Shown: one piece after another, positions 1 to 64,000 of the stretch
Position numbering within the stretch: the stretch's first letter is position 1
How the letters are laid out: every line of letters begins with the position of its first letter
NCBI GenBank assembly: GCA_963704725.1
Contig: OY969934.1
Span: forward strand, 480,001 to 544,000
DNA length: 64,000 bases
Reading direction: 5' to 3'
Source of the DNA: an uncultured Actinomycetes bacterium
GTDB taxonomy: Bacteria > Actinomycetota > UBA4738 > HRBIN12
The notes under the pieces: model-generated
What the model saw: only the letters and a program-made list of their open reading frames with translations
Told to the model about the DNA's origin: nothing
Databases searched by the model: none
Made by a program: the position numbers and the translations under genes

Positions 1-201
1 CGACCTGCGGGCGCCGACCGGTCCCGTCTCCGCGTCACGCTCCAGGACGGGGGCGAACAGCAGCCCCCACACGACCAGGCACACGACGACGGTGATCGTC
101 GCGTCCCGGGCCCGCACCGTCCGGCGCCCCGGCGCGGGGTGCCGGACCTCGGGCTCCGGGTCCTCGAGCGTGGGGCGCGGTGGCGTGAGCGTCTGGGCCA
201 T
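1..201 (-). CDS. Partial (N-terminus) membrane-anchored protein, probably the SGNH/DUF459-type partner of the MBOAT acyltransferase
   Basis: ATG at 201, 2 nt after the MBOAT stop; reads MAQTLTPPRPTLEDPEPEVRHP...ITVVVCLVVWGLLFAP (one TM segment) and runs off the window. Family inferred from context only. Confidence 0.5.
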   Translation of the reverse strand, partial: MAQTLTPPRPTLEDPEPEVRHPAPGRRTVRARDATITVVVCLVVWGLLFAPVLERDAETGPVGARRS

Positions 202-203
202 GG

Positions 204-1631
204 TCAGAACCGGAAGTAGATGAAGGGGGGGACGCCCTGGGGGCCGAGGGACGTGATCGCGAACAGAACGATCGCGGCGGCGGCCCCTTGGAGCACGGGG
301 CCGAACCGGGCGAACGCCGTCTGGAGCTGCTCTGCGGGCGTCCGCGGGAGGTTCTGGAGCACCAGCATGCCGCCGATCGCGAGCGCGACGAGCGGGGTGA
401 CGAGCTCGGATCCCCCGCCCCACCCTCGGACGAGCCGCCCGAGCACGTCGAACGCGGATCCGATCGAGTCGGCCCGGAAGAACACCCACCCCAGGCAGAC
501 AAGGTGGAAGGTGACGACGCGGGCGCGCAGCACCGCCCACGGCGTCTCGGGCTCCGGGGAGCGCCCCCGCCTCACGCGGCGTGCCCGCCGCAGCCGGCCC
601 ACCACCTGCCCGGCGCCGTGCATCCCGCCCCACGCCACGAACGTCCACCCGGCCCCGTGCCACAGCCCGCCGATGAGCATCGTGGCCATCACGTTGATCG
701 CCGTGCGAGCCTCGCCGCCGCGGCTCCCGCCGAGGGGGATGTAGACGTACTCGCGGAGCCAGCGCGACAGGGTCATGTGCCACCGGCGCCAGAAGTCGCG
801 CAGGGAGATCGCCGCGTACGGCCGGTCGAAGTTCTGGGGGAACTCGAACCCGAGCAGCAGCGCGGTCCCGATGGCGATGTCGCTGTACGCGCTGAAGTCC
901 GTGTAGATGACGATCGCGTAGCCGTAGATCGCGAACAGGACCTCGATCGCCGAATGGGATCCCGGCGCGCCGAACACCGGATCGACGATCGTCGTCGCCA
1001 GGAAGCTCGACACCACGATCTTCTTGAACAGCCCGCCCATGATCAGGTACGCGGCGCGCGAGACGTCGATCGAGCCGCCGTCGCGGGCGCGGCGCACCTG
1101 CGGGAGCAGCTCGCCGCCGCGGACGATCGGCCCCGCGACCAGATGGGGGAAGAACGAGAGGTACACGAAGGCGTCGAGCCACGGCGCCGGCGTGATCTCC
1201 AGCCGCGAGACGTCGATGACGTAGCTGATCGCCATGAACGTGTAGAAGCTGATCCCGACCGGCAGCACGACCTGCAGCAGCGGGAGCGGGGCCGACATCC
1301 CGAGCCGGTCGAACGCGTTGGCCAGGTTCAGGGCGAAGAACCCGTAGTACTTGAACCACGCCAGCGGCAGCAGGAGCGCGACGACAGATGCCGCCGTGGC
1401 CACGCGGCGAGCGCGCTCGCCCTCCTGGCGTTCCACCCACAGGGCGCCGAGCTGCGCCACCGTGCTGACGAGGGCGAGGAGCCAGACGAGGTGCCAGTCC
1501 CACCACGCGTAGAACGCGTAGCTCGCGGCGAGCATGAACCACTTCCACGCGCGGCGGTGCGGGTTCAGCGCCCAGTGCAGCGCGAACACCACCGCGAAGA
1601 AGATCGCGAAGTCCGTGGTCGGAAACAGCAT
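204..1631 (-). CDS. MBOAT family O-acyltransferase (AlgI/DltB-like)
   Basis: MLFPTTDF start; motifs LPVGISFYTF, FFPHLVAGPI, YTDFSAYSDIAIG, NFDRPY, FWRRWHMTLS, GLWHGA. Confidence 0.93.
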   Translation of the reverse strand: MLFPTTDFAIFFAVVFALHWALNPHRRAWKWFMLAASYAFYAWWDWHLVWLLALVSTVAQLGALWVERQEGERARRVATAASVVALLLPLAWFKYYGFFALNLANAFDRLGMSAPLPLLQVVLPVGISFYTFMAISYVIDVSRLEITPAPWLDAFVYLSFFPHLVAGPIVRGGELLPQVRRARDGGSIDVSRAAYLIMGGLFKKIVVSSFLATTIVDPVFGAPGSHSAIEVLFAIYGYAIVIYTDFSAYSDIAIGTALLLGFEFPQNFDRPYAAISLRDFWRRWHMTLSRWLREYVYIPLGGSRGGEARTAINVMATMLIGGLWHGAGWTFVAWGGMHGAGQVVGRLRRARRVRRGRSPEPETPWAVLRARVVTFHLVCLGWVFFRADSIGSAFDVLGRLVRGWGGGSELVTPLVALAIGGMLVLQNLPRTPAEQLQTAFARFGPVLQGAAAAIVLFAITSLGPQGVPPFIYFRF

Positions 1632-1733
1632 GCAGTCTTGAGCCCTCGGCGCTCCGGGCCGGTGTGGGGTCACCGGTTCGGACGCCTCGGGCGGCCATGG
1701 GGTTTCTCCCAGGCGATAGGCTAGCGGACCGTC

Positions 1734-2903
1734 ATGGCGGGCGCTCCGGATCCCCTGGATTACCTGGCCATCGATCGTCTGCTCTCCGACGAGGAGCGCG
1801 AGATCCGCGGCGCGGTCCGCGCCTTCGTGGCCGAGCAGGTCCTTCCCGGTGTGGGGGAGTGGTTCGAGCGCGGGGAGTTCCCGCTCGAGGTGGCCAAGGG
1901 CCTGGCAGATCTCGGCCTGCTGGGGATGCACCTCGAGGGATACGGGTGCGCCGGTGCCAGCGCGGTGGCCTACGGTCTGGCGTGCCAGGAGCTCGAGTAC
2001 GGGGACAGCGGGTTCCGGTCGTTCGTGTCCGTCCAGGGCTCGCTGTGCATGTTCCCCATCCACCGGTACGGGTCGGAGGAGCAGAAGCAGCGGTGGCTCC
2101 CTCCGATGGCCCGGGGCGAGGTCGTGGGGTGCTTCGGGCTCACCGAGCCGGATTTCGGCTCGGACCCGGCCGGCATGCGCACCTCCGCCGCGCGCGACGA
2201 CGGCGGCTGGGTGCTGTCCGGCACGAAGATGTGGATCACCAACGGTGGGATCGCCGACCTGGCGATCGTGTGGGCGAAGACCGACGACGGCGTGCGCGGC
2301 TTCCTCGTGCCGACCGACTCGCCGGGCTTCTCGACGCGTGACATCCATCGCAAGGTCTCGCTGCGAGCCTCGGTGACGTCGGAGCTCGTCCTGGACGAGG
2401 TGCGCCTGCCGGTCGATGCGGTGCTCCCCGGTGTGACCGGCATGAAGGGGCCGCTGTCGTGTCTGACCGAGGCGCGGTACGGGATCGTGTGGGGCGCGAT
2501 GGGCGCGGCGCGCGCGTGCTTCCAGAGCGCGCTCGAGTATGCGAAGACCCGCGTGCAGTGGGGACGGCCGATCGGAGGGTTCCAGCTCACGCAGCGCAAG
2601 CTCGCCGACATGGCACTCGAGCTCAACAAGGGGGCGCTTCTCGCGCTGCATCTGGGACGGATGAAGGACGAGGGGCGCCTGCGCCCGGAGCACGTGAGTC
2701 TCGGCAAGCTGAACAACGTGCGCGAGGCGCTCACCATCGCGCGGGAGGCGCGGGGGATCCTCGGCGCGAGCGGGATCACGCTCGAGTACCCCGTGATCCG
2801 GCACATGAACAACCTCGAGTCCGTGCTCACGTACGAGGGCACGAACGAGATCCACACGCTGATCGTGGGCGAGGCGCTCACCGGTCTCCGGGCCTACGAG
2901 TAG
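1734..2903 (+). CDS. Acyl-CoA dehydrogenase, glutaryl-CoA dehydrogenase-like
   Basis: CFGLTEPDFGSDP, GTKMWITNG, ARGILGASGI, C-terminal TYEGTNEIH with catalytic Glu. Confidence 0.9.
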   Translation: MAGAPDPLDYLAIDRLLSDEEREIRGAVRAFVAEQVLPGVGEWFERGEFPLEVAKGLADLGLLGMHLEGYGCAGASAVAYGLACQELEYGDSGFRSFVSVQGSLCMFPIHRYGSEEQKQRWLPPMARGEVVGCFGLTEPDFGSDPAGMRTSAARDDGGWVLSGTKMWITNGGIADLAIVWAKTDDGVRGFLVPTDSPGFSTRDIHRKVSLRASVTSELVLDEVRLPVDAVLPGVTGMKGPLSCLTEARYGIVWGAMGAARACFQSALEYAKTRVQWGRPIGGFQLTQRKLADMALELNKGALLALHLGRMKDEGRLRPEHVSLGKLNNVREALTIAREARGILGASGITLEYPVIRHMNNLESVLTYEGTNEIHTLIVGEALTGLRAYE

Positions 2904-2959
2904 CGCCCGGGCATGTAGCCTTGGCGGCGAGCTTATCCCTGCGTGGAGGAGGTTCCATC

Positions 2960-3148
2960 GTGGCGCGCGAGTTCGATTGGGCGCTGTTCGAGAAGGCCGT
3001 CGAGATCACCGCATCGGCGGTCCGGGGGGCGATGGGCGGCGAGAACTGCCAGCCGCCGAAGTACGCCGGAGAGGTGTTCACGGAGGTGTACGCGTCGCTG
3101 CGGGCCGCGGCGTCCGAGCTGCCCGATCGGGCGCGAACGGGCTTCTAG
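2960..3148 (+). CDS. Small hypothetical protein (62 aa)
   Basis: GGAGG RBS upstream of GTG 2960; MAREFDWALFEKAVEITASAVRGAMGGEN...RARTGF with typical GC3 codon usage. Confidence 0.65.
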   Translation: MAREFDWALFEKAVEITASAVRGAMGGENCQPPKYAGEVFTEVYASLRAAASELPDRARTGF

Positions 3149-3513
3149 TCGTCGAGGCGCGAGAGGTCGCGCAGGGACACGATGCCGACGAGCGCGCCGC
3201 CGTCCGTCACGGTGAGGTGGCGGAAGCCGCGCTCGAGCATGAGGCGCCGGGCATCGCGGATCGCTGTCGACGGCTCGACGCCGATCGGATCGGGCGACAT
3301 CCACGCCTCGACGAGGTCGTTCGGGGCGTTGGGGTCGGTGCCGAGCGCCCGCAGCGCGTCGCGCTCGGTGAAGATCCCGACCGCGCGGCCGTCCTGCATC
3401 ACGAGCGCCGAGCCGACGTGATGGGCTCCCATGACGGTTGCGGCTCCCGCGACGGTGGTACCCCGCTCCACGATCACGAGGTCCGTGCTCATGACGTCCC
3501 GAACGGTTGCCAT
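3145..3513 (-). CDS. CBS domain pair protein
   Basis: MATVRDVMS...VGIFTERD...MLERGFRHLTV...VGIVSLRDL, two CBS repeats. Confidence 0.9.
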   Translation of the reverse strand: MATVRDVMSTDLVIVERGTTVAGAATVMGAHHVGSALVMQDGRAVGIFTERDALRALGTDPNAPNDLVEAWMSPDPIGVEPSTAIRDARRLMLERGFRHLTVTDGGALVGIVSLRDLSRLDD

Positions 3514-3522
3514 GGCGGTCCG

Positions 3523-4410
3523 CTGCAGCCTAGCGAGGCCGGGGAGCTCGCGAAAGCCCTCCTCGCCTGGTATCGCCCGAGGCGGCGGGCGTACCCGTGG
3601 CGCCGGTCCCGCGACCCGTACGCGATCCTCGTGTCTGAGGTCATGCTCCAGCAGACGCAGGCCGCCCGGGTCGTGCCCGCGTACGAGCGGTTCCTCGCCA
3701 CGTTCCCAACGGTGGCCTCGCTCGGGTCCGCCGCCCGCTCCGAGGTCGTCCGGGCGTGGGCGGGACTCGGCTACAACCGCCGGGCCGTTCGCTTGTCCCA
3801 GGCGGCGCGGATCATCGTCCGTGACCACGAGGGCCGCGTCCCGTCGGATCCCCGCGTGCTCCGGACGCTGCCGGGCGTCGGGCCGTACACCTCGGCGGCG
3901 GTCGCCTCCCTCGCCTCCGGGACCCCCGTCGCCGCCGTGGACACCAACGTCCGCCGCATCGTGGCGCGCCTGCACCTGGGGGCCGAGGCGCACGACGTGC
4001 CGGCCGCCCGGGTCGGCGAGCTCGCGGCACGATGGCTCGACGTTCGCGATCCCGGCGGCTGGAACCAGGCGTTGATGGATCTCGGCCGGGAGGTCTGCCG
4101 GCCGAGACCGCGGTGCGAGGCCTGTCCGCTCGCGGCCGGATGCCGGTTCCTGACGTCGAGCGCGACGCCGCGCCCGGCTCCGCGACGGCAGGGGCGTTTC
4201 GGGGGGTCGTCGCGGCAGCTGCGCGGCGCCGTCGTCCGCGTCCTCCGCGAGCGATCGAGCGCGACGCTCCGGTCGATCGCGGACGAGACGGGGTTCGAGC
4301 TCGATCGGGTGCGGGAGGGAGTCCGTGCGCTGCACCGCGAAGGAATCCTGGCGGCGGGTGCCGGTGCGCTCCGGGGACGCCCCGCGGGTCGGGCCCGTCT
4401 CGCGCGCTGA
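3523..4410 (+). CDS. mutY: A/G-specific adenine glycosylase MutY (short form)
   Basis: LLAWY..RRAYPWRR..DPYAILVSEVMLQQTQ, WAGLGYNRRA, HhH LPGVGPYT, VDTNVRR, FeS motif C-x5-C-x2-C-x5-C; start uncertain (CTG 3523). Confidence 0.88.
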   Translation: MQPSEAGELAKALLAWYRPRRRAYPWRRSRDPYAILVSEVMLQQTQAARVVPAYERFLATFPTVASLGSAARSEVVRAWAGLGYNRRAVRLSQAARIIVRDHEGRVPSDPRVLRTLPGVGPYTSAAVASLASGTPVAAVDTNVRRIVARLHLGAEAHDVPAARVGELAARWLDVRDPGGWNQALMDLGREVCRPRPRCEACPLAAGCRFLTSSATPRPAPRRQGRFGGSSRQLRGAVVRVLRERSSATLRSIADETGFELDRVREGVRALHREGILAAGAGALRGRPAGRARLAR

Positions 4411-4486
4411 GGGCCGAACTCGTCTCGCGAGGAACGCGACGATCGCGGAGCGCGTCCAAGCGCCGACCAACGGAGGGAGGCGCCCC

Positions 4487-5425
4487 ATGCGTCGCACCGC
4501 GATCGTCCTGATCGGATTCCTCGCACTGGCCGGTCTGATCGGCTTCTTCGCCACGGGCGGCGGGACCGGCGTCGGCTCCGACGATGCCGGCACCGCGAGC
4601 GGCGGAGGGGGTGCCCTGTCCCGCGCCGTCGCCGCCGAGCCCGCCGGCCCTGTCTCGGAGCAGGCGATCGGGGGCGCGCTCGACGGATCCGTGAGCTCCT
4701 CGGCAGAGCTCGCCGATCTTCCGGCGATCGGGACCTCGATCATCAAGACCGGCGCGATCGCGATCCAGGTGAAGGCGGGCGGCTTCGGACAGGCGTTCGA
4801 TGCCGCCTCGCTCGTGGCCGGCCGGTACGGCGGGTTCGTCCAGTCCTCGTCGATGGCCGGGACGAAGGTGCGTTCGGGCGACCTCGTCCTGCGCGTCCCG
4901 GCGGATCGGTTCGACGAGGCGGTCTCGGACCTGCGCGCGCTCGGCACGGTGGAGCAGCAGTCGGTCTCCGGGGAGGACGTCTCCTCGCAGTTCGTGGATC
5001 TGGAGGCTCGGCTTCGCACGTGGCAATCACAGGAGGCCGTGCTCCTCGACCTCATGGGCCGGGCCACCTCGATCGAGGAGACGATCCGGGTCCAGAGCGA
5101 GCTGCAGGACGTGCAGGTCCGCATCGAGCAGATCAAGGGCGAGCTGAACCTGCTCCAGGACCGGACGGACTACGCCACGATCCAGGTCTCGCTGCACGAG
5201 CCGGGAACCATCGTCGCCGAGCAGCAGACCGACTCCACGAGGCCGAGCCTCGCGGAGGCCTGGGAGCGAGCCCTCGACGGGTTCCTCGGCGTCTGGTACT
5301 CGGTCGTCGTGGGGCTCGGGTACCTGGTCCCGATCGCCGCTCTCGCGGCGCTGGGCTTCGTCGGGTACCGCAGGATCCGGGCGGCGCGCCCGGCCGCCCC
5401 GATCGCCCCCCGGTCCGGCGCATGA
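4487..5425 (+). CDS. DUF4349 domain-containing membrane protein
   Basis: N-terminal TM; IIKTGAIAIQV, LVLRVPADRFDE, EDVSSQFVDLEARL, coiled coil, YATIQVSLHE, C-terminal TM. Confidence 0.85.
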   Translation: MRRTAIVLIGFLALAGLIGFFATGGGTGVGSDDAGTASGGGGALSRAVAAEPAGPVSEQAIGGALDGSVSSSAELADLPAIGTSIIKTGAIAIQVKAGGFGQAFDAASLVAGRYGGFVQSSSMAGTKVRSGDLVLRVPADRFDEAVSDLRALGTVEQQSVSGEDVSSQFVDLEARLRTWQSQEAVLLDLMGRATSIEETIRVQSELQDVQVRIEQIKGELNLLQDRTDYATIQVSLHEPGTIVAEQQTDSTRPSLAEAWERALDGFLGVWYSVVVGLGYLVPIAALAALGFVGYRRIRAARPAAPIAPRSGA

Positions 5426-5432
5426 TGACGGG

Positions 5433-5822
5433 GTGAGGATCAGGATCGATCCCCAGGCTCGGGCGCCGGCCTCCGCCCAGCTGCGCGATGCGATCGCCGC
5501 GAGGATCGCCTCGGGCCGGCTCGGGCCCGGGGATCGGCTCCCACCCGTGCGAGAGCTCGCCGGCAGCCTTGGTCTGGCGCCGAACACGGTGGCGAAGGCG
5601 TACCGAGCGCTGGAGGCGTCCGGCCACCTCGAGGGCCGCGGCCGGAGCGGGACCTTCGTCGCCGAGGCTCCCCCCTCGGGCCCGGCGGATGCGGAGGCGG
5701 GACTCGAGGCGGCGGCGCGAGCCTTCGCGTCGCGCGCCCGGCAGCTCGAGGTCCCGGAGGGTCGTGCGCTCGCCGCCGTCCGGGCGGCCATCCGCGGCCG
5801 CGAGGCGGATCCCGGGTCTTGA
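5433..5822 (+). CDS. GntR family transcriptional regulator (YtrA-like)
   Basis: QLRDAIAARIASGRLGPGDRLPPVRELAGSLGLAPNTVAKAYRALE..GRSGTFV; short C-terminal domain. Confidence 0.88.
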   Translation: MRIRIDPQARAPASAQLRDAIAARIASGRLGPGDRLPPVRELAGSLGLAPNTVAKAYRALEASGHLEGRGRSGTFVAEAPPSGPADAEAGLEAAARAFASRARQLEVPEGRALAAVRAAIRGREADPGS

Positions 5823-5876
5823 CGAACGGTCGCCGCCGCTCGTAGTCTGCGGGGCAAGGTCAAGAATCGTTCTCAT
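5819..5876 (+). promoter_or_regulatory. Sigma-A-type promoter plus Zur/Fur-type box upstream of znuA
   Basis: TTGACG (5819-5824), 18 nt, TAGTCT (5843-5848); then CAAGAATCGTTCTCA (5861-5875), similar to the actinobacterial 7-1-7 Zur box TGAAAATNATTTTCA. Confidence 0.65.
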
Positions 5877-5905
5877 TCTCGAAACCCGACGACCGGAGAC
5901 CTGTC

Positions 5906-6817
5906 ATGTCGAGGGTCCGCGCGATCGCGGCGATCCTCGCGGTGTTGGCCGTGGGGGCGTCGGCCTGCGATCGGTCCTCGGGCGCGTCCGACGGCGGGCT
6001 CACGGTCGTGGCGAGCTTCTACCCCCTCGCCGTGGCGGTGGAGCGCTCGGCGGGCGACCTCGTCACCGTCGTGAACCTCACCCCCGCGGGCGTCGAGCCC
6101 CACGATCTCGAGCTCGCCCCGGACGATCTCGAGGCGGTCGTCACCGCGGATCTCGTCGTCTACCTCGGCGGCGGATTCCAGCCCGCCGTCGAGGACGGGG
6201 TGCAACAGGCCGAGGGGGCGACCCTCGACGCGCTACAGGCCGTGGGCCCGCTCCGTTCGCCGCCGCCGGGAGCGGGGGAGGCCGAGCTCACGGCCGATCC
6301 GCACGTGTGGCTCGACCCGGCACGATACTCGCGGATCGTGGGGGCGGTTGCGAACGCCCTCGCCCGGCTCGACCCGGCGCACGCCGACGCGTTCCGCTCG
6401 AACGCCGAGGCGTTCCAGGGGGATCTCTCGTCGCTCGACGCGGAGTTCCACGACGGGCTGGCGACCTGCGCGCGCCGGATGATCGTCACGAGCCACGCGG
6501 CGTTCGGCTACCTGGCCGAGTCCGACGACCTGGAGCAGGTGCCGATCGCGGGGCTCTCGCCCGACGCCGAGCCCAGCGCGCAGCGGATCGCGGAGCTCCG
6601 GACGCTCGTGCAGGAGCAGGGGATCACCACGATCTTCACCGAGGACCTGGTCTCGCCGAAGGTCGCCGAGACGCTGGCCGACGAGGCCGGCGTCGAGACG
6701 GCGGTCCTGAACCCGCTCGAGGGGCTGACGCAGGAGCAGGTCGACGCCGGGGACGACTACCTTTCCATCATGCGCGGCAACCTGGAGATCCTGAGGACGG
6801 CCCTTGACTGCACCTGA
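5906..6817 (+). CDS. znuA: Zinc/metal ABC transporter substrate-binding lipoprotein
   Basis: Lipobox ASAC; VEPHDLEL, DPHVWLDP, SHAAFGYL, LNPLEG. Confidence 0.9.
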   Translation: MSRVRAIAAILAVLAVGASACDRSSGASDGGLTVVASFYPLAVAVERSAGDLVTVVNLTPAGVEPHDLELAPDDLEAVVTADLVVYLGGGFQPAVEDGVQQAEGATLDALQAVGPLRSPPPGAGEAELTADPHVWLDPARYSRIVGAVANALARLDPAHADAFRSNAEAFQGDLSSLDAEFHDGLATCARRMIVTSHAAFGYLAESDDLEQVPIAGLSPDAEPSAQRIAELRTLVQEQGITTIFTEDLVSPKVAETLADEAGVETAVLNPLEGLTQEQVDAGDDYLSIMRGNLEILRTALDCT

Positions 6818-7628
6818 GCGGCACGCCGCCGCACCCGACCTGTCTCCGGCGACGCCGGTGAGGCGAGCCCCGGCCTCGCTCGGCGACGTCCTGGTGCGCG
6901 CCGAGGGCGTCACCTTCGCGTTCGGGCGTGCGCGCGTCCTCGAGGGCGTCGACCTCACGGTGCGCGCCGGCGAGTTCGTCGCGCTCGTCGGGCCGAACGG
7001 CTCGGGCAAGTCGACCCTGCTCCGCCTGCTGCTCGGGTCGCTGACGCCGTCCGGGGGATCCGTCCAGCTGCTGGGCGAGACCCCCTCCAATCTCGCCGAT
7101 CGGGCCCGGATCGGATACGTGCCGCAGCGGCCCGTGCTCGACTCGGAGGTGCCGGCCACCGTCGAGGAGATCGTGGCCGCGGGGCGTCTGGCCCGGCGCG
7201 GGTGGTGGCGACCGCTCCGACGAGAGGATCGCGAGTTCGTGAGCCACGCCCTCGAGTCCGTCGGCCTCGGCGACCTGGCGCGCAAGCCGCTCAACGAGCT
7301 GTCGGGTGGACAGCAGCAGCGCGCGTTCATCGCACGGGCGTTCGCCGGCGAGCCCGATCTGCTGCTCCTCGACGAGCCGATCGCCGGCATCGACGCCGAG
7401 TCGCAACGCCGGTTCCGGGACTCGCTCACCCACCTCATCGCCGAGCACGGCGCCGGCGTCCTGCTCGTCTCGCACGAGCTTTCGGCGGTGGCCCCGGAGC
7501 TCGACCGCGTCATCGTGCTGAAGCGGCGCGTCCTGTTCGACGGGCCGCCGTCGGAGCTGGCCGCCTCGGGCGTGAGCCTGGGGATCCACCGCGACGACCT
7601 CCCGCTCTGGCTCGAGGGGCTGCGCTGA
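6804..7628 (+). CDS. znuC: Zinc/metal ABC transporter ATP-binding protein
   Basis: GPNGSGKST, IGYVPQR, LSGGQQQR, LLLDEP, VSHEL. Confidence 0.9.
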   Translation: MTAPERHAAAPDLSPATPVRRAPASLGDVLVRAEGVTFAFGRARVLEGVDLTVRAGEFVALVGPNGSGKSTLLRLLLGSLTPSGGSVQLLGETPSNLADRARIGYVPQRPVLDSEVPATVEEIVAAGRLARRGWWRPLRREDREFVSHALESVGLGDLARKPLNELSGGQQQRAFIARAFAGEPDLLLLDEPIAGIDAESQRRFRDSLTHLIAEHGAGVLLVSHELSAVAPELDRVIVLKRRVLFDGPPSELAASGVSLGIHRDDLPLWLEGLR

Positions 7629-8482
7629 TGCCCTGGCCGATCAACCTGCTGCCGTACCCCTTCGACCTGACGTTCATGCAGCGCGCGCTCGTCGCGGGCC
7701 TCGTCGTGGGCATCTTCGCCCCGATGATCGGGACGTTCGTCGTCCAGAAGCGGCAGTCGTTGATCGGCGACGGGATGGGGCACCTCGCGTTCGCCGGCGT
7801 CGGCGTCGGGTTCGTCGCGGGCTTCTGGCCGGTATGGGGTGCGCTCGTGGTGGCCGTCGCGGGCGCGCTCGCACTCGAGTGGCTGCGGGCGCGCCGCGCG
7901 GCGTCGGGCGATCTTGCGCTGGCGCTCTTCTTCTACTCGGGCATCGCGCTCGGGGTCGTGCTCGTCAACCTCGGCGGAGCCGGAGGCCCGAACGTGCTCG
8001 TCTATCTGTTCGGCCAGCCGCTCACGGTCAACGACTCCGAGATCGGCGTCATCGTCGGCCTCGGAGCCGTGATCGTCGTGGCGATGCTGGTGCTCCGCCG
8101 CGTGCTGTTCGCCGTCGTCACCGACGAGGAGTGGTCCCGCGTGGCCGGCCTCCCCGTGGGGTTCCTGAACGCCGTCCTCGCCGTCCTCGTCGCGGTCTCG
8201 GTCGTGGCGGCCATGAAGATCGTCGGTGTCCTGCTGATCGCGGCGATGATGGTCCTTCCGGTCGCCGGCGGGCAGCTCCTGGCGCGTTCGTTCGCCGGCA
8301 CGCTCAGATGGAGCGTCGCGATCGGAGTCGTCTCCGTGGTCGCCGGGCTCGCGTCCTCACGGATCTGGGACCTCGCGCCGAGTGGGATGATCGTGCTCAT
8401 CGCGGCCGGGGCGTTCGCCGTGACGGCGGTCGTGAAGCGCGGCGCGGCGTTTCGACTGAGTGCGGAGGGATCGGAAGCGTGA
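7628..8482 (+). CDS. znuB: Zinc/metal ABC transporter permease
   Basis: FMQRALVAG, LIGDGMGHLAFAG, YLFG, KIVGVLLIAAMMVLP; TGATG overlap with znuC. Confidence 0.9.
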   Translation: MPWPINLLPYPFDLTFMQRALVAGLVVGIFAPMIGTFVVQKRQSLIGDGMGHLAFAGVGVGFVAGFWPVWGALVVAVAGALALEWLRARRAASGDLALALFFYSGIALGVVLVNLGGAGGPNVLVYLFGQPLTVNDSEIGVIVGLGAVIVVAMLVLRRVLFAVVTDEEWSRVAGLPVGFLNAVLAVLVAVSVVAAMKIVGVLLIAAMMVLPVAGGQLLARSFAGTLRWSVAIGVVSVVAGLASSRIWDLAPSGMIVLIAAGAFAVTAVVKRGAAFRLSAEGSEA

Positions 8483-8931
8483 GCGACGTCCACGCCGTCG
8501 TCGAGGAGCGCCTGCGCGCGGTCGGCCAGCGGTACACCGCCCAGCGCAGGGCGTTGATCGACGCGCTCCGGCGCGCGGGCAACCCTGTCCCGATCCCCGA
8601 CCTCGCGAACGCGCGTCGAGGGCTCCCGCAGAGCTCGGTCTACCGGAACCTCGCCCTGCTGGAGCAGGCCGGCGCCGTGCATCGCGTGCTGACGGGAGAG
8701 GAGTTCGCCCGGTACGAGCTCACCGAGGATCTCACCGAGCACCACCACCATCTCGTCTGCCGCAGCTGTGGAGCGGTCGAGGACGTCACGGTGACCTCGA
8801 GCTTCGAGCGTCAGGTGGCGCGAGCCGTCACGGAGATCGCCGACCGCACGGGGTTCTCGGCCGCCAGCCACCGGCTCGACCTGTTCGGGACGTGCCGGAG
8901 CTGTGTCGAGCGCCGTCAGGCCGTGAGGTAG
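8479..8931 (+). CDS. zur: Fur family transcriptional regulator, probably Zur
   Basis: YTAQRRAL, SSVYRNL, HHHHLVCRSCG, C-terminal CRSC; last gene of the znu operon. Confidence 0.82.
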   Translation: MSDVHAVVEERLRAVGQRYTAQRRALIDALRRAGNPVPIPDLANARRGLPQSSVYRNLALLEQAGAVHRVLTGEEFARYELTEDLTEHHHHLVCRSCGAVEDVTVTSSFERQVARAVTEIADRTGFSAASHRLDLFGTCRSCVERRQAVR

Positions 8932-9677
8932 GGCCGGTCCGGACGAGAGACGGAGGCGATCCCGCCGGCGTTCACGATGACCTCGCGGCCGATCGGGTAG
9001 ATCGTCCCGGTCACCTCCACCCACTCGTTGTCCTCGAACGCTCCCGGCGTGACGTTGACCACGCGGACCTGGGCGATCGTCGCGTCGGCCACGCAGCACG
9101 TCACGACGTACCGGGTGAGGAAGAACTCGTCCGCGGGCGTGTCGGCGTAGCGCGTGACGAACCCGACGAAGTCCACGGACTCGCCGGCGCGCTTGGCCAG
9201 GGCGCGCTCGCCGTCCGGCGACGTCTGCCCTGCGGCGACGTCCACGAGCGTGAGCTCGCCGCTCGCGATGTCCCCCGCCGAGGACGCGATCCCGGAGCCG
9301 GTGAACCCTGACCGCTTGTTGGCGGAGAACGAGCCCAGCGTGGCCGGCGGCAGCACCATGACCAGGAGGACGGGCACGACCATCGCTCCCATGATCAACA
9401 GCTCGTGCCGACGGATCGGCTCGGGCCGCCGGGCCCGGGCGGAGGCCAGCCGGCCGAGCGCGGCGGCCGACAGGATCACGGCCGCCACGGGCACCACCCA
9501 CTCCGTGCGGGTCGAGAGGTAGAACGCTCGGCGTCCCGAGAGCAGGAGGAACCAGAAGAGCGTCGCCCACGCGCCGAGGACGACGGCGCCCGCCACCCGA
9601 GCCGGGCTCCACACGCGGGGGAGCGCGGTCTCGGTGATGGGCCGGGGTGCGTCCCGGGCGACGACGGCGTCGGTCAT
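8916..9677 (-). CDS. TIGR03943/DUF1980 family putative permease subunit (YcgQ-like)
   Basis: Three N-terminal TMs; FVGFV, LTRYVVTCCVADA, WVEVTG, C-terminal PDRPYL. Confidence 0.85.
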   Translation of the reverse strand: MTDAVVARDAPRPITETALPRVWSPARVAGAVVLGAWATLFWFLLLSGRRAFYLSTRTEWVVPVAAVILSAAALGRLASARARRPEPIRRHELLIMGAMVVPVLLVMVLPPATLGSFSANKRSGFTGSGIASSAGDIASGELTLVDVAAGQTSPDGERALAKRAGESVDFVGFVTRYADTPADEFFLTRYVVTCCVADATIAQVRVVNVTPGAFEDNEWVEVTGTIYPIGREVIVNAGGIASVSRPDRPYLTA

Positions 9678-10678
9678 CCGAACAGCACCCCGATCCACAG
9701 CGTGCCGACGAGCGTGGTCGCGGTCACCCCGATGAGGACCGCGCGCACGAACCCACGGCGGAACGTCCCGCCGTACAGCGCCACCAGCTTCAGGTCGACC
9801 ATCGGTCCGAACACGAGGAACGCCAGCTGCGCGGCGGGGCCGAACTGCACGAACGACGCCGCAACGAACGCGTCCGACTCGGAGCACAGGGACAGCACGC
9901 CGGCGAGGGCCATCATCACGAGCAGCGACACGACCGGCACGCCGGCCACGCCGGTCAGGAGCGACGTCGGCAGGAACGTCTGGATCGCCGCGGCGACGGT
10001 CGCGCCGAGGATCAGGTAGCGGCCCATGAACAGGAAGTCGTTGCCGAGGTGGACGAAGAACCGCCGCCACCGGGCCTCGGGCCGGCCGAGCTCGGTCAGG
10101 TGCTCGTGTGCCTCCTCCGGGTTCGGCTTGAGGAGCTCGTCCTTCGTCCGGGTGCCCACCAGCCAGCCGACCGCGACCGCCACGAGGAACCCGAGCACGA
10201 AGCGTCCCCCGATCATCGTCCACTCGGTCGACCGCCCTCGGTACGCGAAGAACGTGGACGCCACGACGACCGGATTGAGCACCGGCGCGGCGAGCATGAA
10301 CGTCACCGCAGCCGACGGCATGAGCCCGCGCTGCGCCAGCCTCCGAGCCACCGGCACCGAGCCGCACTCGCAGATCGGGAAGGCCAGACCGGCCAGGGCG
10401 GCCGCCGGGAGCTGCAACGGACGGGGGAGCCGGCCGAGCCTCTCGAGCGTGCCGATCGGCACGAAGATCTCGACGAGCGATGCGGCCAGGGCGCCGAGCA
10501 TCACGAACGGCAGCGCCTGGATCAGCAGCGAGCCGAAGATGACGAGGTACGTTCGGACCCACTCGACCCGCTGCGGGTCGAGCAGCCGCAGGGCGACGGC
10601 GCCGAGGACGAGGAGCCCGGCGGCGAGCACGGCGCCGCGCGTCGAGACCGTTCGGGATCTGGGGGCGGCGACGGCCAT
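9674..10678 (-). CDS. DUF318 family permease (YcgR/ArsP-like)
   Basis: QALPFVMLG, FPICECGSVPVARRL, FMLAAPVLNP, SLCSESDAFVA, FGPMVDLK. Confidence 0.9.
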   Translation of the reverse strand: MAVAAPRSRTVSTRGAVLAAGLLVLGAVALRLLDPQRVEWVRTYLVIFGSLLIQALPFVMLGALAASLVEIFVPIGTLERLGRLPRPLQLPAAALAGLAFPICECGSVPVARRLAQRGLMPSAAVTFMLAAPVLNPVVVASTFFAYRGRSTEWTMIGGRFVLGFLVAVAVGWLVGTRTKDELLKPNPEEAHEHLTELGRPEARWRRFFVHLGNDFLFMGRYLILGATVAAAIQTFLPTSLLTGVAGVPVVSLLVMMALAGVLSLCSESDAFVAASFVQFGPAAQLAFLVFGPMVDLKLVALYGGTFRRGFVRAVLIGVTATTLVGTLWIGVLFG

Positions 10679-12006
10679 CAGCAGTACCTCGCGAACGAGA
10701 CGGCGAAGCCCTGGAACGCGTCCGCCATCATCTCCCGCCCGTCCTCGTCCGTCACGCCGAGCAGCGCGTCCACGGCGACCTGACCGGTGATCGCCGCCTC
10801 GGTCAGGACCCGCTGGTCGAGGAAGAGCCCTCCTGGCACCGTCGCCGCGACGGCGGGAGCGACGCCGGGCACGGCGTCCTCGGCCGCGGCGATCAGGCCC
10901 GTGTCCGGGACGGCGTCCGCGCGGCGTTCGGACGTTCCCGTTCCCGCCACCGCGACGAGCACGGAGCCGCCGATCGCCGCGCGGGCGGCGTCCACGATCC
11001 GCTCGGTCCGGCGGTCGAGCGCTCGCACGTCGCCGTCGAGCACCACGCCGAGGACGTCCGGGATCTCGTCGCCGATCCCCGGCGCCTCGAGCAGCGAGCG
11101 CGCCGCGCCGACGGCCCGCTCTCCGCGGGCCACGACGACGCGGTCGGTGTCGTGCTGCGCGTACCACGCACCGCCGATCAGGCCGCGGTCGAGGTCATCG
11201 GTGGCGACGAGCGAGACGATCGAGCGCTGACCGGTGGCGTCATCGAGGTCCTCGGCGAGCGTGGCGATCACGGGAACCGGCGCTCCCTCGCCGAACGCCG
11301 GAACCACCTGACCCGCGTCGTTGCGGACGAACGAGCCGGTCACCCCGTGTTGGTGCGGCAACCCGCCGGTGCCGATCGTCGCGAGCGTGGCCGTCGGGTC
11401 GAGGGGGAGCGACCCCGTCTCGCCCCTCAGCGTGCCGGCCCCGTCGCGGAGCAGCGATCGAAGGAACGGCCAGTCCTTCGGCGCGCCCTCGAGATCGATG
11501 GTGCCGACGCCCTTCCACGCCACGAGGAGGACGAGGCCCGGGGCTTCACCACTCGCGACGCCGTCGATCGCCGTGCCGGAACGCACGTCGGGGAAGGGGC
11601 GCTCGAAGCCGATCGCGTCGCTCGCGGTCGGGGCGATCCGGTCGAGGGTGACGCCACCCGGGACCGGTGCACCGGCCGCGACGCCCGCGCCGGCGAACAC
11701 GATCGGGACGCGAGTGTCCGCTGAGCCCCGAACGGCCGGCCACGGCGCCGGCAGGCCGGTCCCACCGGTCGCCGAGAACACCGGCACTCGGTTCGACACC
11801 GCGAGGACGTCGGGTGACCGGCCCTCGCGGAAGCCGGCGGCGATCTCCCGCTTCAGGGCTTCGGGCAGGGGACAGAAGGGCGTCCGGGCGACGCCCTCGG
11901 AGCCCGAGTCGCAGGATCTCCCGGCGCAGACGGCGTGCAGGACCCCGGCGGGGATGCCGACGACGGCGAGCACGAGCAGGAGGATGAGCAGGCGACGACC
12001 GGACAC
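10678..12006 (-). CDS. Exported/membrane-anchored, catalytically degenerate paralog of the permuted alkaline-phosphatase-family proteins
   Basis: Same motif order as its neighbours (RSPDV..VPIVFAGAGV..TLDRIAPT..LVLLVAW..WPFLRSL..ATIGTG..HGVTG), but the metal ligands and nucleophile are replaced. Confidence 0.75.
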   Translation of the reverse strand: MSGRRLLILLLVLAVVGIPAGVLHAVCAGRSCDSGSEGVARTPFCPLPEALKREIAAGFREGRSPDVLAVSNRVPVFSATGGTGLPAPWPAVRGSADTRVPIVFAGAGVAAGAPVPGGVTLDRIAPTASDAIGFERPFPDVRSGTAIDGVASGEAPGLVLLVAWKGVGTIDLEGAPKDWPFLRSLLRDGAGTLRGETGSLPLDPTATLATIGTGGLPHQHGVTGSFVRNDAGQVVPAFGEGAPVPVIATLAEDLDDATGQRSIVSLVATDDLDRGLIGGAWYAQHDTDRVVVARGERAVGAARSLLEAPGIGDEIPDVLGVVLDGDVRALDRRTERIVDAARAAIGGSVLVAVAGTGTSERRADAVPDTGLIAAAEDAVPGVAPAVAATVPGGLFLDQRVLTEAAITGQVAVDALLGVTDEDGREMMADAFQGFAVSFARYC

Positions 12007-12065
12007 GGATCTCCACGGTAACGCCGGGTCGCTGGGTTGTCGTTCTCGGTTCCGTGGTGTTTCGT

Positions 12066-13814
12066 ATGCCGCTCGTGACCCTCTCGCGGCGTGGTGTCGG
12101 ACTGCTCGCCGCCTTGGTCGTGGTCGCCGCCGCGTGCACGGGAGACGACGGCGGCTCGGCGGCGCCCGAACGATCGGCCCGGCCGTCCGCTCCGCCGGCC
12201 TCCGCGCCGTCCTCTCCGTCGGGCTCGGCCTCGGGGCAGAGCCCCGGAGCGACGCCGGCCGTCGCCACCGGCGACCTCGTCGACGTGGCGTGCTCGTTGC
12301 CGCACGAATGGCTCCTGCGGACCTGGAGGGGCGATCGCGCCGACCGCAGCGCCGAGCTGCAGTTCCTCCCCGACGAGCCGAACTTCGTCGGGTCGGGCCT
12401 CCCTCACGTGGGGCCGTGGCCGTACGCGCAGGACGTTCCGATGTTCTGGTACGGCCCGGGGCACATCGCCCCGGCCGGCGTCGTCGACCGTCCGGTCACC
12501 CTCGCGGGGATCGCCCCCACGGAGGCCGAGCTGCTCGGCTTCCCGTTCCGAACGCCCGACGGGACGCCGATGAGCGAGGCGCTCGCCGGCAACCCGGCGC
12601 CGCCGAAGCTGATCGTGACGATGGTGTGGGACGCCGGCGGCCGCAACGTGCTCGCGCGGTGGCCGAAAGAGTGGCCGTTCCTGAAGTCGCTGATCTCGGA
12701 GGGCGCCTGGTACGAGCACGCCACCGTCGGGACGTCGCCGACGAGCACGGCGCAGACGCACGCCACGATCGGGACCGGGCTGTTCCCCGACCATCACGGC
12801 ATCGTGGGGCACCGCCTGCGCATCGGCGGCCAGATCACGACGCCGTGGCAGCGCGGGCCGACCTACCTGATCGCGCCGACGCTCGCGGACCTGTACGACG
12901 AGGCCATGGGGAACGAACCGGTCGTCGGCGAGCTCGGAACCGTGAGCATCCACCTCGGCATGCTGGGGCACGGCTCGATGTGGGGAGGCGGGGACCAGGA
13001 CATCGCCGCGGTGCGCGAGGTGGTCGGCGCCGACACCCTCGGAGCCGAGGGGTTCGAGTGGAACCTCACGCCGAGCCTGCAGCCGTACTACCGGTTCCCC
13101 GACTACCTCAACGACGTCCCGGGGTTCGACCAGGACGTGCGCGACGTCGACGCCGCCGACGGGCGGATCGACGGCAGGTGGCGGACGAACGACATCGCGC
13201 AGCTGCTGTCGGGGTTCGACACGCCGGCGCGCATCCCGTACCAGACGCGGGCCCTCGAGGAGCTGATCACACGCGAAGGGTTCGGGCAGGACGACGTCCC
13301 GGACCTCCTGTTCGTGAACTACAAGATGATCGACTACATCAGCCATGTGTGGACGGTGAACAGCCCCGAGATGAAGGACGCCGTCGCGGACCAGGACCTG
13401 GCCCTGCAGGAGCTCGTGGGGTTCCTCAACCAGACCGTCGGCGAGGGTCAGTGGGCGCTCGTCCTCACGGCCGACCACGGCTCGATCCCCGACCCCGAGG
13501 TGAGCGGGGCGTTCCAGATCTCGGCCACCCCGATCGCGAACGGCATCAACGCGACGTTCGACACGGACGGCGATGACACGCGCATCGTGCAGGTCATCCA
13601 GCCGACGCAGATCTTCGTGAACACCGACGAGCTCGAGCAGAACGGGCACACGCTCGAGGAGCTGAGCTCCTGGATCATGGGCCTCACGAAGGCCGACACG
13701 GCCCAGCCCGGCGTCGTCGTCCCGCCCGACGAGGCCGGCGACCGGGTGTTCCAGGCTGCGTTCCCCTCCTCCCTGCTCGACGAGCTGCCGTGCCTGCCCG
13801 AGGCCCATCGGTGA
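12066..13814 (+). CDS. Alkaline phosphatase/NPP-superfamily lipoprotein (PafA-like, circularly permuted), copy 1
   Basis: Lipobox AAAC; PKLIVTMVWD, PTSTAQTHATIGTG, DLLFVNYKMIDYISH, LTADHG, N-terminally relocated PHVGPWPYAQDVPMFWYGPG..TLAGIAPT. Confidence 0.88.
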   Translation: MPLVTLSRRGVGLLAALVVVAAACTGDDGGSAAPERSARPSAPPASAPSSPSGSASGQSPGATPAVATGDLVDVACSLPHEWLLRTWRGDRADRSAELQFLPDEPNFVGSGLPHVGPWPYAQDVPMFWYGPGHIAPAGVVDRPVTLAGIAPTEAELLGFPFRTPDGTPMSEALAGNPAPPKLIVTMVWDAGGRNVLARWPKEWPFLKSLISEGAWYEHATVGTSPTSTAQTHATIGTGLFPDHHGIVGHRLRIGGQITTPWQRGPTYLIAPTLADLYDEAMGNEPVVGELGTVSIHLGMLGHGSMWGGGDQDIAAVREVVGADTLGAEGFEWNLTPSLQPYYRFPDYLNDVPGFDQDVRDVDAADGRIDGRWRTNDIAQLLSGFDTPARIPYQTRALEELITREGFGQDDVPDLLFVNYKMIDYISHVWTVNSPEMKDAVADQDLALQELVGFLNQTVGEGQWALVLTADHGSIPDPEVSGAFQISATPIANGINATFDTDGDDTRIVQVIQPTQIFVNTDELEQNGHTLEELSSWIMGLTKADTAQPGVVVPPDEAGDRVFQAAFPSSLLDELPCLPEAHR

Positions 13815-15520
13815 GGCCGCGGGGCCCCGCGCTCCTGCTGGCCGCGGCCCTCGTCGCGGCGGCCTGCACGTCGGGGGGCGATCGAGGCGCCGACGACGGC
13901 TCGAGCCCCACCTCCGCCCTTCCCGCCTCGGCGAGCCCGGTCCGGCCCTCCTCCACCACCCCCGCGGAGCCCGAGCCCGGCGCGCTCGAGCAGGCGGCGT
14001 GCGCGATGCCGCACCGCGAGCTCGTTCGCATCTGGCGCGGGACCGATCCGCAGCGCTCCGGCCAGATCGTGGTCGTGCCGCAGGAGCCGAACTTCCTCGG
14101 CTCGAACTTCCCGCACTCGGGCCCCTGGGACTACCTGCAGGACGTTCCGTTGCTCTGGTACGGGCCGGGCATCGTCCCGGCGCTCGGGTCCGTCGACCGG
14201 CCCGTGACGCTCGCCTCGGTCGCGCCGACCGAGGCCAAGCTGCTCGGCTTCGACTTCTCGGCCCCGGACGGCCACGCCCTTCCCGAGATCCCCGCCCCCG
14301 CGACGGCGCCGCCGCTGATCGTGACGTTCGTGTGGGACGCCGGCGGACGCAGCGTCCTCGACTCCTTTCCGCAGGACTGGCCGGTCCTGCGCTCGCTGAT
14401 CGACGGCGGGGTCTGGTACGAGCACGCCAGCGTGGGCTCGAGCCCCTCGATCACGCCGGCCACGCATGCGACGATCGGCACCGGCGCCTACCCCATGCAC
14501 ACCGGGCAGACGGACGCCGAGTTCCGCATCGGCCCGGACCTCGTGCGGGCCGGCCAGCTCGGCCCGGTGCTGTTGATGGAGCCCACGCTGGGGGATCTGT
14601 ACGACCGTGCGATGGGCAACGCGCCGCTCGTGGGGGATCTGGCCAGCGTGACCTGGCACCTCAACATGGCCAGCCACGGCTCGCTGTGGGGCGGCGGAGA
14701 CCGGGACATCGCGGTGCTCCGCACGCCCAGCATCTCCGGCGGGAACGAGGGCGCCGAGGGCAACCAGTGGAACCTCCAGGGCAAGAACCGGCCCTACTAC
14801 GAGTTCCCCGAGTACGTGAACGACCTGCCGCCGCTGTCGGCATACACGGACGCCGTCGACCGGGCCGACGGTGCGATCGACGGCATGTGGCGCGACAACT
14901 CGATCCAGCAGTACGAGGACGGGTGGGCCACGCCCGCCCGGATCCCGTACCAGGAGCGGATGATCGAGGAGGTCGTGGCGCGCGAGGGCTTCGGCGACGA
15001 CGACGTGCCCGACCTCCTGTTCATCAACTCGAAGGCGATCGACCACGCGAGCCACATCTGGAGCGTGAACAGCCCCGAGATGCAGGACATGCTGTCGTGG
15101 CAGGACGAGGCGCTCGGGCAGTTCATCCGGTTCCTCGACGACGAGGTGGGAGCGGGACGGTGGGTCCTGCTCCTCACGGCCGACCACGGCGCGCAGTTCG
15201 ACCCGCAGGTCTCGGGCGCGTTCCAGGTCACCCCGACGCACCTCGAGCAGGACCTGAACGAGGCCTTCCCGTCGTCGACGGACCAGTCGGTGTTCCAAGC
15301 CGTGCGCACGAGCCAGATCTACGTGAACGAGACGACGATGGAGGCGAGCGGGTACACGTTCGAGGAGATCTCGCGGTTCGTCCTGGACTACACGAAGGCC
15401 CAGGGCGCGACCGACCCCGCCACGGTCCCCGCCGACCAGCGCGACGACCGGGTCTTCTCCGCGGCGTTCCCCATCGACCTGCTTCCCACGCTGACCTGCC
15501 TGCCCGAGGCTCGGGAGTGA
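13811..15520 (+). CDS. Alkaline phosphatase/NPP-superfamily lipoprotein (PafA-like, circularly permuted), copy 2
   Basis: GTGA overlap with copy 1; lipobox AAAC; RSGQI..PHSGPWDYLQDVPLLWYG, IVTFVWD, PSITPATHATIGTG, AIDHASH, TADHG. Confidence 0.88.
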   Translation: MRPRGPALLLAAALVAAACTSGGDRGADDGSSPTSALPASASPVRPSSTTPAEPEPGALEQAACAMPHRELVRIWRGTDPQRSGQIVVVPQEPNFLGSNFPHSGPWDYLQDVPLLWYGPGIVPALGSVDRPVTLASVAPTEAKLLGFDFSAPDGHALPEIPAPATAPPLIVTFVWDAGGRSVLDSFPQDWPVLRSLIDGGVWYEHASVGSSPSITPATHATIGTGAYPMHTGQTDAEFRIGPDLVRAGQLGPVLLMEPTLGDLYDRAMGNAPLVGDLASVTWHLNMASHGSLWGGGDRDIAVLRTPSISGGNEGAEGNQWNLQGKNRPYYEFPEYVNDLPPLSAYTDAVDRADGAIDGMWRDNSIQQYEDGWATPARIPYQERMIEEVVAREGFGDDDVPDLLFINSKAIDHASHIWSVNSPEMQDMLSWQDEALGQFIRFLDDEVGAGRWVLLLTADHGAQFDPQVSGAFQVTPTHLEQDLNEAFPSSTDQSVFQAVRTSQIYVNETTMEASGYTFEEISRFVLDYTKAQGATDPATVPADQRDDRVFSAAFPIDLLPTLTCLPEARE

Positions 15521-17211
15521 GGCGTCGCCGTTCCGCGGCGGCGCTGCTCGCGGTGGCCGTCGTCGCCGCGGCGTGCACCGGCGACTCGCCGGGTCCCGGC
15601 CCGTCGCGGACGCCCGGCGCGCCGACGAGCCCTCCGCCCCCGACCAGCGACCGGGAGCTGGCGCGGACCGCGTGCCGCAACGTCGACCACGACGTCCTCC
15701 TGCGGACCTGGCACGGCGTCAGCCTGGACCGCAGCGGCGACGTCCAGATCATCCCCGTGGAGCCGAACTTCGTGAACGGCGGGCTGACCCACGCCACGCC
15801 GTTCGACTACACGCAGGACGTCCCGCTCTTCCTGTACGGGCCCGGCTACGTGAGGTCCGGCGTCTACGACGAGCCGATCACGCTGGCCGACCTCGCGCCG
15901 ACGACGGCTGCGCTGCTGAAGTACCGGTTCGACGCGCCGGACGGGAGCCCCCAAACCCAGGCGCTCCTCCCGGCGGCCGACCGCCCGCTCCCCGCGCTCG
16001 TCGTGACGGTCATCTGGGATTCGGGCGGAGACGATGTTCTTGATCGATGGCCCCACAGCTGGCCCTACCTTCGCTCGCTCCGCCAGCGGGGAGCGTGGTT
16101 CACCAACGTCACCGTGGGCTCGTCCCCGTCGAACACGCCGACCGGCCACGCGACGATCGGCACGGGGGCGTTCCCGATGCGCAACGGGTTCGTCGACGAG
16201 TACCTGCGGGTGAACGGCCGCATCCAGAAGCCGAACGCGAACGGTCCGGCGTTCCTGAACGTCCCCACTCTGGCCGACCTCTACGACGCGGCGAGGGACA
16301 ACGCGCCGAAGGTCGGGGCCATCGCGACGCTCGCGGCCCACATCATGATGATGGGCCACGGCTCGGAGTGGGGCGACGGCGACCGGGACCTCGCCGTGAC
16401 GCGGGAGAAGGAGTTCGCGGCCACGGCCGGCGCCGAGAGCCTGACCTGGAACCTGACGAGCGCGATGGCACCCTTCTACGACCTGCCCGGCTACGTGAAC
16501 GACCTCCCTCCGCTCTCCGACTACGTCGACGCGATCGATCGCCTGGACGGCCGGCTCGACGGCAAGTGGCGCACGAACGACATCGCCCAGCTCTCCAACG
16601 GGTTCGACACCCCGGCACGCACGCCGTTCCAGGAGACGCTGATCGAGGCCGTGATCCAGCGCGAGGGGTTCGGCGCCGACGACGTTCCCGACCTGCTGTA
16701 CCTCAACTACAAGGCCATCGACACGATCGGTCACCTGTTCAGCGCGGACGGGGTCGAGATGTCGGACGCGGTGAAGGTGCAGGACGAGACGCTGCGCCGG
16801 CTGATCGACTTCCTCGATCAGACCGTCGGCCGGGACCGATGGGTCATGGTGCTCACCGCCGACCACGGGACCCAGCGCGACCCCACCGCCTCCGGCGCGT
16901 TCATGATCGACATCCACAAGCTGGAGGACGGCCTCAACCGCACGTTCGACGGCGATGGCGACGGGGTCCCGGCGATCCAGAAGGTCCGCCCCACCGAGGT
17001 CTGGATCGACACCGACGAGCTCGCCGAGAACGGGTTCACCCTCGAGCAGGTCTCGCGCTGGTTCCTCGGCCTCACGCAGCAGGAGACCTACAAGAACCAG
17101 CACGTCCCGGCGGCCGGGCACGAGGACGATCCGGTCTTCGCCGCCGCGTTCCCGTCGTCTATCCTGACGGCGCTCCCGTGCCTTCCCGAGGCCCGCGGGA
17201 GCTCGTCGTAG
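15517..17211 (+). CDS. Alkaline phosphatase/NPP-superfamily lipoprotein (PafA-like, circularly permuted), copy 3
   Basis: GTGA overlap with copy 2; lipobox AAAC; RSGDVQII..THATPFDYTQDVPLFLYG..TLADLAPT, VVTVIWD, PSNTPTGHATIGTG, AIDTIGH, TADHG. Confidence 0.88.
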   Translation: MRRRRSAAALLAVAVVAAACTGDSPGPGPSRTPGAPTSPPPPTSDRELARTACRNVDHDVLLRTWHGVSLDRSGDVQIIPVEPNFVNGGLTHATPFDYTQDVPLFLYGPGYVRSGVYDEPITLADLAPTTAALLKYRFDAPDGSPQTQALLPAADRPLPALVVTVIWDSGGDDVLDRWPHSWPYLRSLRQRGAWFTNVTVGSSPSNTPTGHATIGTGAFPMRNGFVDEYLRVNGRIQKPNANGPAFLNVPTLADLYDAARDNAPKVGAIATLAAHIMMMGHGSEWGDGDRDLAVTREKEFAATAGAESLTWNLTSAMAPFYDLPGYVNDLPPLSDYVDAIDRLDGRLDGKWRTNDIAQLSNGFDTPARTPFQETLIEAVIQREGFGADDVPDLLYLNYKAIDTIGHLFSADGVEMSDAVKVQDETLRRLIDFLDQTVGRDRWVMVLTADHGTQRDPTASGAFMIDIHKLEDGLNRTFDGDGDGVPAIQKVRPTEVWIDTDELAENGFTLEQVSRWFLGLTQQETYKNQHVPAAGHEDDPVFAAAFPSSILTALPCLPEARGSSS

Positions 17212-17228
17212 CGGGAGCAGGGGATCGT

Positions 17229-20200
17229 ATGGCGCTCACCAAGGACCGTCCCGACCAGGCCGTCCGCGTCTCGGAGGCCGAGGCCCGGGGGTTCCTGGGA
17301 CGGCCGGTCGTCTTGGCCGTGGCCATCGCGGTGGTGCTCCTGGCGTTCGGCTGGACCTTCCTGCGCGACCCCTCGGTCAGCGCCCCCACGCGCGACCCGG
17401 CCTGGTACACGTGGCGATCGAACCTGATGATGAACGACGACCCCGGCCTCATCGCGGGCGACTGGGGGCCGTTCTCGATGTTCGGCGGGGGCTATCGCGT
17501 CTCGGTCCCGCTCTACGGCTCGATCCTTCAGCGGGTGGCCGGGATCGACCTGTACACGTTCAGCGCGTTCATGATGGTGGGGGTCCCCGTGCTCACCGGG
17601 CTGGCTCTCGGTGCGTTCGCGTGGCGTCGCTCCCGCGATCCGTTGCTGTTCCTGCTCGTCATGCTCGCGACGGCGGCCCTGTTCATGACGACGCCCTACG
17701 TCGGCTACCTCGACAACATCACGATCCTGTTCTTCCTGTCGATGATCCTGGCGTTCTTCGAACCCGGGCGGACGTCGTGGGGCGCGAGGACCGCGCTCTT
17801 CCTGCTCGGCATCGTCGCGGCGTACACCCATCCCACGACGTGCGTCATCTTCGGCGCGTCGCTGATGGCCGTGTTCGGCCTCCGCGTCCTGACGAGCCGG
17901 TTCCACCTCGGCCCCGCCCTGAAGGAGCTCGGGCCGTCGCTGATGTCGGTCGGGTTCGGGATGATCCTCGGGCTCGGCTCGTGGCTCGCGTCGCCGTGGG
18001 GCGTGAAGGGGTCGCTCGCCGACGCGGCCCTTCCTCCGCCGTACACGCGAGAGGTCTTCATGAAGCGCCTCGACGGCTGGGTGAGCTCACTGCAACCGGC
18101 GATCGTCGTGCCGCTCGTGGTGCTGGCGATCGGCTGGACGATCTGGCGGGCCCGGCGGGATCACGAGCGATCCGACGGGTTCGGGACGATCTCGACGATG
18201 CTGCTCCTGCCCTTCCTCGGAACGCTCGGGTGGATCGCGGGGGCGACCTATCCCTACTACCGGTTCATGAACGCCACCCTCGCGCTCTTCCCGCTCGCGG
18301 GGCTCGGCGCGTACGTCGCGATCAAGTGGCTGTGGCGACGCGACGGCCTGGCGAAGGTCGCAGGCCTCGTCGCCTCGCTGGTGATCGTCGGGTCGTTCGG
18401 CTTCATCTGGGTCAACGGGCGGGACGCGGCGCAGTGGGCCAACCCCGACAACCAGTGGATCGACCAGCCCACCCGAACCGCGCTCTCGGCGGCGCGCGCG
18501 GTCGTCGAGCACTCGCCCCCGGACTCGCCGGTCGTCTTCGTCGTGAACTTCGGCGACACCTACCAGTCCTACGGATGGGCGAAGACCTTCACGAACGTCT
18601 CGCGGACCGGCCTGCCCGGCGAGGACGTGAAGCGCTCCATGACCTACTTCGGCGCCGTCGACGACCTGCTCGCGAACCGGCCGACCGCGTTGACGGATCC
18701 GACCTACAACAAGATGTCGCGGGGCTTCCTCCGCGAGCTGACCGCCCTCCGCGAGGAGTACACGGGCCCGCCGGTCGTCCTCCTCGTCCGCCAGTTCAAC
18801 CAGGGCACCGTGAACGAGGACCTGCTCGACTCGGGCGATCCGACCCTGATGAAGATCGGCGACGACATCGCCGTCGTCACGGGGCCGGAGCTCGCGACGC
18901 CGTCACCGGCCGCCCTGGAGGACGCTCGCGCGTCCGAGGCCGCCGTGGCCGCCTTCTACGCGGACCACCCGGGGATCTTCGGGAACCTCGGGCACACGCT
19001 GTTGGTGGTCCTCGCCCTGGTCCTGCTCCTGGTCGTCCCCGGCCTGCTCGCGGCGGACTACTTCGAGCTGAACGACACGTGGCTCCGGGTCTCGCTCGTG
19101 CCGGGGATCTCGATCGCGCTCACCGTGCTGGCGGGAGTGATCGTCGTCGGCGTGCACCGGGCGCCTTTCGGGACCGGCGACGGGTGGGCCTCGCTCGGTC
19201 TGGCCACCGTGTTCGCCGGAGGTCTCCGCGTGGGCGCTCGGCCGATCCAGCGGACCATGGCGGCCGTCGGCGACTTCTTCAACCGGATGTTCTCCACGTT
19301 CTCCAACGCGGACTTCGCGGCGCTGATGGGCGTGCAGTTCCTGGTCATGGCGGCGGACGGCCTGATCCGGGGGTCGATCGCCAAGTCGATCGCGTTCGGA
19401 GGCCAGGAGGGTTTCGACATCACGACGGTGCCGTCAGCCGACTACCTCCTGAAGGTGGTGCTGGCGCTCTACGTGCCGTACACGTTCCTGTCGCCGTTCA
19501 TCGGCGTCGTCATCGACCGGTTCGAGCGGCGGCGCGTGCTGGCCGTCTCGAGCATCGTCACCGCCGCGACCACGGCGGTCCTCGCCGTCGCGATCATGCT
19601 CCCCCTCGGCGACGACACGTCCGAGGGCAAGGTGGCGGCGACCGCCGGCCTGGTCCTGGCGATGCTGGTCATGCAGGCCTGCGTGCGGATCATGCTCGCG
19701 GTCAAGTCGGCCGCCCTGCCCGGCGTCGTGCACGGGAAGGACCTGATGAACGGCAACGGTCTGTCCCAGGCCGGCGGCGCGCTCTTCCAGGTGCTCGGGG
19801 CGGGGGTGGCGTTCGGGGCCGGCGGGGCGCTGCCGTCCTGGGCGGTCGTGATCGTCGGCGGCGGGACGCTCGTGGTGTCGGCGTTCGTGGCGATGCGGAT
19901 CCAGCGCATGGAGATCACGAAGCACGTGACGTCGTTCGCCGAGGAGGCCAAGCGCGTCGTCAAGGACATCGCGAACGGCGTCCGGGAGGTGGCGCAGCGC
20001 CCGGCCGCGGCGCTCGGGCTCACCGCGTTCCAGATGCTCCGGTACCAGTTCTGGGGGTTCGCCCTCGGCGTGTTCGCCCTGTACGCGCGCTCCCTCGTCG
20101 AGAGCGGCGACGTCGACTCGATCGCGCTCGCCATCGTGGGCGGAGGCGGGTTCGTGGGCGGCGCGCTCGGCATGGTGCTCGCGCAGCGGTGGAAGGACCG

Positions 20201-20609
20201 CGTGCCTCCCGTCCGGCTGCTCCTCGGGTCGATGGCGCTCCTCGGCGGGAGCGCGCTCGTCCTCGGCTTCTGGGTGAGCCTGGCCGGCTTCACCCTCCTG
20301 CTGTTCTTCGGGTTCTTCGCGTTCTTCCTCGGCAAGATCTCCGCCGACACGATCCTCCAGCAGGCCATCCGAGACGATTTCCGGGGCCGCGCGTTCGCGC
20401 TGTTCGACATCGCGTACAACCTCGGGTTCATCGTCCCGGCGCTCATCCTCGTGCTCGTGTGGAACGACGACCGGGCGGGCGTCACGCTGATCGCTTCCGG
20501 CGCGGTGTTTCTCGCGCTGACGGCGGGCATCGCCCGCTGGGCTCGGGCCATCCGAGCGGAGCTCGCCCCGCAGGACGACCTCGCCGACGACGCCCCGGAG
20601 GCGCGGTGA
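17229..20609 (+). CDS. Large polytopic membrane protein (1126 aa): GT-C-like glycosyltransferase region fused to a C-terminal MFS transporter
   Basis: After TM1, an external loop with RDPAWY; about 11 TMs including AYTHPTT; a soluble domain; then from about 19280 a 12-TM MFS with PYTFLSPFIGVVIDRFERRRVL and DDFRGRAFALFD. Confidence 0.72.
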   Translation: MALTKDRPDQAVRVSEAEARGFLGRPVVLAVAIAVVLLAFGWTFLRDPSVSAPTRDPAWYTWRSNLMMNDDPGLIAGDWGPFSMFGGGYRVSVPLYGSILQRVAGIDLYTFSAFMMVGVPVLTGLALGAFAWRRSRDPLLFLLVMLATAALFMTTPYVGYLDNITILFFLSMILAFFEPGRTSWGARTALFLLGIVAAYTHPTTCVIFGASLMAVFGLRVLTSRFHLGPALKELGPSLMSVGFGMILGLGSWLASPWGVKGSLADAALPPPYTREVFMKRLDGWVSSLQPAIVVPLVVLAIGWTIWRARRDHERSDGFGTISTMLLLPFLGTLGWIAGATYPYYRFMNATLALFPLAGLGAYVAIKWLWRRDGLAKVAGLVASLVIVGSFGFIWVNGRDAAQWANPDNQWIDQPTRTALSAARAVVEHSPPDSPVVFVVNFGDTYQSYGWAKTFTNVSRTGLPGEDVKRSMTYFGAVDDLLANRPTALTDPTYNKMSRGFLRELTALREEYTGPPVVLLVRQFNQGTVNEDLLDSGDPTLMKIGDDIAVVTGPELATPSPAALEDARASEAAVAAFYADHPGIFGNLGHTLLVVLALVLLLVVPGLLAADYFELNDTWLRVSLVPGISIALTVLAGVIVVGVHRAPFGTGDGWASLGLATVFAGGLRVGARPIQRTMAAVGDFFNRMFSTFSNADFAALMGVQFLVMAADGLIRGSIAKSIAFGGQEGFDITTVPSADYLLKVVLALYVPYTFLSPFIGVVIDRFERRRVLAVSSIVTAATTAVLAVAIMLPLGDDTSEGKVAATAGLVLAMLVMQACVRIMLAVKSAALPGVVHGKDLMNGNGLSQAGGALFQVLGAGVAFGAGGALPSWAVVIVGGGTLVVSAFVAMRIQRMEITKHVTSFAEEAKRVVKDIANGVREVAQRPAAALGLTAFQMLRYQFWGFALGVFALYARSLVESGDVDSIALAIVGGGGFVGGALGMVLAQRWKDRVPPVRLLLGSMALLGGSALVLGFWVSLAGFTLLLFFGFFAFFLGKISADTILQQAIRDDFRGRAFALFDIAYNLGFIVPALILVLVWNDDRAGVTLIASGAVFLALTAGIARWARAIRAELAPQDDLADDAPEAR

Positions 20610-21142
20610 TGCAGAGACTCTCCTCGCCCGATCCCGTCTCCGAGCCGGCCGCGTATCAGCAGCACCTGCTCGGCCTCCTCGGGCAGGACGATCCGGCCGA
20701 GGTGCAGGCCGGCGCGGTGGAGGCCTGGCGCGCGCTCGTCGACGAGACCGGGGACCGGCTGCGAGACCGCCCCGAGCCCTCCGAGTGGTCGGTGCTGGAG
20801 TGCCTGGGGCACGCCACAGACGCCGAGCTCGTCGTGTCGGGCCGCTACCGGTGGATCCTCGCGCACGACGAGCCGCCCCTGATCGGCTACGACCAGGACC
20901 TGTGGGTGGACCGCCTCCGCCACCACGAGGACGACCCCGACGAGCTCCAGGCGTTCCTGGGCGCGCTCCGATCGGCCAACCTCGCGCTGTGGCGCAAGAC
21001 GCCGGAGGGGGACCGGGCCCGCGTCGGCGTGCACGCCGAGCGGGGACCGGAGAGCTACGAGCTCACGTTCCGGCTGCTCGCCGGGCACGACCGCTTCCAC
21101 CTGGCGCAGGCGCGCCGCGCGCTCGACGCCGTCTCCGCCTAG
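20609..21142 (+). CDS. DinB/YfiT family protein
   Basis: RPEPSEWSVLECLGH, PPLIGYDQDLW, GHDRFHLAQ His triad; TGATG overlap with the upstream gene. Confidence 0.85.
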   Translation: MQRLSSPDPVSEPAAYQQHLLGLLGQDDPAEVQAGAVEAWRALVDETGDRLRDRPEPSEWSVLECLGHATDAELVVSGRYRWILAHDEPPLIGYDQDLWVDRLRHHEDDPDELQAFLGALRSANLALWRKTPEGDRARVGVHAERGPESYELTFRLLAGHDRFHLAQARRALDAVSA

Positions 21143-21414
21143 GCGGGACCGGAGCCGATCGTCGCCTCGAACTCGGGGAAGTAGCGACCGATCACGGTCA
21201 CGTCGAAGCTCCGAAGGATCGACTCCTTGGGCTCGCGCTCGAGCAGGAACGCGAAGCAGGCGCGCACGAAGTCCTCGGGCGTCGCGAACGCGGCGCCGAG
21301 CCGCTCGAGGTCCTCGGCCGACGCCGTGACCTCGTGTTCGGTGCTCGAGCCCCGCTCCTCGACCGTGACGTGGAAGCGCCCGATGTCCGCTCGGACCACC
21401 GAGATCTCGGACAA
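21139..21414 (-). CDS. Hypothetical protein (91 aa)
   Basis: GAGGAGG RBS; FHVTVEE..STEHEVT..FAFLLEREPKESILRSFDV..YFPEFE reads as a genuine conserved small protein. Confidence 0.75.
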   Translation of the reverse strand: MSEISVVRADIGRFHVTVEERGSSTEHEVTASAEDLERLGAAFATPEDFVRACFAFLLEREPKESILRSFDVTVIGRYFPEFEATIGSGPA

Positions 21415-21467
21415 GCCGATCCCTCCTCGCCGGGTATCGTACGCGCGACCCCTTGGAGGTCGAGCCC

Positions 21468-22253
21468 GTGCCCGAGGTCCACACGAACGACGCGACGCTG
21501 TTCTGCGAGCTCGACGGCGTCGGCGAACCGGTCACGGTCGTGGCGCACGGGCTCACGCACAACCGGAACGAGCTCGCCGCGTTCACGCCCTACGCGCCGG
21601 GCACCAAGGTCCGGTTCGACTTCCGCGGTCACGGCCGGTCGAGCAGCCCCCCGACCGGGTTCCGCTTCGCGGACTTCGCGCGAGACGTGGACGCGGTCGC
21701 GACCGCGTTCGGGGCCACGGTCGCGCTCGGGACCTCGCTCGGCGCCGGCGCCATCGGGCGCCTGGTCTGCCGGGTGCCGGATCGCTTCGAGCGCATGGTG
21801 TGGCTGCTGCCGGCGGGACTCGACATCCCGTTCTCGCTGGCCGGCCGGTATCACGCGCTGGCCGGTGAGCTCGAGGGCAAGACGCCCGAGGAGGCCCTGG
21901 AGGGCATCCTCAACGACCCCGCGCGCGTGACCGAGTATTTCCAGACGCCCTGGAGGCTGGAGGTCGACCGCCTGATGTGGCAGCACGACGACCCCGACGG
22001 TCTCGCGCGCGCCATCAACGGGGTGGTCGACGACTGGCCGATCCCCGACCGTGAGCTCCTGCGCGAGGTCCGGATCCCGACGCTGATCGTGTGCATCGAG
22101 GACGACGACATCCATCCGGCCGAGCTGGGGCCGATCTTCACCGGCCTGATGCCGGACGCCGAGCTGATCTCCTTCGCCAGCCAGGAACAGCTCTTCGCCG
22201 AGATCCCGGCGCTCGTCGCGCGTGTCGCGGCCTTCATCGAGGGGAATGACTGA
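21468..22253 (+). CDS. Alpha/beta fold hydrolase
   Basis: AHGL, FDFRGHGRS, nucleophile elbow GTSLG, DDIHP. Confidence 0.85.
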   Translation: MPEVHTNDATLFCELDGVGEPVTVVAHGLTHNRNELAAFTPYAPGTKVRFDFRGHGRSSSPPTGFRFADFARDVDAVATAFGATVALGTSLGAGAIGRLVCRVPDRFERMVWLLPAGLDIPFSLAGRYHALAGELEGKTPEEALEGILNDPARVTEYFQTPWRLEVDRLMWQHDDPDGLARAINGVVDDWPIPDRELLREVRIPTLIVCIEDDDIHPAELGPIFTGLMPDAELISFASQEQLFAEIPALVARVAAFIEGND

Positions 22254-22280
22254 CGTGGTGACGGCGTTGCAGGCCTCGCG

Positions 22281-22823
22281 ATGAGCGAGCTCGAGGACTT
22301 CCGTGCGGACAAGGACACGTTCTTCCGCGAGCACCCGCAGTCGCCGCTGCGGCAGGAGCAGCAGGCGTCGTTCGCGGGCCTCGTCTACTTCTCCGCGGAT
22401 CCGGCGCTCGTCGTTCGCACCCGCGTCGAGACGGAGGGCGTCGACCTCGAGGATGTCATCGTGATGCCCACGACCACCGGCGGGGAGCAGACGTACCGCC
22501 GCGCCGGCGTCGCCCGGTTCGAGGTCGACGGCAGCCCGGCGCAAGTGACTCTGTTCACGTCCGCCGACTCGCGCGAGCTGTTCCTTCCGTTCCGCGACGC
22601 GACGAGCGGCGACGAGACCTACGGCGCCGGCCGCTACCTCGAGGTCGAGGCGCCCTCCCTCGATGGGACGGTCGAGATCGACTTCAACTACGCCTACAAC
22701 CCGTACTGCGCCTACAACCCGGACTGGTCCTGTCCCATCCCGCCCGCCGAGAACTGGCTCTCGGTCCCGATCCGTGCCGGCGAGAAGCGATTCCCGGACG
22801 AGCCGGCCGGGACCGTCGGGTAA
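22281..22823 (+). CDS. DUF1684 domain-containing protein
   Basis: LFLPFRDATSGDETYGAGRYL, DFNYAYNPYCAYNPDWSCPIPPAENWL..IRAGEK. Confidence 0.92.
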   Translation: MSELEDFRADKDTFFREHPQSPLRQEQQASFAGLVYFSADPALVVRTRVETEGVDLEDVIVMPTTTGGEQTYRRAGVARFEVDGSPAQVTLFTSADSRELFLPFRDATSGDETYGAGRYLEVEAPSLDGTVEIDFNYAYNPYCAYNPDWSCPIPPAENWLSVPIRAGEKRFPDEPAGTVG

Positions 22824-22833
22824 CCTCTGCCGC

Positions 22834-23556
22834 GTGACCGAGGAGCTGTTCTCCACCGACGCGTACGCGCGCGTGTGCCGGGCGATCGTGCAGGGCGTGA
22901 CGGAGGACGGCGTCGTCCTGGACCGCACCGTCTTCTACGCGCGAGGCGGCGGGCAGCCCGGCGACACGGGCGTCCTGCGCTGGGACGAAGGCGAGGCCCG
23001 GGTGGTCGACACCGTCAAGCGCTCGGGCACGCTGGTCCACGTCGTCGAGGGTACGGCACCCCCGGTCGGCGCGACCGTGTCGGCGGAGATCGACTGGGAG
23101 CGGCGGCACCTGTTGATGCGGACCCACACCGCCCTGCACGCGCTGTCGGGCATCGTGTTCCGCGACTACGGCGCGAAGGTGACCGGAGGCAACATCTCCG
23201 AGCCCGGCGTGGCGAGGATGGACTTCGAGCTCGACACGATCGGGGCCGAGTTCGGTCGCGAGGTGGAGGAGAAGCTCAACGCGGCGCTGAGCTCGGATCG
23301 GCCGGTGCACGTGAGCTTCCTGCCCAGGGCCGAAGCGCTCGCCGACCCGGACCTCATCCGGACCAAGGTCAGCCTGATCCCGGACTCCGTCGACCCGATC
23401 CGGGTCATCGACATCGAGGGCATCGACAAGCAGGCCGACGGCGGCACGCACGTGCGTTCCAGCGGGGAGGTCGGCCGGGTGCGCGTGGCCAAGACCGAGA
23501 ACAAGGGCAGGGCCTTCAAGCGGATGCGCATCGAGCTCGTCGACCCGGCCGGCTGA
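22834..23556 (+). CDS. Alanyl-tRNA editing protein (AlaX-M type)
   Basis: LDRTVFYARGGGQPGDTG, MRTHTALH, RMDF, QADGGTHV. Confidence 0.9.
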   Translation: MTEELFSTDAYARVCRAIVQGVTEDGVVLDRTVFYARGGGQPGDTGVLRWDEGEARVVDTVKRSGTLVHVVEGTAPPVGATVSAEIDWERRHLLMRTHTALHALSGIVFRDYGAKVTGGNISEPGVARMDFELDTIGAEFGREVEEKLNAALSSDRPVHVSFLPRAEALADPDLIRTKVSLIPDSVDPIRVIDIEGIDKQADGGTHVRSSGEVGRVRVAKTENKGRAFKRMRIELVDPAG

Positions 23557-23558
23557 CC

Positions 23559-24476
23559 TTGGCCTCCGCAGCCGCCGTGCGGACGAACCGCGATCTCGTC
23601 GGCGGCGTCCTCGCGGCCGCGGCCTCCTTGCAGTTCGGGACGATCGTCGTGCTCGGCAAGCGGGTGCTGGGACGCGGCATGACCGTCGAGTCGATGCTCG
23701 CCTACCGGTTCGGCGTGGCGGCGATCCTGCTCGCGCTCGTCCTCGTCGCGCTCCGGCGCCCCCTGCTCGCCGAGCCGGGTGAGCGCGCGGGCCTGGCCGC
23801 GCTCGCCTTCTTCGGGTACGCGGCCGAATCGACGTTCTTCTTCACCGGGGCCCGCCACGGCACCGTGGCCGCCGTCACGTTGCTCTTCTTCACCTACCCG
23901 GTGTTCGTGACGGTGGGGGTGTGGCTCGCCGGACGCGGCGCTCCCGCCCGGCTCACGCTGCTCGCGCTGGCGTGCGCCGTCTTGGGCGCCGGGATCGTGG
24001 CCGGCACCGGCGCGGGGCTCTCCGTCCAGGTCGAGGGCGTCGTCTTCGCCCTCGCCGCCGGGCTCACGTACAGCGCGTACCTGATCGGCAGCGACTTCGT
24101 CCTGCGGCGGACGAGCCCGCTCACGAGCGCGATGTGGGTGAGCGCCGGCGCCTCGCTCGGTCTGTTCTCGTTCTCGGCGGTGGCGAGCCGCTACAGCTCG
24201 CCCCAGGTGACCGCCGATTGGTGGTCGATCCTCGGGATGGGCCTGGCGTCGGCCGGCGCGTTCGTGTGTCTGCTCGGCGCGCTCCAGCGGATCGGCGCGG
24301 TGCGCACGTCGATCGTCTCGGCGACCGAGCCGCTCTCGGCGGCGTTCCTCGGCTGGATCGTGCTCGACGAATCCGTCAGCGCGGGGACGGCGATCGGCGG
24401 TGCGCTGATCCTCGCCGCCGCCGTCGCCGCGAGCCTCGCCCGGGCGGCGAGCGAGCAGGAGCAGCAGATCCCCTAG
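23559..24476 (+). CDS. DMT/EamA family transporter
   Basis: About 10 TMs in two EamA repeats; LAYRF, FFTYPVFV, SIVSATEPLSAAFLGWIVLDE. Confidence 0.88.
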   Translation: MASAAAVRTNRDLVGGVLAAAASLQFGTIVVLGKRVLGRGMTVESMLAYRFGVAAILLALVLVALRRPLLAEPGERAGLAALAFFGYAAESTFFFTGARHGTVAAVTLLFFTYPVFVTVGVWLAGRGAPARLTLLALACAVLGAGIVAGTGAGLSVQVEGVVFALAAGLTYSAYLIGSDFVLRRTSPLTSAMWVSAGASLGLFSFSAVASRYSSPQVTADWWSILGMGLASAGAFVCLLGALQRIGAVRTSIVSATEPLSAAFLGWIVLDESVSAGTAIGGALILAAAVAASLARAASEQEQQIP

Positions 24477-24505
24477 CGCCGGGCCGTGTCGGAGGCCGGA
24501 GGTTC

Positions 24506-26533
24506 CTAGCCGGACGCGAGCACGATCGTCCACATCGTGGCGTAGCTGGCGGTCGATGCCGCCGTGGCCGTGAGCCCGCCGTACGAGCCGGCGGGCACGA
24601 GGCCGTCGCTGTCGACGACGAGCCCCTTCACGGTGCCACTCCCGGTCTGCGTGCCGCTCGCACGGACCGTCACCCCGCCGGGCGGGGTCAGGAGCGTCGC
24701 GGTCGAGTCCTTGTGCGTCCAGTAGGAGACCGCCCAGCTCGTGGCCGAGGAGACCGCCGCGAACGGCGTGACGTGCTGGGACCGCCCGGGCGCGTCGATC
24801 GCGCTCGCGAACGAGGCGACGGGATCGATCCCGGAGGTTCCGCGGTAGGCGACGAGCACGAGGTTCCCCTTCGAGATCGAAGAGACCGAGATCGTCACGG
24901 CGCCGCCGACGTCTGCGGGGCCGGCCACCTTCCGCCAGACGCGCGTCGTGGCGCCCGACATCGTCAGCGTGTCGAGCGGGGCCCACCCGGTCACGCCGGC
25001 CGGCTCCGAGACGGTGGCCGTGGTGTTCGTCGCGAAGAACAGGAGCAGGCCGTCACCCGGCGCGACGGACGCCGGCACCGTGACGCTGTGAGTGACCGCG
25101 TTCGCGTTGGACATCGCCTGCCCGACGAACGAGATCTGCCCGCCGCCCTCCGCGACCGTGACGCCCCGCGTGTCCACGCCGGTCGCGCCGTCGTCGTCGG
25201 TCACGGTGAGCGTGACGGCGTAGGAGCCGGCGGCCGCGTACGTGTGCGACGCCGTGATCCCGACGTCCGTCCCGCCGTCGCCGAAGTCCCACGCGTACGA
25301 GGCGATCGCCCCATCGGGATCGAAGGAGTCGGATCCGTCCACCGTGCAGGAGAGCTCGGCGCATCCGACGCCGATGACCGCGGTCGGGGCCCGGTTCGGG
25401 GGCGGCTCGTTCGACAGGCCGACGACCCGCTCGAGGGGCACGAGCTTGAAGTTCTGGTTCCCGCTGTTCCCCGGGAGCGTGTTGGTGTTGTCCTGGCACA
25501 CGAACAGGCCGTTCGGGAACGCCGGCCCCATGTCTGCGGCCAGCGCGTCGATGCCGTCGGTGCGCCCGCACCCATCGACGACCGCCCCGGTCACCACGCG
25601 GAAGCTCCGGATGAAGGCGTTGGCGCCCTGGCGCTCGTAGACGAGGTAGGAGTTGAGCGTGTCGGACGCGGCCTGCGACGACGCGAGCAGGTACCCCGTC
25701 CCTCCGGGCTGGTAGACGATCGTGAGCCCTTCGGCGTCGGGACGGATGTGCCCGCCGGCCGCGATCGTGCGGTCAACCGCCACCCGCGACCCGGGGTTCG
25801 TCGGATCGGTCGGCTCGGCCCCGTACTTCCAGATCGCGACGTCCTCCTCGCTGATGTAGAGGTCCCCGAGCTCGTCGTCGGCCACGCAGCCCTCGACCTC
25901 GCGTCCCACGTCCCACTGGCGGACGACGGTCCCCTCGATCAGGCCGTCGGCGTCGGCATCGGTCAGTGCGAGCTGGGCGACCCGGCCGCTGCGGGCGTTC
26001 ACGAACACGTAGAAGCTCCCGGAGGCGGGGCTCCGGTACAGGCAGATCCCCTCGCCGCCGGTGAACGGGACCGCGATGCTCCCGGTCCCGGAGTCCGTGA
26101 CGTTCGCGAGGTGCCTGGTGGCCGGATCGATCCCGTAGACGCGGATCCCGGCCCGGAAGGTCACGGCGACGTCGATCGCCCCGGTCGCAGTGACGATCCC
26201 GCTGCGGACGTCGACGTTGCCGAAGAACCCACCCGTGATCCGCTGGATGAGCCCGCCGGCCAGATCGTAGACCTCGAGCGCTCCGCCCTTGTCGTTGCCG
26301 ATCACCACGGAGCGCGACGGATCGGAGGGATCCCGCCAGATCGCGGGGTCGTCCGCCGCGTCGCCCGAGTGCGAGACCGGAGGTGTCTCGACCGTGGCCA
26401 CCGCGTCGCCCACCGGCTGGTCGGCGGCCGCCGCGGGTGTCCACACCGCCGACACGGCGGCGACGAGGACGGCGGCCACGACGGCCGTGCGGCGTCGGAC
26501 CGGTGGCGCGATCGACCGATCTGGTGTCCTCAC
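24506..26533 (-). CDS. Secreted beta-propeller phytase with a PKD domain and a C-terminal beta-rich domain
   Basis: Signal peptide; DAADDPAIW, GNDKGG, EGCVADD, EEDVAIWKYGAEP, DAEGL, TDGI, QNFKLV; PKD motif SFDPDG..YAWDFGDG..VTLTVTDD. Confidence 0.9.
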   Translation of the reverse strand: MRTPDRSIAPPVRRRTAVVAAVLVAAVSAVWTPAAAADQPVGDAVATVETPPVSHSGDAADDPAIWRDPSDPSRSVVIGNDKGGALEVYDLAGGLIQRITGGFFGNVDVRSGIVTATGAIDVAVTFRAGIRVYGIDPATRHLANVTDSGTGSIAVPFTGGEGICLYRSPASGSFYVFVNARSGRVAQLALTDADADGLIEGTVVRQWDVGREVEGCVADDELGDLYISEEDVAIWKYGAEPTDPTNPGSRVAVDRTIAAGGHIRPDAEGLTIVYQPGGTGYLLASSQAASDTLNSYLVYERQGANAFIRSFRVVTGAVVDGCGRTDGIDALAADMGPAFPNGLFVCQDNTNTLPGNSGNQNFKLVPLERVVGLSNEPPPNRAPTAVIGVGCAELSCTVDGSDSFDPDGAIASYAWDFGDGGTDVGITASHTYAAAGSYAVTLTVTDDDGATGVDTRGVTVAEGGGQISFVGQAMSNANAVTHSVTVPASVAPGDGLLLFFATNTTATVSEPAGVTGWAPLDTLTMSGATTRVWRKVAGPADVGGAVTISVSSISKGNLVLVAYRGTSGIDPVASFASAIDAPGRSQHVTPFAAVSSATSWAVSYWTHKDSTATLLTPPGGVTVRASGTQTGSGTVKGLVVDSDGLVPAGSYGGLTATAASTASYATMWTIVLASG

Positions 26534-26664
26534 GGCTCCCCGCCTCGCCCGCCGCGAACGGCCTCATGCCGCCGGCGGTACGAGATCCCCTCTGCGGGCG
26601 CACAGTACCGAGCGCCCGTGCGGTCGCGCAACGGTTTCTTGGGGGAAGTCCTCCCCCCACGGGG

Positions 26665-28590
26665 CTACGAGCCGAGCGCGACCCCCAACGCGGCGAGCGC
26701 GACGTAGATCACCAGGCCGCCCCCCACGAGCATGACCCGCAGGGCTCGCTGGATCGGCGAGCGCCCCACGGCGTAGTACGCGATCGGACCGAGGAGCGGG
26801 ATCGCGATCACGGCGGCCATCCACCCCACGCGGACGCGGTTGGGGACGGCCTCCTGCCGGGTGAGGTCCCACAGCGCGATCGAGACCCACGCGGAGTACA
26901 GGATCAGCGGCAGTGCGTAGGCGTACAACCCGATCAGCACGCCCCAGAAGCTGGTGGCGAGGGGGGCTCCGAGCACGGTGACCTCCTGGGAGACGTCGGA
27001 CGACTCGGGCACGTCGAGCGCCCGGGCGTCGCGGATGTGGACGGGCTGGGGGACGGCGACCTCGGCCACCGCGGGCAGCGGCGGGGCCTGCGCGGCGCCG
27101 GGCATGTTCTCCTGCGGCGAGGGCTCCGGCTGCGCCCGCCAGTCGCCGGTCTCGATGCCGCCGGCGTTCGCCTGCAGGAAGCGCGTGACCGGGCCGATCG
27201 TCGCGCCAAGGGAGCCGCCGGCCATCGGGCGCAGCCACGAGCCGCATCCGTTCCGCCACTCGATCGCGGCCGGCAGGCTCGTCGAGTAGTCGTTGCCGCT
27301 GAAGCAGTCCCCGCCCGCCGCCGGCGCGGCGAGGACGAGGTCGGCGTCGCCGGAGTTGCGGACGAGGTTGTCGCGGACCTCGTTGCCCTCCGTCAGCCAC
27401 AGGGTCCGGTCGGGCGAGGGCAGCAGCGCGATGCCGAAGTTCACGTGGTCCTGGACGAGGTTCTGCGTGACGACGTCGTCGCGACCGCCGTTGACGATGA
27501 TGCCGATGCCCAGGGACGGGTACTGCAGCGCCTTCGCCGGCGCGTCCGTGTTGTTGTTGTCGTGGACCCAGTTCCCGGCGATGACCATGCCGCGCTGCGG
27601 CGCGAGCGCCTCGGAGTCGAGCGTGTTCGGCACGATGCCGCTCATGTTGTCGCGCCATTCCGAGTTGACGACGAGCAGGTCGCCCCCGGCGTTCGTCCCG
27701 CTGAAGCCGAGCGCGTTGCTCTCGGCCAGCACGTCGGTCACGACGGCGTGGCACGGCTGGCACTGGCCGATGTAGAAGCCCGAGTCCGGATGCCCGCTCG
27801 CGTACGAGTGGTCGAACTGCCCGTACTGCGAGTCGTACGCGAAGACCCCGTAGTCGCCGTCGCCGTAGGCGGTGAGATAGGAGGCGCGGTAGCCGAACAC
27901 GCTCGACCACAGGAACCCGTTCAGCACGTAGTGGCGCGCGGTGAGGTTCTCGATCGCCACACCGTCGGCCTCGATCACCTGGATCCCGTTGTCGAGCTCG
28001 AACCCGCCGTCGAGGATCGTCCGGTTGCGGTCGAGCCCCCGGATCGTGAGGAACGGCGTCGTCACCACGACGGCCTCGCGGTACACGCCGGGTGAGATCA
28101 GCACGAGGCCCCCCGGCTCGGCCGAGTCGACGGCCTCCTGGATCGTGGGTACGTCCTTCGGCACACGAACCGTCGCTCCCGGCAGCGACGGCGGCGCCTC
28201 GCGTCCCGGTCCGACGTCCGAGGCGGCGCCGGGGACGGCGGCGTCGCCGACGAGCACGAGCCCGATCATGCCCGCCCCCGGCGATCCGTGGAGCGAGCAG
28301 TGGTACGGGTAGGCCCCGGCCTCGTCGAACGTGAACGCATACCCGGCGCCGGGTTGCAGCGTCCCGGACTCGAAGGAGCCGTCGTCGGCCGTCACGTCGT
28401 GCGGGCTGCGTCCCTCGTTGGACCACTCGATCCGCCCGCCGACGGGGATCCGGACGATCCTCGGTGAGAACGCGTTGTCGACCATCTCGACGTGTCGCTC
28501 GTCCTGAATAGCGGCGTGCGCCGTCGCGAGATGCAGCGGCAGCACGAGGATCGCGACCAGGGGGAGGAGGGCGCGCAGACGTCGGCGCAT
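26665..28590 (-). CDS. Exported cupredoxin + right-handed beta-helix protein with a C-terminal PLDc_N-like membrane anchor
   Basis: Signal peptide; type-1 Cu ligands PHDV..YHCSLH..GM; TIQEAVD..PGVYRE..YASGHPDSGFYIGQC repeats; C-terminal W..AVIAIPLLGPIAYY. Confidence 0.82.
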   Translation of the reverse strand: MRRRLRALLPLVAILVLPLHLATAHAAIQDERHVEMVDNAFSPRIVRIPVGGRIEWSNEGRSPHDVTADDGSFESGTLQPGAGYAFTFDEAGAYPYHCSLHGSPGAGMIGLVLVGDAAVPGAASDVGPGREAPPSLPGATVRVPKDVPTIQEAVDSAEPGGLVLISPGVYREAVVVTTPFLTIRGLDRNRTILDGGFELDNGIQVIEADGVAIENLTARHYVLNGFLWSSVFGYRASYLTAYGDGDYGVFAYDSQYGQFDHSYASGHPDSGFYIGQCQPCHAVVTDVLAESNALGFSGTNAGGDLLVVNSEWRDNMSGIVPNTLDSEALAPQRGMVIAGNWVHDNNNTDAPAKALQYPSLGIGIIVNGGRDDVVTQNLVQDHVNFGIALLPSPDRTLWLTEGNEVRDNLVRNSGDADLVLAAPAAGGDCFSGNDYSTSLPAAIEWRNGCGSWLRPMAGGSLGATIGPVTRFLQANAGGIETGDWRAQPEPSPQENMPGAAQAPPLPAVAEVAVPQPVHIRDARALDVPESSDVSQEVTVLGAPLATSFWGVLIGLYAYALPLILYSAWVSIALWDLTRQEAVPNRVRVGWMAAVIAIPLLGPIAYYAVGRSPIQRALRVMLVGGGLVIYVALAALGVALGS

Positions 28591-28647
28591 CGGCGCGGAG
28601 GGTAGCACCCGTGCCCGCTCGGTCCGCGGAGGCGTACCGTGGTGAGG

Positions 28648-30042
28648 ATGTCACCGGAGCGTCTCACCGCCCTCGACGCGTCGTTCCTGTACCTGGAGCG
28701 GCCGGCGGTGCACATGCACGTGGCCGGCCTGTCCGTGCTCGATCCGTCGACGCGGCCCGACGGACGGCTGCGGCTCGAGCACGTCGCGGCCGTGATGGCG
28801 TCGCGGCTGCACCTGGCGCCCCGCCTCCGGCAGAAGGTCGTGACCGTGCCCTTCGATCTCGCGCTGCCGGTGTGGGTGGACGACCCCTCCTTCGACCTCG
28901 GCTTCCACCTCCGCCGGGCCGCGCTGCCGGCGCCGGGCGGACGCCGGGAGCTCGCCGACCACGTCCAGCGTGTCCTGTCGAGACCGCTCGACCGGACCAG
29001 GCCGCTGTGGGAGCTGTACGTGATCGAGGGCCTGGAGGACGGGCTCGTCGCCTTGCTGATGAAGGTGCACCACGCGATGATCGACGGGCTCTCGGCGATG
29101 CGGCTCACCGCCGCGCTGTACGACCTGTCGCCCGAGCCGGCGTCCGAGGCCTCGCCGCAGCCCTGGTATCCCGAACCCGAGCCCTCGGCGCGGGACCTGC
29201 TGGAGCAGGCGGCGGTGGAGCTGGCGGGCCATCCCGTCCAGGCGGTCTCGACGGCGCTCGAGAACGTCCGGCGATCGCCGGCGCTGGCGGCGCTCGGCCT
29301 GGGGTCCGTCATGTCGGGGCTCCGAAGCGTGTTCGACATGGGCGCCCGGCCGTCCTCGCCCTTCGACGTCCGGATCGGCCCCAACCGCCGATTCGCCATG
29401 ACCGAGGCGCCCGTCCAGCGGTTCAAGGAGATCAAGGACGCCATGGGCGGGACCGTGAACGACGTGGTCCTCGCCGTCGTCGGGGGCGCGCTCTACCGCC
29501 TGCTGCGCTCGCGCCGGGAGCCGACGAAGGACCGCACGCTGCGGGTGCTCGTCCCGGTGTCGGTGCGCGGCGGGGGCGAGGCGGGGCTCGGCAACCGCGT
29601 CGCCCCGTCGTTCATCGACCTGCCCGTCGGGAGGATGTCGCCCAAGCGCCGCCTCGCCCTCGTGCGCGAGGGCACGCGTCACCTCAAGGACTCGATGATG
29701 GCGATGAGCGTCGACGCGATGATCTCGCTCGGCGCCTACGCCCCCGGTGGCCTGCTCGCCGCCGCCGCACGAGCCGCCAGCCGGGGACCGTGGTTCAACC
29801 TCGTCGTGTCGAACATCCCCGGCCCCCAGCAACCGATGTACATGGCCGGCGCCCGACTCGTCGCGAGCTATCCGTCGATGCCCCTCGGCGAGAATTCCGC
29901 GCTGTCGATCGCCTGCACGTCGCTCGCGGGCACGATGGCCTTCGGCCTCACCGGCGACTGGGACGGGATGCCCGACGTCGACCGCCTCGCGCTCGCCATC
30001 GACGAGTCCCTCGCCGAGCTGGCCAAGGGCGCCGGTCTCTAG
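28648..30042 (+). CDS. Wax ester synthase/diacylglycerol acyltransferase (WS/DGAT)
   Basis: LTALDASFLYLE..MHVAG, PLDRTRPLWE, catalytic HHAMIDG, TVNDV, NLVVSNIPGP. Confidence 0.95.
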   Translation: MSPERLTALDASFLYLERPAVHMHVAGLSVLDPSTRPDGRLRLEHVAAVMASRLHLAPRLRQKVVTVPFDLALPVWVDDPSFDLGFHLRRAALPAPGGRRELADHVQRVLSRPLDRTRPLWELYVIEGLEDGLVALLMKVHHAMIDGLSAMRLTAALYDLSPEPASEASPQPWYPEPEPSARDLLEQAAVELAGHPVQAVSTALENVRRSPALAALGLGSVMSGLRSVFDMGARPSSPFDVRIGPNRRFAMTEAPVQRFKEIKDAMGGTVNDVVLAVVGGALYRLLRSRREPTKDRTLRVLVPVSVRGGGEAGLGNRVAPSFIDLPVGRMSPKRRLALVREGTRHLKDSMMAMSVDAMISLGAYAPGGLLAAAARAASRGPWFNLVVSNIPGPQQPMYMAGARLVASYPSMPLGENSALSIACTSLAGTMAFGLTGDWDGMPDVDRLALAIDESLAELAKGAGL

Positions 30043-30045
30043 CGG

Positions 30046-30933
30046 TCACGACAGCTCGGCCAGCCAGCCCTCGACGGCCTCGAGCCAGCGCTCCGGGGCT
30101 TCCATCTGCGGGACGTGACCGACCTTGGGGAGCAGTCGCATCTGCCAGTCGGGATGGGCGGCGAGCGCGGCCTCCGCGTAGTGGAGCGGGACGAGGCGGT
30201 CCTCGCGTCCGTGGATCACCAGGACGGGGCCCTTCACCGAGGCCAGGATCCATGAGGCCGCCCGGCGACGTCGACCGAGCGCCATCAGCGACCGGGCCGA
30301 CTCGAGGAAGGCCGCGCCCGCGTCGTCGTCGGCCTGGTGGCGCAGGAGCTGCTCCACGTGCGCCCGCACCAGGTCGGGATCGATCGAGGAAGGGTCCGCC
30401 GCGACGATCCGCAACCCCAGTCGCACGGCCCGCTCGGCCTCGAGGCCGTTCAGGCGCTGACGGGAGACCCACTCGCCGACGCGGGGGACCTGGTAGAGGC
30501 CGAAGCCCACCATCACGATGGGAGCGGGAACCGCCCCCCGGACCCACGGGAACACGGAGTTCGACAGGACCAGGCCCTCGACCGAGGCCGGCTCGAGCGC
30601 CGCCTGGAGCATGGCGATCGCTCCCCCCATCGAGTTCCCGCACACGACCGCGTCACCCCCGACCATCCGCTCGATGAACGACGAAACGAGCCGGCGGTTG
30701 TCCGAGACCCGCGTGCGACGTCCCGCCCTCGGGGTCCGGCCGAACCCGGCCAGGTCGAGCGCGAGCACCCGCCCGTGCTTCGCGAGCCCCGGCCCGACGG
30801 CCAGCCAGGACAGCAGCGATCCGCCCAGGCCGTGCACGAGCACGAACGTCCGCTCGGCCGGTCCTTCCCACTCGACGTAGTGGGTCGGACCGTCGAGGTC
30901 GATCCATCGGCTCTGGGGAACCTCGATCGCCAC
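30046..30933 (-). CDS. Alpha/beta fold hydrolase (lipase/esterase-like)
   Basis: LVHGLGG, DLAGFGRT, GNSMGG, HGREDRLVP, GHVPQME. Confidence 0.9.
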   Translation of the reverse strand: MAIEVPQSRWIDLDGPTHYVEWEGPAERTFVLVHGLGGSLLSWLAVGPGLAKHGRVLALDLAGFGRTPRAGRRTRVSDNRRLVSSFIERMVGGDAVVCGNSMGGAIAMLQAALEPASVEGLVLSNSVFPWVRGAVPAPIVMVGFGLYQVPRVGEWVSRQRLNGLEAERAVRLGLRIVAADPSSIDPDLVRAHVEQLLRHQADDDAGAAFLESARSLMALGRRRRAASWILASVKGPVLVIHGREDRLVPLHYAEAALAAHPDWQMRLLPKVGHVPQMEAPERWLEAVEGWLAELS

Positions 30934-31036
30934 CGTCGTCACCCTCCGTGCGCCGCAGCCATGATGCGCCGGGCGGACGCCTGCCGACGACCCCGGAGCT
31001 CCGAGGTCCCGGACGACGGGGGTAGACTCGGCCTCC

Positions 31037-32359
31037 ATGGTCCGGGTCCGCCTCCGCCCTCCGCTCCGCGAGCTCACGGGTGGGGAACGAGAGGTCTCCG
31101 TCGACGGCGCCACGGTGGGCGAGGCTCTCCTCCAGCTCGAGCGACGCCATCCCAAGCTGGCCGGCTGGATCCTGGACGATCAGGGCCGGGTGCGCGAGCA
31201 CGTCGCCGTCTTCCTGGACGGCGAGCGTGTGGGGGGAGAGGCCTCGGTGTCCGAGACGGCGAGCCTGGAGGTCATCGGCGCGGTCTCCGGCGGCTCCGAG
31301 CGCGCCGAGCTCCTCGTCGGCACGAAGAAGGGGCTGTTCGTGTTGCGGGGCGAGCGAGGCGGTCCGATGGACGTCGTCGCCCGCGCGTTCGCCGGCACGG
31401 CGGTCGAGTACGCGATGCGCGACCCGCGCACCGGGCGCTACTACGCGAGCGTGACGCACGGCCAGTTCGGCCCGCACCTGTATCTGACCGACGAGCCCAC
31501 CGGCGAATGGGAGCCGTGCGACGGCCCCCGGTTCGCGGACGGCGAGGACGCGAGCGTGAAGCGGATCTGGGTCGTGACGCCCGGCGAGGAGGACGGTCTC
31601 CTGTACGCGGGCGTGGACCCCGCCGCGCTCTTCGAGAGCCGTGACGGCGGCGCGACCTGGGAGCCGAACCGCGCCCTGTGGGATCACCCCGGCCGGCCCG
31701 ACTGGTTCCCCGGCGCCGGCGGCCTGATGGTCCATTCGATCGCGCCGTGGCCCGGCGACCCCGGCCGGCTCGCCATCGGCATCTCCTCCGTCGGGGTGTT
31801 CGTGACCGAAGACGGCGGATCCACGTGGGACGTGGGCAACGAGGGGATCGTGCCCCGGTACCTCCCCGAGGAGGCGCGATCACAGCCCTTCGGGCGGTGC
31901 GTCCACAACATGCACCGTTCACCCCTGCGGCCCGAGCGGCTGTTCATGCAGTTCCACGGGGGGGTCTACCGATCGGACGACGGCGGATGCTCGTGGACGG
32001 GCGTCGCGGCCGGTCTCCCGTCGGACTTCGGCTTCCCCCTCGTGGTCGACCCGGCCGACCCGAACGCCGCCTACGTGATCCCGTTGAACTCAGATGGGGA
32101 TCGGGTCACGGCCGAGGGACGCGTGCGGGTGTACGAGACCCGCGACGCCGGCCAGAGCTGGACGGCGCGGTCGCGGGGCCTCCCGGAGGCGGGGTATCTC
32201 ACGATCCTGCGCCAGGCGTTCGGCCACGACGGCGGCGATCCGCTCGGCCTGTACTTCGGGGCCACGTCGGGCGACGTCTTCGGCTCGGCCGACGCGGGCG
32301 CGACGTGGACACCGGTGGCCCGGGGCCTCGCCCCCGTGCTCTCGCTCCGCGTGGGCTGA
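31037..32359 (+). CDS. MoaD/ThiS-like ubiquitin-fold domain fused to a BNR/Asp-box beta-propeller (sialidase-like) domain
   Basis: aa 1-86 beta-grasp (GATVGEAL..HVAVFLDG..AVSGG); then LLVGTKKGLF and Asp boxes SRDGGATW, TEDGGSTW, SDDGGCSW, TRDAGQSW, SADAGATW. Confidence 0.85.
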   Translation: MVRVRLRPPLRELTGGEREVSVDGATVGEALLQLERRHPKLAGWILDDQGRVREHVAVFLDGERVGGEASVSETASLEVIGAVSGGSERAELLVGTKKGLFVLRGERGGPMDVVARAFAGTAVEYAMRDPRTGRYYASVTHGQFGPHLYLTDEPTGEWEPCDGPRFADGEDASVKRIWVVTPGEEDGLLYAGVDPAALFESRDGGATWEPNRALWDHPGRPDWFPGAGGLMVHSIAPWPGDPGRLAIGISSVGVFVTEDGGSTWDVGNEGIVPRYLPEEARSQPFGRCVHNMHRSPLRPERLFMQFHGGVYRSDDGGCSWTGVAAGLPSDFGFPLVVDPADPNAAYVIPLNSDGDRVTAEGRVRVYETRDAGQSWTARSRGLPEAGYLTILRQAFGHDGGDPLGLYFGATSGDVFGSADAGATWTPVARGLAPVLSLRVG

Positions 32360-32598
32360 GACCGCCACGGCCCGGCCGGACCCGGCACGCGGAAAGGGGC
32401 GGCCCGGGGAGGCCGCCCCTTTCGGCTGGAGCGGGGAAGCTCCTCGTCCTCGTCCTCGTCGTCGCCCTCGCCGGACTCCTCGTCCTCGTCCCCGGGCTCC
32501 ATCGAGACGACGGGCTCCTCGGCGCTCGGGACGGCCTCGGCGGGTTGCGTGCCCAGGACCTCCTCGATGTCGTGCTCGAGCGTGATCTCCTCCGCCAC
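32071..32598 (-). CDS. Small highly acidic hypothetical protein (3' end uncertain)
   Basis: GGAGGGAGG RBS before GTG 32598; MAEEITLEHDIEEVLG...EDEESGEGDDEDEDEE; after about aa 55 the frame runs through the hairpin and overlaps the opposite-strand gene. Confidence 0.5.
   Translation of the reverse strand: MAEEITLEHDIEEVLGTQPAEAVPSAEEPVVSMEPGDEDEESGEGDDEDEDEELPRSSRKGRPPRAAPFRVPGPAGPWRSQPTRSESTGARPRATGVHVAPASAEPKTSPDVAPKYRPSGSPPSWPNAWRRIVRYPASGRPRDRAVQLWPASRVSYTRTRPSAVTRSPSEFNGIT
32392..32423. terminator. Hairpin, probable terminator between convergent genes
   Basis: Perfect 13-bp inverted repeat GAAAGGGGCGGCC / GGCCGCCCCTTTC with a 6-nt loop. Confidence 0.7.
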
Positions 32599-32817
32599 GA
32601 CCGACCTCCCTCCGTCGGGATCGAACGAATCTCACCCCTCGAAGATGTCGGGACGGGGAACCCGGCGCGGTCTGGCGACGAAGGCTGTGTGGCCGGTCCC
32701 GAACCACCGGTCAACCGGCCCGATCGAGGCCGTATCCGCTGCTCGGGAGGGGGCGTCCGCCGCCCGCCGGAGGAGGGAATAGACCTGGTCTCCACGATGT
32801 CTACACACATGAGTCCC

Positions 32818-32847
32818 TTTACAGGGCGGCCCGTGCGCGCGTACCAT
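32818..32847 (+). promoter_or_regulatory. Putative sigma-A-type promoter for the sigma factor gene
   Basis: TTTACA, 18 nt, TACCAT in an AT-enriched patch of the intergenic region. Confidence 0.5.
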
Positions 32848-32973
32848 CCGATCGTTGGCCCGGGGGGCCTCGTTTTCTTGCGCCCGGGGCCGTGCCCGCA
32901 AGAGTAGGTCCCGAAGCTCTCCGAGGGGCGCAGCTTGCCCGCCGGAGGAGGCTTCGAGGAGGAGAGTGAGTTC

Positions 32974-33906
32974 ATGCCAGAACCTGCACGGCCGCTCGGG
33001 ACGGATGACGCCGACGATCTGAGGCTGTACCTCGAGGCCGCGGCGCGCGAGCCCCTCCTCACCAAGGAGGAGGAGGTCGAGCTCGCCATCCTGATCGAGC
33101 ACGGCAAGGACGCGGAGGAGCGCCTCCGCGCCGGTCGTCTGCGGTCGGAGAAGTCGATCATGAAGGCGCGCCAGGAGGTTCGGAAGGCCGAGGCCGCGCG
33201 CCAGCGGTTCATCATGGCCAACCTCCGGCTGGTGGTCTCCGTGGCCCGCAAGTACCAGGGCCAGGGGCTGCCGCTGCTCGACCTGATCCAGGAGGGGAAC
33301 ATCGGGCTCATGCGCGCGGTCGAGCTCTTCGACTGGCGCCGGGGCTTCAAGTTCTCGACCTACGCGACGTGGTGGATCCGTCAGGGCATCACCCGGGCGA
33401 TCGCCGACCGTTCGCGCTCGATCCGCCTGCCCGTCCACATCCACGACCGGCTGCGCAAGCTGAACCGCACCCGGTTCCAGTTCGCTCAGACGATGGGCCG
33501 GGAGCCGAGCCGGGAGGAGCTGGCCAAGGCGCTCGACACCACCGTCGAGGAGATCGACGATCTGACCGAGATGGGGCGCCGCGAGCCGCTCTCGCTGCAG
33601 TCGCCCGTCGGCGAGGACACCGAGCTGGGCGACCTGATCGAAGAGGTCGACTCGGACGCGCCGTTCAACGAGGTCGAGGACGCGCTGCTCCGCGAGGAGA
33701 TCGGCACGGCCGTGGACCGGGTGCTCGACGAGCGTGAGCGCCACGTGGTCGCGCTCCGGTACGGCCTCGAGAACGGCCAGCCGCTGTCGCTGCGGGAGAC
33801 GGGCAAGGTGCTCGGTCTGTCGGGCGAGCGTGTGCGGCTGATCGAGCGCGAAGCGCTGCGCAAGCTCCGCGACTCCAACCTGATCTCGGCCGTCGCCGCC
33901 AACTGA
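32974..33906 (+). CDS. RNA polymerase sigma-70 factor, group 2 (SigB/RpoS-like, no region 1.1)
   Basis: [75 protein letters not shown]. Confidence 0.92.
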
Positions 33907-33908
33907 CC

Positions 33909-33928
33909 GCGGCGCCCTCGGGCGCCGC
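33909..33928 (+). terminator. GC-rich hairpin after the sigma factor gene
   Basis: GCGGCGCCC-TC-GGGCGCCGC immediately after the stop codon; no U-tract. Confidence 0.4.
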
Positions 33929-33944
33929 ATCGAGGGGGCCGAGC

Positions 33945-34661
33945 ATGTCCCCGTGGCGCAAGCGAAGGTTGCGGTCCGAGCCCACCGCCGCGGGCGATCC
34001 TCCGGGCTGGATCCGACGGACGGTGTCGATCGCGGTCGACCCCGTGCGGCTCCCCGGCGACCTCGTCGTTCCCGCGCCCGCCAGGGCGGTGGTCGTCTTC
34101 GCGCACGGAAGCGGCTCCAGCCGGTCGTCCCCTCGCAACGTCGCCGTCGCGACCACGCTGAACGGGTCCGGGCTCGCCACCCTGCTGTTCGACCTCCTCA
34201 CCCCGGGGGAGGCGGAGGATCGAGCGCGGGTCTTCGACGTCGACCTGCTCGCGGCGCGTCTGGGGGCGGCGGCCAGGTGGCTCGCCCAGTGGCCCGCCCT
34301 GCGGGACGTCCCGATCGCGTTCTTCGGCGCGAGCACCGGCGCGGCGGCCGCCCTCATCGCGGCGTCGGCGTTCGGCACAGGGGTGTGTGCGGTCGTCTCG
34401 CGCGGGGGACGGCCGGATCTCGCCGGCCCGGCCCTCGAGCGCGTCGTGGCGCCCACGCTGCTGATCGTCGGCGGGGCGGATGCGGACGTCCTCGCGCTGA
34501 ACCGCGAGGCGGCCGCGCGGCTGGCCGGAGAGCACCGGGTCGAGGTGATCGCGGGCGCCGGACACCTGTTCGAGGAGCCCGGGGCGCTCGAGCGGGTCGC
34601 GGAGCTCGCGGCCGAGTGGATCTCGAGCCGGGCCGCGAACGCCTCCGGACGACGCGGGTAG
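33945..34661 (+). CDS. Dienelactone hydrolase-like alpha/beta hydrolase
   Basis: VVVFAHGSGSSRSSPRN, FDLLT, FFGASTGAAAAL, VSRGGRPDLA, GHLFEEPG. Confidence 0.88.
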   Translation: MSPWRKRRLRSEPTAAGDPPGWIRRTVSIAVDPVRLPGDLVVPAPARAVVVFAHGSGSSRSSPRNVAVATTLNGSGLATLLFDLLTPGEAEDRARVFDVDLLAARLGAAARWLAQWPALRDVPIAFFGASTGAAAALIAASAFGTGVCAVVSRGGRPDLAGPALERVVAPTLLIVGGADADVLALNREAAARLAGEHRVEVIAGAGHLFEEPGALERVAELAAEWISSRAANASGRRG

Positions 34662-34692
34662 GGTTGGGCCCGTCCCCGTCCGAGGAGGCTCC

Positions 34693-34977
34693 ATGCTGCT
34701 GCATCTGTCGATCCACCGACCGGTCGCGGGAAAGGAGCGGGACCTGATCGATTCGATGCACCGGTTCGGTCGTGGCGACGGCCGGCCCATGGAGGGACTT
34801 CGCGACGCGTTCACGCTCCGGGACCGGGAGACGGGGACCCTCGTGGGGCTCACCATCTGGGAGTCGGAGGAGGCGTTCCGAGCCGGGGTGCCGCGGATGA
34901 GGGCGGCGGTCGAGGGCGACGACTTCGCATCGTGGGAGCAGGACGGTCCCGAGGTCTACCTGCTCGAGCCGGTCTGA
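34693..34977 (+). CDS. ABM-like (dimeric alpha/beta barrel) small protein
   Basis: GAGGAGG RBS; GKERDLI..GL..LVGLTIWESEEAF pattern. Confidence 0.65.
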   Translation: MLLHLSIHRPVAGKERDLIDSMHRFGRGDGRPMEGLRDAFTLRDRETGTLVGLTIWESEEAFRAGVPRMRAAVEGDDFASWEQDGPEVYLLEPV

Positions 34978-35483
34978 CGCCGGGGCTCGGGCACGAGCCG
35001 CATCAGCCCCATCGTGAACAGGATCAGCAGCGCGGCGCCGCCCGCCGCGGCGGCCCACGCCGGGGGAGGAACGCCGGCCGCGGGCGCATCGGCGAAGCCG
35101 GGGTCGACCCCGGGGCCGGTATCGGGTGGCGGCTCGAACCGCACGATCCGCAGCGTCTCCCCCCGGCGCTCGACCACGGCGTAGGCTCGCGCCACGGCGC
35201 CGTCCGTACGGACGACCTGGAAGGGAACGAGGAAGGTTCCGCCCGGCCGAGGCCGCGCGTCGCCGACCTCGATCACGTCGAGCTCGCCGGGATCGAGGTC
35301 CTCCCAGCCGGGCAGGACCGTGTCGGAGATCGCCCCGGATGCGTAACGGTCCGGTCGGCCCGCCGCCCCTTGGCTGAGCGAGATCAGCCAGCGCTCGACG
35401 ACGCCCTCGGGCCGCTCGATCCCTCCGCAGGAGGGCACCAGGAGCGCCGTGACGAGGGCCGACGCCAGCCACGCTCGCCTCAC
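34956..35483 (-). CDS. Hypothetical lipoprotein with a C-terminal TM segment
   Basis: GTGA overlap with the MFS stop; MRRAWLASALVTALLVPSC lipobox-like start; C-terminal hydrophobic helix. Confidence 0.65.
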   Translation of the reverse strand: MRRAWLASALVTALLVPSCGGIERPEGVVERWLISLSQGAAGRPDRYASGAISDTVLPGWEDLDPGELDVIEVGDARPRPGGTFLVPFQVVRTDGAVARAYAVVERRGETLRIVRFEPPPDTGPGVDPGFADAPAAGVPPPAWAAAAGGAALLILFTMGLMRLVPEPRRQTGSSR

Positions 35484-36775
35484 GACGCGACCGCCGACGT
35501 GTCCATGGCGACGAGATCCACGCGCCGGGTCTCCGGCAGGTAGCGCCAGGCGATGAACATCGCGCCCGGGACGAACGCGATGATCGCCAGGCTCATGGCG
35601 TCGCCGATCGATCCGATCGGACCCGTGACGTGGTCGCCCAGGATGCCCACGATCAGCGGGGCCACGATCGCCCCCGGCACCTCGAACGCATTGCGGCACC
35701 AGGCGGCCGCGCGGCTCCGGACGTAGGTGGGGAAGAGCTCGGTGGAGAACGCCGACGTCATCGCGACCGAGCCGAGCCCGAAGAAGATCGCGAGGCACAG
35801 GACCGGGAGCATCAACAGCTCGGAGTGGATCTGGAACAGCCAGGTGCCGAACCCGAGCGTCCCGGCCATGTAGATCTGGAACACGGGGATCCTCCCGTAC
35901 CGGTCCATGAGCCGGCCCGCCACGATGAAGCCCACGGCGCCGAGCACGCCGGCCGCCGCCAGGTACAGCCCGGAGGTCGACACCGACATACCGACCTCCT
36001 GCTGTGCGTAGTAGGCCCACCAGAACGAGGCGGCGGCCACGGCCGCGTGGCGGAAGAACGTGAGGAGGCCGACGGCGAGGATGCGCCGGCGGAACGCCGG
36101 CCGCCAGGGCTCCCACACGCTCGTGTGGTCGAGGCGGGCGCTGGCCGGGTCGGCCGCGACCGCGAGGTAGCGCTCGGTCTCGAGCATGCCGCGGCGGCCG
36201 AGGGCGATCAGGCCGAGGGGGATCAGGTTGACGAGGTAGAACGCGCGCCACGACAGCGGTGTCGACTGCAGCCCGATGAACGCGAGCACGCCGACGAGGA
36301 TGCCGCCGAGCGTGTTCATGGACGTGACGATCCCGAGGGCCCGTCCTCGCTCGTGCGTCGGGAAGTCCTCCACCACCATCGTGATGGCGACGGCCCATTC
36401 CGCCCCGAGGAACACCTGCGCCAGGAACTGGGCGCCGGCGAGGAAGACCAGCCCCGGCGAGAGGGCCGTGAGGAAGGCCGAGAGCGTGTAGCCGACGATC
36501 GTGATCAGCAGGAGTCGCTTGCGCCCGATGCGGTCCGCCTGCGCCGCGAGCGCGAACGCCACGACCGCTCCGAGCCCCACGAGCGCCCGGATCCACCCCG
36601 CCTGGGACTCGCTCCCGCCGAGGTCGCCGAGGATGAGCGCGAGGACGAAGGACAGGACGAACGTGTCGTAGCCCTCGAAGAAGGTGGCGGCCGAGAGCAG
36701 GACCAGCAGCTTGCGCCGGTACTGGGGTGGGTGGAGCTCGCGGCCGGCGTCCTCGACGTCCACGGCCGGCATCAT
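35480..36775 (-). CDS. MFS transporter (sugar porter/AAHS-like)
   Basis: ATFFEGYD, ADRIGRKRLL, EDFPTHERG, MDRYGR, TELFPTYVRS. Confidence 0.9.
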   Translation of the reverse strand: MMPAVDVEDAGRELHPPQYRRKLLVLLSAATFFEGYDTFVLSFVLALILGDLGGSESQAGWIRALVGLGAVVAFALAAQADRIGRKRLLLITIVGYTLSAFLTALSPGLVFLAGAQFLAQVFLGAEWAVAITMVVEDFPTHERGRALGIVTSMNTLGGILVGVLAFIGLQSTPLSWRAFYLVNLIPLGLIALGRRGMLETERYLAVAADPASARLDHTSVWEPWRPAFRRRILAVGLLTFFRHAAVAAASFWWAYYAQQEVGMSVSTSGLYLAAAGVLGAVGFIVAGRLMDRYGRIPVFQIYMAGTLGFGTWLFQIHSELLMLPVLCLAIFFGLGSVAMTSAFSTELFPTYVRSRAAAWCRNAFEVPGAIVAPLIVGILGDHVTGPIGSIGDAMSLAIIAFVPGAMFIAWRYLPETRRVDLVAMDTSAVAS

Positions 36776-36824
36776 GCCCGAGGGCGCCGCACCACGCATC
36801 CGCCGCGGTCGGGGCGGAGCGGCC

Positions 36825-37490
36825 TCATGCCAGCCGGCGAGCCTCTTCGACCTGCCGCCCGATGCTCTCCATGACCAGGTCCGTGAGTCGCTGCGCGTCC
36901 GCCGAGGAGGCGACGGCTCCCTCCGGGACCACCGGCGGGCCGAAGGCCAGCCCGAGCTTCGGCCGCCAGGGGCGGTGGGCGTGGAGTCCCTGCTTCGGGT
37001 ATCGGCGGTGCGTTCCCCAGATGCCCACGGGAACGACGGGAGCTCCCGACGCGATCGCGATCCGGGCCGCCCCCCGGCGCCCTCGCTGCAGGCCCTGCTC
37101 GGGGCGGGGGTTCACCCGGCCTTCGGCGAAGACCCCGGCCAGGGCCCCCGAGCGCACCGTCCGGATGGCCTCGTCGAGCGCCCCCGAGTCGCCCTCGCCG
37201 CGGCGCACCGGGATCTGCCGGTAGGTGCGGAGCGCCCATCCGAACATCCGGGTGCGGAAGAACTCGGCCCCGGCGAGGAATCGGATCATCCGCCGCCGGT
37301 CCCGTCCCACGACGAGCGCGAGCGCGACGCCGTCGAGCGCGCTGATGTGGTTGCACACGACGATGGCGGGGCCGGTCGCGGGCACGTGATCGACGCCGCT
37401 CACCCGGATCCGGAAGAAGACCCGCCCCGCCGCGCCGACCAGTGCCACGCCGAGGCGCCACCACCCGTTGAGCTCGCCGCGCCGGGACAT
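36825..37490 (-). CDS. 1-acyl-sn-glycerol-3-phosphate (lysophospholipid) acyltransferase, PlsC family
   Basis: CNHISALD, IPVRRG, FAEG, GAARIA..PVVPVGIWG. Confidence 0.9.
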   Translation of the reverse strand: MSRRGELNGWWRLGVALVGAAGRVFFRIRVSGVDHVPATGPAIVVCNHISALDGVALALVVGRDRRRMIRFLAGAEFFRTRMFGWALRTYRQIPVRRGEGDSGALDEAIRTVRSGALAGVFAEGRVNPRPEQGLQRGRRGAARIAIASGAPVVPVGIWGTHRRYPKQGLHAHRPWRPKLGLAFGPPVVPEGAVASSADAQRLTDLVMESIGRQVEEARRLA

Positions 37491-37569
37491 CGCGGCCGGA
37501 TGCTACCCGCGGTCGGAGCGGGCCCGACGGCTAGGATGGCCTGGGACGGCGCACGAACGAGGGGGCGGC

Positions 37570-38751
37570 GTGGAGCCGACGGCCATCGAACGGATCGGCG
37601 CGACCGCAGGCGGGCGGTACGAGGAGTACGTCGGAGCGCTCGAGCGGATGGTCGACGTCGACTGCGGCTCGTACACGCCCGAGGGCGTGAACGAGATCGC
37701 GGACCTGTGCGCGGCGCGCTTCTCCGCCCGCGGCTGGTCCGTCGAACGCCGGCCTCACGTGCCCGCCGGCGGCGAGCCGCGGCTCGGCGACCTCCTGATC
37801 GGTCGGCTCGACGGCTCCGGGGGGCCCCGCGTGCTCCTCATCGGGCACACGGACACGGTGTTCGATCCGGGCACCGCCGCGGAGCGGCCCTTCAAGATCG
37901 AGGGCGACCGGGCGCTCGGGCCGGGGGTCTCGGACATGAAGGGCGGGCTCCTGCTGGGGTTCTTCGCCGTGGAGGTGCTCCAGGAGGCCGGGTTCGACGG
38001 GTTCGGGCGGATCACCTACGTGTGCAACCCCGACGAGGAGATCGGATCGCCGTGGTCGCGGGAGACGATCCGGGCGCTGGCGGCGGAGGCCGACGCGGCG
38101 TTCGTGCTGGAGGGGGCCCGCGAGAACGGCGACATCGTCTCCTCCCGCAAGGGGGTCTCGGACTTCCGGATCGAGATCGTCGGCCGGGCTGCGCACGCCG
38201 GCGTCGAGCCCGAGCGCGGACGCAGCGCCATCCTCGAAGCCGCGTACAAGACCGTGGCGCTCCAGTCCCTGAACGGGCGGTGGCCGGGCGTGACCGTCAA
38301 CGTGGGCGTCGTTCGGGGTGGCACTCGGACCAACGTGGTGGCCGAGCGATGCGCCATCGAGGTCGACGTGCGCTCGCCGCAGGAGGCGACGCTCTCGGCG
38401 GCCGAAGCCGAGGTGGAGCGCATCGCCCGTGAGCACAGCGTGCCGGACGTGACGGCCACCCTGACAGGCGGCGCCTGGCACCGGCCGATGGAGAGGGGCG
38501 AGGGCGGGGCTCGGCTGGCCGCCCTGGCCACGGCGGTGGCCCGCGAGCTCGGTTTCGAGCTCCGGGACGCGGCCACCGGGGGTGCCTCGGACGCCAACAC
38601 CACCTCGGCGGCGGGGGTCCCGACGCTCGACGGTCTCGGCCCGGTGGGCGGCGACGACCACGGGCCTCGAGAATGGATCGATCTGACGAGCGTGGTGCCG
38701 CGAATCGCTCTGTTGAGCGGTCTGATCTCCAGGCTGGACGGGGTGCTCTGA
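37570..38751 (+). CDS. M20 family metallopeptidase (glutamate carboxypeptidase-like)
   Basis: GHTDTV, GPGVSDMKGG, PDEEIGS, GRAAHAG, GGASDAN, GDDHGPREW. Confidence 0.92.
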   Translation: MEPTAIERIGATAGGRYEEYVGALERMVDVDCGSYTPEGVNEIADLCAARFSARGWSVERRPHVPAGGEPRLGDLLIGRLDGSGGPRVLLIGHTDTVFDPGTAAERPFKIEGDRALGPGVSDMKGGLLLGFFAVEVLQEAGFDGFGRITYVCNPDEEIGSPWSRETIRALAAEADAAFVLEGARENGDIVSSRKGVSDFRIEIVGRAAHAGVEPERGRSAILEAAYKTVALQSLNGRWPGVTVNVGVVRGGTRTNVVAERCAIEVDVRSPQEATLSAAEAEVERIAREHSVPDVTATLTGGAWHRPMERGEGGARLAALATAVARELGFELRDAATGGASDANTTSAAGVPTLDGLGPVGGDDHGPREWIDLTSVVPRIALLSGLISRLDGVL

Positions 38752-38768
38752 CGAGGGAGGGGGCACGC

Positions 38769-39248
38769 GTGGACGTCGGCAGCGTGCGGATCGACAAGCC
38801 GGACGACCTGAACGTGATCGTCGGGCAGTCGCACTTCATCAAGACGGTCGAGGACCTGCACGAGACCTGCGCGCTCGTGCCGGGGATGCGGTTCGGCATC
38901 GCGTTCAACGAGGCCAGCGGACCGTGCCTGGTCCGGCGGAGCGGGAACGACGACGAGCTCGTCGAGGTGGCGGTGGGAGCGGCCCGGGCCATCGGAGCCG
39001 GCCACGTCTTCGTCATCGCGATGCGGGACGCCTTCCCGGTCAGCGTGCTGAACGCGATCAAGGCGGTACCCGAGGTCTGCCGGATCTTCTGCGCCACCGC
39101 GAACCCGCTCGAGGTTCTGGTCGGCGAGACCGAGCTCGGACGGGGCGTGCTGGGCGTGATCGACGGCTCCCCGCCGCAGGGTGTGGAGACGGACCGAGAC
39201 GTCGAGGAGCGCAAGGAGCTCCTGCGGCGGTTCGGGTACAAGCTGTGA
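38769..39248 (+). CDS. Adenosine-specific kinase family protein (DUF355)
   Basis: NVIVGQSHFIKTVEDL, FGIAFNEASG, IFCATANP, RGVLGVIDG, C-terminal FGYKL. Confidence 0.9.
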   Translation: MDVGSVRIDKPDDLNVIVGQSHFIKTVEDLHETCALVPGMRFGIAFNEASGPCLVRRSGNDDELVEVAVGAARAIGAGHVFVIAMRDAFPVSVLNAIKAVPEVCRIFCATANPLEVLVGETELGRGVLGVIDGSPPQGVETDRDVEERKELLRRFGYKL

Positions 39249-40378
39249 GCAGGGTTCCGATCTCCCCCGAGTTCCTGCAGGGGCTCCGCGAGGCGCACGA
39301 GACGTATCGGCACCTCGTCGAGGGCATCCCCGCGATCTTGTACGTCGACGCCGTCGACGACGCCTGGACCTGTCTCTACGTCAGCCCGCAGCTGGACACG
39401 GTCCTCGGGATCCCCCCGGAGCGGTGGCTCCGGGACCCGGCGGCGGTGTCGGACCTGATGGATCCACGAGACCGGAAGCGGGTGGCGGCCGAGCGCCGGC
39501 GCTGCAACCGGTCGGGTGAGGCCCTGCGGGCCGAGTACCGGCTGCGAGCCGGCGACGGCAGGGAGGTGTGGATCCGCGACGAGGCGGCGATGGTGCGCGA
39601 CGACGACGGCGGCCCGATGTACTGGCGTGGGGTCATGGTCGACGTCACGGAGCGCCGGGCCACCGAGGCGCGGCTCCGGCGGAGCCTGGCCGATCTGCGC
39701 CGGGCCACCGAGGACCGGCGCCGCCTCCTCATGCGGATCGAGCAGGCACAGGAGGAGGAGCGCCGGCGGATCGCTTCGGACATCCACGACGACTCGATCC
39801 AGGTGGTGACGGCGGCGCAGGTCCGCGCGCAGGCCCTGGCGACCAGGCTGGACGACGGCGACCTGCGGGCCGAGACCGAGGCCCTGCGGGACACCCTCCG
39901 GGAGGCCGTCGAGCGGCTGCGGCACCTCGTGTTCGAGCTTCGGCCTCCCACGCTCGGACGCGACGGCCTCGTCCGGGCCCTGCGCTCGTACGTGTGGGGT
40001 CGCGAGGGGCCGGAGGTCCAGGTGGAGGACGGGCTCGGCTCCGAGCCGCCGGAGGACGTTGCCGCGCTCCTGTTCCGGATCGCACAGGAGGCGATCACGA
40101 ATGCCCGCAAGCACGCCGGGGCCACGCGCATCACGGTGACCGTGCTCTCCGAGCCCGACGCGGTGCGGCTCCGTATCAGCGACGACGGGGCCGGGTTCGA
40201 CGTCTCGGTGGTGGAGGCCCCCGATCCCGGCCACATCGGGCTGGCCGCGATGATCGAGCGCGCCGAGGTGGCGGGTGGCCGCCTGCGGATCGACAGCGTC
40301 CGAGGGGCCGGGACCACCATCGAGGCCTGGATGCCGATCGGGGCGGGGGCGCCGCCCGAGGTCATTCCCGGGTCGTGA
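39245..40378 (+). CDS. Cytoplasmic PAS-domain sensor histidine kinase (HisKA_3)
   Basis: PAS domain (YVSPQ..EYRL..GREVWIRD..DVTERR), ERRRIASDIHDD, RIAQEAITNARKHA, DDGAGF, GHIGL. Confidence 0.9.
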   Translation: MSRVPISPEFLQGLREAHETYRHLVEGIPAILYVDAVDDAWTCLYVSPQLDTVLGIPPERWLRDPAAVSDLMDPRDRKRVAAERRRCNRSGEALRAEYRLRAGDGREVWIRDEAAMVRDDDGGPMYWRGVMVDVTERRATEARLRRSLADLRRATEDRRRLLMRIEQAQEEERRRIASDIHDDSIQVVTAAQVRAQALATRLDDGDLRAETEALRDTLREAVERLRHLVFELRPPTLGRDGLVRALRSYVWGREGPEVQVEDGLGSEPPEDVAALLFRIAQEAITNARKHAGATRITVTVLSEPDAVRLRISDDGAGFDVSVVEAPDPGHIGLAAMIERAEVAGGRLRIDSVRGAGTTIEAWMPIGAGAPPEVIPGS

Positions 40379-41435
40379 CCTTGGATGCGCGCATGTACTG
40401 GCCGGGCGTCCGCCCCCGGCTCTGCGCGAGCTTCCACGCCAGGAGCTGCACCGGGATGATCGACACGGCGGACAGGAGCGCCCGGTCCACGTAGCCCGTC
40501 GCGACCGGCCGGGCGCCCTTGGGCGCCTCGCCGTCGGGCGTGACGACGAGCACGTTCGCCCCGGCGTCGACGAGGTCCGCCGCGAGCCCGAGGTCGAGCC
40601 GTCGGGTCTCGGGCTCGGTGGCGAACACGATCGCCGTCATCTTCGGCCCCGCCAGCTCGAGCGGGCCGTGGCGGAACGCGCCGGCCTCGAACGACTCCGA
40701 CACCACGCCCGACTCCCTGAGCACGAGCGCGCCCATCTCGGTGGCGGCGCGGGCCGGGCCGCGGCCGATCACGGCCATGACCTCTCGCTCGCCGTGCCAC
40801 GCCGCCAGGTCGGACGCGAAGCCCTGCGGGTCGTCGAGGAGGCGCTCGGCCGACAGCGCCGCTCCCTCGGCGGCCGTGCGGGTCCGGTCGACCGCGGTCT
40901 CGACGCTGTCGCCGGCGAGGAGCCGCGCCAGTCCCGACAGCGTCGCCATCGCCGCGGCGAACGTCATGGTGGAGGGGCCGAGCTCCTGGCCGACCCGGGT
41001 GTCGATCGTCACGTCGGCCCGCCGGGCCAGCTCGTTCTCGAGCCCGTTCGTGATCGAGACGAGGAACGGCCGGGAACGCTGCTTCGCGATGTCGCTCATC
41101 AGCTTGACGATCTCGGCGCTCGCGCCCGACTGGCTGACGACGACGGCGAGCGCCTGGTCCGACAGGATGGCCCGGCGAAAGTGCAGCAGCTCCGCGGTGT
41201 CGACGAGCAGTGCCGGGACGCCCCGGCCGGCCAGGTCGTTCACCGCGGGGTAGCAGGCGTCGTACGAGCTCCCCATGCCGGTGAACGCGATCGTGCGCGC
41301 GGCGGCGGCGCCTTGGCGGACGCGGTCGAGGTGTTCGCGCTGCTCGACGAGCGACATCGCGGCGCGGCGCATCGCGTCCGGCTGGCCGGCGATCTCGGCC
41401 AGGAAGGGGTCGGAGAAGCCCTCGAGTGATCTCAT
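40362..41435 (-). CDS. SIS-domain sugar-phosphate isomerase/deaminase (GlmS C-terminal/GlmD-like), copy 1
   Basis: EIAGQP, GMGSSY, SQSGASAE, EMGALVLRE, FRHGP, SKVTTRE. Confidence 0.85.
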   Translation of the reverse strand: MRSLEGFSDPFLAEIAGQPDAMRRAAMSLVEQREHLDRVRQGAAAARTIAFTGMGSSYDACYPAVNDLAGRGVPALLVDTAELLHFRRAILSDQALAVVVSQSGASAEIVKLMSDIAKQRSRPFLVSITNGLENELARRADVTIDTRVGQELGPSTMTFAAAMATLSGLARLLAGDSVETAVDRTRTAAEGAALSAERLLDDPQGFASDLAAWHGEREVMAVIGRGPARAATEMGALVLRESGVVSESFEAGAFRHGPLELAGPKMTAIVFATEPETRRLDLGLAADLVDAGANVLVVTPDGEAPKGARPVATGYVDRALLSAVSIIPVQLLAWKLAQSRGRTPGQYMRASKVTTRE

Positions 41436-41456
41436 CGGGGGAGTGTACGGCGCCGC

Positions 41457-42647
<1,191 letters not shown>

Positions 42648-42649
42648 CG

Positions 42650-43666
42650 CTATCCCTCCAGTCGGCCGGGTCGTCGGGCGAGCAGGTCGTGGGTCAGGGC
42701 GTCTCGCAGGCGCGCCTTGGCGGCCCGCGAAGCGCCCACCCGGTCCAGGCCGAGCAACGCCGCGCCCACGACCGGCGGGGCCTGCAGGACCGTCACGGCC
42801 GCGCGCGGAGCGATCAGTCCGATGCCCTGCCCGATCCGCTCGAAGAACGACGCGAACGGCGTCCGGAAGATGCCGCCCCCCAGGACGACGTGGACGTCGA
42901 GCCGCGACATCCGCAGCCGGCGGATCGCGGTGGCGGCCATCGTGGCGATCTCGTCGGCCTGGCGGTCCACGATGGACCGGGCCACCGCATCGCCGCCGGC
43001 CGCCGCCTCGAACACGAGCGGCGGCAGCTCGGCGACCCGCGCCTCGCTCAGCCGGCCGAAGTACATCGCCTCCATGACCTGGCGGGGCCGGCGCATCCCG
43101 AAGTGCGCCGGGACGGACGTGGCCAGCGCCGTTCGCGAACCCCGGCCGTCCTCCGAGCGCGCGGCGTGCCACAGCGCGGCCTCGCCGATGTCCGAACCGC
43201 CGCCCCAGTCGCCGGCGATCCAACCGAGCGCGGGGAGGCGGTACGTCCTGCCGGTGGGCGAGACCGCCGAGCAGTTGGTGCCGTACCCGCAGACCACGCC
43301 GACGCCCCAGGTCCGTTCGGTGCCGGCTCGGAGCACCGCGAACGTGTCGTTGCGCAGCAGCGTCTCGGCAGTCCATCGCCGTCCGTCCAGTCCCCGAAGG
43401 ATGCGCCGGTCGTCCCGGGGCAGGTCGGCGCCGGCGAGGCAGAACACGCCGAGCGGGGCCAGCGGCCGGACGTCATCCCGGAGCCCGGCCCGGCGCCTCG
43501 CCGCCTCGACCGCGCCGGCGACCGATCCGAGATCCCCGGGCTCGCGCCCGTTGCGCTCGGCCGGCCGCACGCGCGCCGCGCCGAGGACCGTTCCGTCGCG
43601 CCCGATCAGCGCGGCGTCGATCTTCGAGCCGCCGCCGTCGATCGCGAGCACGGCCGGTCTGGTCAC
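42650..43666 (-). CDS. csnK: BadF/BcrA-type (amino)sugar kinase, CsnK-like
   Basis: [46 protein letters not shown]; csn cluster context. Confidence 0.75.
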
Positions 43667-44277
43667 GGCAGGGCCTCGAGCTCGTCGACGGTCACGAAGG
43701 AGGCCCCGGCCTCGGCGAGGCGCGCGACGGCGACCGGCACCGCCCCGCGCGTCGCGGCGGGCCACGAATGCATCAGGACGACGGCGCCGTCGCCGTGCTC
43801 GAGGACCCCGTCGACCACGGCGCGCTCGACGTCGGTCGACGAGTGCGACGGCTCCCAGTCCTCGGGCTCGACGTGCCAGTGGACGTTGCGGTAGCCGAGC
43901 TGGCGGAGCACCCCGAGGACCCGGGGGTCGTCGGACCCGTCGCCGAACGGACAGCGGAACCACGGGCGGGGATCGGCGCCCGTGATCCTGGCGACGTCAC
44001 TTCCCGCCTCGCCGACGTCATCGCGCAACCCGGCGTCCGACAGGCGGGTCAGCCGGGCGTGCGAAGCGGAGTGGTTGCCGATCAGGTGTCCTTCGTCGGC
44101 GATGCGGCGGGCGAGGTCGGGGTTGGCGCTGGCCCATCGCGACTGGATGAAGAAGGTGGCGCGGAGACCGGCTTCGCCCAGCAGGTCCAGGAGCTGATCG
44201 CCGGGGTCCGAGGCGACGAGATGCCGATCGGCGTGCTCGGCGTCGAAGGTGAGCGCCACGCGGAACGGGTCATTCAT
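43663..44277 (-). CDS. Polysaccharide deacetylase (CE4/NodB family)
   Basis: VALTFD, ATFF, GNHSASH, FRCPFG, DW, VVLMH. Confidence 0.9.
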   Translation of the reverse strand: MNDPFRVALTFDAEHADRHLVASDPGDQLLDLLGEAGLRATFFIQSRWASANPDLARRIADEGHLIGNHSASHARLTRLSDAGLRDDVGEAGSDVARITGADPRPWFRCPFGDGSDDPRVLGVLRQLGYRNVHWHVEPEDWEPSHSSTDVERAVVDGVLEHGDGAVVLMHSWPAATRGAVPVAVARLAEAGASFVTVDELEALP

Positions 44278-45337
44278 GGGTCGTCACCTTGGATGCCCGA
44301 GTGTATCCGCCGGGGATCCGCCCGCGTTCGCCCGCCAGTCGCCGCGCCAGGAGCTGGATCGGCACGATCGATGCCGCGGAGCCCAGCAACCGATCCATCG
44401 CCGGAACGGCCACGCCGAGCGCGTCCGGCGGGGCCTCCCCGCCCGGCGCGAGCACCGCCACCGAGGCGCCCGCCCGTACCAGGTCCGCGGCGAGCGCGAG
44501 GTCCAAGGGCCGGGTCTCGCGCTCGGTCGCGATCACGATCGCCGCGAGGTCGGGCCCGGCCAGCTCGAGCGGGCCGTGACGGAACGCCGCGGTGGCGAAC
44601 GACTCCGCCATCACGCCGCTCTCCTTCAGCGTCAGCGCGCCCATCTCCGCGGCGGCTCGGGCCGGCCCGCGACCGAGCACCGCGATCACCTCCCGGTCGC
44701 GGACGACCTCGGTCAGGCGTTCGGCGACGGGCTCGCCGCGCTCCAGGATGGCCTCCACGGCCGTCGCCGCCTGCTCCGCGGCGCTCCGGGCGCGCTCGAC
44801 CGCCGCGGACGGTTCGACCCCGGCCAGCGCTCCCGCCACGGCGGCGAGGTGCGCGAGTGAGGCTCCGAACGTCATCGTCGACGGCCCGAACTCGGCTCCC
44901 GCGCGCGTGTCGAGGCGCAGGTCGGAGCGCTGGGCGAGCTCGTTCGCGAGCCCGTTCGTGATCGAGAGCGTCACGGGGCGCTCGGGACTCCGGACGACCG
45001 ACTCGGCCAGGCGGACGATCTCGGCGCTCTCACCGGACTGGCTCACCGTCACGAGCACGGTCGATGGCCGCAGGATCGCCGAGCGGAAGTGCAGCAGCTC
45101 CGCGGCGTCGACGTGCAGGGCCAGGACGCCTCGGACGGCGAGCTCGTTGACCGCCGGGTAGCACGCGTCGTACGAGCCCCCCATGCCCGTGAAGATCGCG
45201 ACGCGCGGAGGCGTCCGCGACAGCGTCTCGATCGTCCGGACCTGGTCGGAGAGCGCGTCGGCGGCCCGCCGGAGCGCGGCCGGTTGGCCGGCGATCTCGG
45301 CGAGGAATGAGTCAGGAAACTTTCCTAACCATTTCAT
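44270..45337 (-). CDS. SIS-domain sugar-phosphate isomerase/deaminase, copy 2
   Basis: Clear paralog of 40362-41435: EIAGQP, GMGGSY, SQSGESAE, EMGALTLKE, FRHGP, SKVTTHE. Confidence 0.85.
   Translation of the reverse strand: MKWLGKFPDSFLAEIAGQPAALRRAADALSDQVRTIETLSRTPPRVAIFTGMGGSYDACYPAVNELAVRGVLALHVDAAELLHFRSAILRPSTVLVTVSQSGESAEIVRLAESVVRSPERPVTLSITNGLANELAQRSDLRLDTRAGAEFGPSTMTFGASLAHLAAVAGALAGVEPSAAVERARSAAEQAATAVEAILERGEPVAERLTEVVRDREVIAVLGRGPARAAAEMGALTLKESGVMAESFATAAFRHGPLELAGPDLAAIVIATERETRPLDLALAADLVRAGASVAVLAPGGEAPPDALGVAVPAMDRLLGSAASIVPIQLLARRLAGERGRIPGGYTRASKVTTHE
45311..45329. promoter_or_regulatory. CsnR-type operator (AGGAAANTTTCCT)
   Basis: GTCAGGAAACTTTCCTAAC palindrome; 17/19 identical (as reverse complement) to the site at 48365. 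Confidence 0.8.
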
Positions 45338-45344
45338 CGGGTGC

Positions 45345-45354
45345 AGTGTACGAT
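45345..45354. promoter_or_regulatory. Overlapping divergent -10 elements for two leaderless genes
   Basis: TACACT on the - strand 7 nt before ATG 45337; TACGAT on the + strand 8 nt before ATG 45363. Confidence 0.55.
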
Positions 45355-45362
45355 GCCCGTTC

Positions 45363-46625
45363 ATGGGTGTGAAGGTGGCCGTCGTCGGCGCGGGAAGCAC
45401 CTACACGCCCGAGCTCGTCGAGGGGTTCGTCCGCCGGGCGGACCGGTTCCCCATCGACGAGCTGGCTCTCCTCGACATCGACCCCGAACGCCTGGCGATC
45501 GTGGGGGGCCTGGCGGGCCGGATGCTCGACCGCGCCGGCTTCGGCGGGCGGCTCGTCCTGACCCGGGATCGGGATGAGGCCGTCGAGGGTGCCGCGTTCG
45601 TCATCGTGCAGCTGCGGGTGGGTGGCCAGGCCGCCCGCCTGCTCGACGAGACGATCCCGCCGAGGTTCGGTTGCGTGGGGCAGGAAACGACGGGGCCCGG
45701 CGGCTACGCCAAGGCGCTTCGGACCGTCCCCGTGGTTCTCGAGCTCGCGGAGGCGGTGGCGCACCGGAGTGCCCCGGGGGCCTGGCTCCTCGACTTCACC
45801 AACCCGACCGGGCTGATCACGCAGGCCCTGCTGGACGAGGGACATCGAGCCATCGGGCTCTGCAACGTGGCGATCAACGTCCAGCGCGACCTCGCCGAGC
45901 GGTTCGGGGTGGAGCCGGAGCGCGTCGAGCTGGAGCACGTCGGGCTGAACCACCTGTCGTGGGAGCGGGCGGTGCGCGTCGACGGCGTCGACCGGCTCCC
46001 CGAGCTGCTGGAGACCGACCCGGCGGGGGTCGCGGACGACTTCCCGGTGGAGCTGGTCCGCGCGCTCCGGGCGATCCCCTCCTACTACCTGCGGTACTAC
46101 TACCTGACGGGCGACGTGCTGGCCCACCAGCGCGAGGGCGGCCCGACGCGGGCCGAGGAGGTCATGGAGATCGAGGCCGGCCTGTTGGAGATGTACCGCG
46201 ACCCCTCGCTCGCCGAGAAGCCCCCCCTCCTGGAACGGCGGGGGGGCGCCTACTACAGCGAGGCCGCGGCGCAGCTCGTCGCCTCGCTGGCGGCGGGGAC
46301 GGGGGATCGCCAGGTGGTGAACGTCCGCAACGAGGGCGCGATCCCCAACCTGGCGGCGGACGACGTCGTGGAGGTGGCGGCGCGGATCGACGCCGACGGC
46401 GCGCATCCGCTGCCGGTCGAGCCGCTCGACGAGGTGATGCTCGGGCTCGTGCAGCACGCGAAGGCCTACGAGCGCCTGACGATCGCGGCGGCCACCGGCG
46501 GCGACCGCTCCGTGGCGCTCTTGGCCCTCATGGCCAACCCCCTGGTCCCCGATTACCCGACCGCGGCGGCGCTGCTCGAGGCGATCCTGGCCGCGAACCG
46601 CGACCACCTGCCGCGCTTCGCGTGA
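45363..46625 (+). CDS. csnH: GH4 family 6-phospho-beta-glucosidase-like glycoside hydrolase, CsnH-like
   Basis: KVAVVGAGSTYTPE, QLRVGG, GQETTGPGG, DFTNP, GLCN, GLNHL, YYLRYY, RGGAYYSE. Confidence 0.85.
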   Translation: MGVKVAVVGAGSTYTPELVEGFVRRADRFPIDELALLDIDPERLAIVGGLAGRMLDRAGFGGRLVLTRDRDEAVEGAAFVIVQLRVGGQAARLLDETIPPRFGCVGQETTGPGGYAKALRTVPVVLELAEAVAHRSAPGAWLLDFTNPTGLITQALLDEGHRAIGLCNVAINVQRDLAERFGVEPERVELEHVGLNHLSWERAVRVDGVDRLPELLETDPAGVADDFPVELVRALRAIPSYYLRYYYLTGDVLAHQREGGPTRAEEVMEIEAGLLEMYRDPSLAEKPPLLERRGGAYYSEAAAQLVASLAAGTGDRQVVNVRNEGAIPNLAADDVVEVAARIDADGAHPLPVEPLDEVMLGLVQHAKAYERLTIAAATGGDRSVALLALMANPLVPDYPTAAALLEAILAANRDHLPRFA

Positions 46626-47890
46626 TGGGCGGGGTCGCGCTGCTCGACGGCGTGGTGGTCGACGCCACCACGAAGGGGTTCCCTCCGGTGCGCGAGCCGG
46701 TTCCGCTGCGGGAGGTCGGGGCGATGGGGTGGACGCTCGAAGACCTGCAGCCGCCGGTCATGGTCCTGCGCGCCTCGGCCCTCGAGCACAACCTCGCGCT
46801 GATGGCGGGCTTCTGCGAGCGCGCGGGGGTCGCGCTCGCGCCTCACGGCAAGACGACGATGGCGCCGCAACTGTGGCGCCGGCAGCTCGACGCAGGTGCC
46901 TGGGGGATCACCGCCGCGACCGCGGTGCAGGCGCGCGTGATGCGCGCCGCCGGCGTCCGGCGCGTCCTGATCGCGAACGAGCTCACCGATCCCGGCTCGA
47001 TCCGGTGGGTGGCGCAGGACCTGCGGGACCAGGGCACGGAGCTCGTGGCCTACGTCGACGGGCTCCGCGGGGTGCGGCTCCTGCAGGACGGGCTCCGGGA
47101 GGCCGGCGCGCCGAGACCGCTGTCCGTCGTCGTCGAGCTCGGTCACCAGGGCGGCCGGACGGGATGCCGCGATCCCGATGAGGCGGTCGAGATCGCCCGG
47201 GCCGTGGTGGGCGCCTCGCACCTGAACCTGGCCGGCGTGGCCGGGTTCGAAGGCACGATCGCCCACGACCGGGAACCGGGAAGCCTCGCCGCGGTCCGCG
47301 CCTTCCTCGACGCGATGCGGCGGCTCGCCGAACGACTCCTCGAGGGTGGTGAGCTGGCGCCGCGACCGATCCTTTCGGCCGGCGGCAGCCACTACTACGA
47401 CCTCGTGGCCGAGCGCCTCGCCCCTGGCTGGCCCGCGGACGAGGAGCCTCTCGTCCTCGTGCGGGCGGGGTGTTACCTCACCCACGACGACGGGATCTAC
47501 GCGTCCGCCACGCCGCTCGCGAACGAGGAGCCGGAGCTTCGGTTCCGGGCTGCGCTCGAGACCTGGGGGGCCGTGCTCTCGCGGCCGGAGCCGGAGCTCG
47601 CGCTGGTGGGGCTGGGTCGCCGGGACGTCCCGTTCGATCAGGGATATCCGCGACCGCTGCAGCTGCGGCGCGTCGGAGGAGAGCTCGAGCCCGTCGACGG
47701 GCGGATCGAGATCCTGTCGCTGAACGACCAGCACGCGTTCTGCCGCCCGGGCGCGGGGGTTCCCGTCGACGTGGGGGATCTCCTCATGTGCGGGATCTCG
47801 CATCCGTGCACGGCGTTCGACCGGTGGCGGGTGATCCCCGTCCTGGACGACGAGGACCGCGTGGTCGACGCCGTGGCCACGTTCTTCTGA
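46625..47890 (+). CDS. Fold-type III PLP enzyme, D-serine dehydratase/D-amino acid deaminase family
   Basis: LAPHGKTTMAPQL, GGRTGCR, GVAGFEG, RAGCYLTHD, LNDQH, ISHPCTAFD. Confidence 0.88.
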   Translation: MGGVALLDGVVVDATTKGFPPVREPVPLREVGAMGWTLEDLQPPVMVLRASALEHNLALMAGFCERAGVALAPHGKTTMAPQLWRRQLDAGAWGITAATAVQARVMRAAGVRRVLIANELTDPGSIRWVAQDLRDQGTELVAYVDGLRGVRLLQDGLREAGAPRPLSVVVELGHQGGRTGCRDPDEAVEIARAVVGASHLNLAGVAGFEGTIAHDREPGSLAAVRAFLDAMRRLAERLLEGGELAPRPILSAGGSHYYDLVAERLAPGWPADEEPLVLVRAGCYLTHDDGIYASATPLANEEPELRFRAALETWGAVLSRPEPELALVGLGRRDVPFDQGYPRPLQLRRVGGELEPVDGRIEILSLNDQHAFCRPGAGVPVDVGDLLMCGISHPCTAFDRWRVIPVLDDEDRVVDAVATFF

Positions 47891-47899
47891 CGGCCGCCC

Positions 47900-48283
47900 T
47901 CACGGGACCGAGCGGCGGGCCACGACCTCGATCTCGACGAGGAGGCCGGGCGGCAAGCGCACCCCGACGGTCGAGCGCGCGGGGTACGGCGCCGAGAACC
48001 GCTCGGCGTACGCGCCGTTGAACGCCTCGAAGTCGCCGAGGTCCGCCAGGAACGCCGTGACCTTGACGACGTCGTCCAGCGAGCAGCCCACCGACGCCAG
48101 GCAACGCTCGACGTTGTCGAGCGCCCGCCGCGTCTGCTCCCCGATGCCGCCCTCGACCAACGTCCCGGCCTCGTCCTGGGCGACCTGGCCCGCCGTGTAG
48201 ACGAGATCTCCGGTGATCACGACCGGGCTGTAGGGGAACCTCGGAACGGTGATGCCCTCCGGCTGCCGAGCGTCTCTCGTCAC
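47900..48283 (-). CDS. RidA family enamine/imine deaminase
   Basis: PYSP, YTAGQV, DVVKVTAFL, FNGAY, PARSTV, VEIEVVA. Confidence 0.9.
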   Translation of the reverse strand: MTRDARQPEGITVPRFPYSPVVITGDLVYTAGQVAQDEAGTLVEGGIGEQTRRALDNVERCLASVGCSLDDVVKVTAFLADLGDFEAFNGAYAERFSAPYPARSTVGVRLPPGLLVEIEVVARRSVP

Positions 48284-48325
48284 GTCGAGCCTCCTCCGGC
48301 CGGCCGGGGTGTCGCCCCGCCTGCC

Positions 48326-48383
48326 TTGACTGCGGTCGGGGCGCGAGCGTAGCATCCGTCAATAGTTAGGAAAGTTTCCAAAC
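48326..48383 (+). promoter_or_regulatory. Promoter and autoregulatory CsnR-type operator of the ROK gene
   Basis: TTGACT (48326), 18 nt, TAGCAT (48350); GTTAGGAAAGTTTCCAAAC at 48365-48383. Confidence 0.78.
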
Positions 48384-48387
48384 CACT

Positions 48388-49611
48388 GTGACCACGGATC
48401 CACCGCTGGGGGGCACGACGGTCGACCAGACGTTCGCCGCGGGGACACCGAGCCTGCTGAGGGCGATCAATGAGCGCTCGGTGCTCGAGTTCGTCCGGCA
48501 GATGGGGCCGGTCTCGCGGGCGCAGATCGCCCGCGACAGCGACCTGTCCAAGCCGACCGTCTCGCAGGCGCTCGCGGCCCTGCTCGAGGCGCGGCTGGTC
48601 CGGGAGGCCGGCCGGTCGAGCGGAGGGCGGGGCCCCGCGGCGGTGCTCTACGAGCTCAACCCCAGGGCCGGCTGGGTGGTGGGCCTCGACGTTGGGCGCG
48701 ACTTCGTGCGGGCCGCCGTGGCCAACCTGTCGGGCGAGATCGTGGCCCGGCGGGACGAGCGAGCCAAGGTGCGGAGCCAGCGGACCCTGATCTCGCAGAT
48801 CGGGGAGATCGCCCACGGCGTCGCGGCGGAGGCCGGCGTCCGGTGGAAACAGGTGACCTTCGCCACCGTGGGCAGCCCCGGCGTGTTCGATCCCGAGACG
48901 GGCCATGTGGCGCTGGCCCACGCCCTGCCTGGGTGGGGCCGGACCGGGCTCGTCCAGGCGGTGCAGGACGAGCTCGGGACGAAGGTGGGCTTCGAGAACG
49001 ACGTCAACCTCGCGGCCCTCGGCGAGCAGTGGCTGGGCCTTGGCAAGGGCGTGGCGAACTTCGTGTACCTGCATGTCGGGACCGGTGTCGGGGCCGGCCT
49101 CGTGCTCCGGGGCGAGCTCTACCGCGGGCAGACCGGATCGGCCGGCGAGGTCGGCTACGTGCCGATCGGCGGTGATCCCCGGCAGCCGGCGCTCCGGCGG
49201 CGCGGGGCGCTCGACGCGGACGCGGGCGACTCCGGCCTGGTGGCGACGGCCCGGCGGCTCGGCATGGCCGAGCCGGTGTCGGCCCGCGCGGTCTTCGCCG
49301 CCGCGCGCCGCGGTGACCCGCTGGCGCTGCGCGTGGTGGCGGTGGAGGCCGGGCGGATCGCGCTGGGGGTGGCGGCGATCGTGCCGATCGTCGACCCCGA
49401 GCTGGTGATCCTGGGCGGCGGGATCGGTCGCAACGGTGACCTGCTGCTCGAGCCGGTGACCCGGGGGGTCCGCGAGATCAGCCCGTTCCCCGTCCGGATC
49501 GAGATCTCACCGCTCGGGGAGGAGGCGACCGTGCTGGGCGCCGTGTGGATGGCGCTCCAGGCGGCCCAGGAGCTGTTGTTCACGAGGACCCGCCGGGCGG
49601 CCGTGTCGTGA
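48388..49611 (+). CDS. csnR: ROK family transcriptional repressor, CsnR-like
   Basis: GTPSLLRAINER..SRAQIA..LSKPTVS HTH, ENDVNLAALGE, GVGAGL, AGEVGY; upstream operator and EFG genes downstream. Confidence 0.82.
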   Translation: MTTDPPLGGTTVDQTFAAGTPSLLRAINERSVLEFVRQMGPVSRAQIARDSDLSKPTVSQALAALLEARLVREAGRSSGGRGPAAVLYELNPRAGWVVGLDVGRDFVRAAVANLSGEIVARRDERAKVRSQRTLISQIGEIAHGVAAEAGVRWKQVTFATVGSPGVFDPETGHVALAHALPGWGRTGLVQAVQDELGTKVGFENDVNLAALGEQWLGLGKGVANFVYLHVGTGVGAGLVLRGELYRGQTGSAGEVGYVPIGGDPRQPALRRRGALDADAGDSGLVATARRLGMAEPVSARAVFAAARRGDPLALRVVAVEAGRIALGVAAIVPIVDPELVILGGGIGRNGDLLLEPVTRGVREISPFPVRIEISPLGEEATVLGAVWMALQAAQELLFTRTRRAAVS

Positions 49612-49681
49612 CCGCTTGGGTGGTGAGAGGAGCCGAGGGATGCGTGGGCGTTCCCGGGCATCGACGTGGAGAGGGGGGCCG

Positions 49682-51022
49682 ATGAGACGCCTGACGATCG
49701 CGCTGGCCGCGTTCGGACTGATCGCCGCGGCGTGCACCGCGGGCACCGAGGACGAGGGGGGGCCGTCGCCGGTCGACACGAGTCCCGACGCCTCACACGC
49801 GCCGGTGACGATCTCGATGTGGGTGCCGTTCGCGGGCGCCGAGTACGACAAGGTCGCCACGGTGTTCGACATGTTCCACGCCGAGTACCCGTGGATCACG
49901 GTCGACGTCCGGACGGGCATCGGGGAGAACGACGACAAGGTGCTCGCGGCGATCCGGGCGGGGAACCCTCCTGACGCCGTCATGTCGTGGTCGCTCGACA
50001 GCGTCGGCAAGTTCTGCGCGACGGGAGCGTGGCAGGACCTCGCCCCGTACATCGAGCAGTCGGGGATGGACACGAGTCTGTTCCCGCCGTCCGTCACGCG
50101 CTACACGAGCTACGCGGGAAGTCAGTGCGCGCTCCCGTTCCTCACGGACGCGATGGGGCTGTACTACAACGAGGACCTCTTCGCGAAGCACGGGATCACC
50201 GAGCCCCCGAGGACGATGTCCGAGCTCTCGGACATGGCGAAGGAGCTCACCGAGTTCAATGCGGACGGCTCGATCAAGGTCGCCGGGTTCGTGCCGTGGT
50301 TCGGGTACTACGAGTTCACGCCGCTCGAGCTGTCGATCATCTTCGGCGCGGACTACTACAACGAGGACGGGACCGCGTCGGCCGTGGCCACCGACCCCGA
50401 CTGGCAGAGCCTGTTCGCGTGGCAGAAGGACCTCGTCGACTTCTACGGAGCCGACAAGCTGAAGGAGTTCGTGGCCGGGGCGGGAGACGAATGGTCGGCG
50501 CCGAACGACTTCCAGCGCGGCCGCGTCGCGATGATGTTCGACGGCGAGTGGCGCGTCGCGATGATCAGCGACTTCGCACCGAACCTGAGCTACGCCACCG
50601 CCCCGTATCCGACGCCGGACGGCATGGAGGACCAGTACGGCATCGGCCGGGTGGGCGGCACGATCATCGGCATCCCTCGGGGCTCGGCGCACGCCGCGGA
50701 GGCGTGGCTCCTCGTCCAGTACCTGGCCACGAACACGGACGCCCTCGTCGCGATGGGCAACGCGATCCGCAACGTCCCGACGACGTTCCCGTCGCTCGAA
50801 TCGCCGGATCTCGACGTCACGCCGCAGTTCCAGACGTTCCTCGACATCTTCGCCAACGCCGGATCGCACTACAAGCAGACGAGCGAGATCGGCACGGCCG
50901 ACCAGGACCTCGTCACGGACTTCGGCGCGGATTGGCAGGCGGGCGACGTGCAGGACCTCCAGGCGGGCCTGGCGCAGGTGGCGCAGCAGATCGACGACGA
51001 GCTCGCGGCGGGCGGCGGCTGA
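49682..51022 (+). CDS. csnE: Sugar ABC transporter substrate-binding lipoprotein, CsnE-like
   Basis: Lipobox AAAC; ALPFLTDAMGLYYN, AMMFDGEWR, GGTIIGIP. Confidence 0.78.
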   Translation: MRRLTIALAAFGLIAAACTAGTEDEGGPSPVDTSPDASHAPVTISMWVPFAGAEYDKVATVFDMFHAEYPWITVDVRTGIGENDDKVLAAIRAGNPPDAVMSWSLDSVGKFCATGAWQDLAPYIEQSGMDTSLFPPSVTRYTSYAGSQCALPFLTDAMGLYYNEDLFAKHGITEPPRTMSELSDMAKELTEFNADGSIKVAGFVPWFGYYEFTPLELSIIFGADYYNEDGTASAVATDPDWQSLFAWQKDLVDFYGADKLKEFVAGAGDEWSAPNDFQRGRVAMMFDGEWRVAMISDFAPNLSYATAPYPTPDGMEDQYGIGRVGGTIIGIPRGSAHAAEAWLLVQYLATNTDALVAMGNAIRNVPTTFPSLESPDLDVTPQFQTFLDIFANAGSHYKQTSEIGTADQDLVTDFGADWQAGDVQDLQAGLAQVAQQIDDELAAGGG

Positions 51023-51065
51023 GCCGGCGCGGCCCGGAGAGGAGGCTGCGCTCATCGCCGCGACC

Positions 51066-52046
51066 GTGACGGAGGCGACGGCTCGCCCGTCGTTCACCCG
51101 ACGGCGCCCGCCGCGCCGTCGTGCGATCCGCCGCTACGGCGTCGTCGCCCTGTTCATGCTGCCGTGGATCGTCGGGTTCGTCGCGTTCATCGCGTACCCC
51201 ATGGTGGCCAGCCTGTACTACAGCTTCACGAACTACGACCTGCTCTCGGCGCCGCACCTCGTCGGGTTGGACAACTTCCGGTTCATGTTCACGAAGGACC
51301 CACAGTTCTGGCAGGCCATGCGCAACACGATCTGGATCATCTGCGTCGGGCTGCCGCTCGAGGTCGCGTTCGCGCTGCTGACCGCGATGCTCCTGACGCG
51401 GCCGAGGCGGGGCCACCGGGTCTACCGGACGATCTACTTCCTGCCCACGCTCGCCCCGCCGGTCGCCGCGGCGCTCGCGTTCGTCTTCATCCTCAACCCG
51501 GCGTTCGGGCCCGTGAACCAGGTCCTGAAGGCGGTCGGCGTGCACCACCCACCCCTGTGGTTCTTCGATCCGTCCACGTCGAAGTGGGGGCTCGTCCTGC
51601 TCGGCCTGTGGGGGGTCGGCCAGACGATGATCATCTTCCTGGCCGGCCTGCTCGACGTGCCGAGGCAGCTCTACGAGGCCGCCGACATCGAGGGGGCCAC
51701 CGGCCTGCAGAAGTTCCGGTACGTCACGCTGCCGACGATCTCGCCGGTGATCTTCTTCTCGGTCGTGGTCGGCGTGATCTGGGGGTTCCAGTACTTCACG
51801 CAGGCATACGTCGCGAGCTTCGCGGTCGCGGGTGGGGCGCAGAGCGCCGCCGCGTCCAACGTCGGCTCCCCTCAGGGCTCGATGCTCTTCTACTCGCTGT
51901 ACCTGTACGTGAAGGGGTTCTCCGACTTCCGGATGGGCTACGCGTCCGCGATGGCGTGGATGCTGTTCCTGATCACGATGGCCTGCACGGCGCTCCTCAT
52001 CAAGACGTCGCGCCGTTGGGTCCACTACCAGGGAGGCTTCCGATAG
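51066..52046 (+). CDS. csnF: Sugar ABC transporter permease, CsnF-like
   Basis: PWIVGF, SFTNYD, RTIYFLP, EAA loop LYEAADIEGA, MGYASAMAW. Confidence 0.8.
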   Translation: MTEATARPSFTRRRPPRRRAIRRYGVVALFMLPWIVGFVAFIAYPMVASLYYSFTNYDLLSAPHLVGLDNFRFMFTKDPQFWQAMRNTIWIICVGLPLEVAFALLTAMLLTRPRRGHRVYRTIYFLPTLAPPVAAALAFVFILNPAFGPVNQVLKAVGVHHPPLWFFDPSTSKWGLVLLGLWGVGQTMIIFLAGLLDVPRQLYEAADIEGATGLQKFRYVTLPTISPVIFFSVVVGVIWGFQYFTQAYVASFAVAGGAQSAAASNVGSPQGSMLFYSLYLYVKGFSDFRMGYASAMAWMLFLITMACTALLIKTSRRWVHYQGGFR

Positions 52047-52942
52047 CCACCGTCACGATCCCCAGGGCGACGCGGCCCGCGGCCTCGATCGCGCGGCGGC
52101 CCGTCCCCCCCGACGTCCGGCGGCGGCGGTTCCTGCGCGAGGTGGCGAATCACGCGCTCCTCATCGCCGTGGGGATGATGTTCCTCCTACCAGTGGTGTT
52201 CATCCTGCTCACGGCGGTGATGAACCGCGACCAGGTGCTCGGCGCCAACCTGTGGCCGAGCCCGTTCCGGTGGTCGAACTTCACGCACGTCTTCCAGCGG
52301 ATCCCACTGCTGCGCTACACGCGGAACACGTTCCTGGTCGCGAGCCTGTCCACGGTCGGCGTGGTCGTGTCGTGCATCCCGGTCGCGTACGCGCTGTCGC
52401 GGATCCGGTGGCGGGGTCGTGGGGCCGCGTTCCTGCTGGTGCTCTCGACGATGATGCTGCCGTTCCAGGTCACCGTGATCCCGCTCTACATCATCTTCGT
52501 GCGCTTCGGCTGGATCGGCACGATGAAACCCCTGATCGTGCCGCTGTTCTTCGGGGACGCGTTCACGATCTTCCTGCTCCGGCAGTTCTTCCTGACGATC
52601 CCGGAGGAGCTCTCGGACGCCGCGCGCGTCGACGGCGCGAGCGAGTTCCAGATCATGACGCGCCTGATCGTGCCGCTCGCGAAGCCCGCGATCGCCGCCG
52701 TGGCCCTGTTCCAGTTCCTGTACTCGTGGAACGACTTCTTCGCCCCGCTCCTCTACCTTGGCGAGAACCCGAAGCTGTGGACGCTGTCGATCGGCCTGTC
52801 GGAGTTCCGGCACCAGTTCGGCACGGAGTGGAACCTCACGATGGCGGCGTCGGTGCTGTTCATGCTGCCCGTGATCATCCTGTTCTTCCTGGCGCAGCGG
52901 GCGTTCGTGGAGGGCGTGACGCTCACCGGCGTCAAGGGGTAG
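52043..52942 (+). CDS. csnG: Sugar ABC transporter permease, CsnG-like (start uncertain, possibly ATA)
   Basis: PFRWSNF, LPFQVTVIP, LLRQFFLTIPEELSDAARVDGA, WNDFF, QRAFVEGVTLTGVKG. Confidence 0.8.
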   Translation: MATVTIPRATRPAASIARRPVPPDVRRRRFLREVANHALLIAVGMMFLLPVVFILLTAVMNRDQVLGANLWPSPFRWSNFTHVFQRIPLLRYTRNTFLVASLSTVGVVVSCIPVAYALSRIRWRGRGAAFLLVLSTMMLPFQVTVIPLYIIFVRFGWIGTMKPLIVPLFFGDAFTIFLLRQFFLTIPEELSDAARVDGASEFQIMTRLIVPLAKPAIAAVALFQFLYSWNDFFAPLLYLGENPKLWTLSIGLSEFRHQFGTEWNLTMAASVLFMLPVIILFFLAQRAFVEGVTLTGVKG

Positions 52943-53996
52943 CGCGAACGCAGCTCGCGGTCCCGTGATCGGCGAACGCCGGCTGTCCCGCCGCCGTCAC
53001 CCACGCCCAGCGATAGCCGTCTGCGCGCAGGACGAGGCGCAGCACGCCGAACGAGTCGGCCTGGGCCACCTGGAGGTCCACGGGCTGCGGTCCCGGTGGG
53101 ATCGCGTAGTGGCTCCGCCCGCCGGTGCCGACGACGAACTCGCGGATGCCGCGGTCCGGGTCGGAGGCGCCGTCGGGATCCTGGGGGGACCACCGCTGGT
53201 AGTTGTGCGAGTGGCCGTTCAGGACGAGGTCGGCGCTCGCGGCGTGCAGGAGCTGCCAGAGCGGCCGGACGGCGCCCGAGGCGCCGCTGCCGGTCGAGAA
53301 GGAGAAGAGCGGGTGGTGCCAGTACGCGATCGTGCACGGGTAGTCGGCGTCCGCGTGGTGTGCGAGGTCTCGCCGCAGCCAGGCGTACATCACGTTGCCC
53401 GGGCCGGGATCGGCGGGGCCCCGGGCGGGGCCGCAACCCCCCGGCGCGAAGCAGAGCTCCGAGTTGAGCGCGACGAGATGCCAGCACGGGGACCCGGGGC
53501 ACGTCCCGAGGTCGAAGGAGTAGAAGCCCAGGCGCTTGGGCCCCTTGACCGCCCGGCCGAAGTAGCGGAAGTACCCGCCCGGGCGCGACGACGGGTCCTG
53601 GCCGTACTCGTGGTTTCCTGGGACCGGGCTGAGGTTCGCGAAGGCCCGACCCCACGTGGAGTCGAAGTACGCCGCGAAGTCGTCGAAGGCGCCGGTCTCG
53701 TACTGGTTGTCGCCGAGCGTGAGGACGCGGTCCAGGTCGCCGCCCGCGATCAGGTCGGCGGTGTCGTCGTACTGACACACGCCCGGCTCGCGGCGGCCGT
53801 TCGGCGGTCCCTGGCAGGAGATGTCGCCGGCGGCGGCGATCACGAGCCGGTCCGCGCTTCGAGCGGCAGCCGCGGGTGCCCCAGCTCCCGCCACGTCGCG
53901 GGGGATCGGCGCCGCGGCATCCCCCGTCGCGGCTCCGAACGCGACGAGCGCGACGAGCGCGACGACCAGTGCCATCGTCCGGCGTGCCGCGCTCAC
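52932..53996 (-). CDS. Secreted calcineurin-like metallophosphoesterase (acid/alkaline phosphatase-like)
   Basis: AAGDI, LGDNQY, PGNHEY, WHHP, NGHSHNY, VVGTGG; N-terminal signal/TM. Confidence 0.9.
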   Translation of the reverse strand: MSAARRTMALVVALVALVAFGAATGDAAAPIPRDVAGAGAPAAAARSADRLVIAAAGDISCQGPPNGRREPGVCQYDDTADLIAGGDLDRVLTLGDNQYETGAFDDFAAYFDSTWGRAFANLSPVPGNHEYGQDPSSRPGGYFRYFGRAVKGPKRLGFYSFDLGTCPGSPCWHLVALNSELCFAPGGCGPARGPADPGPGNVMYAWLRRDLAHHADADYPCTIAYWHHPLFSFSTGSGASGAVRPLWQLLHAASADLVLNGHSHNYQRWSPQDPDGASDPDRGIREFVVGTGGRSHYAIPPGPQPVDLQVAQADSFGVLRLVLRADGYRWAWVTAAGQPAFADHGTASCVRATP

Positions 53997-54400
53997 CACA
54001 CCCGGAACATCCCCGGGCGGTCGTCCGGGCGCCGGCCGAAGCCGTAGCGCTCGTAGAACCCCTCCGCATCCCGGGCGGCCATCAGCCCGACGAACGCCCC
54101 CGGCCGGGCCACGCGCTGGAGGTAGCCCATCACCCCGCCCATGATCTGCGCGCCGAGGCCGCGCCCGTGGTACTCGGGCACGACGATGACGTCCTGCACG
54201 TAGAAGTACATGCCGCCGTCACCGACCACACGGCCGCAGGCGACGGCCTCGCCCTCGTGCAGGACGACGCAGGCGTACAGGGAGCTCGAGAGGCCGGTCG
54301 CCAGCCCCTCGTCGGTCATCTCGCCCCATCCGGCGGTCTCGCGGAGCCGACGGTACTCGGGCACCGTCGGCGCGCGCTCGACGAGATCGAACTCCTCCAC
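53993..54400 (-). CDS. GNAT family N-acetyltransferase
   Basis: GRVVGDG, QDVIVVPEYHGRGLG, FYERYGF. Confidence 0.9.
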   Translation of the reverse strand: MEEFDLVERAPTVPEYRRLRETAGWGEMTDEGLATGLSSSLYACVVLHEGEAVACGRVVGDGGMYFYVQDVIVVPEYHGRGLGAQIMGGVMGYLQRVARPGAFVGLMAARDAEGFYERYGFGRRPDDRPGMFRVW

Positions 54401-54567
54401 GGAGCGTCCAGTGTAGGACCGACGACGGGCGAGCCCACGCCGGCGGTCGTCTCATGCCGTTGCGCACCGTCGCCGCGGGCCGGAGGGCCCTGCCGGGGCC
54501 CCTCCGGCCGAGCCAACGTGAAGGGTCGGACGCAGGAACCAGACCCGCTGATCAAGGAGGAACGTCG

Positions 54568-55080
54568 ATGACACCCGGAGCCAAGACGGTGCACGAGGCA
54601 CACGAGCCGTTCCAGCGGCAGGTGGGCTCGATCCTGGTCCTGGCGGATGCGGTGGGCACCGTGCCGACGGCGGAGCTCGCCCGGCGGACGGGCGAGCTGC
54701 ACGAGTTCCTCGCGCACAGCCTGATGCCGCACGCGCTGGCCGAGGACTCGATCTTCTTCCCTGCACTGCGCCAGGGATCGGACGACCCCCGGACGGTGGC
54801 CATGACGCGCTGTCACCGCCAGCTGGCGCTGTTCACGGACGAGCTCGAGGCGCAGCAGGCCGTCCTGTCCGACCCCGACCGGGCGCGCGACGCGGAACGG
54901 GAGCTCAAGCGGATCCTCTACGGGACCCACGCCCTCCTCACGACCCACTTCGCGGCGGCCGAGGCGGCCTTCACGGACACGCTCGCCGGCAAGCTGTCGC
55001 CGGCGGAACGCGAGGAGCTGTTCGCGCGCATCGACCGCTATGCGGACGACGTCGCCAAGCTCCTCGAGTTCGGCGGCTAG
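54568..55080 (+). CDS. Hemerythrin/HHE domain protein (last motif degenerate)
   Basis: AAGGAGG RBS; H..H, PHALAED..FP, M..CH, LYG.HALL..HF; the final HxxxE motif reads HFAAAE. Confidence 0.72.
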   Translation: MTPGAKTVHEAHEPFQRQVGSILVLADAVGTVPTAELARRTGELHEFLAHSLMPHALAEDSIFFPALRQGSDDPRTVAMTRCHRQLALFTDELEAQQAVLSDPDRARDAERELKRILYGTHALLTTHFAAAEAAFTDTLAGKLSPAEREELFARIDRYADDVAKLLEFGG

Positions 55081-55108
55081 CCCCCTCGATCCCGAGCACC
55101 CCCAACGC

Positions 55109-55151
55109 AGGGCCGTTCGGCCCCCTCGACCCGGGACGGTCTTTCGGTCCT
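55109..55151 (+). promoter_or_regulatory. OsdR/DosR-like binding sites upstream of dsrE
   Basis: AGGGCCGTTCGGCCCC (55109-55124, 14/16 to AGGGCCGATCGGCCCT) and a weaker ACGGTCTTTCGGTCCT (55136-55151); candidate -10 TACGGT at 55197. Confidence 0.55.
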
Positions 55152-55236
55152 CGGTCACAGGTTCCGGCTGTCTCCGCGGCCCGCGAGGCGCGCACCTACG
55201 GTGTGAGTCGAACGACATCAACCAGGAGGTGCCGCC

Positions 55237-55602
55237 ATGGCGGACGAGAAGCTCGTGATCATGCTGACGCACGGCCCGCAGGACGCGGAGCTGGCGACGA
55301 TCCCGTTCGTGATGGGGTGCGCCGCGCTGGCCTCGGACGTCGACTGCGTCCTGGGGTTCCAGGCCGACGCGGTCGAGCTCGTCCACGAGGGCATCGCCGA
55401 CAAGGTCGAGGCGCCGGAGTTCCCGCCGCTCGCCACGCTGTTGTCCACGTTCCGTGAGCTGGGCGGGACGCTGCTCGCCTGCAGCCCCTGCCTGAAGAGC
55501 CGCGAGATCCCGGCGGAGGCCCTGGTCGAGGGCACCGAGGTCGTGGCGGCGGCCCGCTTCGTCGTCGAGCTGACGTCGGCGACCAACACGCTCGTCTACT
55601 GA
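55237..55602 (+). CDS. dsrE: DsrE family sulfurtransferase-like protein
   Basis: KLVIMLTHGP..ATIPF, conserved ACSPC..R, EVVAAA. Confidence 0.82.
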   Translation: MADEKLVIMLTHGPQDAELATIPFVMGCAALASDVDCVLGFQADAVELVHEGIADKVEAPEFPPLATLLSTFRELGGTLLACSPCLKSREIPAEALVEGTEVVAAARFVVELTSATNTLVY

Positions 55603-55632
55603 GGCTCCGCGCGACCACGAAGGAGGAACGAC

Positions 55633-55899
55633 ATGAGCATCGTGCTGACCGAGACGGACCTGTCCGGCATCGAGGCCGGCAAGGTCGTCGACGCCCGTGG
55701 CAGCGCCTGCCCGGGCCCGCTGCTGGAGGCGAAGAAGGGCATCGGCGCCGTGGCCATCGGCCAGGTCCTCGAGATCTGGTCCGGCGACCCGCAGACGAAG
55801 TCGGACATCGAGACCTGGGCCGGCAAGGTCGGGCACGGGTTCCTCGGGGTCGCTCCCGCCGACGGCTACGACCGCATCTTCGTGCGACGGGCCAAGTGA
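55633..55899 (+). CDS. tusA: TusA family sulfur carrier
   Basis: VDARGSACPGP (CPxP), GQVLEIWSGDP..DI..W. Confidence 0.9.
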   Translation: MSIVLTETDLSGIEAGKVVDARGSACPGPLLEAKKGIGAVAIGQVLEIWSGDPQTKSDIETWAGKVGHGFLGVAPADGYDRIFVRRAK

Positions 55900-55934
55900 C
55901 CACCCACCGGACCGCGGGAAGAGGGTGAAGCCGC

Positions 55935-56378
55935 GTGTCCGCCGCCCGTGAGGCGGAGGAGACCCCGACCAGGCTGCTGGTCCTGGCCTCGCTCCTGTGC
56001 GCCTACCCCGGGATCGACTCGACCGGGCAGGCGCACATGGACTACCCGGCGAACACGTACGTGCTGCCGACGCCCGATCCGGTCATGTTCCCCGAGACCT
56101 TCTACCTGTACTGCTTCGATCACGGCGTCGACGGGATCCTGATCGCGTCCTGCGGGACCGACAGCCCCTACGAGGGCGCGTACGAGCAGCTCGCGGCCCG
56201 GATCGATCACGTGTACGTCCGGATGAAGGAGCGCGGGCTCGACGTCCGGCGGCTGAAGCTGACGGCGATCTGCAGCGTGTGCTCGAAGGCGTTCGTCAAG
56301 GAGGTCGGCGATCTCGCGGCGCTCGTCGCCGAGCTCGGCCCGGCATGCGACGAGATGCGGGAGGCGGTGCCGGCGTGA
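55935..56378 (+). CDS. mvhD: MvhD-like hydrogenase iron-sulfur delta subunit (atypical Cys pattern)
   Basis: CAYPGIDSTGQAHMDYP, GVDGILIASC, RRLKLTAICSVC. Confidence 0.75.
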   Translation: MSAAREAEETPTRLLVLASLLCAYPGIDSTGQAHMDYPANTYVLPTPDPVMFPETFYLYCFDHGVDGILIASCGTDSPYEGAYEQLAARIDHVYVRMKERGLDVRRLKLTAICSVCSKAFVKEVGDLAALVAELGPACDEMREAVPA

Positions 56379-57700
56379 GCGACGGCTCGCCGAGGCGGAT
56401 CGAGACCGACGTCCTCGTGATCGGCGCGGGCATCGCCGGCCTCCAGGCCTCCCTCGACCTGGCCGACCAGGGCCACGGTGTCCTGCTCGTCGAGCGCGAG
56501 GCGAGCATCGGGGGCCGGATGATCGCGCTGTCCAAGGTCTTCCCGACCATGGACTGCTCGAGCTGTATCACCACGCCGAAGATGTCGGCGGCGGCCCACC
56601 ACGAGGGCGTGGCCACGCTCACGTACACCGACGTCGAATCGCTCGAGCCGGCGGGAGACGGGTTCGACGCCACGCTCGTCCGCCGGCCGCGGTACGTGGA
56701 CGAGGACGCGTGCATCGGCTGCCGCCTGTGCGAGTACGCCTGCCCGGTCGACGTGCCGCACGAGTTCGACGGCCAGCTGGGGGCGCGGCGCGCCATCTAC
56801 ATCCCGTTCGGCACGGCGATCCCGCAGAAGGCGGTCGTCGACCTGCCGAACTGCATCCTTTGCGGCAAGTGCGAGAAGGCGTGCCCCACGGACGCCCTCG
56901 ACTTCACGCAGGAGCCGGAGACCATCCTGGTGCACGCGTGCGCGGCGGTCCTCACCACGGGCTTCCGGCCCACGCCCACGGGCGCGAAGCGCGAGTACGG
57001 CGGGGGGGTCGCGGCGAACGTGATCTCCGGCCTCGACATGGAACGCTTGCTGTCGCCGAACGGCCCGTACGGCCGGGTGCTTCGCCCCTCGGACGGCAAG
57101 ATCCCCGAACGCATCGCCTACGTGCAGTGCGCGGGATCGCGGGACGAGACGCTCGGCGTCCCGTACTGCTCACGCGTGTGCTGCATGTACGCGATCAAGC
57201 AGTCGATGCTCCTGTCGGGCGCCCTGCCGCTGGCAGACATCACGATCTACTACATGGACATCCGCGCGTTCGGGAAGGGCTACGAGGAGTTCTTCCAGAC
57301 CGCGCGGGCCATGGGCATCGAGTTCGTCAAGGCCAAGGTGGCGCGGATCGAAGAGATCCCCGGCGGCGATCTCCGGCTCCGCGTCGAGCTGCAGGAGGAG
57401 GACGGCCGGATCGCCGACGCCGAGCACGACCTCGTGGTCCTCTCGGTCGGGATCCAGCCCTCGGGCGACGTCCGGCGGTTCGCGCCGGTGGCGACCGACG
57501 CCTACGGGTTCGTCCGCTCGCTCGATCCGGCGCTCGACGTGACGAGCACCGACGTGCCGGGCCTGTTCGCCGCCGGCACGGCCCTCGCCCCGAAGGACAT
57601 CGTCGACACGGTGGCCGAGGCGAGCGCGGTGGCGGTCCGGGTCTCGGGGTACCTGCGAAGAGCGGAGTCGAGGCCGCTCGTGGGGGCGTCCCATGCCTGA
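56375..57700 (+). CDS. hdrA: HdrA/Qmo-family flavoprotein with an inserted 2x[4Fe-4S] ferredoxin
   Basis: GAGIAG, KVFPTMDCSSC, CIGCRLCEYACP, CILCGKCEKACP, QCAGSRD..YCSRVCCMYAIKQ, YMDIRAFG, PKDI. Confidence 0.9.
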   Translation: MSDGSPRRIETDVLVIGAGIAGLQASLDLADQGHGVLLVEREASIGGRMIALSKVFPTMDCSSCITTPKMSAAAHHEGVATLTYTDVESLEPAGDGFDATLVRRPRYVDEDACIGCRLCEYACPVDVPHEFDGQLGARRAIYIPFGTAIPQKAVVDLPNCILCGKCEKACPTDALDFTQEPETILVHACAAVLTTGFRPTPTGAKREYGGGVAANVISGLDMERLLSPNGPYGRVLRPSDGKIPERIAYVQCAGSRDETLGVPYCSRVCCMYAIKQSMLLSGALPLADITIYYMDIRAFGKGYEEFFQTARAMGIEFVKAKVARIEEIPGGDLRLRVELQEEDGRIADAEHDLVVLSVGIQPSGDVRRFAPVATDAYGFVRSLDPALDVTSTDVPGLFAAGTALAPKDIVDTVAEASAVAVRVSGYLRRAESRPLVGASHA

Positions 57701-59534
57701 GTGCCGGATCGGCGTCTACGTCTGTCACTGCGGCGGCAACATCAGCGACGTCGTCGACGTGCAGGCCGTGGCGGACCGTGCCGGCGCGGACGACGAGGTG
57801 GTCGTGGCCCGGCACCTCCCGTTCATGTGCTCCGACGAGGGCCAGTCCTCGATCGAGAAGGACGTCGAGGAGCTCGGGCTCGACCGGGTCGTGGTCGCCG
57901 CCTGCACCCCGAGCCTGCACGAGACGACGTTCCGCCGCGCGGTGTCCCGAGCCGGGCTGAACCCGTACCTGTACCAGCACGCCAACATCCGCGAGCAGGT
58001 GAGCTGGGCGCACGTCCACGACCACGCCGCCGCGACGGACAAGGCCGATCGCATCGTGCGGGCCGCCGTGGCCAAGGCATCGGCGCTCCGCGCCCTGGAC
58101 CGCGTGCGGGTCGCGGCCGTGCATCGCGCCCTGGTGGTCGGCGGCGGCGTGGCGGGGCTCCGGGCCGCGATCGACGTCGCGAGTCGGGGCATGGAGGTCG
58201 TCCTCGTCGAGCGCAGCGCGACGCTCGGCGGGCACGCGCTCCGGCTCGGCCGCGCCTATCCGACCGACGAGCCCGGGCGGGACCTGGTCGCGAGGCTCGT
58301 CGAGGCGATCCGGGCCGAACCGCTGATCGACGTCCGGCTCACCACCGAGGTCGTCGGGGTGAGCGGGTACGTGGGCGACTTCCGCGTCGAGGTGCGATCG
58401 GTCGATCCGAGCCGCAACGGGGACGCGAGGACCGAGGAGGTCGAGGTCGGGGCGATCGTGCTCGCGACCGGGTTCCGTGACTACGAGCCGGCCGAGGGGG
58501 AGTACGGAACGGGGTCCCCGCGCGTCATGACGCTGGCCGCCTACCAGGAGCGCCTGTTCTCCTGCCCCGCGGACGCCGATCTCGGGGCGGTGCTCGGGCT
58601 CGAAGGACCGGTACGCTCGGTCGCCTTCCTCCACTGCGTGGGCAGCCGGCAGGTCGCCGGCGTCGACGAGGTCACGGGAGAGCTCAACGCGTACTGCTCG
58701 CGCGTGTGCTGCACGGCCACGGTCCGGGCGGCGGCCGGGACACGCCGCCGCTTCCCCGGCGTCCGGGTGGTCGACGTCTACCGGGACATCCGGACCTACG
58801 CGCGCGACCAGGAGGCGGCGTACCGGGAGGCCGGCGAGGCCGGGGTCCTGTTCGTGCGGCTCCCCTCGGACGAACGCGCCCGGGTCGAGGCCGCCCCCGG
58901 GGACGATGTCTATCCACTGGTGGTCCGGGCCCGCGACACGCTCACGTTCGGGGCGGAGCTGGAGGTGCCCGTCGACCTCGTCGTGCTGGCCACGGCCATG
59001 GAGCCCGGTGGAGCGGAGCAGCTCGTCGCGATGACCAAGGCGCCCATCGGCGCCGACGGGTTCCTGTTGGAGGTCCACCCCAAGCTCCGCCCGGTCGAGA
59101 GCGCGATCCCAGGGATCCTGCTCGCCGGGACGGCCCGCGGCCCGATGGACATCACCGAGAGCACGACCTCGGCCTCGGCGGCCGCGGCCAAGGTGGCGAC
59201 GCTCCTGGCGCGCGATCACGTCGAGATGGAGCCGTTCGTGGCGCGGGTCGACCCGTCCCGGTGCACGGGTAGCGGGTCGTGCGTTCCGGCGTGTCACTAC
59301 GCCGGCGCGATCGGGCTCCAGGAGGTCGAGCTCGAGGACGGCGTCGTCGCGAAGCGGGCCTACGTGAACCCGGTCGCGTGCAAGGGCTGCGGCGCGTGCG
59401 TGGCGGCGTGCCCGAACGGCGCGATCGACGTCCAGGGATGGGAGATCGGGCAGTACCTCGCCATGGTCGACGCGATCACGAGCGAGCCGCCTGTCGTTCC
59501 GGCGAACGAGGTGGCGGAGGCGGTGACGGCATGA
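57693..59534 (+). CDS. hdrA: HdrA/Qmo-family flavoprotein with N-terminal domain and C-terminal ferredoxin
   Basis: IGVYVCHCGGNI, AACTP..HE, NIREQ, GGGVAG, HCVGSR..YCSRVCC, HPKLRPVE, CKGCGACVAACP. Confidence 0.9.
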   Translation: MPECRIGVYVCHCGGNISDVVDVQAVADRAGADDEVVVARHLPFMCSDEGQSSIEKDVEELGLDRVVVAACTPSLHETTFRRAVSRAGLNPYLYQHANIREQVSWAHVHDHAAATDKADRIVRAAVAKASALRALDRVRVAAVHRALVVGGGVAGLRAAIDVASRGMEVVLVERSATLGGHALRLGRAYPTDEPGRDLVARLVEAIRAEPLIDVRLTTEVVGVSGYVGDFRVEVRSVDPSRNGDARTEEVEVGAIVLATGFRDYEPAEGEYGTGSPRVMTLAAYQERLFSCPADADLGAVLGLEGPVRSVAFLHCVGSRQVAGVDEVTGELNAYCSRVCCTATVRAAAGTRRRFPGVRVVDVYRDIRTYARDQEAAYREAGEAGVLFVRLPSDERARVEAAPGDDVYPLVVRARDTLTFGAELEVPVDLVVLATAMEPGGAEQLVAMTKAPIGADGFLLEVHPKLRPVESAIPGILLAGTARGPMDITESTTSASAAAAKVATLLARDHVEMEPFVARVDPSRCTGSGSCVPACHYAGAIGLQEVELEDGVVAKRAYVNPVACKGCGACVAACPNGAIDVQGWEIGQYLAMVDAITSEPPVVPANEVAEAVTA

Positions 59535-59854
59535 CGGGGCCCGAGACCGAGGTCGAGGCGACCGAGCCCAAGAAGAAGCCCGGCACGATCGGGGCGTACA
59601 AGCAGCGCCACGGACCGGCCTCGCCGGAGCTGCTCGAGCGGGTCCGCGTGCAGAACCACGTGAAGGCCGCGGTGCGCCGCGCGCTCGCCGCCGGCCCGCT
59701 CACGCCGCCGGAGGTCGCCGCGGCCGCGGAGATCTCGCCTCGGGAGGCGCTGTGGACCCTCATCGCGATGCGCAAGTACGGCGTCGTCGTCGAGAACGGA
59801 CAGGAGGGCGACTACGTTCGGTACGCGCTCTCCGGAAAGGACCCGCGCGCATGA
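59531..59854 (+). CDS. Small winged-helix-like protein
   Basis: ATGA overlaps at both ends; GPLTPPEVAAAAEIS...LIAMRKYG.V.E..Y. Confidence 0.7.
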   Translation: MTGPETEVEATEPKKKPGTIGAYKQRHGPASPELLERVRVQNHVKAAVRRALAAGPLTPPEVAAAAEISPREALWTLIAMRKYGVVVENGQEGDYVRYALSGKDPRA

Positions 59855-61059
59855 GCGTGGCCGTGGAGGAGCAGCGAGCGCCGGCCGTCAGGATCGGCGA
59901 GAGCCTGATCCCCGAGCTCGAGCGATTCGGGGCCGTCGATGTCTCGGCGTGCTTCAACTGCGGGACCTGCTCGGCCGTGTGTCCCATCGCCGAGGACGAC
60001 GGGGCGTTCCCGCGCCGGATCATCCGCTTCGCGCAGCTCGGCATGCGAGACCAGCTCCTGGCGAGCCACGAGCTCTGGACCTGCTACGGCTGCGCCGAGT
60101 GCACGGAGTCGTGTCCGCGGCAGGCGGATCCCGCCGGGTTCATGGGGGCCGCCCGCAGCTACGCGATCGCGAGCTACGACCGGACCGGCCTCGCCCGGCG
60201 CCTCGCGACCTCCGTCCCGTTCGCGGGCATCTTCATCGGGCTCCTCGTCCTGGTCCTGGCGTCGTTCATGTATACGGCGCATCAGCCGGTGCACGGCTCC
60301 GAGCTCGCCTTCTTCGAGTACGTCCCCGCCTCGTACATCCACGAATTCGGGCTCGTCGTGTTCGGGCTGTTCGGCGTCGCAACCGTCGCAGGCCTCGTGC
60401 AGATGATCCGTCACGTGACCGGGCCGGCGCGCCGGGACGACGCCCCGGACCCGGCCGGCGCCGGCATGGTCGAGGCGGTGCGCTACTCGGTGGTCCAGGA
60501 GTCGCTCGGCCAGCGGCGCTTCCGCGAGGAATGCGCCGACGATCCCGAGGCGTCGGCCCGGCCCTGGTACCTGCGGCGTTGGTTCGTGCACGCCGCGACC
60601 ATGTGGGGCTTCCTCGGCCTTCTCGGGGCCACGCTCGCCGACTTCGCCCTCGAGCTCACGGGCGTGAAGCCGACCGGGACGCAGGTGCCGGTCTGGTATC
60701 CGGTCCGGCTGCTCGGGACCCTCGCCGGCCTGCTTCTCGTGTATGGGACGACGATGATGATCCTCCGCCGGGCCCGCGGTACCGACCGGTCGTCCGCGAG
60801 GTCCACGGTGTGGGACTGGTCGTTCCTGTGGATGCTGTGGGTCGCCGGCCTGTCCGGGTTCGCCCTGGAGCTGGCGCTCTACCTTCCGAGGGCTCCCTCG
60901 TGGGGATACACGACCTTCCTGCTCCACGTCGGCGTGGCGATGGCGCTGGTCCTGCTGGCGCCATTCAGCAAGTTCGCGCACGCGATCTACCGGCCGGTCG
61001 CGCTCGCGGTCTTCCGTCTGCGCGGGGGCGGCCGCTCGCGCGACTCCGCGACCCGCTGA
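59851..61059 (+). CDS. qmoC: QmoC-like membrane subunit (HdrC-like 2x[4Fe-4S] + NarI/HdrE-like heme b domain)
   Basis: CFNCGTCSAVCP, FPRRIIR, WTCYGCAECTESCP, about 6 TMs with His (YIHEFG, WFVHA, LLHVG, SKFAH). Confidence 0.8.
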   Translation: MSVAVEEQRAPAVRIGESLIPELERFGAVDVSACFNCGTCSAVCPIAEDDGAFPRRIIRFAQLGMRDQLLASHELWTCYGCAECTESCPRQADPAGFMGAARSYAIASYDRTGLARRLATSVPFAGIFIGLLVLVLASFMYTAHQPVHGSELAFFEYVPASYIHEFGLVVFGLFGVATVAGLVQMIRHVTGPARRDDAPDPAGAGMVEAVRYSVVQESLGQRRFREECADDPEASARPWYLRRWFVHAATMWGFLGLLGATLADFALELTGVKPTGTQVPVWYPVRLLGTLAGLLLVYGTTMMILRRARGTDRSSARSTVWDWSFLWMLWVAGLSGFALELALYLPRAPSWGYTTFLLHVGVAMALVLLAPFSKFAHAIYRPVALAVFRLRGGGRSRDSATR

Positions 61060-61063
61060 TCCG

Positions 61064-61630
61064 TCACCCGGCCGGCCGCTCGAGCCCATCGAGCGAGCGG
61101 ACCAGGAGCCGCAAGAGCTGCACCCGCTCGCTGGGGGTGAGCGCGCCGAAGAGCTCGGCGTTGGCACGCTCGCTCACCCTCGCTCGCGCGCGCAGCGCGC
61201 GCCGACCGTCCTTCGTCAGATCCAGCGCGTAGCGGCGCCGGTCGCGCTGGTCGCGCCGGCGCTCGACGAAGCCGGCCGCCTCGAGCCAGTCGACGAACGC
61301 GACCAGGTCGCTCGGGTCGAAGCGGAGCCGCTCGCTGGTCTCTCGCTGGCTGGACACTCCGAACTCCTCGAGGCAGGCGAGGATCGCGAAGTGCGGGAAG
61401 CGCATCTGCTCCGCGGGATCCGCGGCCTCGGCGATGCGTTGCTGTCCGAGTCGGAACGCCTGGCGCATCAGCAGGAACATGACGGCGCTCGGGTACCGCA
61501 GCAGGCTCGCCGGGTACTCGAGGGGCGACTCGCCGGGCGAGGCCATCCGCAGGCCCTTGATCGCGCGACGGCGCATCCTCGGGCCCGGACCGACCGCCGA
61601 CTCCGGCGGGGTGGCGGGGTTGACACGCAT
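61064..61630 (-). CDS. MarR family transcriptional regulator
   Basis: FAILACL..SQRETS..LE..GFVERRRDQRDRRRYALDLT..G; start may be further downstream. Confidence 0.88.
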   Translation of the reverse strand: MRVNPATPPESAVGPGPRMRRRAIKGLRMASPGESPLEYPASLLRYPSAVMFLLMRQAFRLGQQRIAEAADPAEQMRFPHFAILACLEEFGVSSQRETSERLRFDPSDLVAFVDWLEAAGFVERRRDQRDRRRYALDLTKDGRRALRARARVSERANAELFGALTPSERVQLLRLLVRSLDGLERPAG

Positions 61631-61665
61631 GGGAACCCATCCTTATCGTGGGTGATACCCATGAT
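61620..61665 (+). promoter_or_regulatory. Promoter for the ABC exporter with overlapping palindromes (probable MarR operator)
   Basis: TTGACA (61620), 18 nt, TATCGT (61644); palindromes ATGGGAACCCAT (61629-61640) and ATCGTGGGT-GAT-ACCCATGAT (61645-61665). Confidence 0.65.
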
Positions 61666-62707
61666 TTACCACGATCAAGGTTCCGGCGCCACCGCGGAGG
61701 GTCCCGAACCGGGCGCCGAAGCCGCCGCCGGTGGCGAGCCCGTGATCTCGGTCCGGGGGCTGGAGAAGCGATTCGGCGAGCTGGTCGCGGTGGCCGGCGT
61801 CGACTTCGAGGTCTACCGGGGCGAGACGTTCGGGTTCCTCGGCCCCAACGGCGCCGGCAAGACGACGACGATCAACATGCTCTGCACGCTCGCGACGCCC
61901 ACCGCCGGCGCCGCGACCGTGGCCGGGTTCGACGTCCTGCGCGAGCGGGACGAGGTCCGGCGGAGCATCGGGCTCGTGTTCCAGGACACGACGCTCGACT
62001 CCTACCTTACGGCCGAGCGGAACCTGCGCTTCCACGCCGAGCTCTACGGCGTCCCCCGCGCCGAGATCGAGCCGCGGCTGAAGCAGGTCATGGAGATCGT
62101 CGGGCTGTGGGACCGGCGGGGAAGCAAGGTCATGGAGTACTCGGGCGGCATGATGCGCCGGCTCGAGATCGCGCGCGGGCTGCTGCACTACCCGCGCGTG
62201 CTGTTCCTCGACGAGCCCACGATCGGCCTGGACCCGCAGACGCGGTCGCACATCTGGACCTACATCTCGGACCTGAAGAAGCGCGAGGACATCACGATCT
62301 TCCTGACCACGCACTACATGGACGAGGCGGAGAACTGCGACCGCATCGCGATCATCGACAACGGCAGGATCGTGGCGCTCGAGACGCCCGAGGCGCTGAA
62401 GGCGAGCATCGGCAAGGATCGGGTCCAGATCCAGACCCCGGACGACGAGGCGACGATCGCCGCGCTCCGCGACCGGTTCGGGCTCGAGGCCGGCGTGCAC
62501 GAGGACGCCGTCACCTTCTCGGTGGAGTCGGGCGAGCAGTTCGTCCCGCGCCTGTTCGCCGAGCTCGGGATCCCCATCCAGGCCGTGCGGGTGTCCCGGC
62601 CCACCCTGGACGACGTGTTCATGTCGTACACGGGCAAGACGATCCGCGACGCGGAAGGGGAGAACCCGCTCCGGGCCATGGTCAAGGCGTTCCGAAGGAG
62701 GCGGTGA
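61661..62707 (+). CDS. DrrA-type ABC exporter ATP-binding protein
   Basis: [56 protein letters not shown]. Confidence 0.92.
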
Positions 62708-63594
62708 GGGTGGCCACGGAGACCGCGCGGCGACCGGAGCCGATCGCCTCCGAGGGCCCGGTCCGGGCCGCCCGCCGGGGCCTCGCGCACGAGTTCCGGG
62801 GAGCCAAGATCGTGTGGCACCGCGAGATGATCCGGTTCTGGGAGGACCGCTCGCGGCTGGTGGTGTCGCTCCTTCAGCCGGTGCTCTTCCTGTTCGTCCT
62901 TGGCACCGGCCTGTCGTCGCTGGTCTCCGGAGGGACCGGTGGGCTGTCCCTGCGCACGTTCCTGTTCCCCGGCGTGCTGGCGATGTCCACGATGTTCACG
63001 GCCATGTTCTCCGCCGCCTCCCTGGTCTGGGATCGCGAGTTCGGGTTCCTGCGCGAGATGCTCGTGGCGCCGGTGGGGCGCGGCGCGATCGTGGTCGGCA
63101 AGGCGCTGGGCGGTGCGACGGTGGCCACGGTGCCCGGGGTCGTCATGCTCGCGTTCGCCGGCGCCGTTGGGGTGCCCTACGACCCGGTGTTGTTCGTGAC
63201 CCTGGTCGTCGAGCTGCTCCTGCTTTCGTTCGTCCTGACCACGGTGGGTATCGCGGTGGCCGGTCGTATCAAGCAGATCCAGTCGTTCATGGCGCTCACC
63301 CAGATGTTCCTGATGCCGATGCTGTTCCTGTCGGGTGCCATGTTCCCGCTGTCGAACCTGCCGGGCTGGCTCCACGTGCTGACCCGGATCAACCCGCTCA
63401 CGTACGCCGTGGACCCGATGCGCCGGGCGGTGTTCTCGCACCTCGACGTCTCCGCCGCCGTCCGGGACACCCTGAGCCCCGGCGTGACCTGGGGGTCCAA
63501 GGTCGTGCCCGTCGGCCTCGAGCTGCTGCTCGTCCTGCTGATGGGGGTCGGCCTGCTCGCCGTCGGCATCGCCGAGTTCCGCCGCGCGGAGTAG
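62704..63594 (+). CDS. DrrB-type ABC-2 exporter permease
   Basis: [51 protein letters not shown]. Confidence 0.92.
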
Positions 63595-63674
63595 GGCACC
63601 CCTCGCCGCCGGGACAAGGTCGGGCCGATCGGGCGGTATCCTCCCGGCAAACCCTCGCACAAGGACGGGATCCC

Positions 63675-64000
63675 ACGCGCTTCGGACACTTCGACGACGA
63701 CGAGCGCGAGTACGTCGTCTCGCAGCCGGATACACCGCTCCCTTGGATCAACTACCTGGGGAGCGAGGAGTTCTTCGGCATCATCTCCAACACCGCGGGC
63801 GGCTACGCCTTCTACCGAGACGCCCGGCTGCGCAGGCTGACGAGGTTCCGGTACAACGCGCCGGGCGACGGGGGTGGGCGATACCTGTACGTGCGGGACG
63901 ATGAGACCGGGGACTACTGGTCGCCGTCGTGGCAGCCCACGCAGAGTGACCTCGAGGACTACCGGTGCCGGCACGGGCTCGGCTACACGGTGATCGGCTC
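63675..64000 (+). CDS. Partial GH94 glycoside phosphorylase (cellobiose/chitobiose phosphorylase-like), N-terminus; ACG at the expected start
   Basis: (T)[85 protein letters not shown]; absent from the ORF track. Confidence 0.88.

Follow-up and report, generated by a model that had tools for sequence, protein, structure and literature searches.

Genes of the DUF318 and TIGR03943 families form a pair that affects fitness in streptococci, where its function is not known (PMC5584981). MeeF and MeeY, which are TerC proteins, are described as metalating LtaS, an exported AP-superfamily enzyme, and the same source states for TerC and Mn a gap that is also largely open for exported zinc enzymes in monoderm bacteria, namely how they acquire their metal (PMC10550928). 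The gacHIJKL genes of Group A carbohydrate tailoring, as outlined in 10.1101/180810 and 10.1101/337519, bring together in one pathway a GT2 and DUF2304 donor synthase, a flippase, a GT-C transferase and an AP-superfamily phospho-transferase. For the AP-superfamily enzyme PafA, residues N100, K162 and R164 are described as contacting phosphoryl oxygens (PMC10629569). Literature searches combining circular permutation with alkaline phosphatase found no paper on a permuted family, and searches on the DUF318/DUF1980 permease family names found none naming TIGR03943.

The locus described here lies in a window of 64,000 nucleotides (the whole stretch of DNA that was analysed) and consists of two separable modules and one neighbour, znuACB-zur (Table 1). 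Frames favoured by GC3 support 11 genes plus DinB, and the gene content, positions and overlaps given in the original prediction were all recovered. Within module 1, pseudo-AP and DUF318 share a TGATG overlap at 10678 and DUF318 and TIGR03943 an ATGA overlap at 9674-9677, and the TIGR03943 and zur genes converge, overlapping by 16 nt (8916-8931). A 59-nt gap (12007-12065) separates the divergent pseudo-AP and AP1 genes. The three AP genes are joined by GTGA overlaps at 13811-13814 and 15517-15520, 17 nt separate the AP3 stop (17211) from the ATG of the GT-C/MFS gene (17229), and the latter overlaps DinB by TGATG at 20609. A sigma-70 scan returned 0 promoter-like and 2 terminator-like sites, which is chance level. 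In uncultured Actinomycetota, the operon headed by pseudo-AP usually lies beside active relatives of this protein and surface-sugar genes, a hint that extracellular enzymes may receive their zinc from the permease of module 1.

Table 1. Features of the locus, in window coordinates.
Feature	Position	Strand	Support
Zur/Fur-type palindromic box upstream of znuA; neighbour, outside module	5858..5878	.	matrix score
znuA, zinc-binding lipoprotein; neighbour	5906..6817	+	PF01297 E 1e-76
znuC, ABC ATPase, start codon uncertain; neighbour	6804..7628	+	PF00005 (ABC_tran)
znuB, ABC-3 permease; neighbour	7628..8482	+	PF00950
zur, Fur-family repressor; neighbour	8479..8931	+	FUR profile match
TIGR03943 / DUF1980 permease subunit, 253 aa; module 1	8916..9677	-	Pfam/NCBIfam
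DUF318 (ArsP_1, PF03773) permease, 334 aa; module 1	9674..10678	-	Pfam
pseudo-AP (442 aa) with a membrane anchor at its N-terminus and a permuted PafA fold; module 1	10678..12006	-	
AP1, lipoprotein of 582 aa with a circularly permuted PafA fold, predicted Zn enzyme; module 2	12066..13814	+	
AP2, 569 aa, AP1 paralogue (51%), intact site; module 2	13811..15520	+	
AP3, 564 aa, AP1 paralogue (50%), intact site; module 2	15517..17211	+	
Candidate GT-C-like glycosyltransferase (~1-680) fused to MFS transporter (~685-1126); module 2	17229..20609	+	
DinB_2 protein, translationally coupled at locus	20609..21142	+	DinB_2 profile

AP1-3 all match the Pfam family Phosphodiest above cut-off, and the AF2 model of AP1 (pLDDT 96) has the AP-superfamily core fold, with a Foldseek E of 3e-11 to 5tj3. 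The proposal that these proteins are permuted proved correct. Profile positions 10-106 match PafA 435-533 (E 1e-11) and precede the stretch that matches PafA 14-91, and the structural alignment with 5tj3 (Z 27.1, rmsd 3.7, 367 residues aligned) starts only at residue 108. By sequence, the six Zn ligands (D, D-H, DxxxH and a distal H) and the Thr nucleophile of AP1-3 are intact. The site of AP1 comprises H114, D189, T228, D423, H427, D470 and H471, with K420 as a candidate addition. Among 164 APs, D189, D423, H427, D470 and H471 are found in every sequence and H114 in 163, while position 228, the nucleophile, is Thr in 158 and Ser in 6. Three residues before the DxxxH Asp all 164 carry a Lys (K420), where PafA has Ala. 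A Cys pair that would link the two new chain ends is common, with C76 in 127/164 and C576 in 132/164.

The PafA-type phosphoryl contacts, located through alignments with 5tj3/5too and PhoK, are largely gone from the same 164 sequences: N100 has an equivalent in 18, K162 in one and R164 in none. Scores against the PafA model NF042991 are likewise low (82-103 bits for AP1-3, below the curated cut-off of 650). By inference, AP1-3 would hydrolyse diesters or catalyse phospho-transfer, and would not act as monoesterases of the PafA type. These residue losses weigh against a reading in which the APs are duplicated phosphorus-scavenging surface phosphatases, gene order at the locus is largely a matter of inheritance, and the trio of module 1 and the GT-C/MFS protein do unrelated jobs. 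That reading draws on the monoesterases PafA and PhoK being the closest solved relatives of the APs, on as many as 12 matches per genome, many of them scattered, on a phytase gene 4 kb downstream at the present locus, and on the retention of N100 in 32/70 and R164 in 19/70 distant permuted relatives.

Each of AP1-3 has a lipobox, as expected from their earlier description as lipoproteins. Extending this to all cluster APs as Sec lipoproteins was unsupported: the strict lipobox pattern, an undercount, occurs in 64/163 homologues and a loose RR motif in 52/163, so some cluster APs may be exported already folded. A twin-arginine motif is present in 13/20 members of a stand-alone AP clade. Inside the phylum, the permuted family was found only in the present class and family f8 (54/401). 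Its limitation to Actinomycetota was rejected, as distant permuted members are labelled Sericytochromatia and Bacteroidota, labels that come from the 2 of 10 looked-up clusters carrying a taxon name.

The remaining gene of module 2 encodes a fusion in which the second part matches the MFS_1 profile. The first part has 9 hydrophobic segments in residues 1-680 and, in its first outer loop, an APTRDP motif with Asp56, an Asp whose conservation across 61 rows is 90% or more. In Pfam, the best that any family reached was a match to 1/61 members, and there was no real PDB sequence match. Language-model features place it at 0.96-0.97 to Atlas clusters with DUF6541 (18%), PMT_2 (56%) and AftA_N (76%), and it is from these features and the topology that we regard it as a candidate GT-C-like enzyme. 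A glycan context is supported by the neighbours of related loci, which include an epimerase and GT2 near the module in 6/7 genomes of family f2, Wzy and Wzx after GT-C in 5/6 loci of family f8, and DUF2304-GT2 fusions in 3/3 tested.

AP, MFS and GT-C-like genes stay together through rearrangements, although each also persists alone. In the distant family f8, a second permease pair at 3 loci heads the single-strand series DUF318, TIGR03943, AP, MFS, AP, GT-C. Because the arrangement recurs across families, it is far beyond chance; unrelated neighbours (hydrolase, EamA, AlaX) are also syntenic across family 1. The original prediction of a single system holds in part. The absence of co-location that would have refuted it was not observed, as the APs, permease pair, GT-C and MFS genes are together in other genomes, the rearranged f8 loci included, but they do not form an obligate system: GT-C/MFS occurs without nearby APs at 5 family-4 loci and at 9 family-1 loci selected for the absence of APs, and both pseudo-AP and TIGR03943 are missing from 10 of the 92 genomes that carry cluster-type APs. 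DinB, which had been placed in the operon, was rejected as a module member, since it is coupled here but follows MFS in only 9/40 loci. Separate loss of each module is in keeping with the phosphorus-scavenging reading. Nevertheless, in f2 and f8 the linkage persists although gene order, strand and fusion state have changed, and pseudo-AP derives from the APs but is tied to the permease operon; both points tell against this reading, which we consider fairly improbable.

The claim that the paralogue in module 1 is inactive is borne out by the hhalign comparison. Pseudo-AP is colinear with the APs (100%) and retains no Zn ligand or nucleophile, with the distal His lost, Asp replaced by Lys, Thr by Pro, DxxxH deleted and DH reduced to T and a gap; its Phosphodiest match (E 0.007) falls below cut-off. 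On these alignments it is predicted to be catalytically dead. The model nonetheless folds well (pLDDT 91), and a dN/dS of about 0.34-0.42 in four pairs places pseudo-AP under purifying selection despite the loss of every ligand. It has four invariant Cys residues (C27, C32, C45 and C442). Pseudo-AP occurs in 81/92 genomes with cluster-type APs and 0/29 genomes without them, and an orthologue is found in only 16/25 f8 genomes. Its ancestry lies with the APs, but its genetic attachment is to the permease operon.

Pseudo-AP, DUF318 and TIGR03943 form a fixed unit, in that order in 46/46 genomes with room, covering six families; 49 genomes had pseudo-AP in the fetched locus, and 3 that ended within 250 nt were excluded from the count. 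DUF318 scores 179.6 bits against PF03773 (cut-off 32.3) and has conserved CECG and LCSE motifs, whereas the SO_0444-family Cu/Zn exporter and SaoE profiles give 64.1 and 59.3 bits, below their cut-offs of 300 and 325. The adjacent TIGR03943 subunit (101.8 bits, cut-off 88.8) has 3 TM segments and a C-terminal domain with an invariant CCxAD; PDB and Atlas searches found no relative of this outer domain. Of 121 genomes in the class, 79 have both trio genes tested, 38 neither and 2+2 only one, figures that overstate the trio link because loss takes out neighbouring genes jointly and related genomes do not count as independent. The trio genes tested are absent from 17/18 genomes having only the weaker-matching stand-alone AP clade. 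In two near-complete f8 genomes (G397, G169) several APs are present and TIGR03943 gave no match.

Outside the cluster, the pair adjoins exported or membrane zinc enzymes (5'-nucleotidase, M14 or M48) in 8/20 loci, the 8 being three families in related genomes, and Znu/Fur genes in 7/20. The 5'-nucleotidases and M14 proteins have signal-peptide-like starts. These 20 loci were hand-picked, with the nearest 1.5 kb of most seen before choosing; 117/183 ORFs were scanned and the zinc-enzyme class was defined after inspection. The neighbour background control gave 0.3% and 0.7% of G000 positions, an underestimate covering close homologues only.

The adjacency to Znu/Fur genes could also indicate that the trio is an importer of zinc or a small phosphate ester, in which case pseudo-AP would be its binding subunit on the outside, an inactive enzyme retained because of its pocket, and would capture whatever the active APs set free. 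ArsP/DUF318 is placed with NiCoT and TSUP in the TOG superfamily (as described in PMC7176098), and pseudo-AP is coupled to the permease and not to the APs, the trio standing without any AP in the fetched 20 kb at two loci (L047 and L059). However, pseudo-AP has lost a lid segment along with all metal ligands, and the literature consulted links DUF318 relatives to efflux or zinc resistance. Regulation also argues against import. With a matrix built from 18/23 znuA upstream regions, the present one included, the box upstream of znuA scored 24.9, the best in the genome (next, 14.7), and the 18 matrix-building sites 23.7-33.7, whereas 0/50 regions upstream of pseudo-AP scored above 7.0. Zur control of the trio was therefore rejected, and a supply role fits better than starvation uptake; we regard the importer as unlikely. 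The znuACB-zur genes themselves adjoin the module mainly in one family, and their proposed membership of the system was not upheld. They are an ordinary zinc importer next door and appear to regulate neither module.

The invariant Cys residues in all three trio proteins, together with the frequent C76-C576 pair of the permuted enzymes, would also suit a thiol-disulfide relay that forms this pair, with no metal route. We consider this highly improbable: there is no CxxC thioredoxin-type motif or Pfam match, the outside neighbours of the pair are metal-related, and in f2 and f8 the type of AP that immediately follows TIGR03943 groups with a clade in which the representatives do not have the pair (judged by its place in the tree and its kind of motif, uncounted).

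Our preferred reading, at a probability of roughly 0.4, is that module 1 acts as an accessory complex which loads zinc into glycan-tailoring phosphoesterases at the surface. Module 2 would then serve the tailoring or turnover of a cell-surface glycan: the MFS protein would move a lipid-linked sugar donor across the membrane, the GT-C-like enzyme would transfer the sugar outside, and the surface-anchored, permuted PafA-fold bimetallo-zinc enzymes would act on phosphate esters there. The widespread DUF318/TIGR03943 pair would most likely use its Cys motifs to move zinc or a similar metal outward, and in the present lineage may have taken on, as its third subunit, a dead paralogue of the enzymes it serves. 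Genetic coupling of pseudo-AP to the permease is observed; its most likely role would be to dock the apo-enzyme there. Against this reading stand the 10 genomes that have cluster-type APs but lack pseudo-AP and TIGR03943, the two f8 genomes with no TIGR03943 match, the limited spread of the pseudo-AP orthologue in f8, GT-C/MFS loci devoid of APs, the synteny of unrelated neighbours in family 1 and the loose RR motifs of some cluster APs. A parallel is CCS, the SOD1-like copper chaperone of SOD1, a dead paralogue that recognises the apo-enzyme and passes metal through Cys. A broader proposal, which we hold to be unlikely as it stands, is that DUF318/TIGR03943 (ScfAB, YcgRQ) is a general bacterial zinc-loading route for exported enzymes, beside varied clients (AP-fold, 5'-nucleotidase, M14, M48), with the dead client paralogue here as a membrane-anchored adaptor, an extracytoplasmic counterpart of CCS/SOD1, serving a permuted glycan-editing family with a new active-site lysine.

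For DUF318/TIGR03943 the locus suggests a specific, testable job, with a pseudo-enzyme partner of its own and a defined client family. It also points to a surface glycan of uncultured Actinomycetota that has yet to be described. As a PafA fold that is permuted in nature, lacks K162/R164 and has an invariant new Lys, the AP family is a useful comparison for one of the most thoroughly studied enzyme superfamilies.

Set against known systems, the APs have the fold, six Zn ligands and Thr nucleophile of PafA and PhoK(SPAP) (5tj3, 3q3q; NF042991), but the C-terminal ~100 residues of PafA, including its last His ligand, are at the N-terminus, K162/R164 are absent, N100 is mostly lost and the invariant Lys replaces a PafA Ala. 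The likeness to CCS/SOD1 is an analogy only, CCS being cytosolic, specific to copper and without a permease. MeeF/MeeY, as described, provide a works-like model in which metal reaches an exported enzyme of the AP superfamily by way of a membrane transporter; they differ in their unrelated transporter family, in Mn rather than Zn, in their place at the Sec translocon and in having no pseudo-enzyme partner in that account. The gacHIJKL pathway has the same kinds of parts as those around the f2 and f8 loci, likened by description and not by sequence. In the descriptions available GacH has eleven TM helices and uses Mn, whereas the APs here resemble PafA and have a single anchor and ligands of the Zn type; MFS, not Wzx, is the flippase candidate here, and no rhamnan genes were seen. 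Finally, ScfA/ScfB of S. pyogenes, SMU.746/747 of S. mutans and YcgR/YcgQ of B. subtilis comprise the same two families in the same order as DUF318 and TIGR03943, ScfAB probably belonging to these families, judged from ycgR/ycgQ homology and a matching B. subtilis control. Here, by comparison, the operon begins with a third gene, for a pseudo-enzyme, in an unvarying order, and it has no local Zur box.

Because the GC content of the window is 71-74%, gene calls were chosen by codon-position GC together with family matches. On this basis every gene of the original prediction was recovered, and its overlaps and the 17-nt gap between AP3 and the GT-C/MFS gene were confirmed in the sequence. Homologous database records bear the label of Actinomycetota MAGs. 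A secreted-type phytase with a PKD domain lies 4 kb downstream of the cluster.

Features of the locus and related genes (unprefixed positions, window; G000, its genome; L, fetched loci)
Feature	Position	Strand	Remark
Fur/Zur-type palindrome	5858-5878		upstream of znuA; top-scoring site in G000
znuA	5906-6817	+	
znuC	6804-7628	+	
znuB	7628-8482	+	
zur	8479-8931	+	
TIGR03943	8916-9677	-	
DUF318	9674-10678	-	
pseudo-AP	10678-12006	-	
AP1	12066-13814	+	
AP2	13811-15520	+	
AP3	15517-17211	+	
GT-C/MFS	17229-20609	+	
DinB	20609-21142	+	
Phytase	24506-26533	-	
Second DUF318/TIGR03943 pair	G000:C1:814836-818573		outside window
DUF2304-GT2 homologue	G000:C1:1814029-1815078		far from cluster
Fifth permuted AP	G000:C1:2577442-2580108		outside window
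GT-C-like gene, family f3	L064:9265-12800, L066:6680-11487		
M14/M48 genes beside pair	L190:6595-7734, L191:2736-3875, L183:2456-3595, L184:2125-3264	same as pair	
PhoU with two-component system	L180:782-3773		pair neighbor
PrsA-type foldase	L189:6769-7908		pair neighbor
Nickel superoxide dismutase	L183:5680-6360		pair neighbor

AP1, AP2 and AP3 share 47-53% identity. A profile built from 116 AP homologues matches PafA in three blocks whose order is changed (10-106, 112-187 and 326-478 correspond to PafA 435-533, 14-91 and 261-417), and an AF2 model of AP1 (pLDDT 96) begins to align with 5tj3 only at residue 108 (Z 27.1, rmsd 3.7, 367 aligned). The APs are thus circularly permuted, beginning with the last ~100 residues of PafA, including its distal His ligand. 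All six Zn ligands and the Thr/Ser nucleophile are retained across 164 homologues. At the positions equivalent to PafA N100, K162 and R164, given as phosphoryl-group contacts in the accessible text of PMC10629569, 18 of the 164 have N, one has K and none has R; an invariant Lys sits three residues ahead of the DxxxH Asp, and 144 sequences conserve His296. Judged by these residues, AP1-3 are intact zinc enzymes with a remodeled pocket, and may act as diesterases or transferases. Each falls in a separate clade that includes a family-7 member (FastTree), which suggests that their substrates are old and distinct. A Cys at each new terminus (127/164 and 132/164) would probably staple the new ends.

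Within the class of the source bacterium, AP1 matches 110 of 121 genomes, 92 strongly and 18 via a distant stand-alone clade only. Across the phylum 54/401 genomes match, all from this class or the distant family f8 (25/26 f8 genomes); the search of the other 342 gave none. A representative-protein search returned 1321 proteins at E <= 1e-30; of 150 matches listed, 70 were full-length, including a distant group that is also permuted, and two of ten clusters looked up carried non-actinomycete labels. Our literature search found no paper on a permuted PafA-fold family. The distant group (P0195-P0276; 23-31% identity to AP1) lacks the Cys pair and combines the new Lys with mostly N100 and often R164, which suggests that this Lys replaced K162 at the family root. 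Full-length members P0155 (in L155), P0157 and P0159 have degenerate sites unlike the pseudo-AP clade, and are additional independent pseudo-enzymes. The fifth permuted AP of G000 combines an internal twin-arginine motif with TM segments at its N-terminus and is a member of the stand-alone clade, retained by many genomes without the cluster.

An hhalign comparison (100%) places the pseudo-AP and the permuted APs in colinear order. As predicted it is inactive, having lost the distal His, first Asp, nucleophile, entire DxxxH segment, DH pair and ~70-residue lid, and with them every zinc ligand. Its predicted fold is still AP-type, four Cys are invariant and dN/dS is about 0.34-0.42 against four relatives; on sequence grounds it is a pseudo-enzyme under maintenance rather than a gene in decay. 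That the trio forms a disulfide relay, a reading to which these Cys are relevant, we consider improbable.

The order pseudo-AP, DUF318, TIGR03943 holds in 46/49 genomes with a fetched pseudo-AP locus (27 f1, 10 f2, 3 f4, 1 f5, 1 f7, 4 f8); the other three loci end within 250 nt. Pseudo-AP and TIGR03943 orthologue each occur in 81/121 genomes (excluding G104, a weak TIGR03943 paralogue match), with both in 79, neither in 38, and one alone in 2 and 2, though kin are non-independent and neighboring genes are lost jointly. The pseudo-AP is found in 0/29 genomes without cluster-type APs, and of the 92 genomes with such APs, 10 have neither orthologue. Where the trio is missing from the locus (L010, L012, L016, L062), zur directly abuts AP1. 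In f8, 16/25 genomes have a pseudo-AP orthologue (E below 1e-120) and 21/26 have TIGR03943; in three f8 loci a second pair heads a single-strand DUF318 > TIGR03943 > AP > MFS > AP > GT-C array, each match beginning within about 50 nt of the preceding stop. The predicted neighborhood therefore recurs elsewhere, the trio is a fixed unit, and linkage of the AP, permease-pair, MFS and GT-C genes persists through rearrangement. That the APs scavenge phosphorus and the locus is simply inherited gene order seems unlikely beside this persistence. Genomes flagged unpublished are included in the tallies over 121 (G053, G063), other searches (G022, G032, G108) and phylum and f8 counts (G139, G183, G250); no conclusion rests on any single one.

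Our preferred reading, to which we give a probability of roughly 0.4, is an accessory zinc-loading complex adjoining a glycan-tailoring module, in which the pair would pass zinc outward and the pseudo-AP would act as adaptor. Somewhat unlikely, yet the closest competitor, is a trio that imports, with the dead enzyme as binding subunit. Znu genes share the trio's locus in 19/27 f1 genomes (two of the remaining eight lack room), and outside f1 in 2/19, one merely a weak ATPase match beside a Fur gene. A Fur/Zur-type palindrome precedes znuA in 18/23 loci. None of 50 pseudo-AP upstream regions scored above 7.0, and 1/63 GT-C upstream controls reached 23.5; Zur therefore probably does not repress the trio.

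TIGR03943 exceeds the cut-off in B. subtilis, S. elongatus and 81 of the phylum's 401 genomes, many of which lack permuted APs. The families of 5'-nucleotidases, M48 proteases and M14 carboxypeptidases use zinc. Among 20 hand-picked loci outside the AP cluster (117/183 ORFs scanned), seven have Znu or Fur genes near the pair, eight a 5'-nucleotidase (3), M48 (3) or M14 (2) gene, mostly next to it, and five neither; the nearest 1.5 kb of most loci had been seen before picking, the zinc-enzyme class was defined after looking, and the eight comprise three enzyme families in related genomes. M14 and M48 genes lie directly upstream of the pair in other Actinomycetota families. The second, generic pair of G000 is divergent from the genome's sole close 5'-nucleotidase homologue, a pairing also seen in L178, L179 and L197. 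In the published text available, the pair has no assigned function and is linked in streptococci to phenotypes in fitness and acid stress (PMC5584981), a Shewanella DUF318 relative is linked to zinc resistance (10.1101/072470) and ArsP exports organoarsenicals (PMC7176098). A general bacterial zinc-loading route for exported enzymes, with a dead client paralogue as adaptor here, is a bolder and rather doubtful extension.

For the glycan side of the preferred reading, the GT-C-like part (N-terminal 680 residues) spans the membrane with about 9 TM segments, and its first loop carries a conserved Asp; Pfam and PDB searches gave no match, and its only link to GT-C families is through language-model features. 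It is fused to MFS as one read-through gene in 52/56 class loci and separate in f8. A scan of 77/131 candidate ORFs found an epimerase and GT2 downstream of the cluster in 6/7 f2 genomes, and Wzy and Wzx after GT-C in 5/6 f8 loci. Three f8 loci have DUF2304-GT2 fusions upstream; G000 encodes a 41% homologue of this fusion. Module 2 (APs, GT-C-like part and MFS) would act on a glycan, with the MFS part as putative flippase. The original prediction of one module is partly upheld: its anatomy and permuted APs stand, and linkage persists through rearrangement. In 9 f1 and 5 f4 loci, however, the GT-C/MFS gene is kept with no APs close by, and Znu is mostly an f1 neighbor. Family f3 has the GT-C-like gene and no permuted AP; in both loci scanned it lacks an MFS portion, and PF04185 phosphoesterases, members of the AP clan, flank it and possibly replace the permuted APs.

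The surroundings of module 2 resemble the GacI/J/K/L/H parts list, by analogy only, as far as the accessible portions of 10.1101/180810 and 10.1101/337519 describe it. For metal loading, MeeF/MeeY, as set out in the available part of PMC10550928, provide a precedent that works alike but is unrelated to the trio.

Follow-up and report, generated by a model that had tools for sequence, protein, structure and literature searches.

The described enzymes closest to the proteins reported here belong to the alkaline phosphatase superfamily: PafA, which serves as a model in high-throughput enzymology and as a marker for phosphorus cycling, followed by PhoK/SPAP of Sphingomonas and the NPPs. Natural circular permutants are known from other enzymes, such as permuted GTPases, NlpC/P60 and DNA methyltransferases. 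In the literature we found no published description of such a permutation in the alkaline phosphatase superfamily, the supplements of the 2026 CIRPIN survey aside; it is for a permuted family in this superfamily that no describing paper was found, natural circular permutation as such being already known.

The window analyzed here, a 64,000-nucleotide stretch from the genome of an uncultured Actinomycetes bacterium, carries three tandem, translationally coupled ORFs on the plus strand (pairwise identity 48–51%). An earlier note on this DNA had read them as three copies of a naturally permuted PafA/PhoK-like enzyme, and the motifs that it cites do occur in the translations. The alternative GTG of copy 2 lies on the stop of copy 1 in a GTGA start/stop overlap (13811–13814), as does the GTG of copy 3 on the stop of copy 2 (15517–15520). 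The count of three stands for the active tandem genes; the earlier note had missed a catalytically dead fourth paralogue in the locus and a fifth permuted copy elsewhere in the same genome. The features of the locus (znuA, the ABC ATPase and the regulator being named from annotation) are as follows:

5863–5879: inverted repeat, upstream of znuA
5906–6817, plus strand: znuA
6804–7628, plus strand: ABC ATPase, separated by another ORF from the regulator
about 8500–8931, plus strand: Fur-family regulator
8916–9677, minus strand: TIGR03943/DUF1980 partner of the permease, 3′ of the dead paralogue
9674–10678, minus strand: ArsP_1-type permease, 3′ of the dead paralogue
10678–12006, minus strand: fourth paralogue, 442 aa, same permuted order, catalytically dead, divergent from copy 1
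12054–13814, plus strand: copy 1, 586 aa from GTG 12054 (the alternative ATG at 12066 is the start taken in the earlier note)
13790–15520, plus strand: copy 2, 576 aa from GTG 13790 (alternative GTG 13811)
15517–17211, plus strand: copy 3, 564 aa, GTG start
17229–20609, plus strand: 1126-aa membrane protein, a GT-C-like and MFS fusion, 17 nt past copy 3
24506–26533, minus strand: secreted beta-propeller phytase gene, 7 kb away

Our main reading, to which we assign a probability of roughly 85%, is that copies 1–3 are lipid-anchored two-zinc hydrolases of the alkaline phosphatase superfamily that work by phosphoryl transfer outside the cytoplasm, and natural circular permutants nearest to PafA and PhoK/SPAP. 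Matches to PF01663 well above its curated cut-off of 23 bits place all three in the superfamily (copies 1, 2 and 3: 99.8, 77.4 and 87.5 bits; E 3.1e-28, 2e-21 and 1.7e-24), the match in copy 1 covering only residues 191–559. As read by eye, each translation opens with basic residues, then a hydrophobic stretch and then Ala-Ala-Ala-Cys, and the lipobox-like Cys is retained in the consensus of A2. The segment ending the canonical chain (the RSGD strand, the last metal-binding His and the DLAPT helix) here comes first, about 8 residues join it to the canonical first strand with the first Asp ligand, and the chain now closes after the alpha-beta subdomain following ADHG. The rearranged fold would rebuild the same Zn2 site, with Thr207 probably attacking the phosphate ester, and the enzymes would act at the cell surface, either in phosphate scavenging or on a phosphorylated envelope component from the co-operonic GT-C/MFS protein. 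Laid out along copy 3 (plus strand), the segments are:

15517–15576: signal peptide ending in the lipobox-like Ala-Ala-Ala-Cys (Cys20), then a Pro-rich linker (from the translation)
15694–15960, residues 60–148: block that is C-terminal in PafA, with the RSGD strand, His92 and DLAPT helix (phmmer and profile)
15961–15984, residues 149–156: join of the old C-terminus to the old N-terminus (phmmer and profile)
15985–17076, residues 157–520: canonical N-terminal and middle part, with the Asp168 strand, Thr207 nucleophile, His211, Asp402/His406, Asp449/His450 and the alpha-beta subdomain (profile 147–498 on PafA 16–414)
17077–17211, residues 521–564 and stop: new C-terminal tail with conserved Cys555 (Cys co-variation)

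The swapped order emerges from alignments run in both directions. A phmmer comparison of copy 3 with the PDB aligned residues 60–148 with PafA 440–531 (i-E 4.4e-6), residues 157–226 with PafA 16–87 and residues 368–467 with PafA 256–366. The family profile, built from 53 sequences, matched PafA (PDB 5tj3) at E 6.4e-67 in two stretches of swapped order, the larger at i-E 1.3e-47 and the other, profile 44–143 on PafA 436–534, at i-E 1.5e-15, with just 3 profile positions between them; this is the double match that had been proposed earlier as a check. Its search of the PDB recovered no collinear solved structure for the family, and neither PafA nor NPP gave one collinear alignment. On canonical plasmid-borne relatives the profile gave swapped stretches in three of three, and when one of these was doubled, a single alignment crossed the junction (hmm 46–498 on 467–1009; 195 bits, 2e-61). 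Conversely, canonical queries against the 53 members gave swapped order in 44/52, 52/53 and 50/50 of the cases with at least two stretches. At the level of sequence, the copies fit the general definition of a circular permutant, namely swapped homologous segments spanning the domain, and the computed alignments agree with the permutation first proposed from motif order, including the placement of the last His (H92) before the first Asp (D168, copy 3 numbering). The chain ends about 110 residues past the ADHG motif, at approximately PafA chain positions 414–436, plus the conserved Cys-bearing tail; "lid domain" is the label of the earlier note, and what the alignments show is this stretch and tail.

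The AlphaFold2 model of copy 3, a single domain (pLDDT 92.4, pTM 0.90), is confident through the N-terminal block (96–98) and the join (about 98), with a helix at residues 5–18 and pLDDT below 50 at residues 21–31. In Foldseek searches its top match was PafA 5tj3 (E 3.4e-11), and PafA, PhoK, phosphonoacetate hydrolase and NPPs lead the 22 matches with E <= 0.001, so that the model predicts an alkaline-phosphatase-like alpha/beta fold for copy 3. The sequential TM-score against PafA (0.47/0.51) is as would be expected of a permutant and is no proof of permutation. The new termini may be stapled by a Cys53–Cys555 disulfide: among the 53 members, 33 have both cysteines, 17 neither, 3 Cys53 only and none Cys555 only, and both are retained across the three orthologue groups described below. 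A search for a duplicated-fused intermediate found none, which is weak evidence against the main reading.

The head-to-tail arrangement with 4-nt overlaps also bears on another explanation, by which tandem genes of canonical order were miscut so that each "gene" is one tail plus the next head; a canonical C-terminal block would then indeed precede the next N-terminal strand. We consider this wholly implausible. Real stops follow the alpha-beta subdomain and a putative signal peptide and lipobox stand ahead of each N-terminal block, there is no phosphatase gene upstream of copy 1 on its strand, and a different gene follows copy 3. Moreover, in 15 of the 31 loci whose two flanks are visible there is just one copy, built in the same way; a junction-spanning query of 171 residues aligns collinearly in 40 of 301 genomes from the phylum (up to 9 matches per genome), and one chain suffices for the confident AlphaFold2 model. 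Stops, lipobox-like motifs, single-copy loci and junction-spanning matches all contradict the miscut boundaries.

Returning to the permuted hydrolases, we assigned their residues to those of PafA through the phmmer and profile alignments, with the PafA numbering (chain index + 11) derived from the alignment. Copies 1–3 all possess the Thr nucleophile and the six Asp/His ligands of the two metals (H92, D168, T207, D402, H406, D449 and H450); these seven positions and H211 are each retained in at least 50 of the 53 family members and do not vary in any of the 147 sequences that fall into the three orthologue groups. By comparison, the fourth paralogue, which is 31% identical to copy 1 (E 3.9e-23) and aligns in residues 48–137 with positions 458–541 of the PafA profile and in residues 175–234 with PF01663 17–74 (16.5 bits, under the cut-off), belongs to a set of 35 orthologues of which none has any of 7 catalytic positions. 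The presence of this dead paralogue, together with the replacement of PafA second-shell residues, could suggest that copies 1–3 are likewise non-catalytic binding proteins; we regard this as very improbable given the contrast between 147 invariant orthologues and 0/35, and given the further near-invariant K399 and H275, which appear near the site.

The replaced residues are N100, K162 and R164, the PafA active-site residues mutated in PDB 5too according to the title of that entry. The N100-equivalent site is occupied by H, A and E in copies 1, 2 and 3 and the R164-equivalent site by S, T and A/S, while K162 lies in an insertion that the family profile lacks and has no counterpart in the window's copies. 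Because all three are replaced, monoesterase activity is not to be assumed for these copies. Other family members retain the N100 equivalent in 21/53 cases and the R164 equivalent in 12/53, R164 being present in 11 of the 21. The replacements are themselves conserved by paralogue: at site 228 (the N100 equivalent), His occurs in 48/48 orthologues of copy 1, Ala in 37/41 of copy 2 and Glu in 52/58 of copy 3, and at site 274 the respective groups carry I, W and A, the Trp being present in 41/41. The deep nodes parting the three groups have low support (0.17–0.59). The copies are old paralogues maintained as three orthologue groups rather than recent duplicates; they differ at an active-site position and may differ in substrate.

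The locus is kept in many Actinomycetota MAGs as a zinc-uptake/Fur operon, the permease pair with the dead paralogue, 1–5 active copies and the GT-C/MFS fusion. Where enough flank is available, the dead paralogue and permease lie upstream in 29/41 loci and the fusion downstream of the array in 42/55; both neighbors are missing from 7 of the 31 loci whose two flanks are visible. In the fusion, residues 1 to ~724 resemble a GT-C-fold glycosyltransferase and residues ~740–1070 an MFS transporter (MFS_1 E 2.3e-17; AF2 pLDDT 81.5). The GT-C-like part has no Pfam match; its best 23 Foldseek matches are all GT-C (STT3/AglB/PglB, AftA, ArnT and ALG9/12; TM 0.35–0.52), which assigns it to the GT-C fold.

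What the enzymes do at the surface is a separate matter. They could be phosphate-scavenging mono- and/or diesterases, linked to their neighbors merely through zinc supply, a reading to which we give slightly less than even odds. It accords with the scavenging role of their nearest relatives PafA and PhoK, with the putative lipoprotein export signal read from the translation, with the secreted phytase gene nearby, with the adjoining znuA/ABC/Fur-family operon and putative metal permease pair, which fit two zinc ions per enzyme, and with a per-genome number of junction-spanning matches like that of nutrient-scavenging gene families. It sits less well with the replaced phosphate-binding residues of PafA and with the annotated ORFs, which cover part of the window and include no Pho-type regulator or pst genes; nor does it account for the co-operonic GT-C/MFS fusion.

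That fusion is instead central to a second, tentative reading, in which copies 1–3 and the GT-C/MFS protein would act on the envelope, hydrolyzing or transferring a phosphate-linked group on a polyprenyl-phosphate-linked donor, lipoglycan or teichoic-acid-like polymer on the membrane's outer side. GT-C enzymes of the STT3/PglB, AftA and ArnT type use polyprenyl-phosphate-linked donors, and within the alkaline phosphatase superfamily LtaS and EptA act on envelope lipids, LtaS partnering with an MFS flippase; by analogy, these could be precedents. The conserved order of copies and fusion with its 17-nt gap, the likeness of the N-terminal 724 residues to STT3/PglB, AftA and ArnT, and the distinct conserved pocket residues of the three paralogues, which fit a multi-step pathway, point the same way. 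However, neither metal site is damaged, just as in PafA and NPP, which are hydrolases; the closest sequence and fold matches are soluble scavenging enzymes, some loci have neither neighbor, and gene neighborhood by itself is weak evidence. More speculatively still, and in our estimate doubtful, the permuted phosphatases might be not scavengers but the catalytic arm of an unrecognized four-part actinobacterial cell-surface system. This would combine the GT-C glycosyltransferase fused to an MFS flippase-like transporter; 1–5 specialized permuted enzymes targeting a phosphate-linked envelope glycoconjugate; the dead permuted paralogue, with its conserved Cys cluster, and the ArsP/TIGR03943 permeases, for example in metal delivery; and the adjacent zinc-uptake operon with its Fur-family regulator. 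If so, the permutation with disulfide-stapled termini would have been fixed as suiting a membrane-proximal role.

Uncultured Actinomycetota MAGs of soil and wetland type contain many members of the permuted family. Searches in which 8000 candidates were scored recovered 2430 clusters at 90% identity; at 50% identity, 183 clusters reached E <= 1e-30, and species genomes gave 559 stretches. NF042991 matched above its cut-off in none of the 301 genomes of the phylum sample. Standard models see the family only in part: since PF01663 is partial and the PafA model falls far below its cut-off, the block with the metal ligand goes unannotated, and surveys that rely on these models to count PafA/PhoK-type genes may score the enzymes too low or sort them wrongly. 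With the same catalytic site on a rearranged chain, so large a natural family offers a ready-made test of the effect of chain order on folding, stability and catalysis, and the locus, with three active paralogues, a dead one, metal uptake and the GT-C/MFS protein, points to testable surface biology in little-cultured lineages.

Among known systems, PafA (5tj3/5too; NF042991) is the best match of the copies in both sequence and fold. The two share the Thr nucleophile, the Asp/His ligands, ADHG, the alpha-beta subdomain that follows and the RSGD...His...DxAPT block, but the copies lack the canonical collinear order as well as N100, K162 and R164, being circularly permuted with the cut near PafA chain positions 414–436 and a few residues linking the former termini. 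Unlike PafA, they have the near-invariant K399 and H275, a Cys pair at the new ends and a predicted lipoprotein anchor. With 95, 81.5 and 103 bits against the NF042991 equivalog cut-off of 650, copies 1, 2 and 3 are not PafA in the strict sense, which corrects the "PafA-type" of the earlier note. PhoK/SPAP (3q3q, 5xwi) comes second (profile E 2.1e-47 in 2 stretches; fold E 3.2e-08), sharing the superfamily core and ligand set in canonical order; phmmer aligned copy 3 residues 84–136 with PhoK 482–534 and residues 130–454 with PhoK 13–350. The NPPs (PF01663; Xanthomonas NPP 2gsn), two-metal Thr-nucleophile hydrolases whose Pfam model is matched at 77–100 bits, resemble the window's copies in lacking the PafA Lys/Arg pair; they differ in that the copies are permuted and carry a PafA-like inserted domain, and the Pfam match begins beyond the join, at residues 163–191, and so misses the His-bearing block. 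The permutants of other enzyme families exemplify the same kind of rearrangement, with the fold kept, the termini moved and the catalytic residues reordered.

The three tandem genes (copies 1-3) encoding permuted members of the alkaline phosphatase superfamily, together with the neighboring and related genes considered here, are as follows.

Features in window coordinates (the last entry lies elsewhere in the same genome)
5906-6817, + strand: znuA
6804-7628, + strand: ABC ATPase, followed by one ORF before the Fur-family regulator
~8500-8931, + strand: Fur-family regulator
8916-9677, - strand: TIGR03943/DUF1980 protein
9674-10678, - strand: ArsP_1-type permease
10678-12006, - strand: fourth permuted gene (hereinafter the dead paralogue), 31% identity to copy 1 over 306 residues (E 3.9e-23)
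12054-17211, + strand: copies 1-3, consecutive ORFs of 586, 576 and 564 codons
17229-20609, + strand: GT-C/MFS gene, a single ORF of 1126 codons, 17 nt after copy 3
24506-26533, - strand: secreted beta-propeller phytase with a PKD domain (PF02333, E 1.4e-76)
G000:C1:2578546-2580039 (locus L004, ~1300-3063): fifth permuted paralogue, 36% identity to copy 3

The Phosphodiest model (PF01663) scored above its cut-off in all three copies, with the match confined to residues 163-191 onward, and the NCBIfam PafA model gave 81-103 bits against a cut-off of 650 bits. The earlier note had claimed that the motif order in these proteins is swapped relative to PafA and that searches should return PafA in exchanged stretches, and both expectations held. 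A phmmer search of all PDB sequences with copy 3 as query recovered PafA (5tj3, E 1.1e-20) in three stretches (copy 3 residues 60-148, 157-226 and 368-467 matching PafA 440-531, 16-87 and 256-366, respectively). A family profile built from an alignment of 53 diverse permuted members (hereinafter A1) retrieved PafA with an E-value of 6.4e-67 in two stretches, profile positions 147-498 matching PafA 16-414 (165.6 bits, i-E 1.3e-47) and positions 44-143 matching PafA 436-534 (59.8 bits, i-E 1.5e-15), with a gap of only three profile positions between them. The next match, PhoK/SPAP (E 2.1e-47), was likewise in two stretches, and none of the PDB sequences searched with this profile was collinear with the permuted family. 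As canonical-order comparators we used three genes from named plasmid records, namely the annotated pafA of Persicobacter and the 'alkaline phosphatase family' genes of Alisedimentitalea and Hymenobacter; two canonical-order genes of the window's own genome, which match the full PF01663 profile and no PafA-type NCBIfam model, were excluded from this set. The family profile matched all three plasmid relatives in swapped order, and on a doubled Alisedimentitalea protein it yielded one alignment (hmm 46-498, 195 bits, 2e-61) that begins at residue 467, crosses the end of the protein and stops at residue 442 of the second repeat; a single alignment of this kind is the classical signature of a circular permutation. 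In the reverse test the three canonical queries each matched 53/53 A1 members, and where at least two stretches were found these were swapped in 44/52, 52/53 and 50/50 cases; in the remaining cases the N-terminal block went undetected. Two motif regular expressions, whose result was superseded by these alignments, were both present in 25 of 57 full-length representatives, with the DxAPT-type motif upstream of ADHG in all 25. A reading of copies 1-3 as a mis-segmented canonical array was rejected. A search for fused intermediates among longer proteins (988-2820 aa; 8000 candidates scored) returned none at E <= 0.001, a null result that carries little weight. The two-stretch profile match, in conjunction with the single alignment on the doubled relative, bears out the proposal of a circularly permuted PafA-type enzyme in three tandem copies.

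The distribution of the permuted family, a survey of which had been suggested in the earlier note, proved to be broad. In a word-indexed search (8000 candidates scored), 2430 clusters reached E <= 0.001, of which the best 120 were 66-100% identical and, where named, were called 'alkaline phosphatase family protein', 'Type I phosphodiesterase/nucleotide pyrophosphatase' or 'hypothetical protein'. An Atlas search with copy 3 likewise returned generic names only. Exhaustive search of 50%-identity representatives recovered 3640 at E <= 0.001, 1766 at <= 1e-10 and 183 at <= 1e-30, and the 150 matches listed among them were collinear with the permuted query. Distant permuted members bear names derived from one MAG each of Bacteroidota and Candidatus Sericytochromatia. 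A 12-sequence alignment run as query against data with one genome per species gave 590 candidate stretches, 559 of them confirmed, and the 76 related loci kept belong almost throughout to uncultured Actinomycetota MAGs. A further query of 171 residues ran from His92 through Thr207 (copy 3 numbering, as throughout), covering the join between the relocated block (C-terminal in PafA) and the canonical N-terminal strand; among 301 evenly sampled genomes of the phylum it had matches in 40, with up to nine per genome. These fell only in our coded families f1 (15/16), f2, f4 and f5 of the same order, f6 (19/20) and f15 (one weak match). The PafA model matched in 37/301 genomes and exceeded its cut-off in 0/301; with eight of the matching genomes, flagged as unpublished, set aside, the figures become 32/293 for the join-spanning query and 29/293 for the PafA model. 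The swapped motif order is confirmed and the interpretation supported: copies 1-3 represent a genuine and widespread circularly permuted form of a PafA/PhoK-like enzyme.

This permuted PafA/PhoK-like family is apparently undescribed in print. Full-text literature searches combining circular permutation with the alkaline phosphatase superfamily, PafA, PhoK or nucleotide pyrophosphatase gave no permuted member among the matches listed. The main text of CIRPIN, a 2026 survey of circular permutations, names no phosphatase, phosphodiesterase, sulfatase, PafA or metalloenzyme, while its supplements may list a pair of this kind, and the string 'permut' is absent from the main texts of the PafA distribution papers PMC8812569, PMC12594817 and PMC12704751.

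An AlphaFold2 model of copy 3 computed from A1 (mean pLDDT 92.4, pTM 0.90) reached pLDDT 96-98 in the relocated block and the join, and was poor only in the signal peptide and linker. Foldseek searches of the PDB with this model recovered PafA first (E 3.4e-11), followed by PhoK/SPAP, phosphonoacetate hydrolase and NPPs. Against PafA the TM-score is a modest 0.47/0.51, as expected where a sequential aligner meets a permutant. H92, D168, T207, D402, H406, D449 and H450, and also H211, align with the PafA nucleophile and metal ligands, and all eight occur in each of copies 1-3, every one being kept by 50 or more of the 53 A1 members. As judged from these alignments, no ligand of the two-metal, Thr-nucleophile phosphoryl-transfer site has been lost from the permuted chain, and each copy is probably a single folded, active enzyme. 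A pseudoenzyme reading of copies 1-3 was considered and rejected. In PafA, PhoK and NPPs a phosphate ester bound between two zinc ions undergoes attack by a threonine; by the same chemistry, Thr207 would attack an ester held by two zinc ions, with the last metal ligand, His92, being supplied by the N-terminal block. The new termini feature Cys53, seven residues ahead of the relocated block, and Cys555, nine residues ahead of the C-terminus. The two co-vary in A1 (both in 33/53, neither in 17/53, Cys53 only in 3/53, Cys555 only in 0/53), with joint loss in several close relatives; from this co-variation we infer a disulfide tying the new chain ends.

The array lies in a window of ~72% G+C. Copy 2 has a possible start at GTG 13811 and copy 3 starts at GTG 15517, each overlapping the preceding stop as GTGA; these overlaps at both starts are a sign of translational coupling within the array. 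All three translations begin with a basic, hydrophobic signal sequence up to Ala-Ala-Ala-Cys, followed by a Pro/Ser/Ala-rich linker, and these N-termini look like an actinobacterial lipoprotein signal. A region of ~50 nt separates copy 1 from the divergently transcribed dead paralogue. Across many MAGs, 12007-12066 and the matching regions of related loci (L012-L087) share conserved motifs: a TTGTCGTTC-like element with a GTGTTTCGTATG-like element ~20 nt further downstream and, adjoining the start of the dead paralogue, a CCACGCTAC-like element. No known box was recognised among these motifs, which could be promoter or regulator sites. A 15-nt actinobacterial Zur-box consensus gave no match even when up to 3 mismatches were tolerated. 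A perfect AGAAT-N7-ATTCT inverted repeat at 5863-5879 lies upstream of znuA, the first gene of the operon that includes the Fur-family regulator (at least one match in 12/100 shuffles). It recurs nowhere else in the window, the 50-nt divergent region before copy 1 included, and could be the operator of that regulator.

The dead paralogue is also permuted in order (residues 48-137 matching PafA profile 458-541, residues 175-234 matching PF01663 17-74). None of the seven catalytic positions is kept by it or by any of its orthologues (0/35); metal ligands and nucleophile are lost, with four cysteines conserved, three near the N-terminus and one C-terminal. It could be a pseudoenzyme that handles metal or acts as a scaffold. 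It is the first gene of an operon with the ArsP_1-type permease and the TIGR03943/DUF1980 protein. The genome, a single 3.45-Mb contig, also encodes the fifth permuted paralogue, in front of which lie a twin-arginine-like motif and a membrane segment instead of a lipobox.

Downstream of the array, the GT-C/MFS gene product ends, in its last third, in an MFS transporter. A model of its residues 1-724 (pLDDT 81.5) recovered GT-C glycosyltransferases (STT3/AglB/PglB, AftA, ArnT, ALG9/12) as all of the top 23 Foldseek matches; this part gave no match to Pfam, agreed weakly with an Atlas lead to DUF6541, and its first loop contains an invariant Arg-Asp-Pro-Ala-Trp-Tyr motif. Of the 76 related loci, 55 have a downstream flank of at least 2.5 kb, and 42 of these carry the GT-C/MFS gene after the array; 41 have sufficient upstream flank, and in 29 of them the dead paralogue and permease come before the array. 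The 31 loci with both flanks visible have one copy (15), two (6) or three (10), and seven have neither neighbor; four- and five-copy arrays occur at loci with shorter flanks. In some MAGs four or five tandem copies stand ahead of the GT-C/MFS gene and in others one (L050, L051, L044 and L030). Array copy number is evolutionarily labile. The tight, conserved coupling to the GT-C/MFS fusion, along with the loss of PafA phosphate-binding residues, would fit a role of copies 1-3 in the envelope, which we consider possible but less likely than not. That they are phosphate-scavenging enzymes, for which we would give slightly less than even odds, fits the nearest relatives, the nearby phytase and the zinc-supply genes. 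The phytase, 7 kb from the array, is a second phosphorus-release gene in this neighborhood. Next to it, a 647-aa protein (26665-28608, - strand) unites cupredoxin-like, right-handed beta-helix and PLDc_N domains in an unusual combination.

Whichever substrate the circular permutants act on, copies 1-3 carry a putative export signal and, by their sequences, constitute three specialised paralogues, with pairwise identities of 48-51%. After removal of sequences with <80% coverage or containing stops or X, a tree assigned 147 orthologues from the 76 related loci to three groups, with five sequences outside them and low support at the deep nodes (0.17-0.59). The copy 1, 2 and 3 groups have, respectively, H (48/48), A (37/41) and E (52/58) at site 228, and I (48/48), W (41/41) and A (48/58) at site 274; the catalytic positions, K399, H275 and both cysteines are invariant among the 147. 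This fixation per paralogue alongside invariant catalytic positions indicates three old, non-redundant paralogues with predicted differences in their pockets.

The active-site residues of PafA were located through the A1-profile alignment, with residue names taken from the PDB 5too title (literature numbering being chain index + 11, checked on T79, N100, K162 and R164). Within A1, 21/53 members have Asn at the N100 site, 11 of them also with Arg at the R164 site; the C-terminal Cys is present in 2/21 of these and in 31 of the 32 members lacking that Asn, so that by their residues there are two kinds of permuted proteins across A1. Since permuted members that keep N100 and R164 exist, the permutation, on this alignment, predates the active-site change of the window copies. 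In these, the N100 site is occupied by His, Ala and Glu in copies 1, 2 and 3, and the R164 site by Ser, Thr and Ala, whereas K162 falls within a PafA-specific insertion; as read from these residues, copies 1-3 are not PafA proper.

Follow-up and report, generated by a model that had tools for sequence, protein, structure and literature searches.

Gene Organisation of the Cluster

The window analysed here is a 64,000-nucleotide stretch of genomic DNA from an uncultured actinobacterium. It carries a cluster of eight co-directional genes on the + strand (54568–61059), in the order hemerythrin, dsrE, tusA, mvhD, qmoA-like, qmoB-like, a winged-helix ORF and qmoC-like. The gene identities were assigned from Pfam and NCBIfam profile matches (Table 1), and the junctions were read from the DNA. 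All eight genes proposed in a first-pass annotation of this DNA were recovered at the same coordinates and on the same strand, as were the overlaps it had described among the last five. The genes from mvhD to qmoC are linked by overlaps of 4–8 nt, namely GTGA at the mvhD/qmoA junction, 8 nt at qmoA/qmoB, and ATGA on both sides of the winged-helix ORF. The upstream genes are separated by short gaps (hemerythrin–dsrE 156 nt, dsrE–tusA 30 nt, tusA–mvhD 35 nt), and dsrE, tusA and mvhD are each preceded by a Shine-Dalgarno-like GGAGG. No terminator-like sites were found within the cluster.

Table 1. Genes of the cluster with their window coordinates and the matches used for assignment
Gene product	Position	Strand	Size and evidence
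Hemerythrin-domain protein	54568..55080	+	170 aa; PF01814, 33 bits, E 9.6e-8
DsrE-family sulfur carrier	55237..55602	+	PF02635, 44 bits, E 2.9e-11
TusA sulfur carrier	55633..55899	+	PF01206, 64.9 bits, E 5.9e-18
MvhD-fold protein	55935..56378	+	FlpD/MvhD PF02662, 53.4 bits, E 3.4e-14
HdrA-like flavoprotein 1 (QmoA-like)	56375..57700	+	Pyr_redox_2 + Fer4; NF040770 HdrA2, 456.8 bits, model positions 137-562
HdrA-like flavoprotein 2 (QmoB-like)	57693..59534	+	Pyr_redox_2 + Fer4; NF040770 HdrA2, 489.3 bits
Winged-helix protein	59531..59854	+	107 aa; no Pfam or NCBIfam match; predicted fold
QmoC-like membrane subunit	59851..61059	+	Fer4_8 + Nitrate_red_gam; NF038018 qmoC, 200.6 bits

The hemerythrin gene starts at an ATG located 3' of AAGGAGGA; a Shine-Dalgarno site was read there, in agreement with the start as first annotated. 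In three family relatives (G021, G400 and G308) a hemerythrin gene lies next to the cluster on its other side, 3' of qmoC, and one is found beside it in the Chloroflexota loci L033 and L034 as well.

Sulfur Carriers

The DsrE protein shares the fold family and active-site cysteine (C82) of the carriers, an assignment that holds at the family level, and presents a CxPC-type motif, C82-S-P-C85. Residues C82, P84, C85 and R89 were kept in all 16 aligned cluster-linked DsrE proteins. The first of these corresponds in the alignment to the cysteine of the solved structure 3mc3, and C85 is an additional residue that completes the CxPC motif. A redox-active CxxC in DsrE fits the 'DsrE-like' selenoprotein with a UxxC motif that appears in PMC13188914, which may or may not be of the same subfamily. 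TusA combines its fold family with the conserved cysteine of the CPxP motif (C26-P-G-P); C26, P27, G28 and P29 were kept in 56/56 rows, and 14 columns were invariant among 30 sequences.

Subunits of the Complex

The predicted model of the MvhD-fold protein (pLDDT 91.5) superposed on MvhD from the solved complex (5odc_D; TM 0.84/0.89, rmsd 1.8). Its C113-x-x-C116 motif was kept in 53 of 54 rows. The canonical five-cysteine set of MvhD is kept at two of its five positions in the window protein and partly across the rows; at least two canonical cysteines were also kept in 51 of the 53 CxxC-bearing rows. The mvhD-fold gene adjoins tusA in every locus with a complete gene order.

Both flavoproteins gave HdrA2 (NF040770) as their best NCBIfam match. 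The QmoA-like protein is composed of an FAD domain into which a 2x[4Fe-4S] ferredoxin domain is inserted; C252, C265, C269 and C270 were kept in 36/36 rows and the ferredoxin cysteines in 29–30 of the 36, while in Bacteroidota an NAD(P)H module takes the place of the inserted domain. The QmoB-like protein comprises an N-terminal 4-Cys domain, an FAD domain and a C-terminal ferredoxin domain with no fused MvhD, and matched the solved methanogen HdrA 8rvu_a with 411.6 bits. The small protein encoded between qmoB and qmoC is cysteine-free, and its model (pLDDT 83.8) gave fold matches of the ArsR/SmtB type. Its homologues occur at the equivalent operon position across phyla, and in the Bacteroidales locus L028 the QmoB-like ORF carries this domain as a C-terminal fusion (hhalign 98.5%). 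The winged-helix protein is probably a subunit of the complex.

The QmoC-like protein fuses an HdrC-like 2x[4Fe-4S] domain to a NarI-like, di-haem, haem-b membrane domain with about six hydrophobic segments. Together with the two HdrA-like subunits, it gives the locus the Qmo shape that had been claimed for it. Eight cysteines and H247, H359 and H377 were kept in 68/68 rows, and H164 in 53/68. Its match to the qmoC model covered positions 6–359 of 360, at a score below the curated cut-off. In the QmoC tree, the group containing the cluster was separated from eight aprA-linked type I rows by a split with a support of 100. In the Desulfobacteraceae form of the operon, HdrC and a CCG-domain HdrB, a disulfide-reducing module, stand where QmoC is otherwise found; HdrB is thus not alien to the system but can take the place of QmoC.

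Conservation of the Carrier Linkage

Among the informative loci, defined as those with at least 6 kb of upstream sequence, tusA lay 5' of the Qmo-like genes in 53/55, and a DsrE-family gene was located within 3 kb in all 55, with some examples confirmed by Pfam. The loci came from Chloroflexota, Bacteroidota, Asgard archaea and other groups, and the linkage was thus observed in Bacteria and Archaea. In two loci (L069 and L095) the QmoC-like gene occurred without tusA. AprA was detected above the cut-off in 5/30 holder genomes. HdrB-like genes scoring at least 100 bits were present in 19/30, the host included, and above the curated cut-off in 1/30; none reached 100 bits in the other 11, and none was found in the closest Chloroflexota holders (G043–G046). 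The linkage to dsrE and tusA is therefore conserved as the first-pass annotation had anticipated, the module is not bound to AprAB, and neither aprAB nor hdrB co-occurs consistently with the cluster. In two genomes (G062 and G063) a canonical aprA-linked qmoABC exists alongside the carrier-linked cluster, which marks these as distinct systems.

The recurring neighbours had thiol, sulfur or oxygen themes, and included OsmC, peroxiredoxin, thioredoxin, rubrerythrin/ferritin, hemerythrin, rhodanese, TauE, SQR-like proteins and ArsR-type regulators; one flank scan covered 88 flank ORFs. The Heimdallarchaeal locus L037 begins with an SQR/FCSD-like gene.

Genomic Context in the Host

A gene scan of 21 called ORFs (28639–63594) found no aprAB, hdrB, dsrAB or hydrogenase genes in the window, as had been reported. 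A genome-wide profile search of the host gave no aprA, aprB or dsrA above the cut-off. A sat gene is present 150 kb from the operon, and a separate hdrC-hdrB-hdrA-mvhD cluster with a NiFe large subunit gene, encoding its own HdrA and MvhD, lies 2 Mb away. No CCG domain was detected in the operon by Pfam, and CCG genes occur elsewhere in the genome. The earlier description of a system without AprAB or HdrB thus stands genome-wide for aprA and aprB, and for HdrB it is true of the operon alone, given the distal cluster. The host genome also encodes an SQR-like flavoprotein whose gene is flanked by TusA/DrsE_2 pairs.

Proposed Function of the Complex

The reading we favour, which we hold at about even chances, is that the locus encodes an HdrA-type complex coupled to quinone, which reduces (or oxidises) either the sulfane sulfur bound to the carriers or a disulfide of a carrier. 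The QmoA-like and QmoB-like flavoproteins, the MvhD-fold protein and the winged-helix protein would be anchored in the membrane by the QmoC-like cytochrome b/FeS subunit, and the dedicated partners would be the sulfur carriers TusA and CxPC-type DsrE, not APS reductase. In this reading the substrate, docking site and direction are inferred. Homology with HdrABC-MvhAGD and Qmo predicts three electron ports: the menaquinone pool via QmoC; a low-potential carrier via the ferredoxin insert of the QmoA-like subunit (the NAD(P)H module in Bacteroidota); and the MvhD-fold subunit, which may serve the carrier-bound sulfur. Quinol electrons, possibly together with those of reduced ferredoxin, would directly reduce a TusA/DsrE persulfide or the DsrE CxxC disulfide, and sulfide would be released. 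The outcome would be sulfane sulfur disposal by a heterotrophic host whose genome also carries an SQR-like gene beside TusA/DsrE-family genes.

We count in favour of this reading the tight overlaps, the near-constant tusA and DsrE linkage, the invariant carrier cysteines, the conserved haem and cluster ligands of QmoC, the UxxC motif of the 'DsrE-like' selenoprotein, the scarcity of AprA among holders and the absence of aprA, aprB and dsrA from the host search, the two genomes with both this cluster and an aprA-linked qmoABC, the HdrC and HdrB swap in Desulfobacteraceae, the neighbours with thiol, sulfur and oxygen themes, and the host SQR-like gene with its carrier pairs. Several points count against it. 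The QmoC-type operon has no recognised sulfur-redox catalytic site (no CCG/HdrB, molybdopterin or sirohaem), the MvhD-fold protein may use its invariant CxxC only to replace ligands of its [2Fe-2S] cluster, the two loci noted above have no tusA, and the HdrB-like genes elsewhere in most holders leave room for an unlinked catalytic partner.

The complex may also perform flavin-based bifurcation. We tentatively propose HdrA-based bifurcation or confurcation in which the TusA/DsrE persulfide is the mid-potential substrate, linking the sulfane sulfur/sulfide couple with the quinone pool and with ferredoxin, or in Bacteroidota with NAD(P)H. Rather unlikely, though ahead of the remaining alternatives, is that the complex runs in the oxidative direction. 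Here an HdrA-type flavin would take electrons at mid-potential from sulfide or from sulfane sulfur on the carriers and bifurcate them, one branch leading through QmoC to menaquinone and the other to ferredoxin or NAD(P)+, which would yield a low-potential reductant and quinol from sulfide. The subunits map one-to-one on bifurcating HdrA (the MvhD port, the inserted ferredoxin domain, and QmoC replacing the high-potential exit), the SQR/FCSD-like gene of the Heimdallarchaeal locus fits, and the S0/H2S, menaquinone and ferredoxin potentials are roughly in balance; yet there is no evident site for two-electron sulfide oxidation, single electrons would have to pass through the MvhD-fold subunit, and many neighbours are stress-type rather than energy genes.

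It is unlikely that the operon is an ordinary Qmo/Hdr electron-transfer module for an unlinked enzyme, such as the distal HdrCB-Mvh cluster or another reductase, with TusA and DsrE as merely co-regulated sulfur-relay genes. Such a module would be at home in the host and in G021, where hdrCBA-mvhD-NiFe genes occur elsewhere in the genome, in the 19 holders with HdrB-like genes, and in V. moutnovskia and A. degensii, two sulfate reducers with a type II Qmo according to PMC10504309. The distal cluster, however, already owns an HdrA and an MvhD, no HdrB-like gene reaches 100 bits in 11 holders, AprA is missing from 25, and the carrier linkage is retained across Bacteria and Archaea. Furthermore, two genomes of the host's genus (G006 and G007) gave, by matches alone, short HdrC-like matches resembling that of the host hdrC and no full-length QmoC match. 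Least probable, and quite improbable, is that the carriers hold a thiosulfonate derived from thiosulfate or tetrathionate, as archaeal DsrE3A/TusA do, and that the complex cleaves it reductively or handles thiosulfate in some other way: archaeal DsrE3A is termed an established thiosulfonate carrier in PMC11094781, and a few loci have genes for a TauE sulfite exporter (L089) or for rhodaneses (L063, L080) beside them, but these are rare (1/88 and 2/88 flank ORFs), no YeeE-type transporter was among the scanned flanks, and the DsrE here has a CxPC motif and no placement in the DsrE3A group.

If the favoured reading is true, sediment and soil heterotrophs own a quinone-linked means to reduce or oxidise intracellular sulfane sulfur, which matters for how cells tolerate sulfide, for cryptic sulfur cycling and for how far flavin-based bifurcation extends. 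Should persulfide bifurcation be true, it would be an unrecognised sulfur redox route in heterotrophs and fermenters of many phyla, including Asgard archaea. With the carrier link, a concrete substrate can be proposed, and put to the test, for an orphan complex of respiratory type that is widespread.

Comparison with Known Systems

The complex resembles the type I QmoABC of sulfate reducers and Chlorobi in its two HdrA-like flavoproteins and its fused HdrC-like/NarI-like subunit with haem-b histidines. It differs in that QmoC scores 200.6 bits against the 300-bit equivalog cut-off of NF038018 and is 28–29% identical to the aprA-linked QmoC of G062 and G063. Moreover, MvhD is a separate upstream gene rather than a C-terminal domain of QmoB, whereas in the aprA-linked QmoB of those two genomes the MvhD part adjoins in frame order; a winged-helix subunit is added; and the genetic partners are TusA and DsrE, not AprBA. 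With the methanogen HdrABC-MvhAGD (PDB 5odc) it shares the HdrA domain set, the MvhD fold and the HdrC-like domain. In contrast to that complex, two paralogous subunits stand in for a single HdrA, the HdrC part is joined to a cytochrome b in the membrane, the five-cysteine set of MvhD is rewired, and the operon has neither MvhAG nor the CCG domains of HdrB.

DsrC with DsrMK(JOP) provides a working analogy only. In that system, a small protein carries sulfur between two cysteines and a quinol-linked membrane complex, whose DsrK has a CCG catalytic domain, reduces that protein. DsrC, DsrK and DsrAB have no counterpart here, dsrA by genome search.

A genetic tie of an Hdr-type complex to TusA and DsrE-family sulfur transferases is shared with sHdr-LbpA, described with TusA and DsrE3 carriers in the available text of PMC11094781 and, for the Thermomicrobium cluster, of PMC6776052. 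As these sources describe it, sHdr is a soluble system based on HdrB1/B2/C1/C2 and accompanied by lipoate-binding proteins. No sHdrB1/B2/C1/C2 or lipoate-binding protein gene is among the eight cluster genes, which instead encode QmoC, two HdrA paralogues and MvhD.

The complex also resembles the 'type II' QmoABC reported in 'Ca. Vulcanisaeta moutnovskia' and Ammonifex degensii (Neukirchen et al., 2023, PMC10504309). As described there, the type II subunits are nearer to typical HdrA than to bacterial QmoAB, QmoC falls in a cluster apart from type I, and the organisms may or may not have Apr/Dsr, the function being stated as open. The strong HdrA matches obtained here (456.8, 489.3 and 411.6 bits) and the split of QmoC from the eight type I rows make the complex a candidate member of type II. 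We found no paper on a TusA/DsrE link of type II Qmo; the main-text part of PMC10504309 is silent on it, and likewise on a split MvhD or a winged-helix subunit, and its supplement may bear on these points. The suggestion of a candidate new system is accordingly narrowed, as all parts come from known families and the HdrA-like type II group is already in print. The analysis adds that TusA and a DsrE-family protein accompany this group constantly, in bacterial and archaeal members alike, and that most of the organisms concerned lack dissimilatory sulfate or sulfite genes.

Gene content and organisation

The operon comprises eight co-directional genes for a Qmo-like complex with DsrE and TusA, as the first-pass annotation had claimed; every particular of that claim that could be checked against Pfam, NCBIfam and the gene junctions proved correct. 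The last five genes overlap, with the junctions reading GTGA, an 8-nt overlap, ATGA and ATGA in order. Intergenic gaps of 156, 30 and 35 nt precede dsrE, tusA and mvhD, respectively, and a Shine-Dalgarno-like GGAGG was found before each of these three starts. No terminator-like site was identified within the cluster.

Features of the operon, the window and the remainder of the genome
Feature	Position	Strand	Basis
Hemerythrin	54568-55080	+	Pfam
DsrE	55237-55602	+	Pfam
TusA	55633-55899	+	Pfam
FlpD/MvhD-family protein	55935-56378	+	Pfam
Pyr_redox_2/Fer4 flavoprotein 1 (QmoA-like)	56375-57700	+	Pfam
Pyr_redox_2/Fer4 flavoprotein 2 (QmoB-like)	57693-59534	+	Pfam
107-aa ORF without Pfam family	59531-59854	+	
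QmoC-like: HdrC-type dicluster domain and nitrate-reductase-gamma-like membrane part	59851-61059	+	Pfam
MarR-family gene	61064-61630	-	
DrrA-type ABC exporter pair	61391-63594	+	
Promoter-like site	61620-61649		
Called ORF with weak ThiS, BNR and sortilin-type matches in one frame	31037-32359	+	Pfam
sat	C1:691427-692554		
hdrC-hdrB-hdrA-mvhD and NiFe large subunit (outside the window)	C1:2473440-2479939 (L011:8440-14939)		
SQR-like pyridine-nucleotide-disulfide oxidoreductase, 456 aa	C1:3320211-3322826 (L118:6196-8830)		
TusA-DrsE_2 pair	C1:96942-97718 (L119:5939-6736)		

The QmoC-like protein aligned along the full length of the NCBIfam qmoC model (positions 6–359 of 360), with a score of 200.6 bits against the 300-bit cut-off. 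The NCBIfam HdrA2 model was tiled jointly by three proteins: the QmoA-like flavoprotein covered the FAD domain with its inserted ferredoxin domain, the QmoB-like flavoprotein covered the N-terminal domain, an FAD domain and the C-terminal ferredoxin domain, and the MvhD protein covered the fused MvhD tail.

The flanks of the operon within the window hold non-sulfur genes, namely sugar uptake, GNAT and metallophosphoesterase genes upstream, and MarR and DrrA-type exporter genes downstream. The latter lie just 3' of qmoC in opposite orientations, and probably form a unit of their own outside the cluster. Their ORFs as called overlap at 61391–61630, probably due to a mis-set start, and a promoter-like site lies at 61620–61649. 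Further upstream, the called ORF with mixed Pfam matches may represent two genes or a mis-called start.

Conservation across phyla

A scan of species-representative genomes found 125 relatives, and the best 80 loci were kept. Fifty-five of these had 6 kb or more of upstream sequence before the QmoC-like match, the other 25 being cut by contig ends. Among these best 80 of 125, tusA was located upstream in 53 of the 55 long loci, in the order tusA-mvhD-qmoA-qmoB-(small)-qmoC, and was missing from L069 and L095. Two loci at contig ends (L067 and L092) still had tusA upstream. When these were added to the 53, a DsrE-family gene was detected within 3 kb in each of the 55 loci with tusA and the QmoC-like gene on the same stretch (tblastn, E ≤ 1e-6, queries taken from the loci themselves). 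The linkage to tusA and dsrE, on which the first-pass annotation had rested its proposal of a new system, is thus conserved. Of 103 candidate flank ORFs, 88 were scanned, and Pfam assigned DsrE or DrsE_2 to 33 of them; most of the others were covered by separate Pfam scans.

According to the record titles, the bacterial holders belong to the Chloroflexota, Bacteroidota, Ignavibacteriota, Latescibacterota, Verrucomicrobiota, Spirochaetota, Aminicenantes and Desulfobacterales, together with a 'Deltaproteobacteria' MAG; Heimdall- and Thorarchaeota and Nitrososphaeria were also represented. Other genes near the cluster encoded ArsR-type regulators (six loci), sigma-54/PAS activators (four), OsmC (three), peroxiredoxin, thioredoxin, rubrerythrin or ferritin, rhodanese and metallo-beta-lactamase-fold proteins (two each) and TauE (one). 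Hemerythrin neighbours were seen in the window's family and at L033 and L034.

Three variants of the operon were identified. About 26 loci, mostly from Bacteroidota, carry a QmoA-like gene with a 1.3–1.4 kb insertion; they include L025–L029, L039, L042 and the Chloroflexota loci L030 and L032. In L028, where the insertion was analysed with Pfam, the resulting 915-aa protein (L028:3052-5799) holds a GltD/NfnB-like NAD(P)H module (Fer4_20 and Pyr_redox_2) that replaces the inserted ferredoxin domain. In the Desulfobacteraceae loci (L100–L103, L104:8010-9769), QmoC gives way to two proteins, one HdrC-like (100 aa) and the other HdrB-like with a CCG domain, and dsrE follows; metV/metF-like genes come after dsrE in this form, and a sigma-54/PAS activator lies upstream. 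At the Heimdallarchaeal locus, an SQR/FCSD-like gene comes first, and there are two genes for TusA and three for DsrE-family proteins.

Distribution among close relatives

Only the genome itself and G021 (67% identity), among 41 relatives, gave a QmoC-like match of full length, and 13 of 401 sampled genomes of the phylum gave a match at E ≤ 1e-30. Within the family, QmoC orthologues of 65–67% identity were present in three of 22 other genomes (G021, G308 and G400), which share the order dsrE-tusA-mvhD-qmoA-qmoB-small-qmoC-hemerythrin (L120, L122 and L121, respectively). None of the operon's neighbours in the window was matched beside these clusters, except for one weak hit of DrrA type, 2.6 kb upstream in G400, and the cassette therefore occupies different genomic surroundings. 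The QmoA-like and QmoB-like proteins are 77–85% identical to those of the three relatives, a much higher value than the 66–67% of QmoC. The hemerythrin gene, located 3' of qmoC in these genomes but upstream of dsrE in the window, encodes a protein of 39–44% identity. Two genomes of the same genus, G006 and G007, gave short HdrC-like matches resembling the distal hdrC of the genome under study, and no full-length QmoC match.

Conserved residues of the subunits

The TusA motif C26-P-G-P was present in 56 of 56 rows, and a 30-sequence alignment presented 14 invariant columns, including K34, K35, W62 and G72, which is unusually tight for a family of about 47% mean identity. DsrE proteins of the window's type retained C82-x-P84-C85 and R89 in all 16 rows; PMC13188914 lists a 'DsrE-like' selenoprotein that carries UxxC.

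The predicted model of the MvhD-like protein adopts the MvhD fold (pLDDT 91.5; TM 0.84/0.89 to 5odc_D). The family retains only subsets of the five canonical cysteines, in patterns found in 35, 5, 5, 3, 2, 1, 1, 1 and 1 rows, and a new CxxC follows the fourth strand in 53 of 54 rows. Two rows have the CxxC alone, and L095 is canonical without it. This CxxC could supply a pair of substitute ligands to the cluster, or it could act as a redox-active dithiol.

A C-x12-C-x3-C-C set is invariant in the QmoA-like protein (36/36 rows), as are the four equivalent cysteines in the QmoB-like protein (63/63). The eight ferredoxin cysteines of the former are retained in 29–30 of 36 rows and the N-terminal four of the latter in 58–62 of 63. 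The alignments behind these counts took in ORFs of 0.8–1.35 times the query length, leaving out the insertion-bearing QmoA forms. QmoC, which has about six hydrophobic segments, keeps its eight cluster cysteines and H247, H359 and H377 in all 68 rows, with H164 present in 53.

The small protein is predicted to be a cysteine-free winged helix. In L028, its domain makes up the last 70 residues of the QmoB-like ORF (hhalign 98.5%, E 1.5e-15), and across the loci there is either a gap of about 290 nt with a separate small gene, or a near-zero gap and a QmoB-like ORF that is 50–125 aa longer. We read the protein as a putative subunit of the complex. It could also have a regulatory role, as its Atlas neighbours (92–105 aa) are unnamed or carry automatic ArsR-like names; a role as a transcription factor only is doubtful because of the fusion in L028.

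Phylogeny of QmoC

A quick maximum-likelihood tree was computed from 43 QmoC sequences: the window's, 32 of 33 hand-picked scan or relative loci (without L109, and including L069 and L095, the two without upstream tusA), two from the same phylum, and eight taken as type I, the canonical aprBA-linked form. Three of the type I rows come from aprA loci (L105 and L107 lying beside a QmoB with an MvhD part), and the other five also lie beside such a QmoB. The tree, midpoint-rooted for drawing only, sets the eight type I rows apart by one branch of length 1.8 (SH-aLRT 100). The window groups with G021 and G400 (support 100), and this group is nested among Chloroflexota rows (98 for both the 6-row and the 9-row sets). 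WhiB proteins mark Actinobacteria, and the three WhiB-family genes of the genome, matched among 14 control genomes only in Corynebacterium, support its actinobacterial assignment. Given this assignment, the nested position of QmoC points to a transfer between actinobacterial and Chloroflexota lineages, in either direction.

Sulfur and hydrogenase genes in the holder genomes

The genome under study, a single contig of 3.45 Mb (C1) that is 95% complete, has a sat gene. The proposed lack of aprAB extends to the whole genome, where the best aprA match reached 30.9 bits (cut-off 641.75) and the best aprB matches 28 bits (cut-off 135.65), the latter being ferredoxin domains of HdrA genes; dsrA was likewise absent. 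The claim that HdrB is lacking stands for the operon and does not hold for the genome. An independent distal cluster contains genes for an HdrC-like protein, a CCG-domain HdrB, an HdrA of 674 aa, an MvhD of the canonical type (188.7 bits) and the large subunit of a NiFe hydrogenase, and appears to be a complete group 3c-like hydrogenase with heterodisulfide reductase; the same cluster is present in G021. This finding runs against the spirit of the claim and qualifies it, but does not explain the operon.

Three further TusA genes each adjoin a DrsE_2-family gene, and two of these pairs lie on either side of the SQR-like gene. A GAF-PAS histidine kinase is located near the latter, and the remaining tabulated pair lies near the genes for a Ni-superoxide dismutase and its S26 peptidase.

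An ordinary Qmo or Hdr system would be expected to co-occur consistently with aprAB or hdrB/mvhAG. In 30 holder genomes, with absences limited by MAG incompleteness, AprA exceeded its cut-off in five (three from Desulfobacterales and one MAG each from Ignavibacteria and Nitrososphaeria), HdrB-like matches scored 100 bits or more in 19 and exceeded the curated cut-off in one, and a NiFe hydrogenase large subunit of any kind was found in 22; co-occurrence was thus not consistent. The four closest Chloroflexota holders (G043–G046) had no HdrB-like match of at least 100 bits. Two genomes (G062 and G063) carry both the window-type cluster and a canonical aprA-linked qmoABC, whose QmoB has the MvhD part next in frame order and whose QmoC is 28–29% identical to the window's.

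Proposed function and comparison with known systems

The architectures of HdrABC-MvhAGD and Qmo are established, and formed the basis of the subunit mapping. By analogy, QmoC, in place of HdrBC, would be the high-potential exit and pass electrons to the quinone pool, the ferredoxin domain inserted in the QmoA-like subunit would be the low-potential port (the NAD(P)H module instead in Bacteroidota), and the MvhD-fold subunit would form the third port. The mvhD-like gene follows tusA in every complete locus, and TusA and the DsrE-family protein are the sole conserved partner candidates for the third port. The Desulfobacteraceae exchange of QmoC for HdrCB, a disulfide-reducing module, suggests a place for thiol, disulfide or persulfide chemistry in the system. 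Given the port mapping, the partner candidates and this exchange, we favour a quinone-linked, possibly confurcating reductase of carrier-bound sulfane sulfur or of a carrier disulfide. In this heterotroph, such a complex would remove the persulfide that the SQR-like enzyme produces. No catalytic site for sulfur was recognised in the QmoC-type operon.

The main rival is the reverse direction, in which sulfide or persulfide would drive a bifurcation towards quinone and ferredoxin. An ordinary aprBA-linked Qmo was rejected, considering the lack of aprA and aprB in the genome, the scarcity of AprA among the holders, the low QmoC identity and the split in the tree. The sHdr system (PMC11094781; PMC6776052) was dismissed on the Pfam gene content of the operon.

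In the openly searchable literature, we found no paper describing a TusA/DsrE-linked operon of this kind; the relevant papers cover canonical Qmo, sHdr and the YTD cluster. By analogy, the complex would work like Qmo, and it departs from type I Qmo in three of four membership features, namely the qmoC score cut-off, an MvhD fused to QmoB and the association with aprBA. It may belong to the HdrA-like 'type II' Qmo group reported in PMC10504309. Judging from its sequence, we consider the operon to be real and intact, and to belong to a widespread, uncharacterised Qmo/Hdr variant that is putatively dedicated to sulfur-carrier proteins. This member is distinguished by its actinobacterial lineage, by a QmoC nested among those of Chloroflexota, which points to exchange, and by the adjoining hemerythrin gene.
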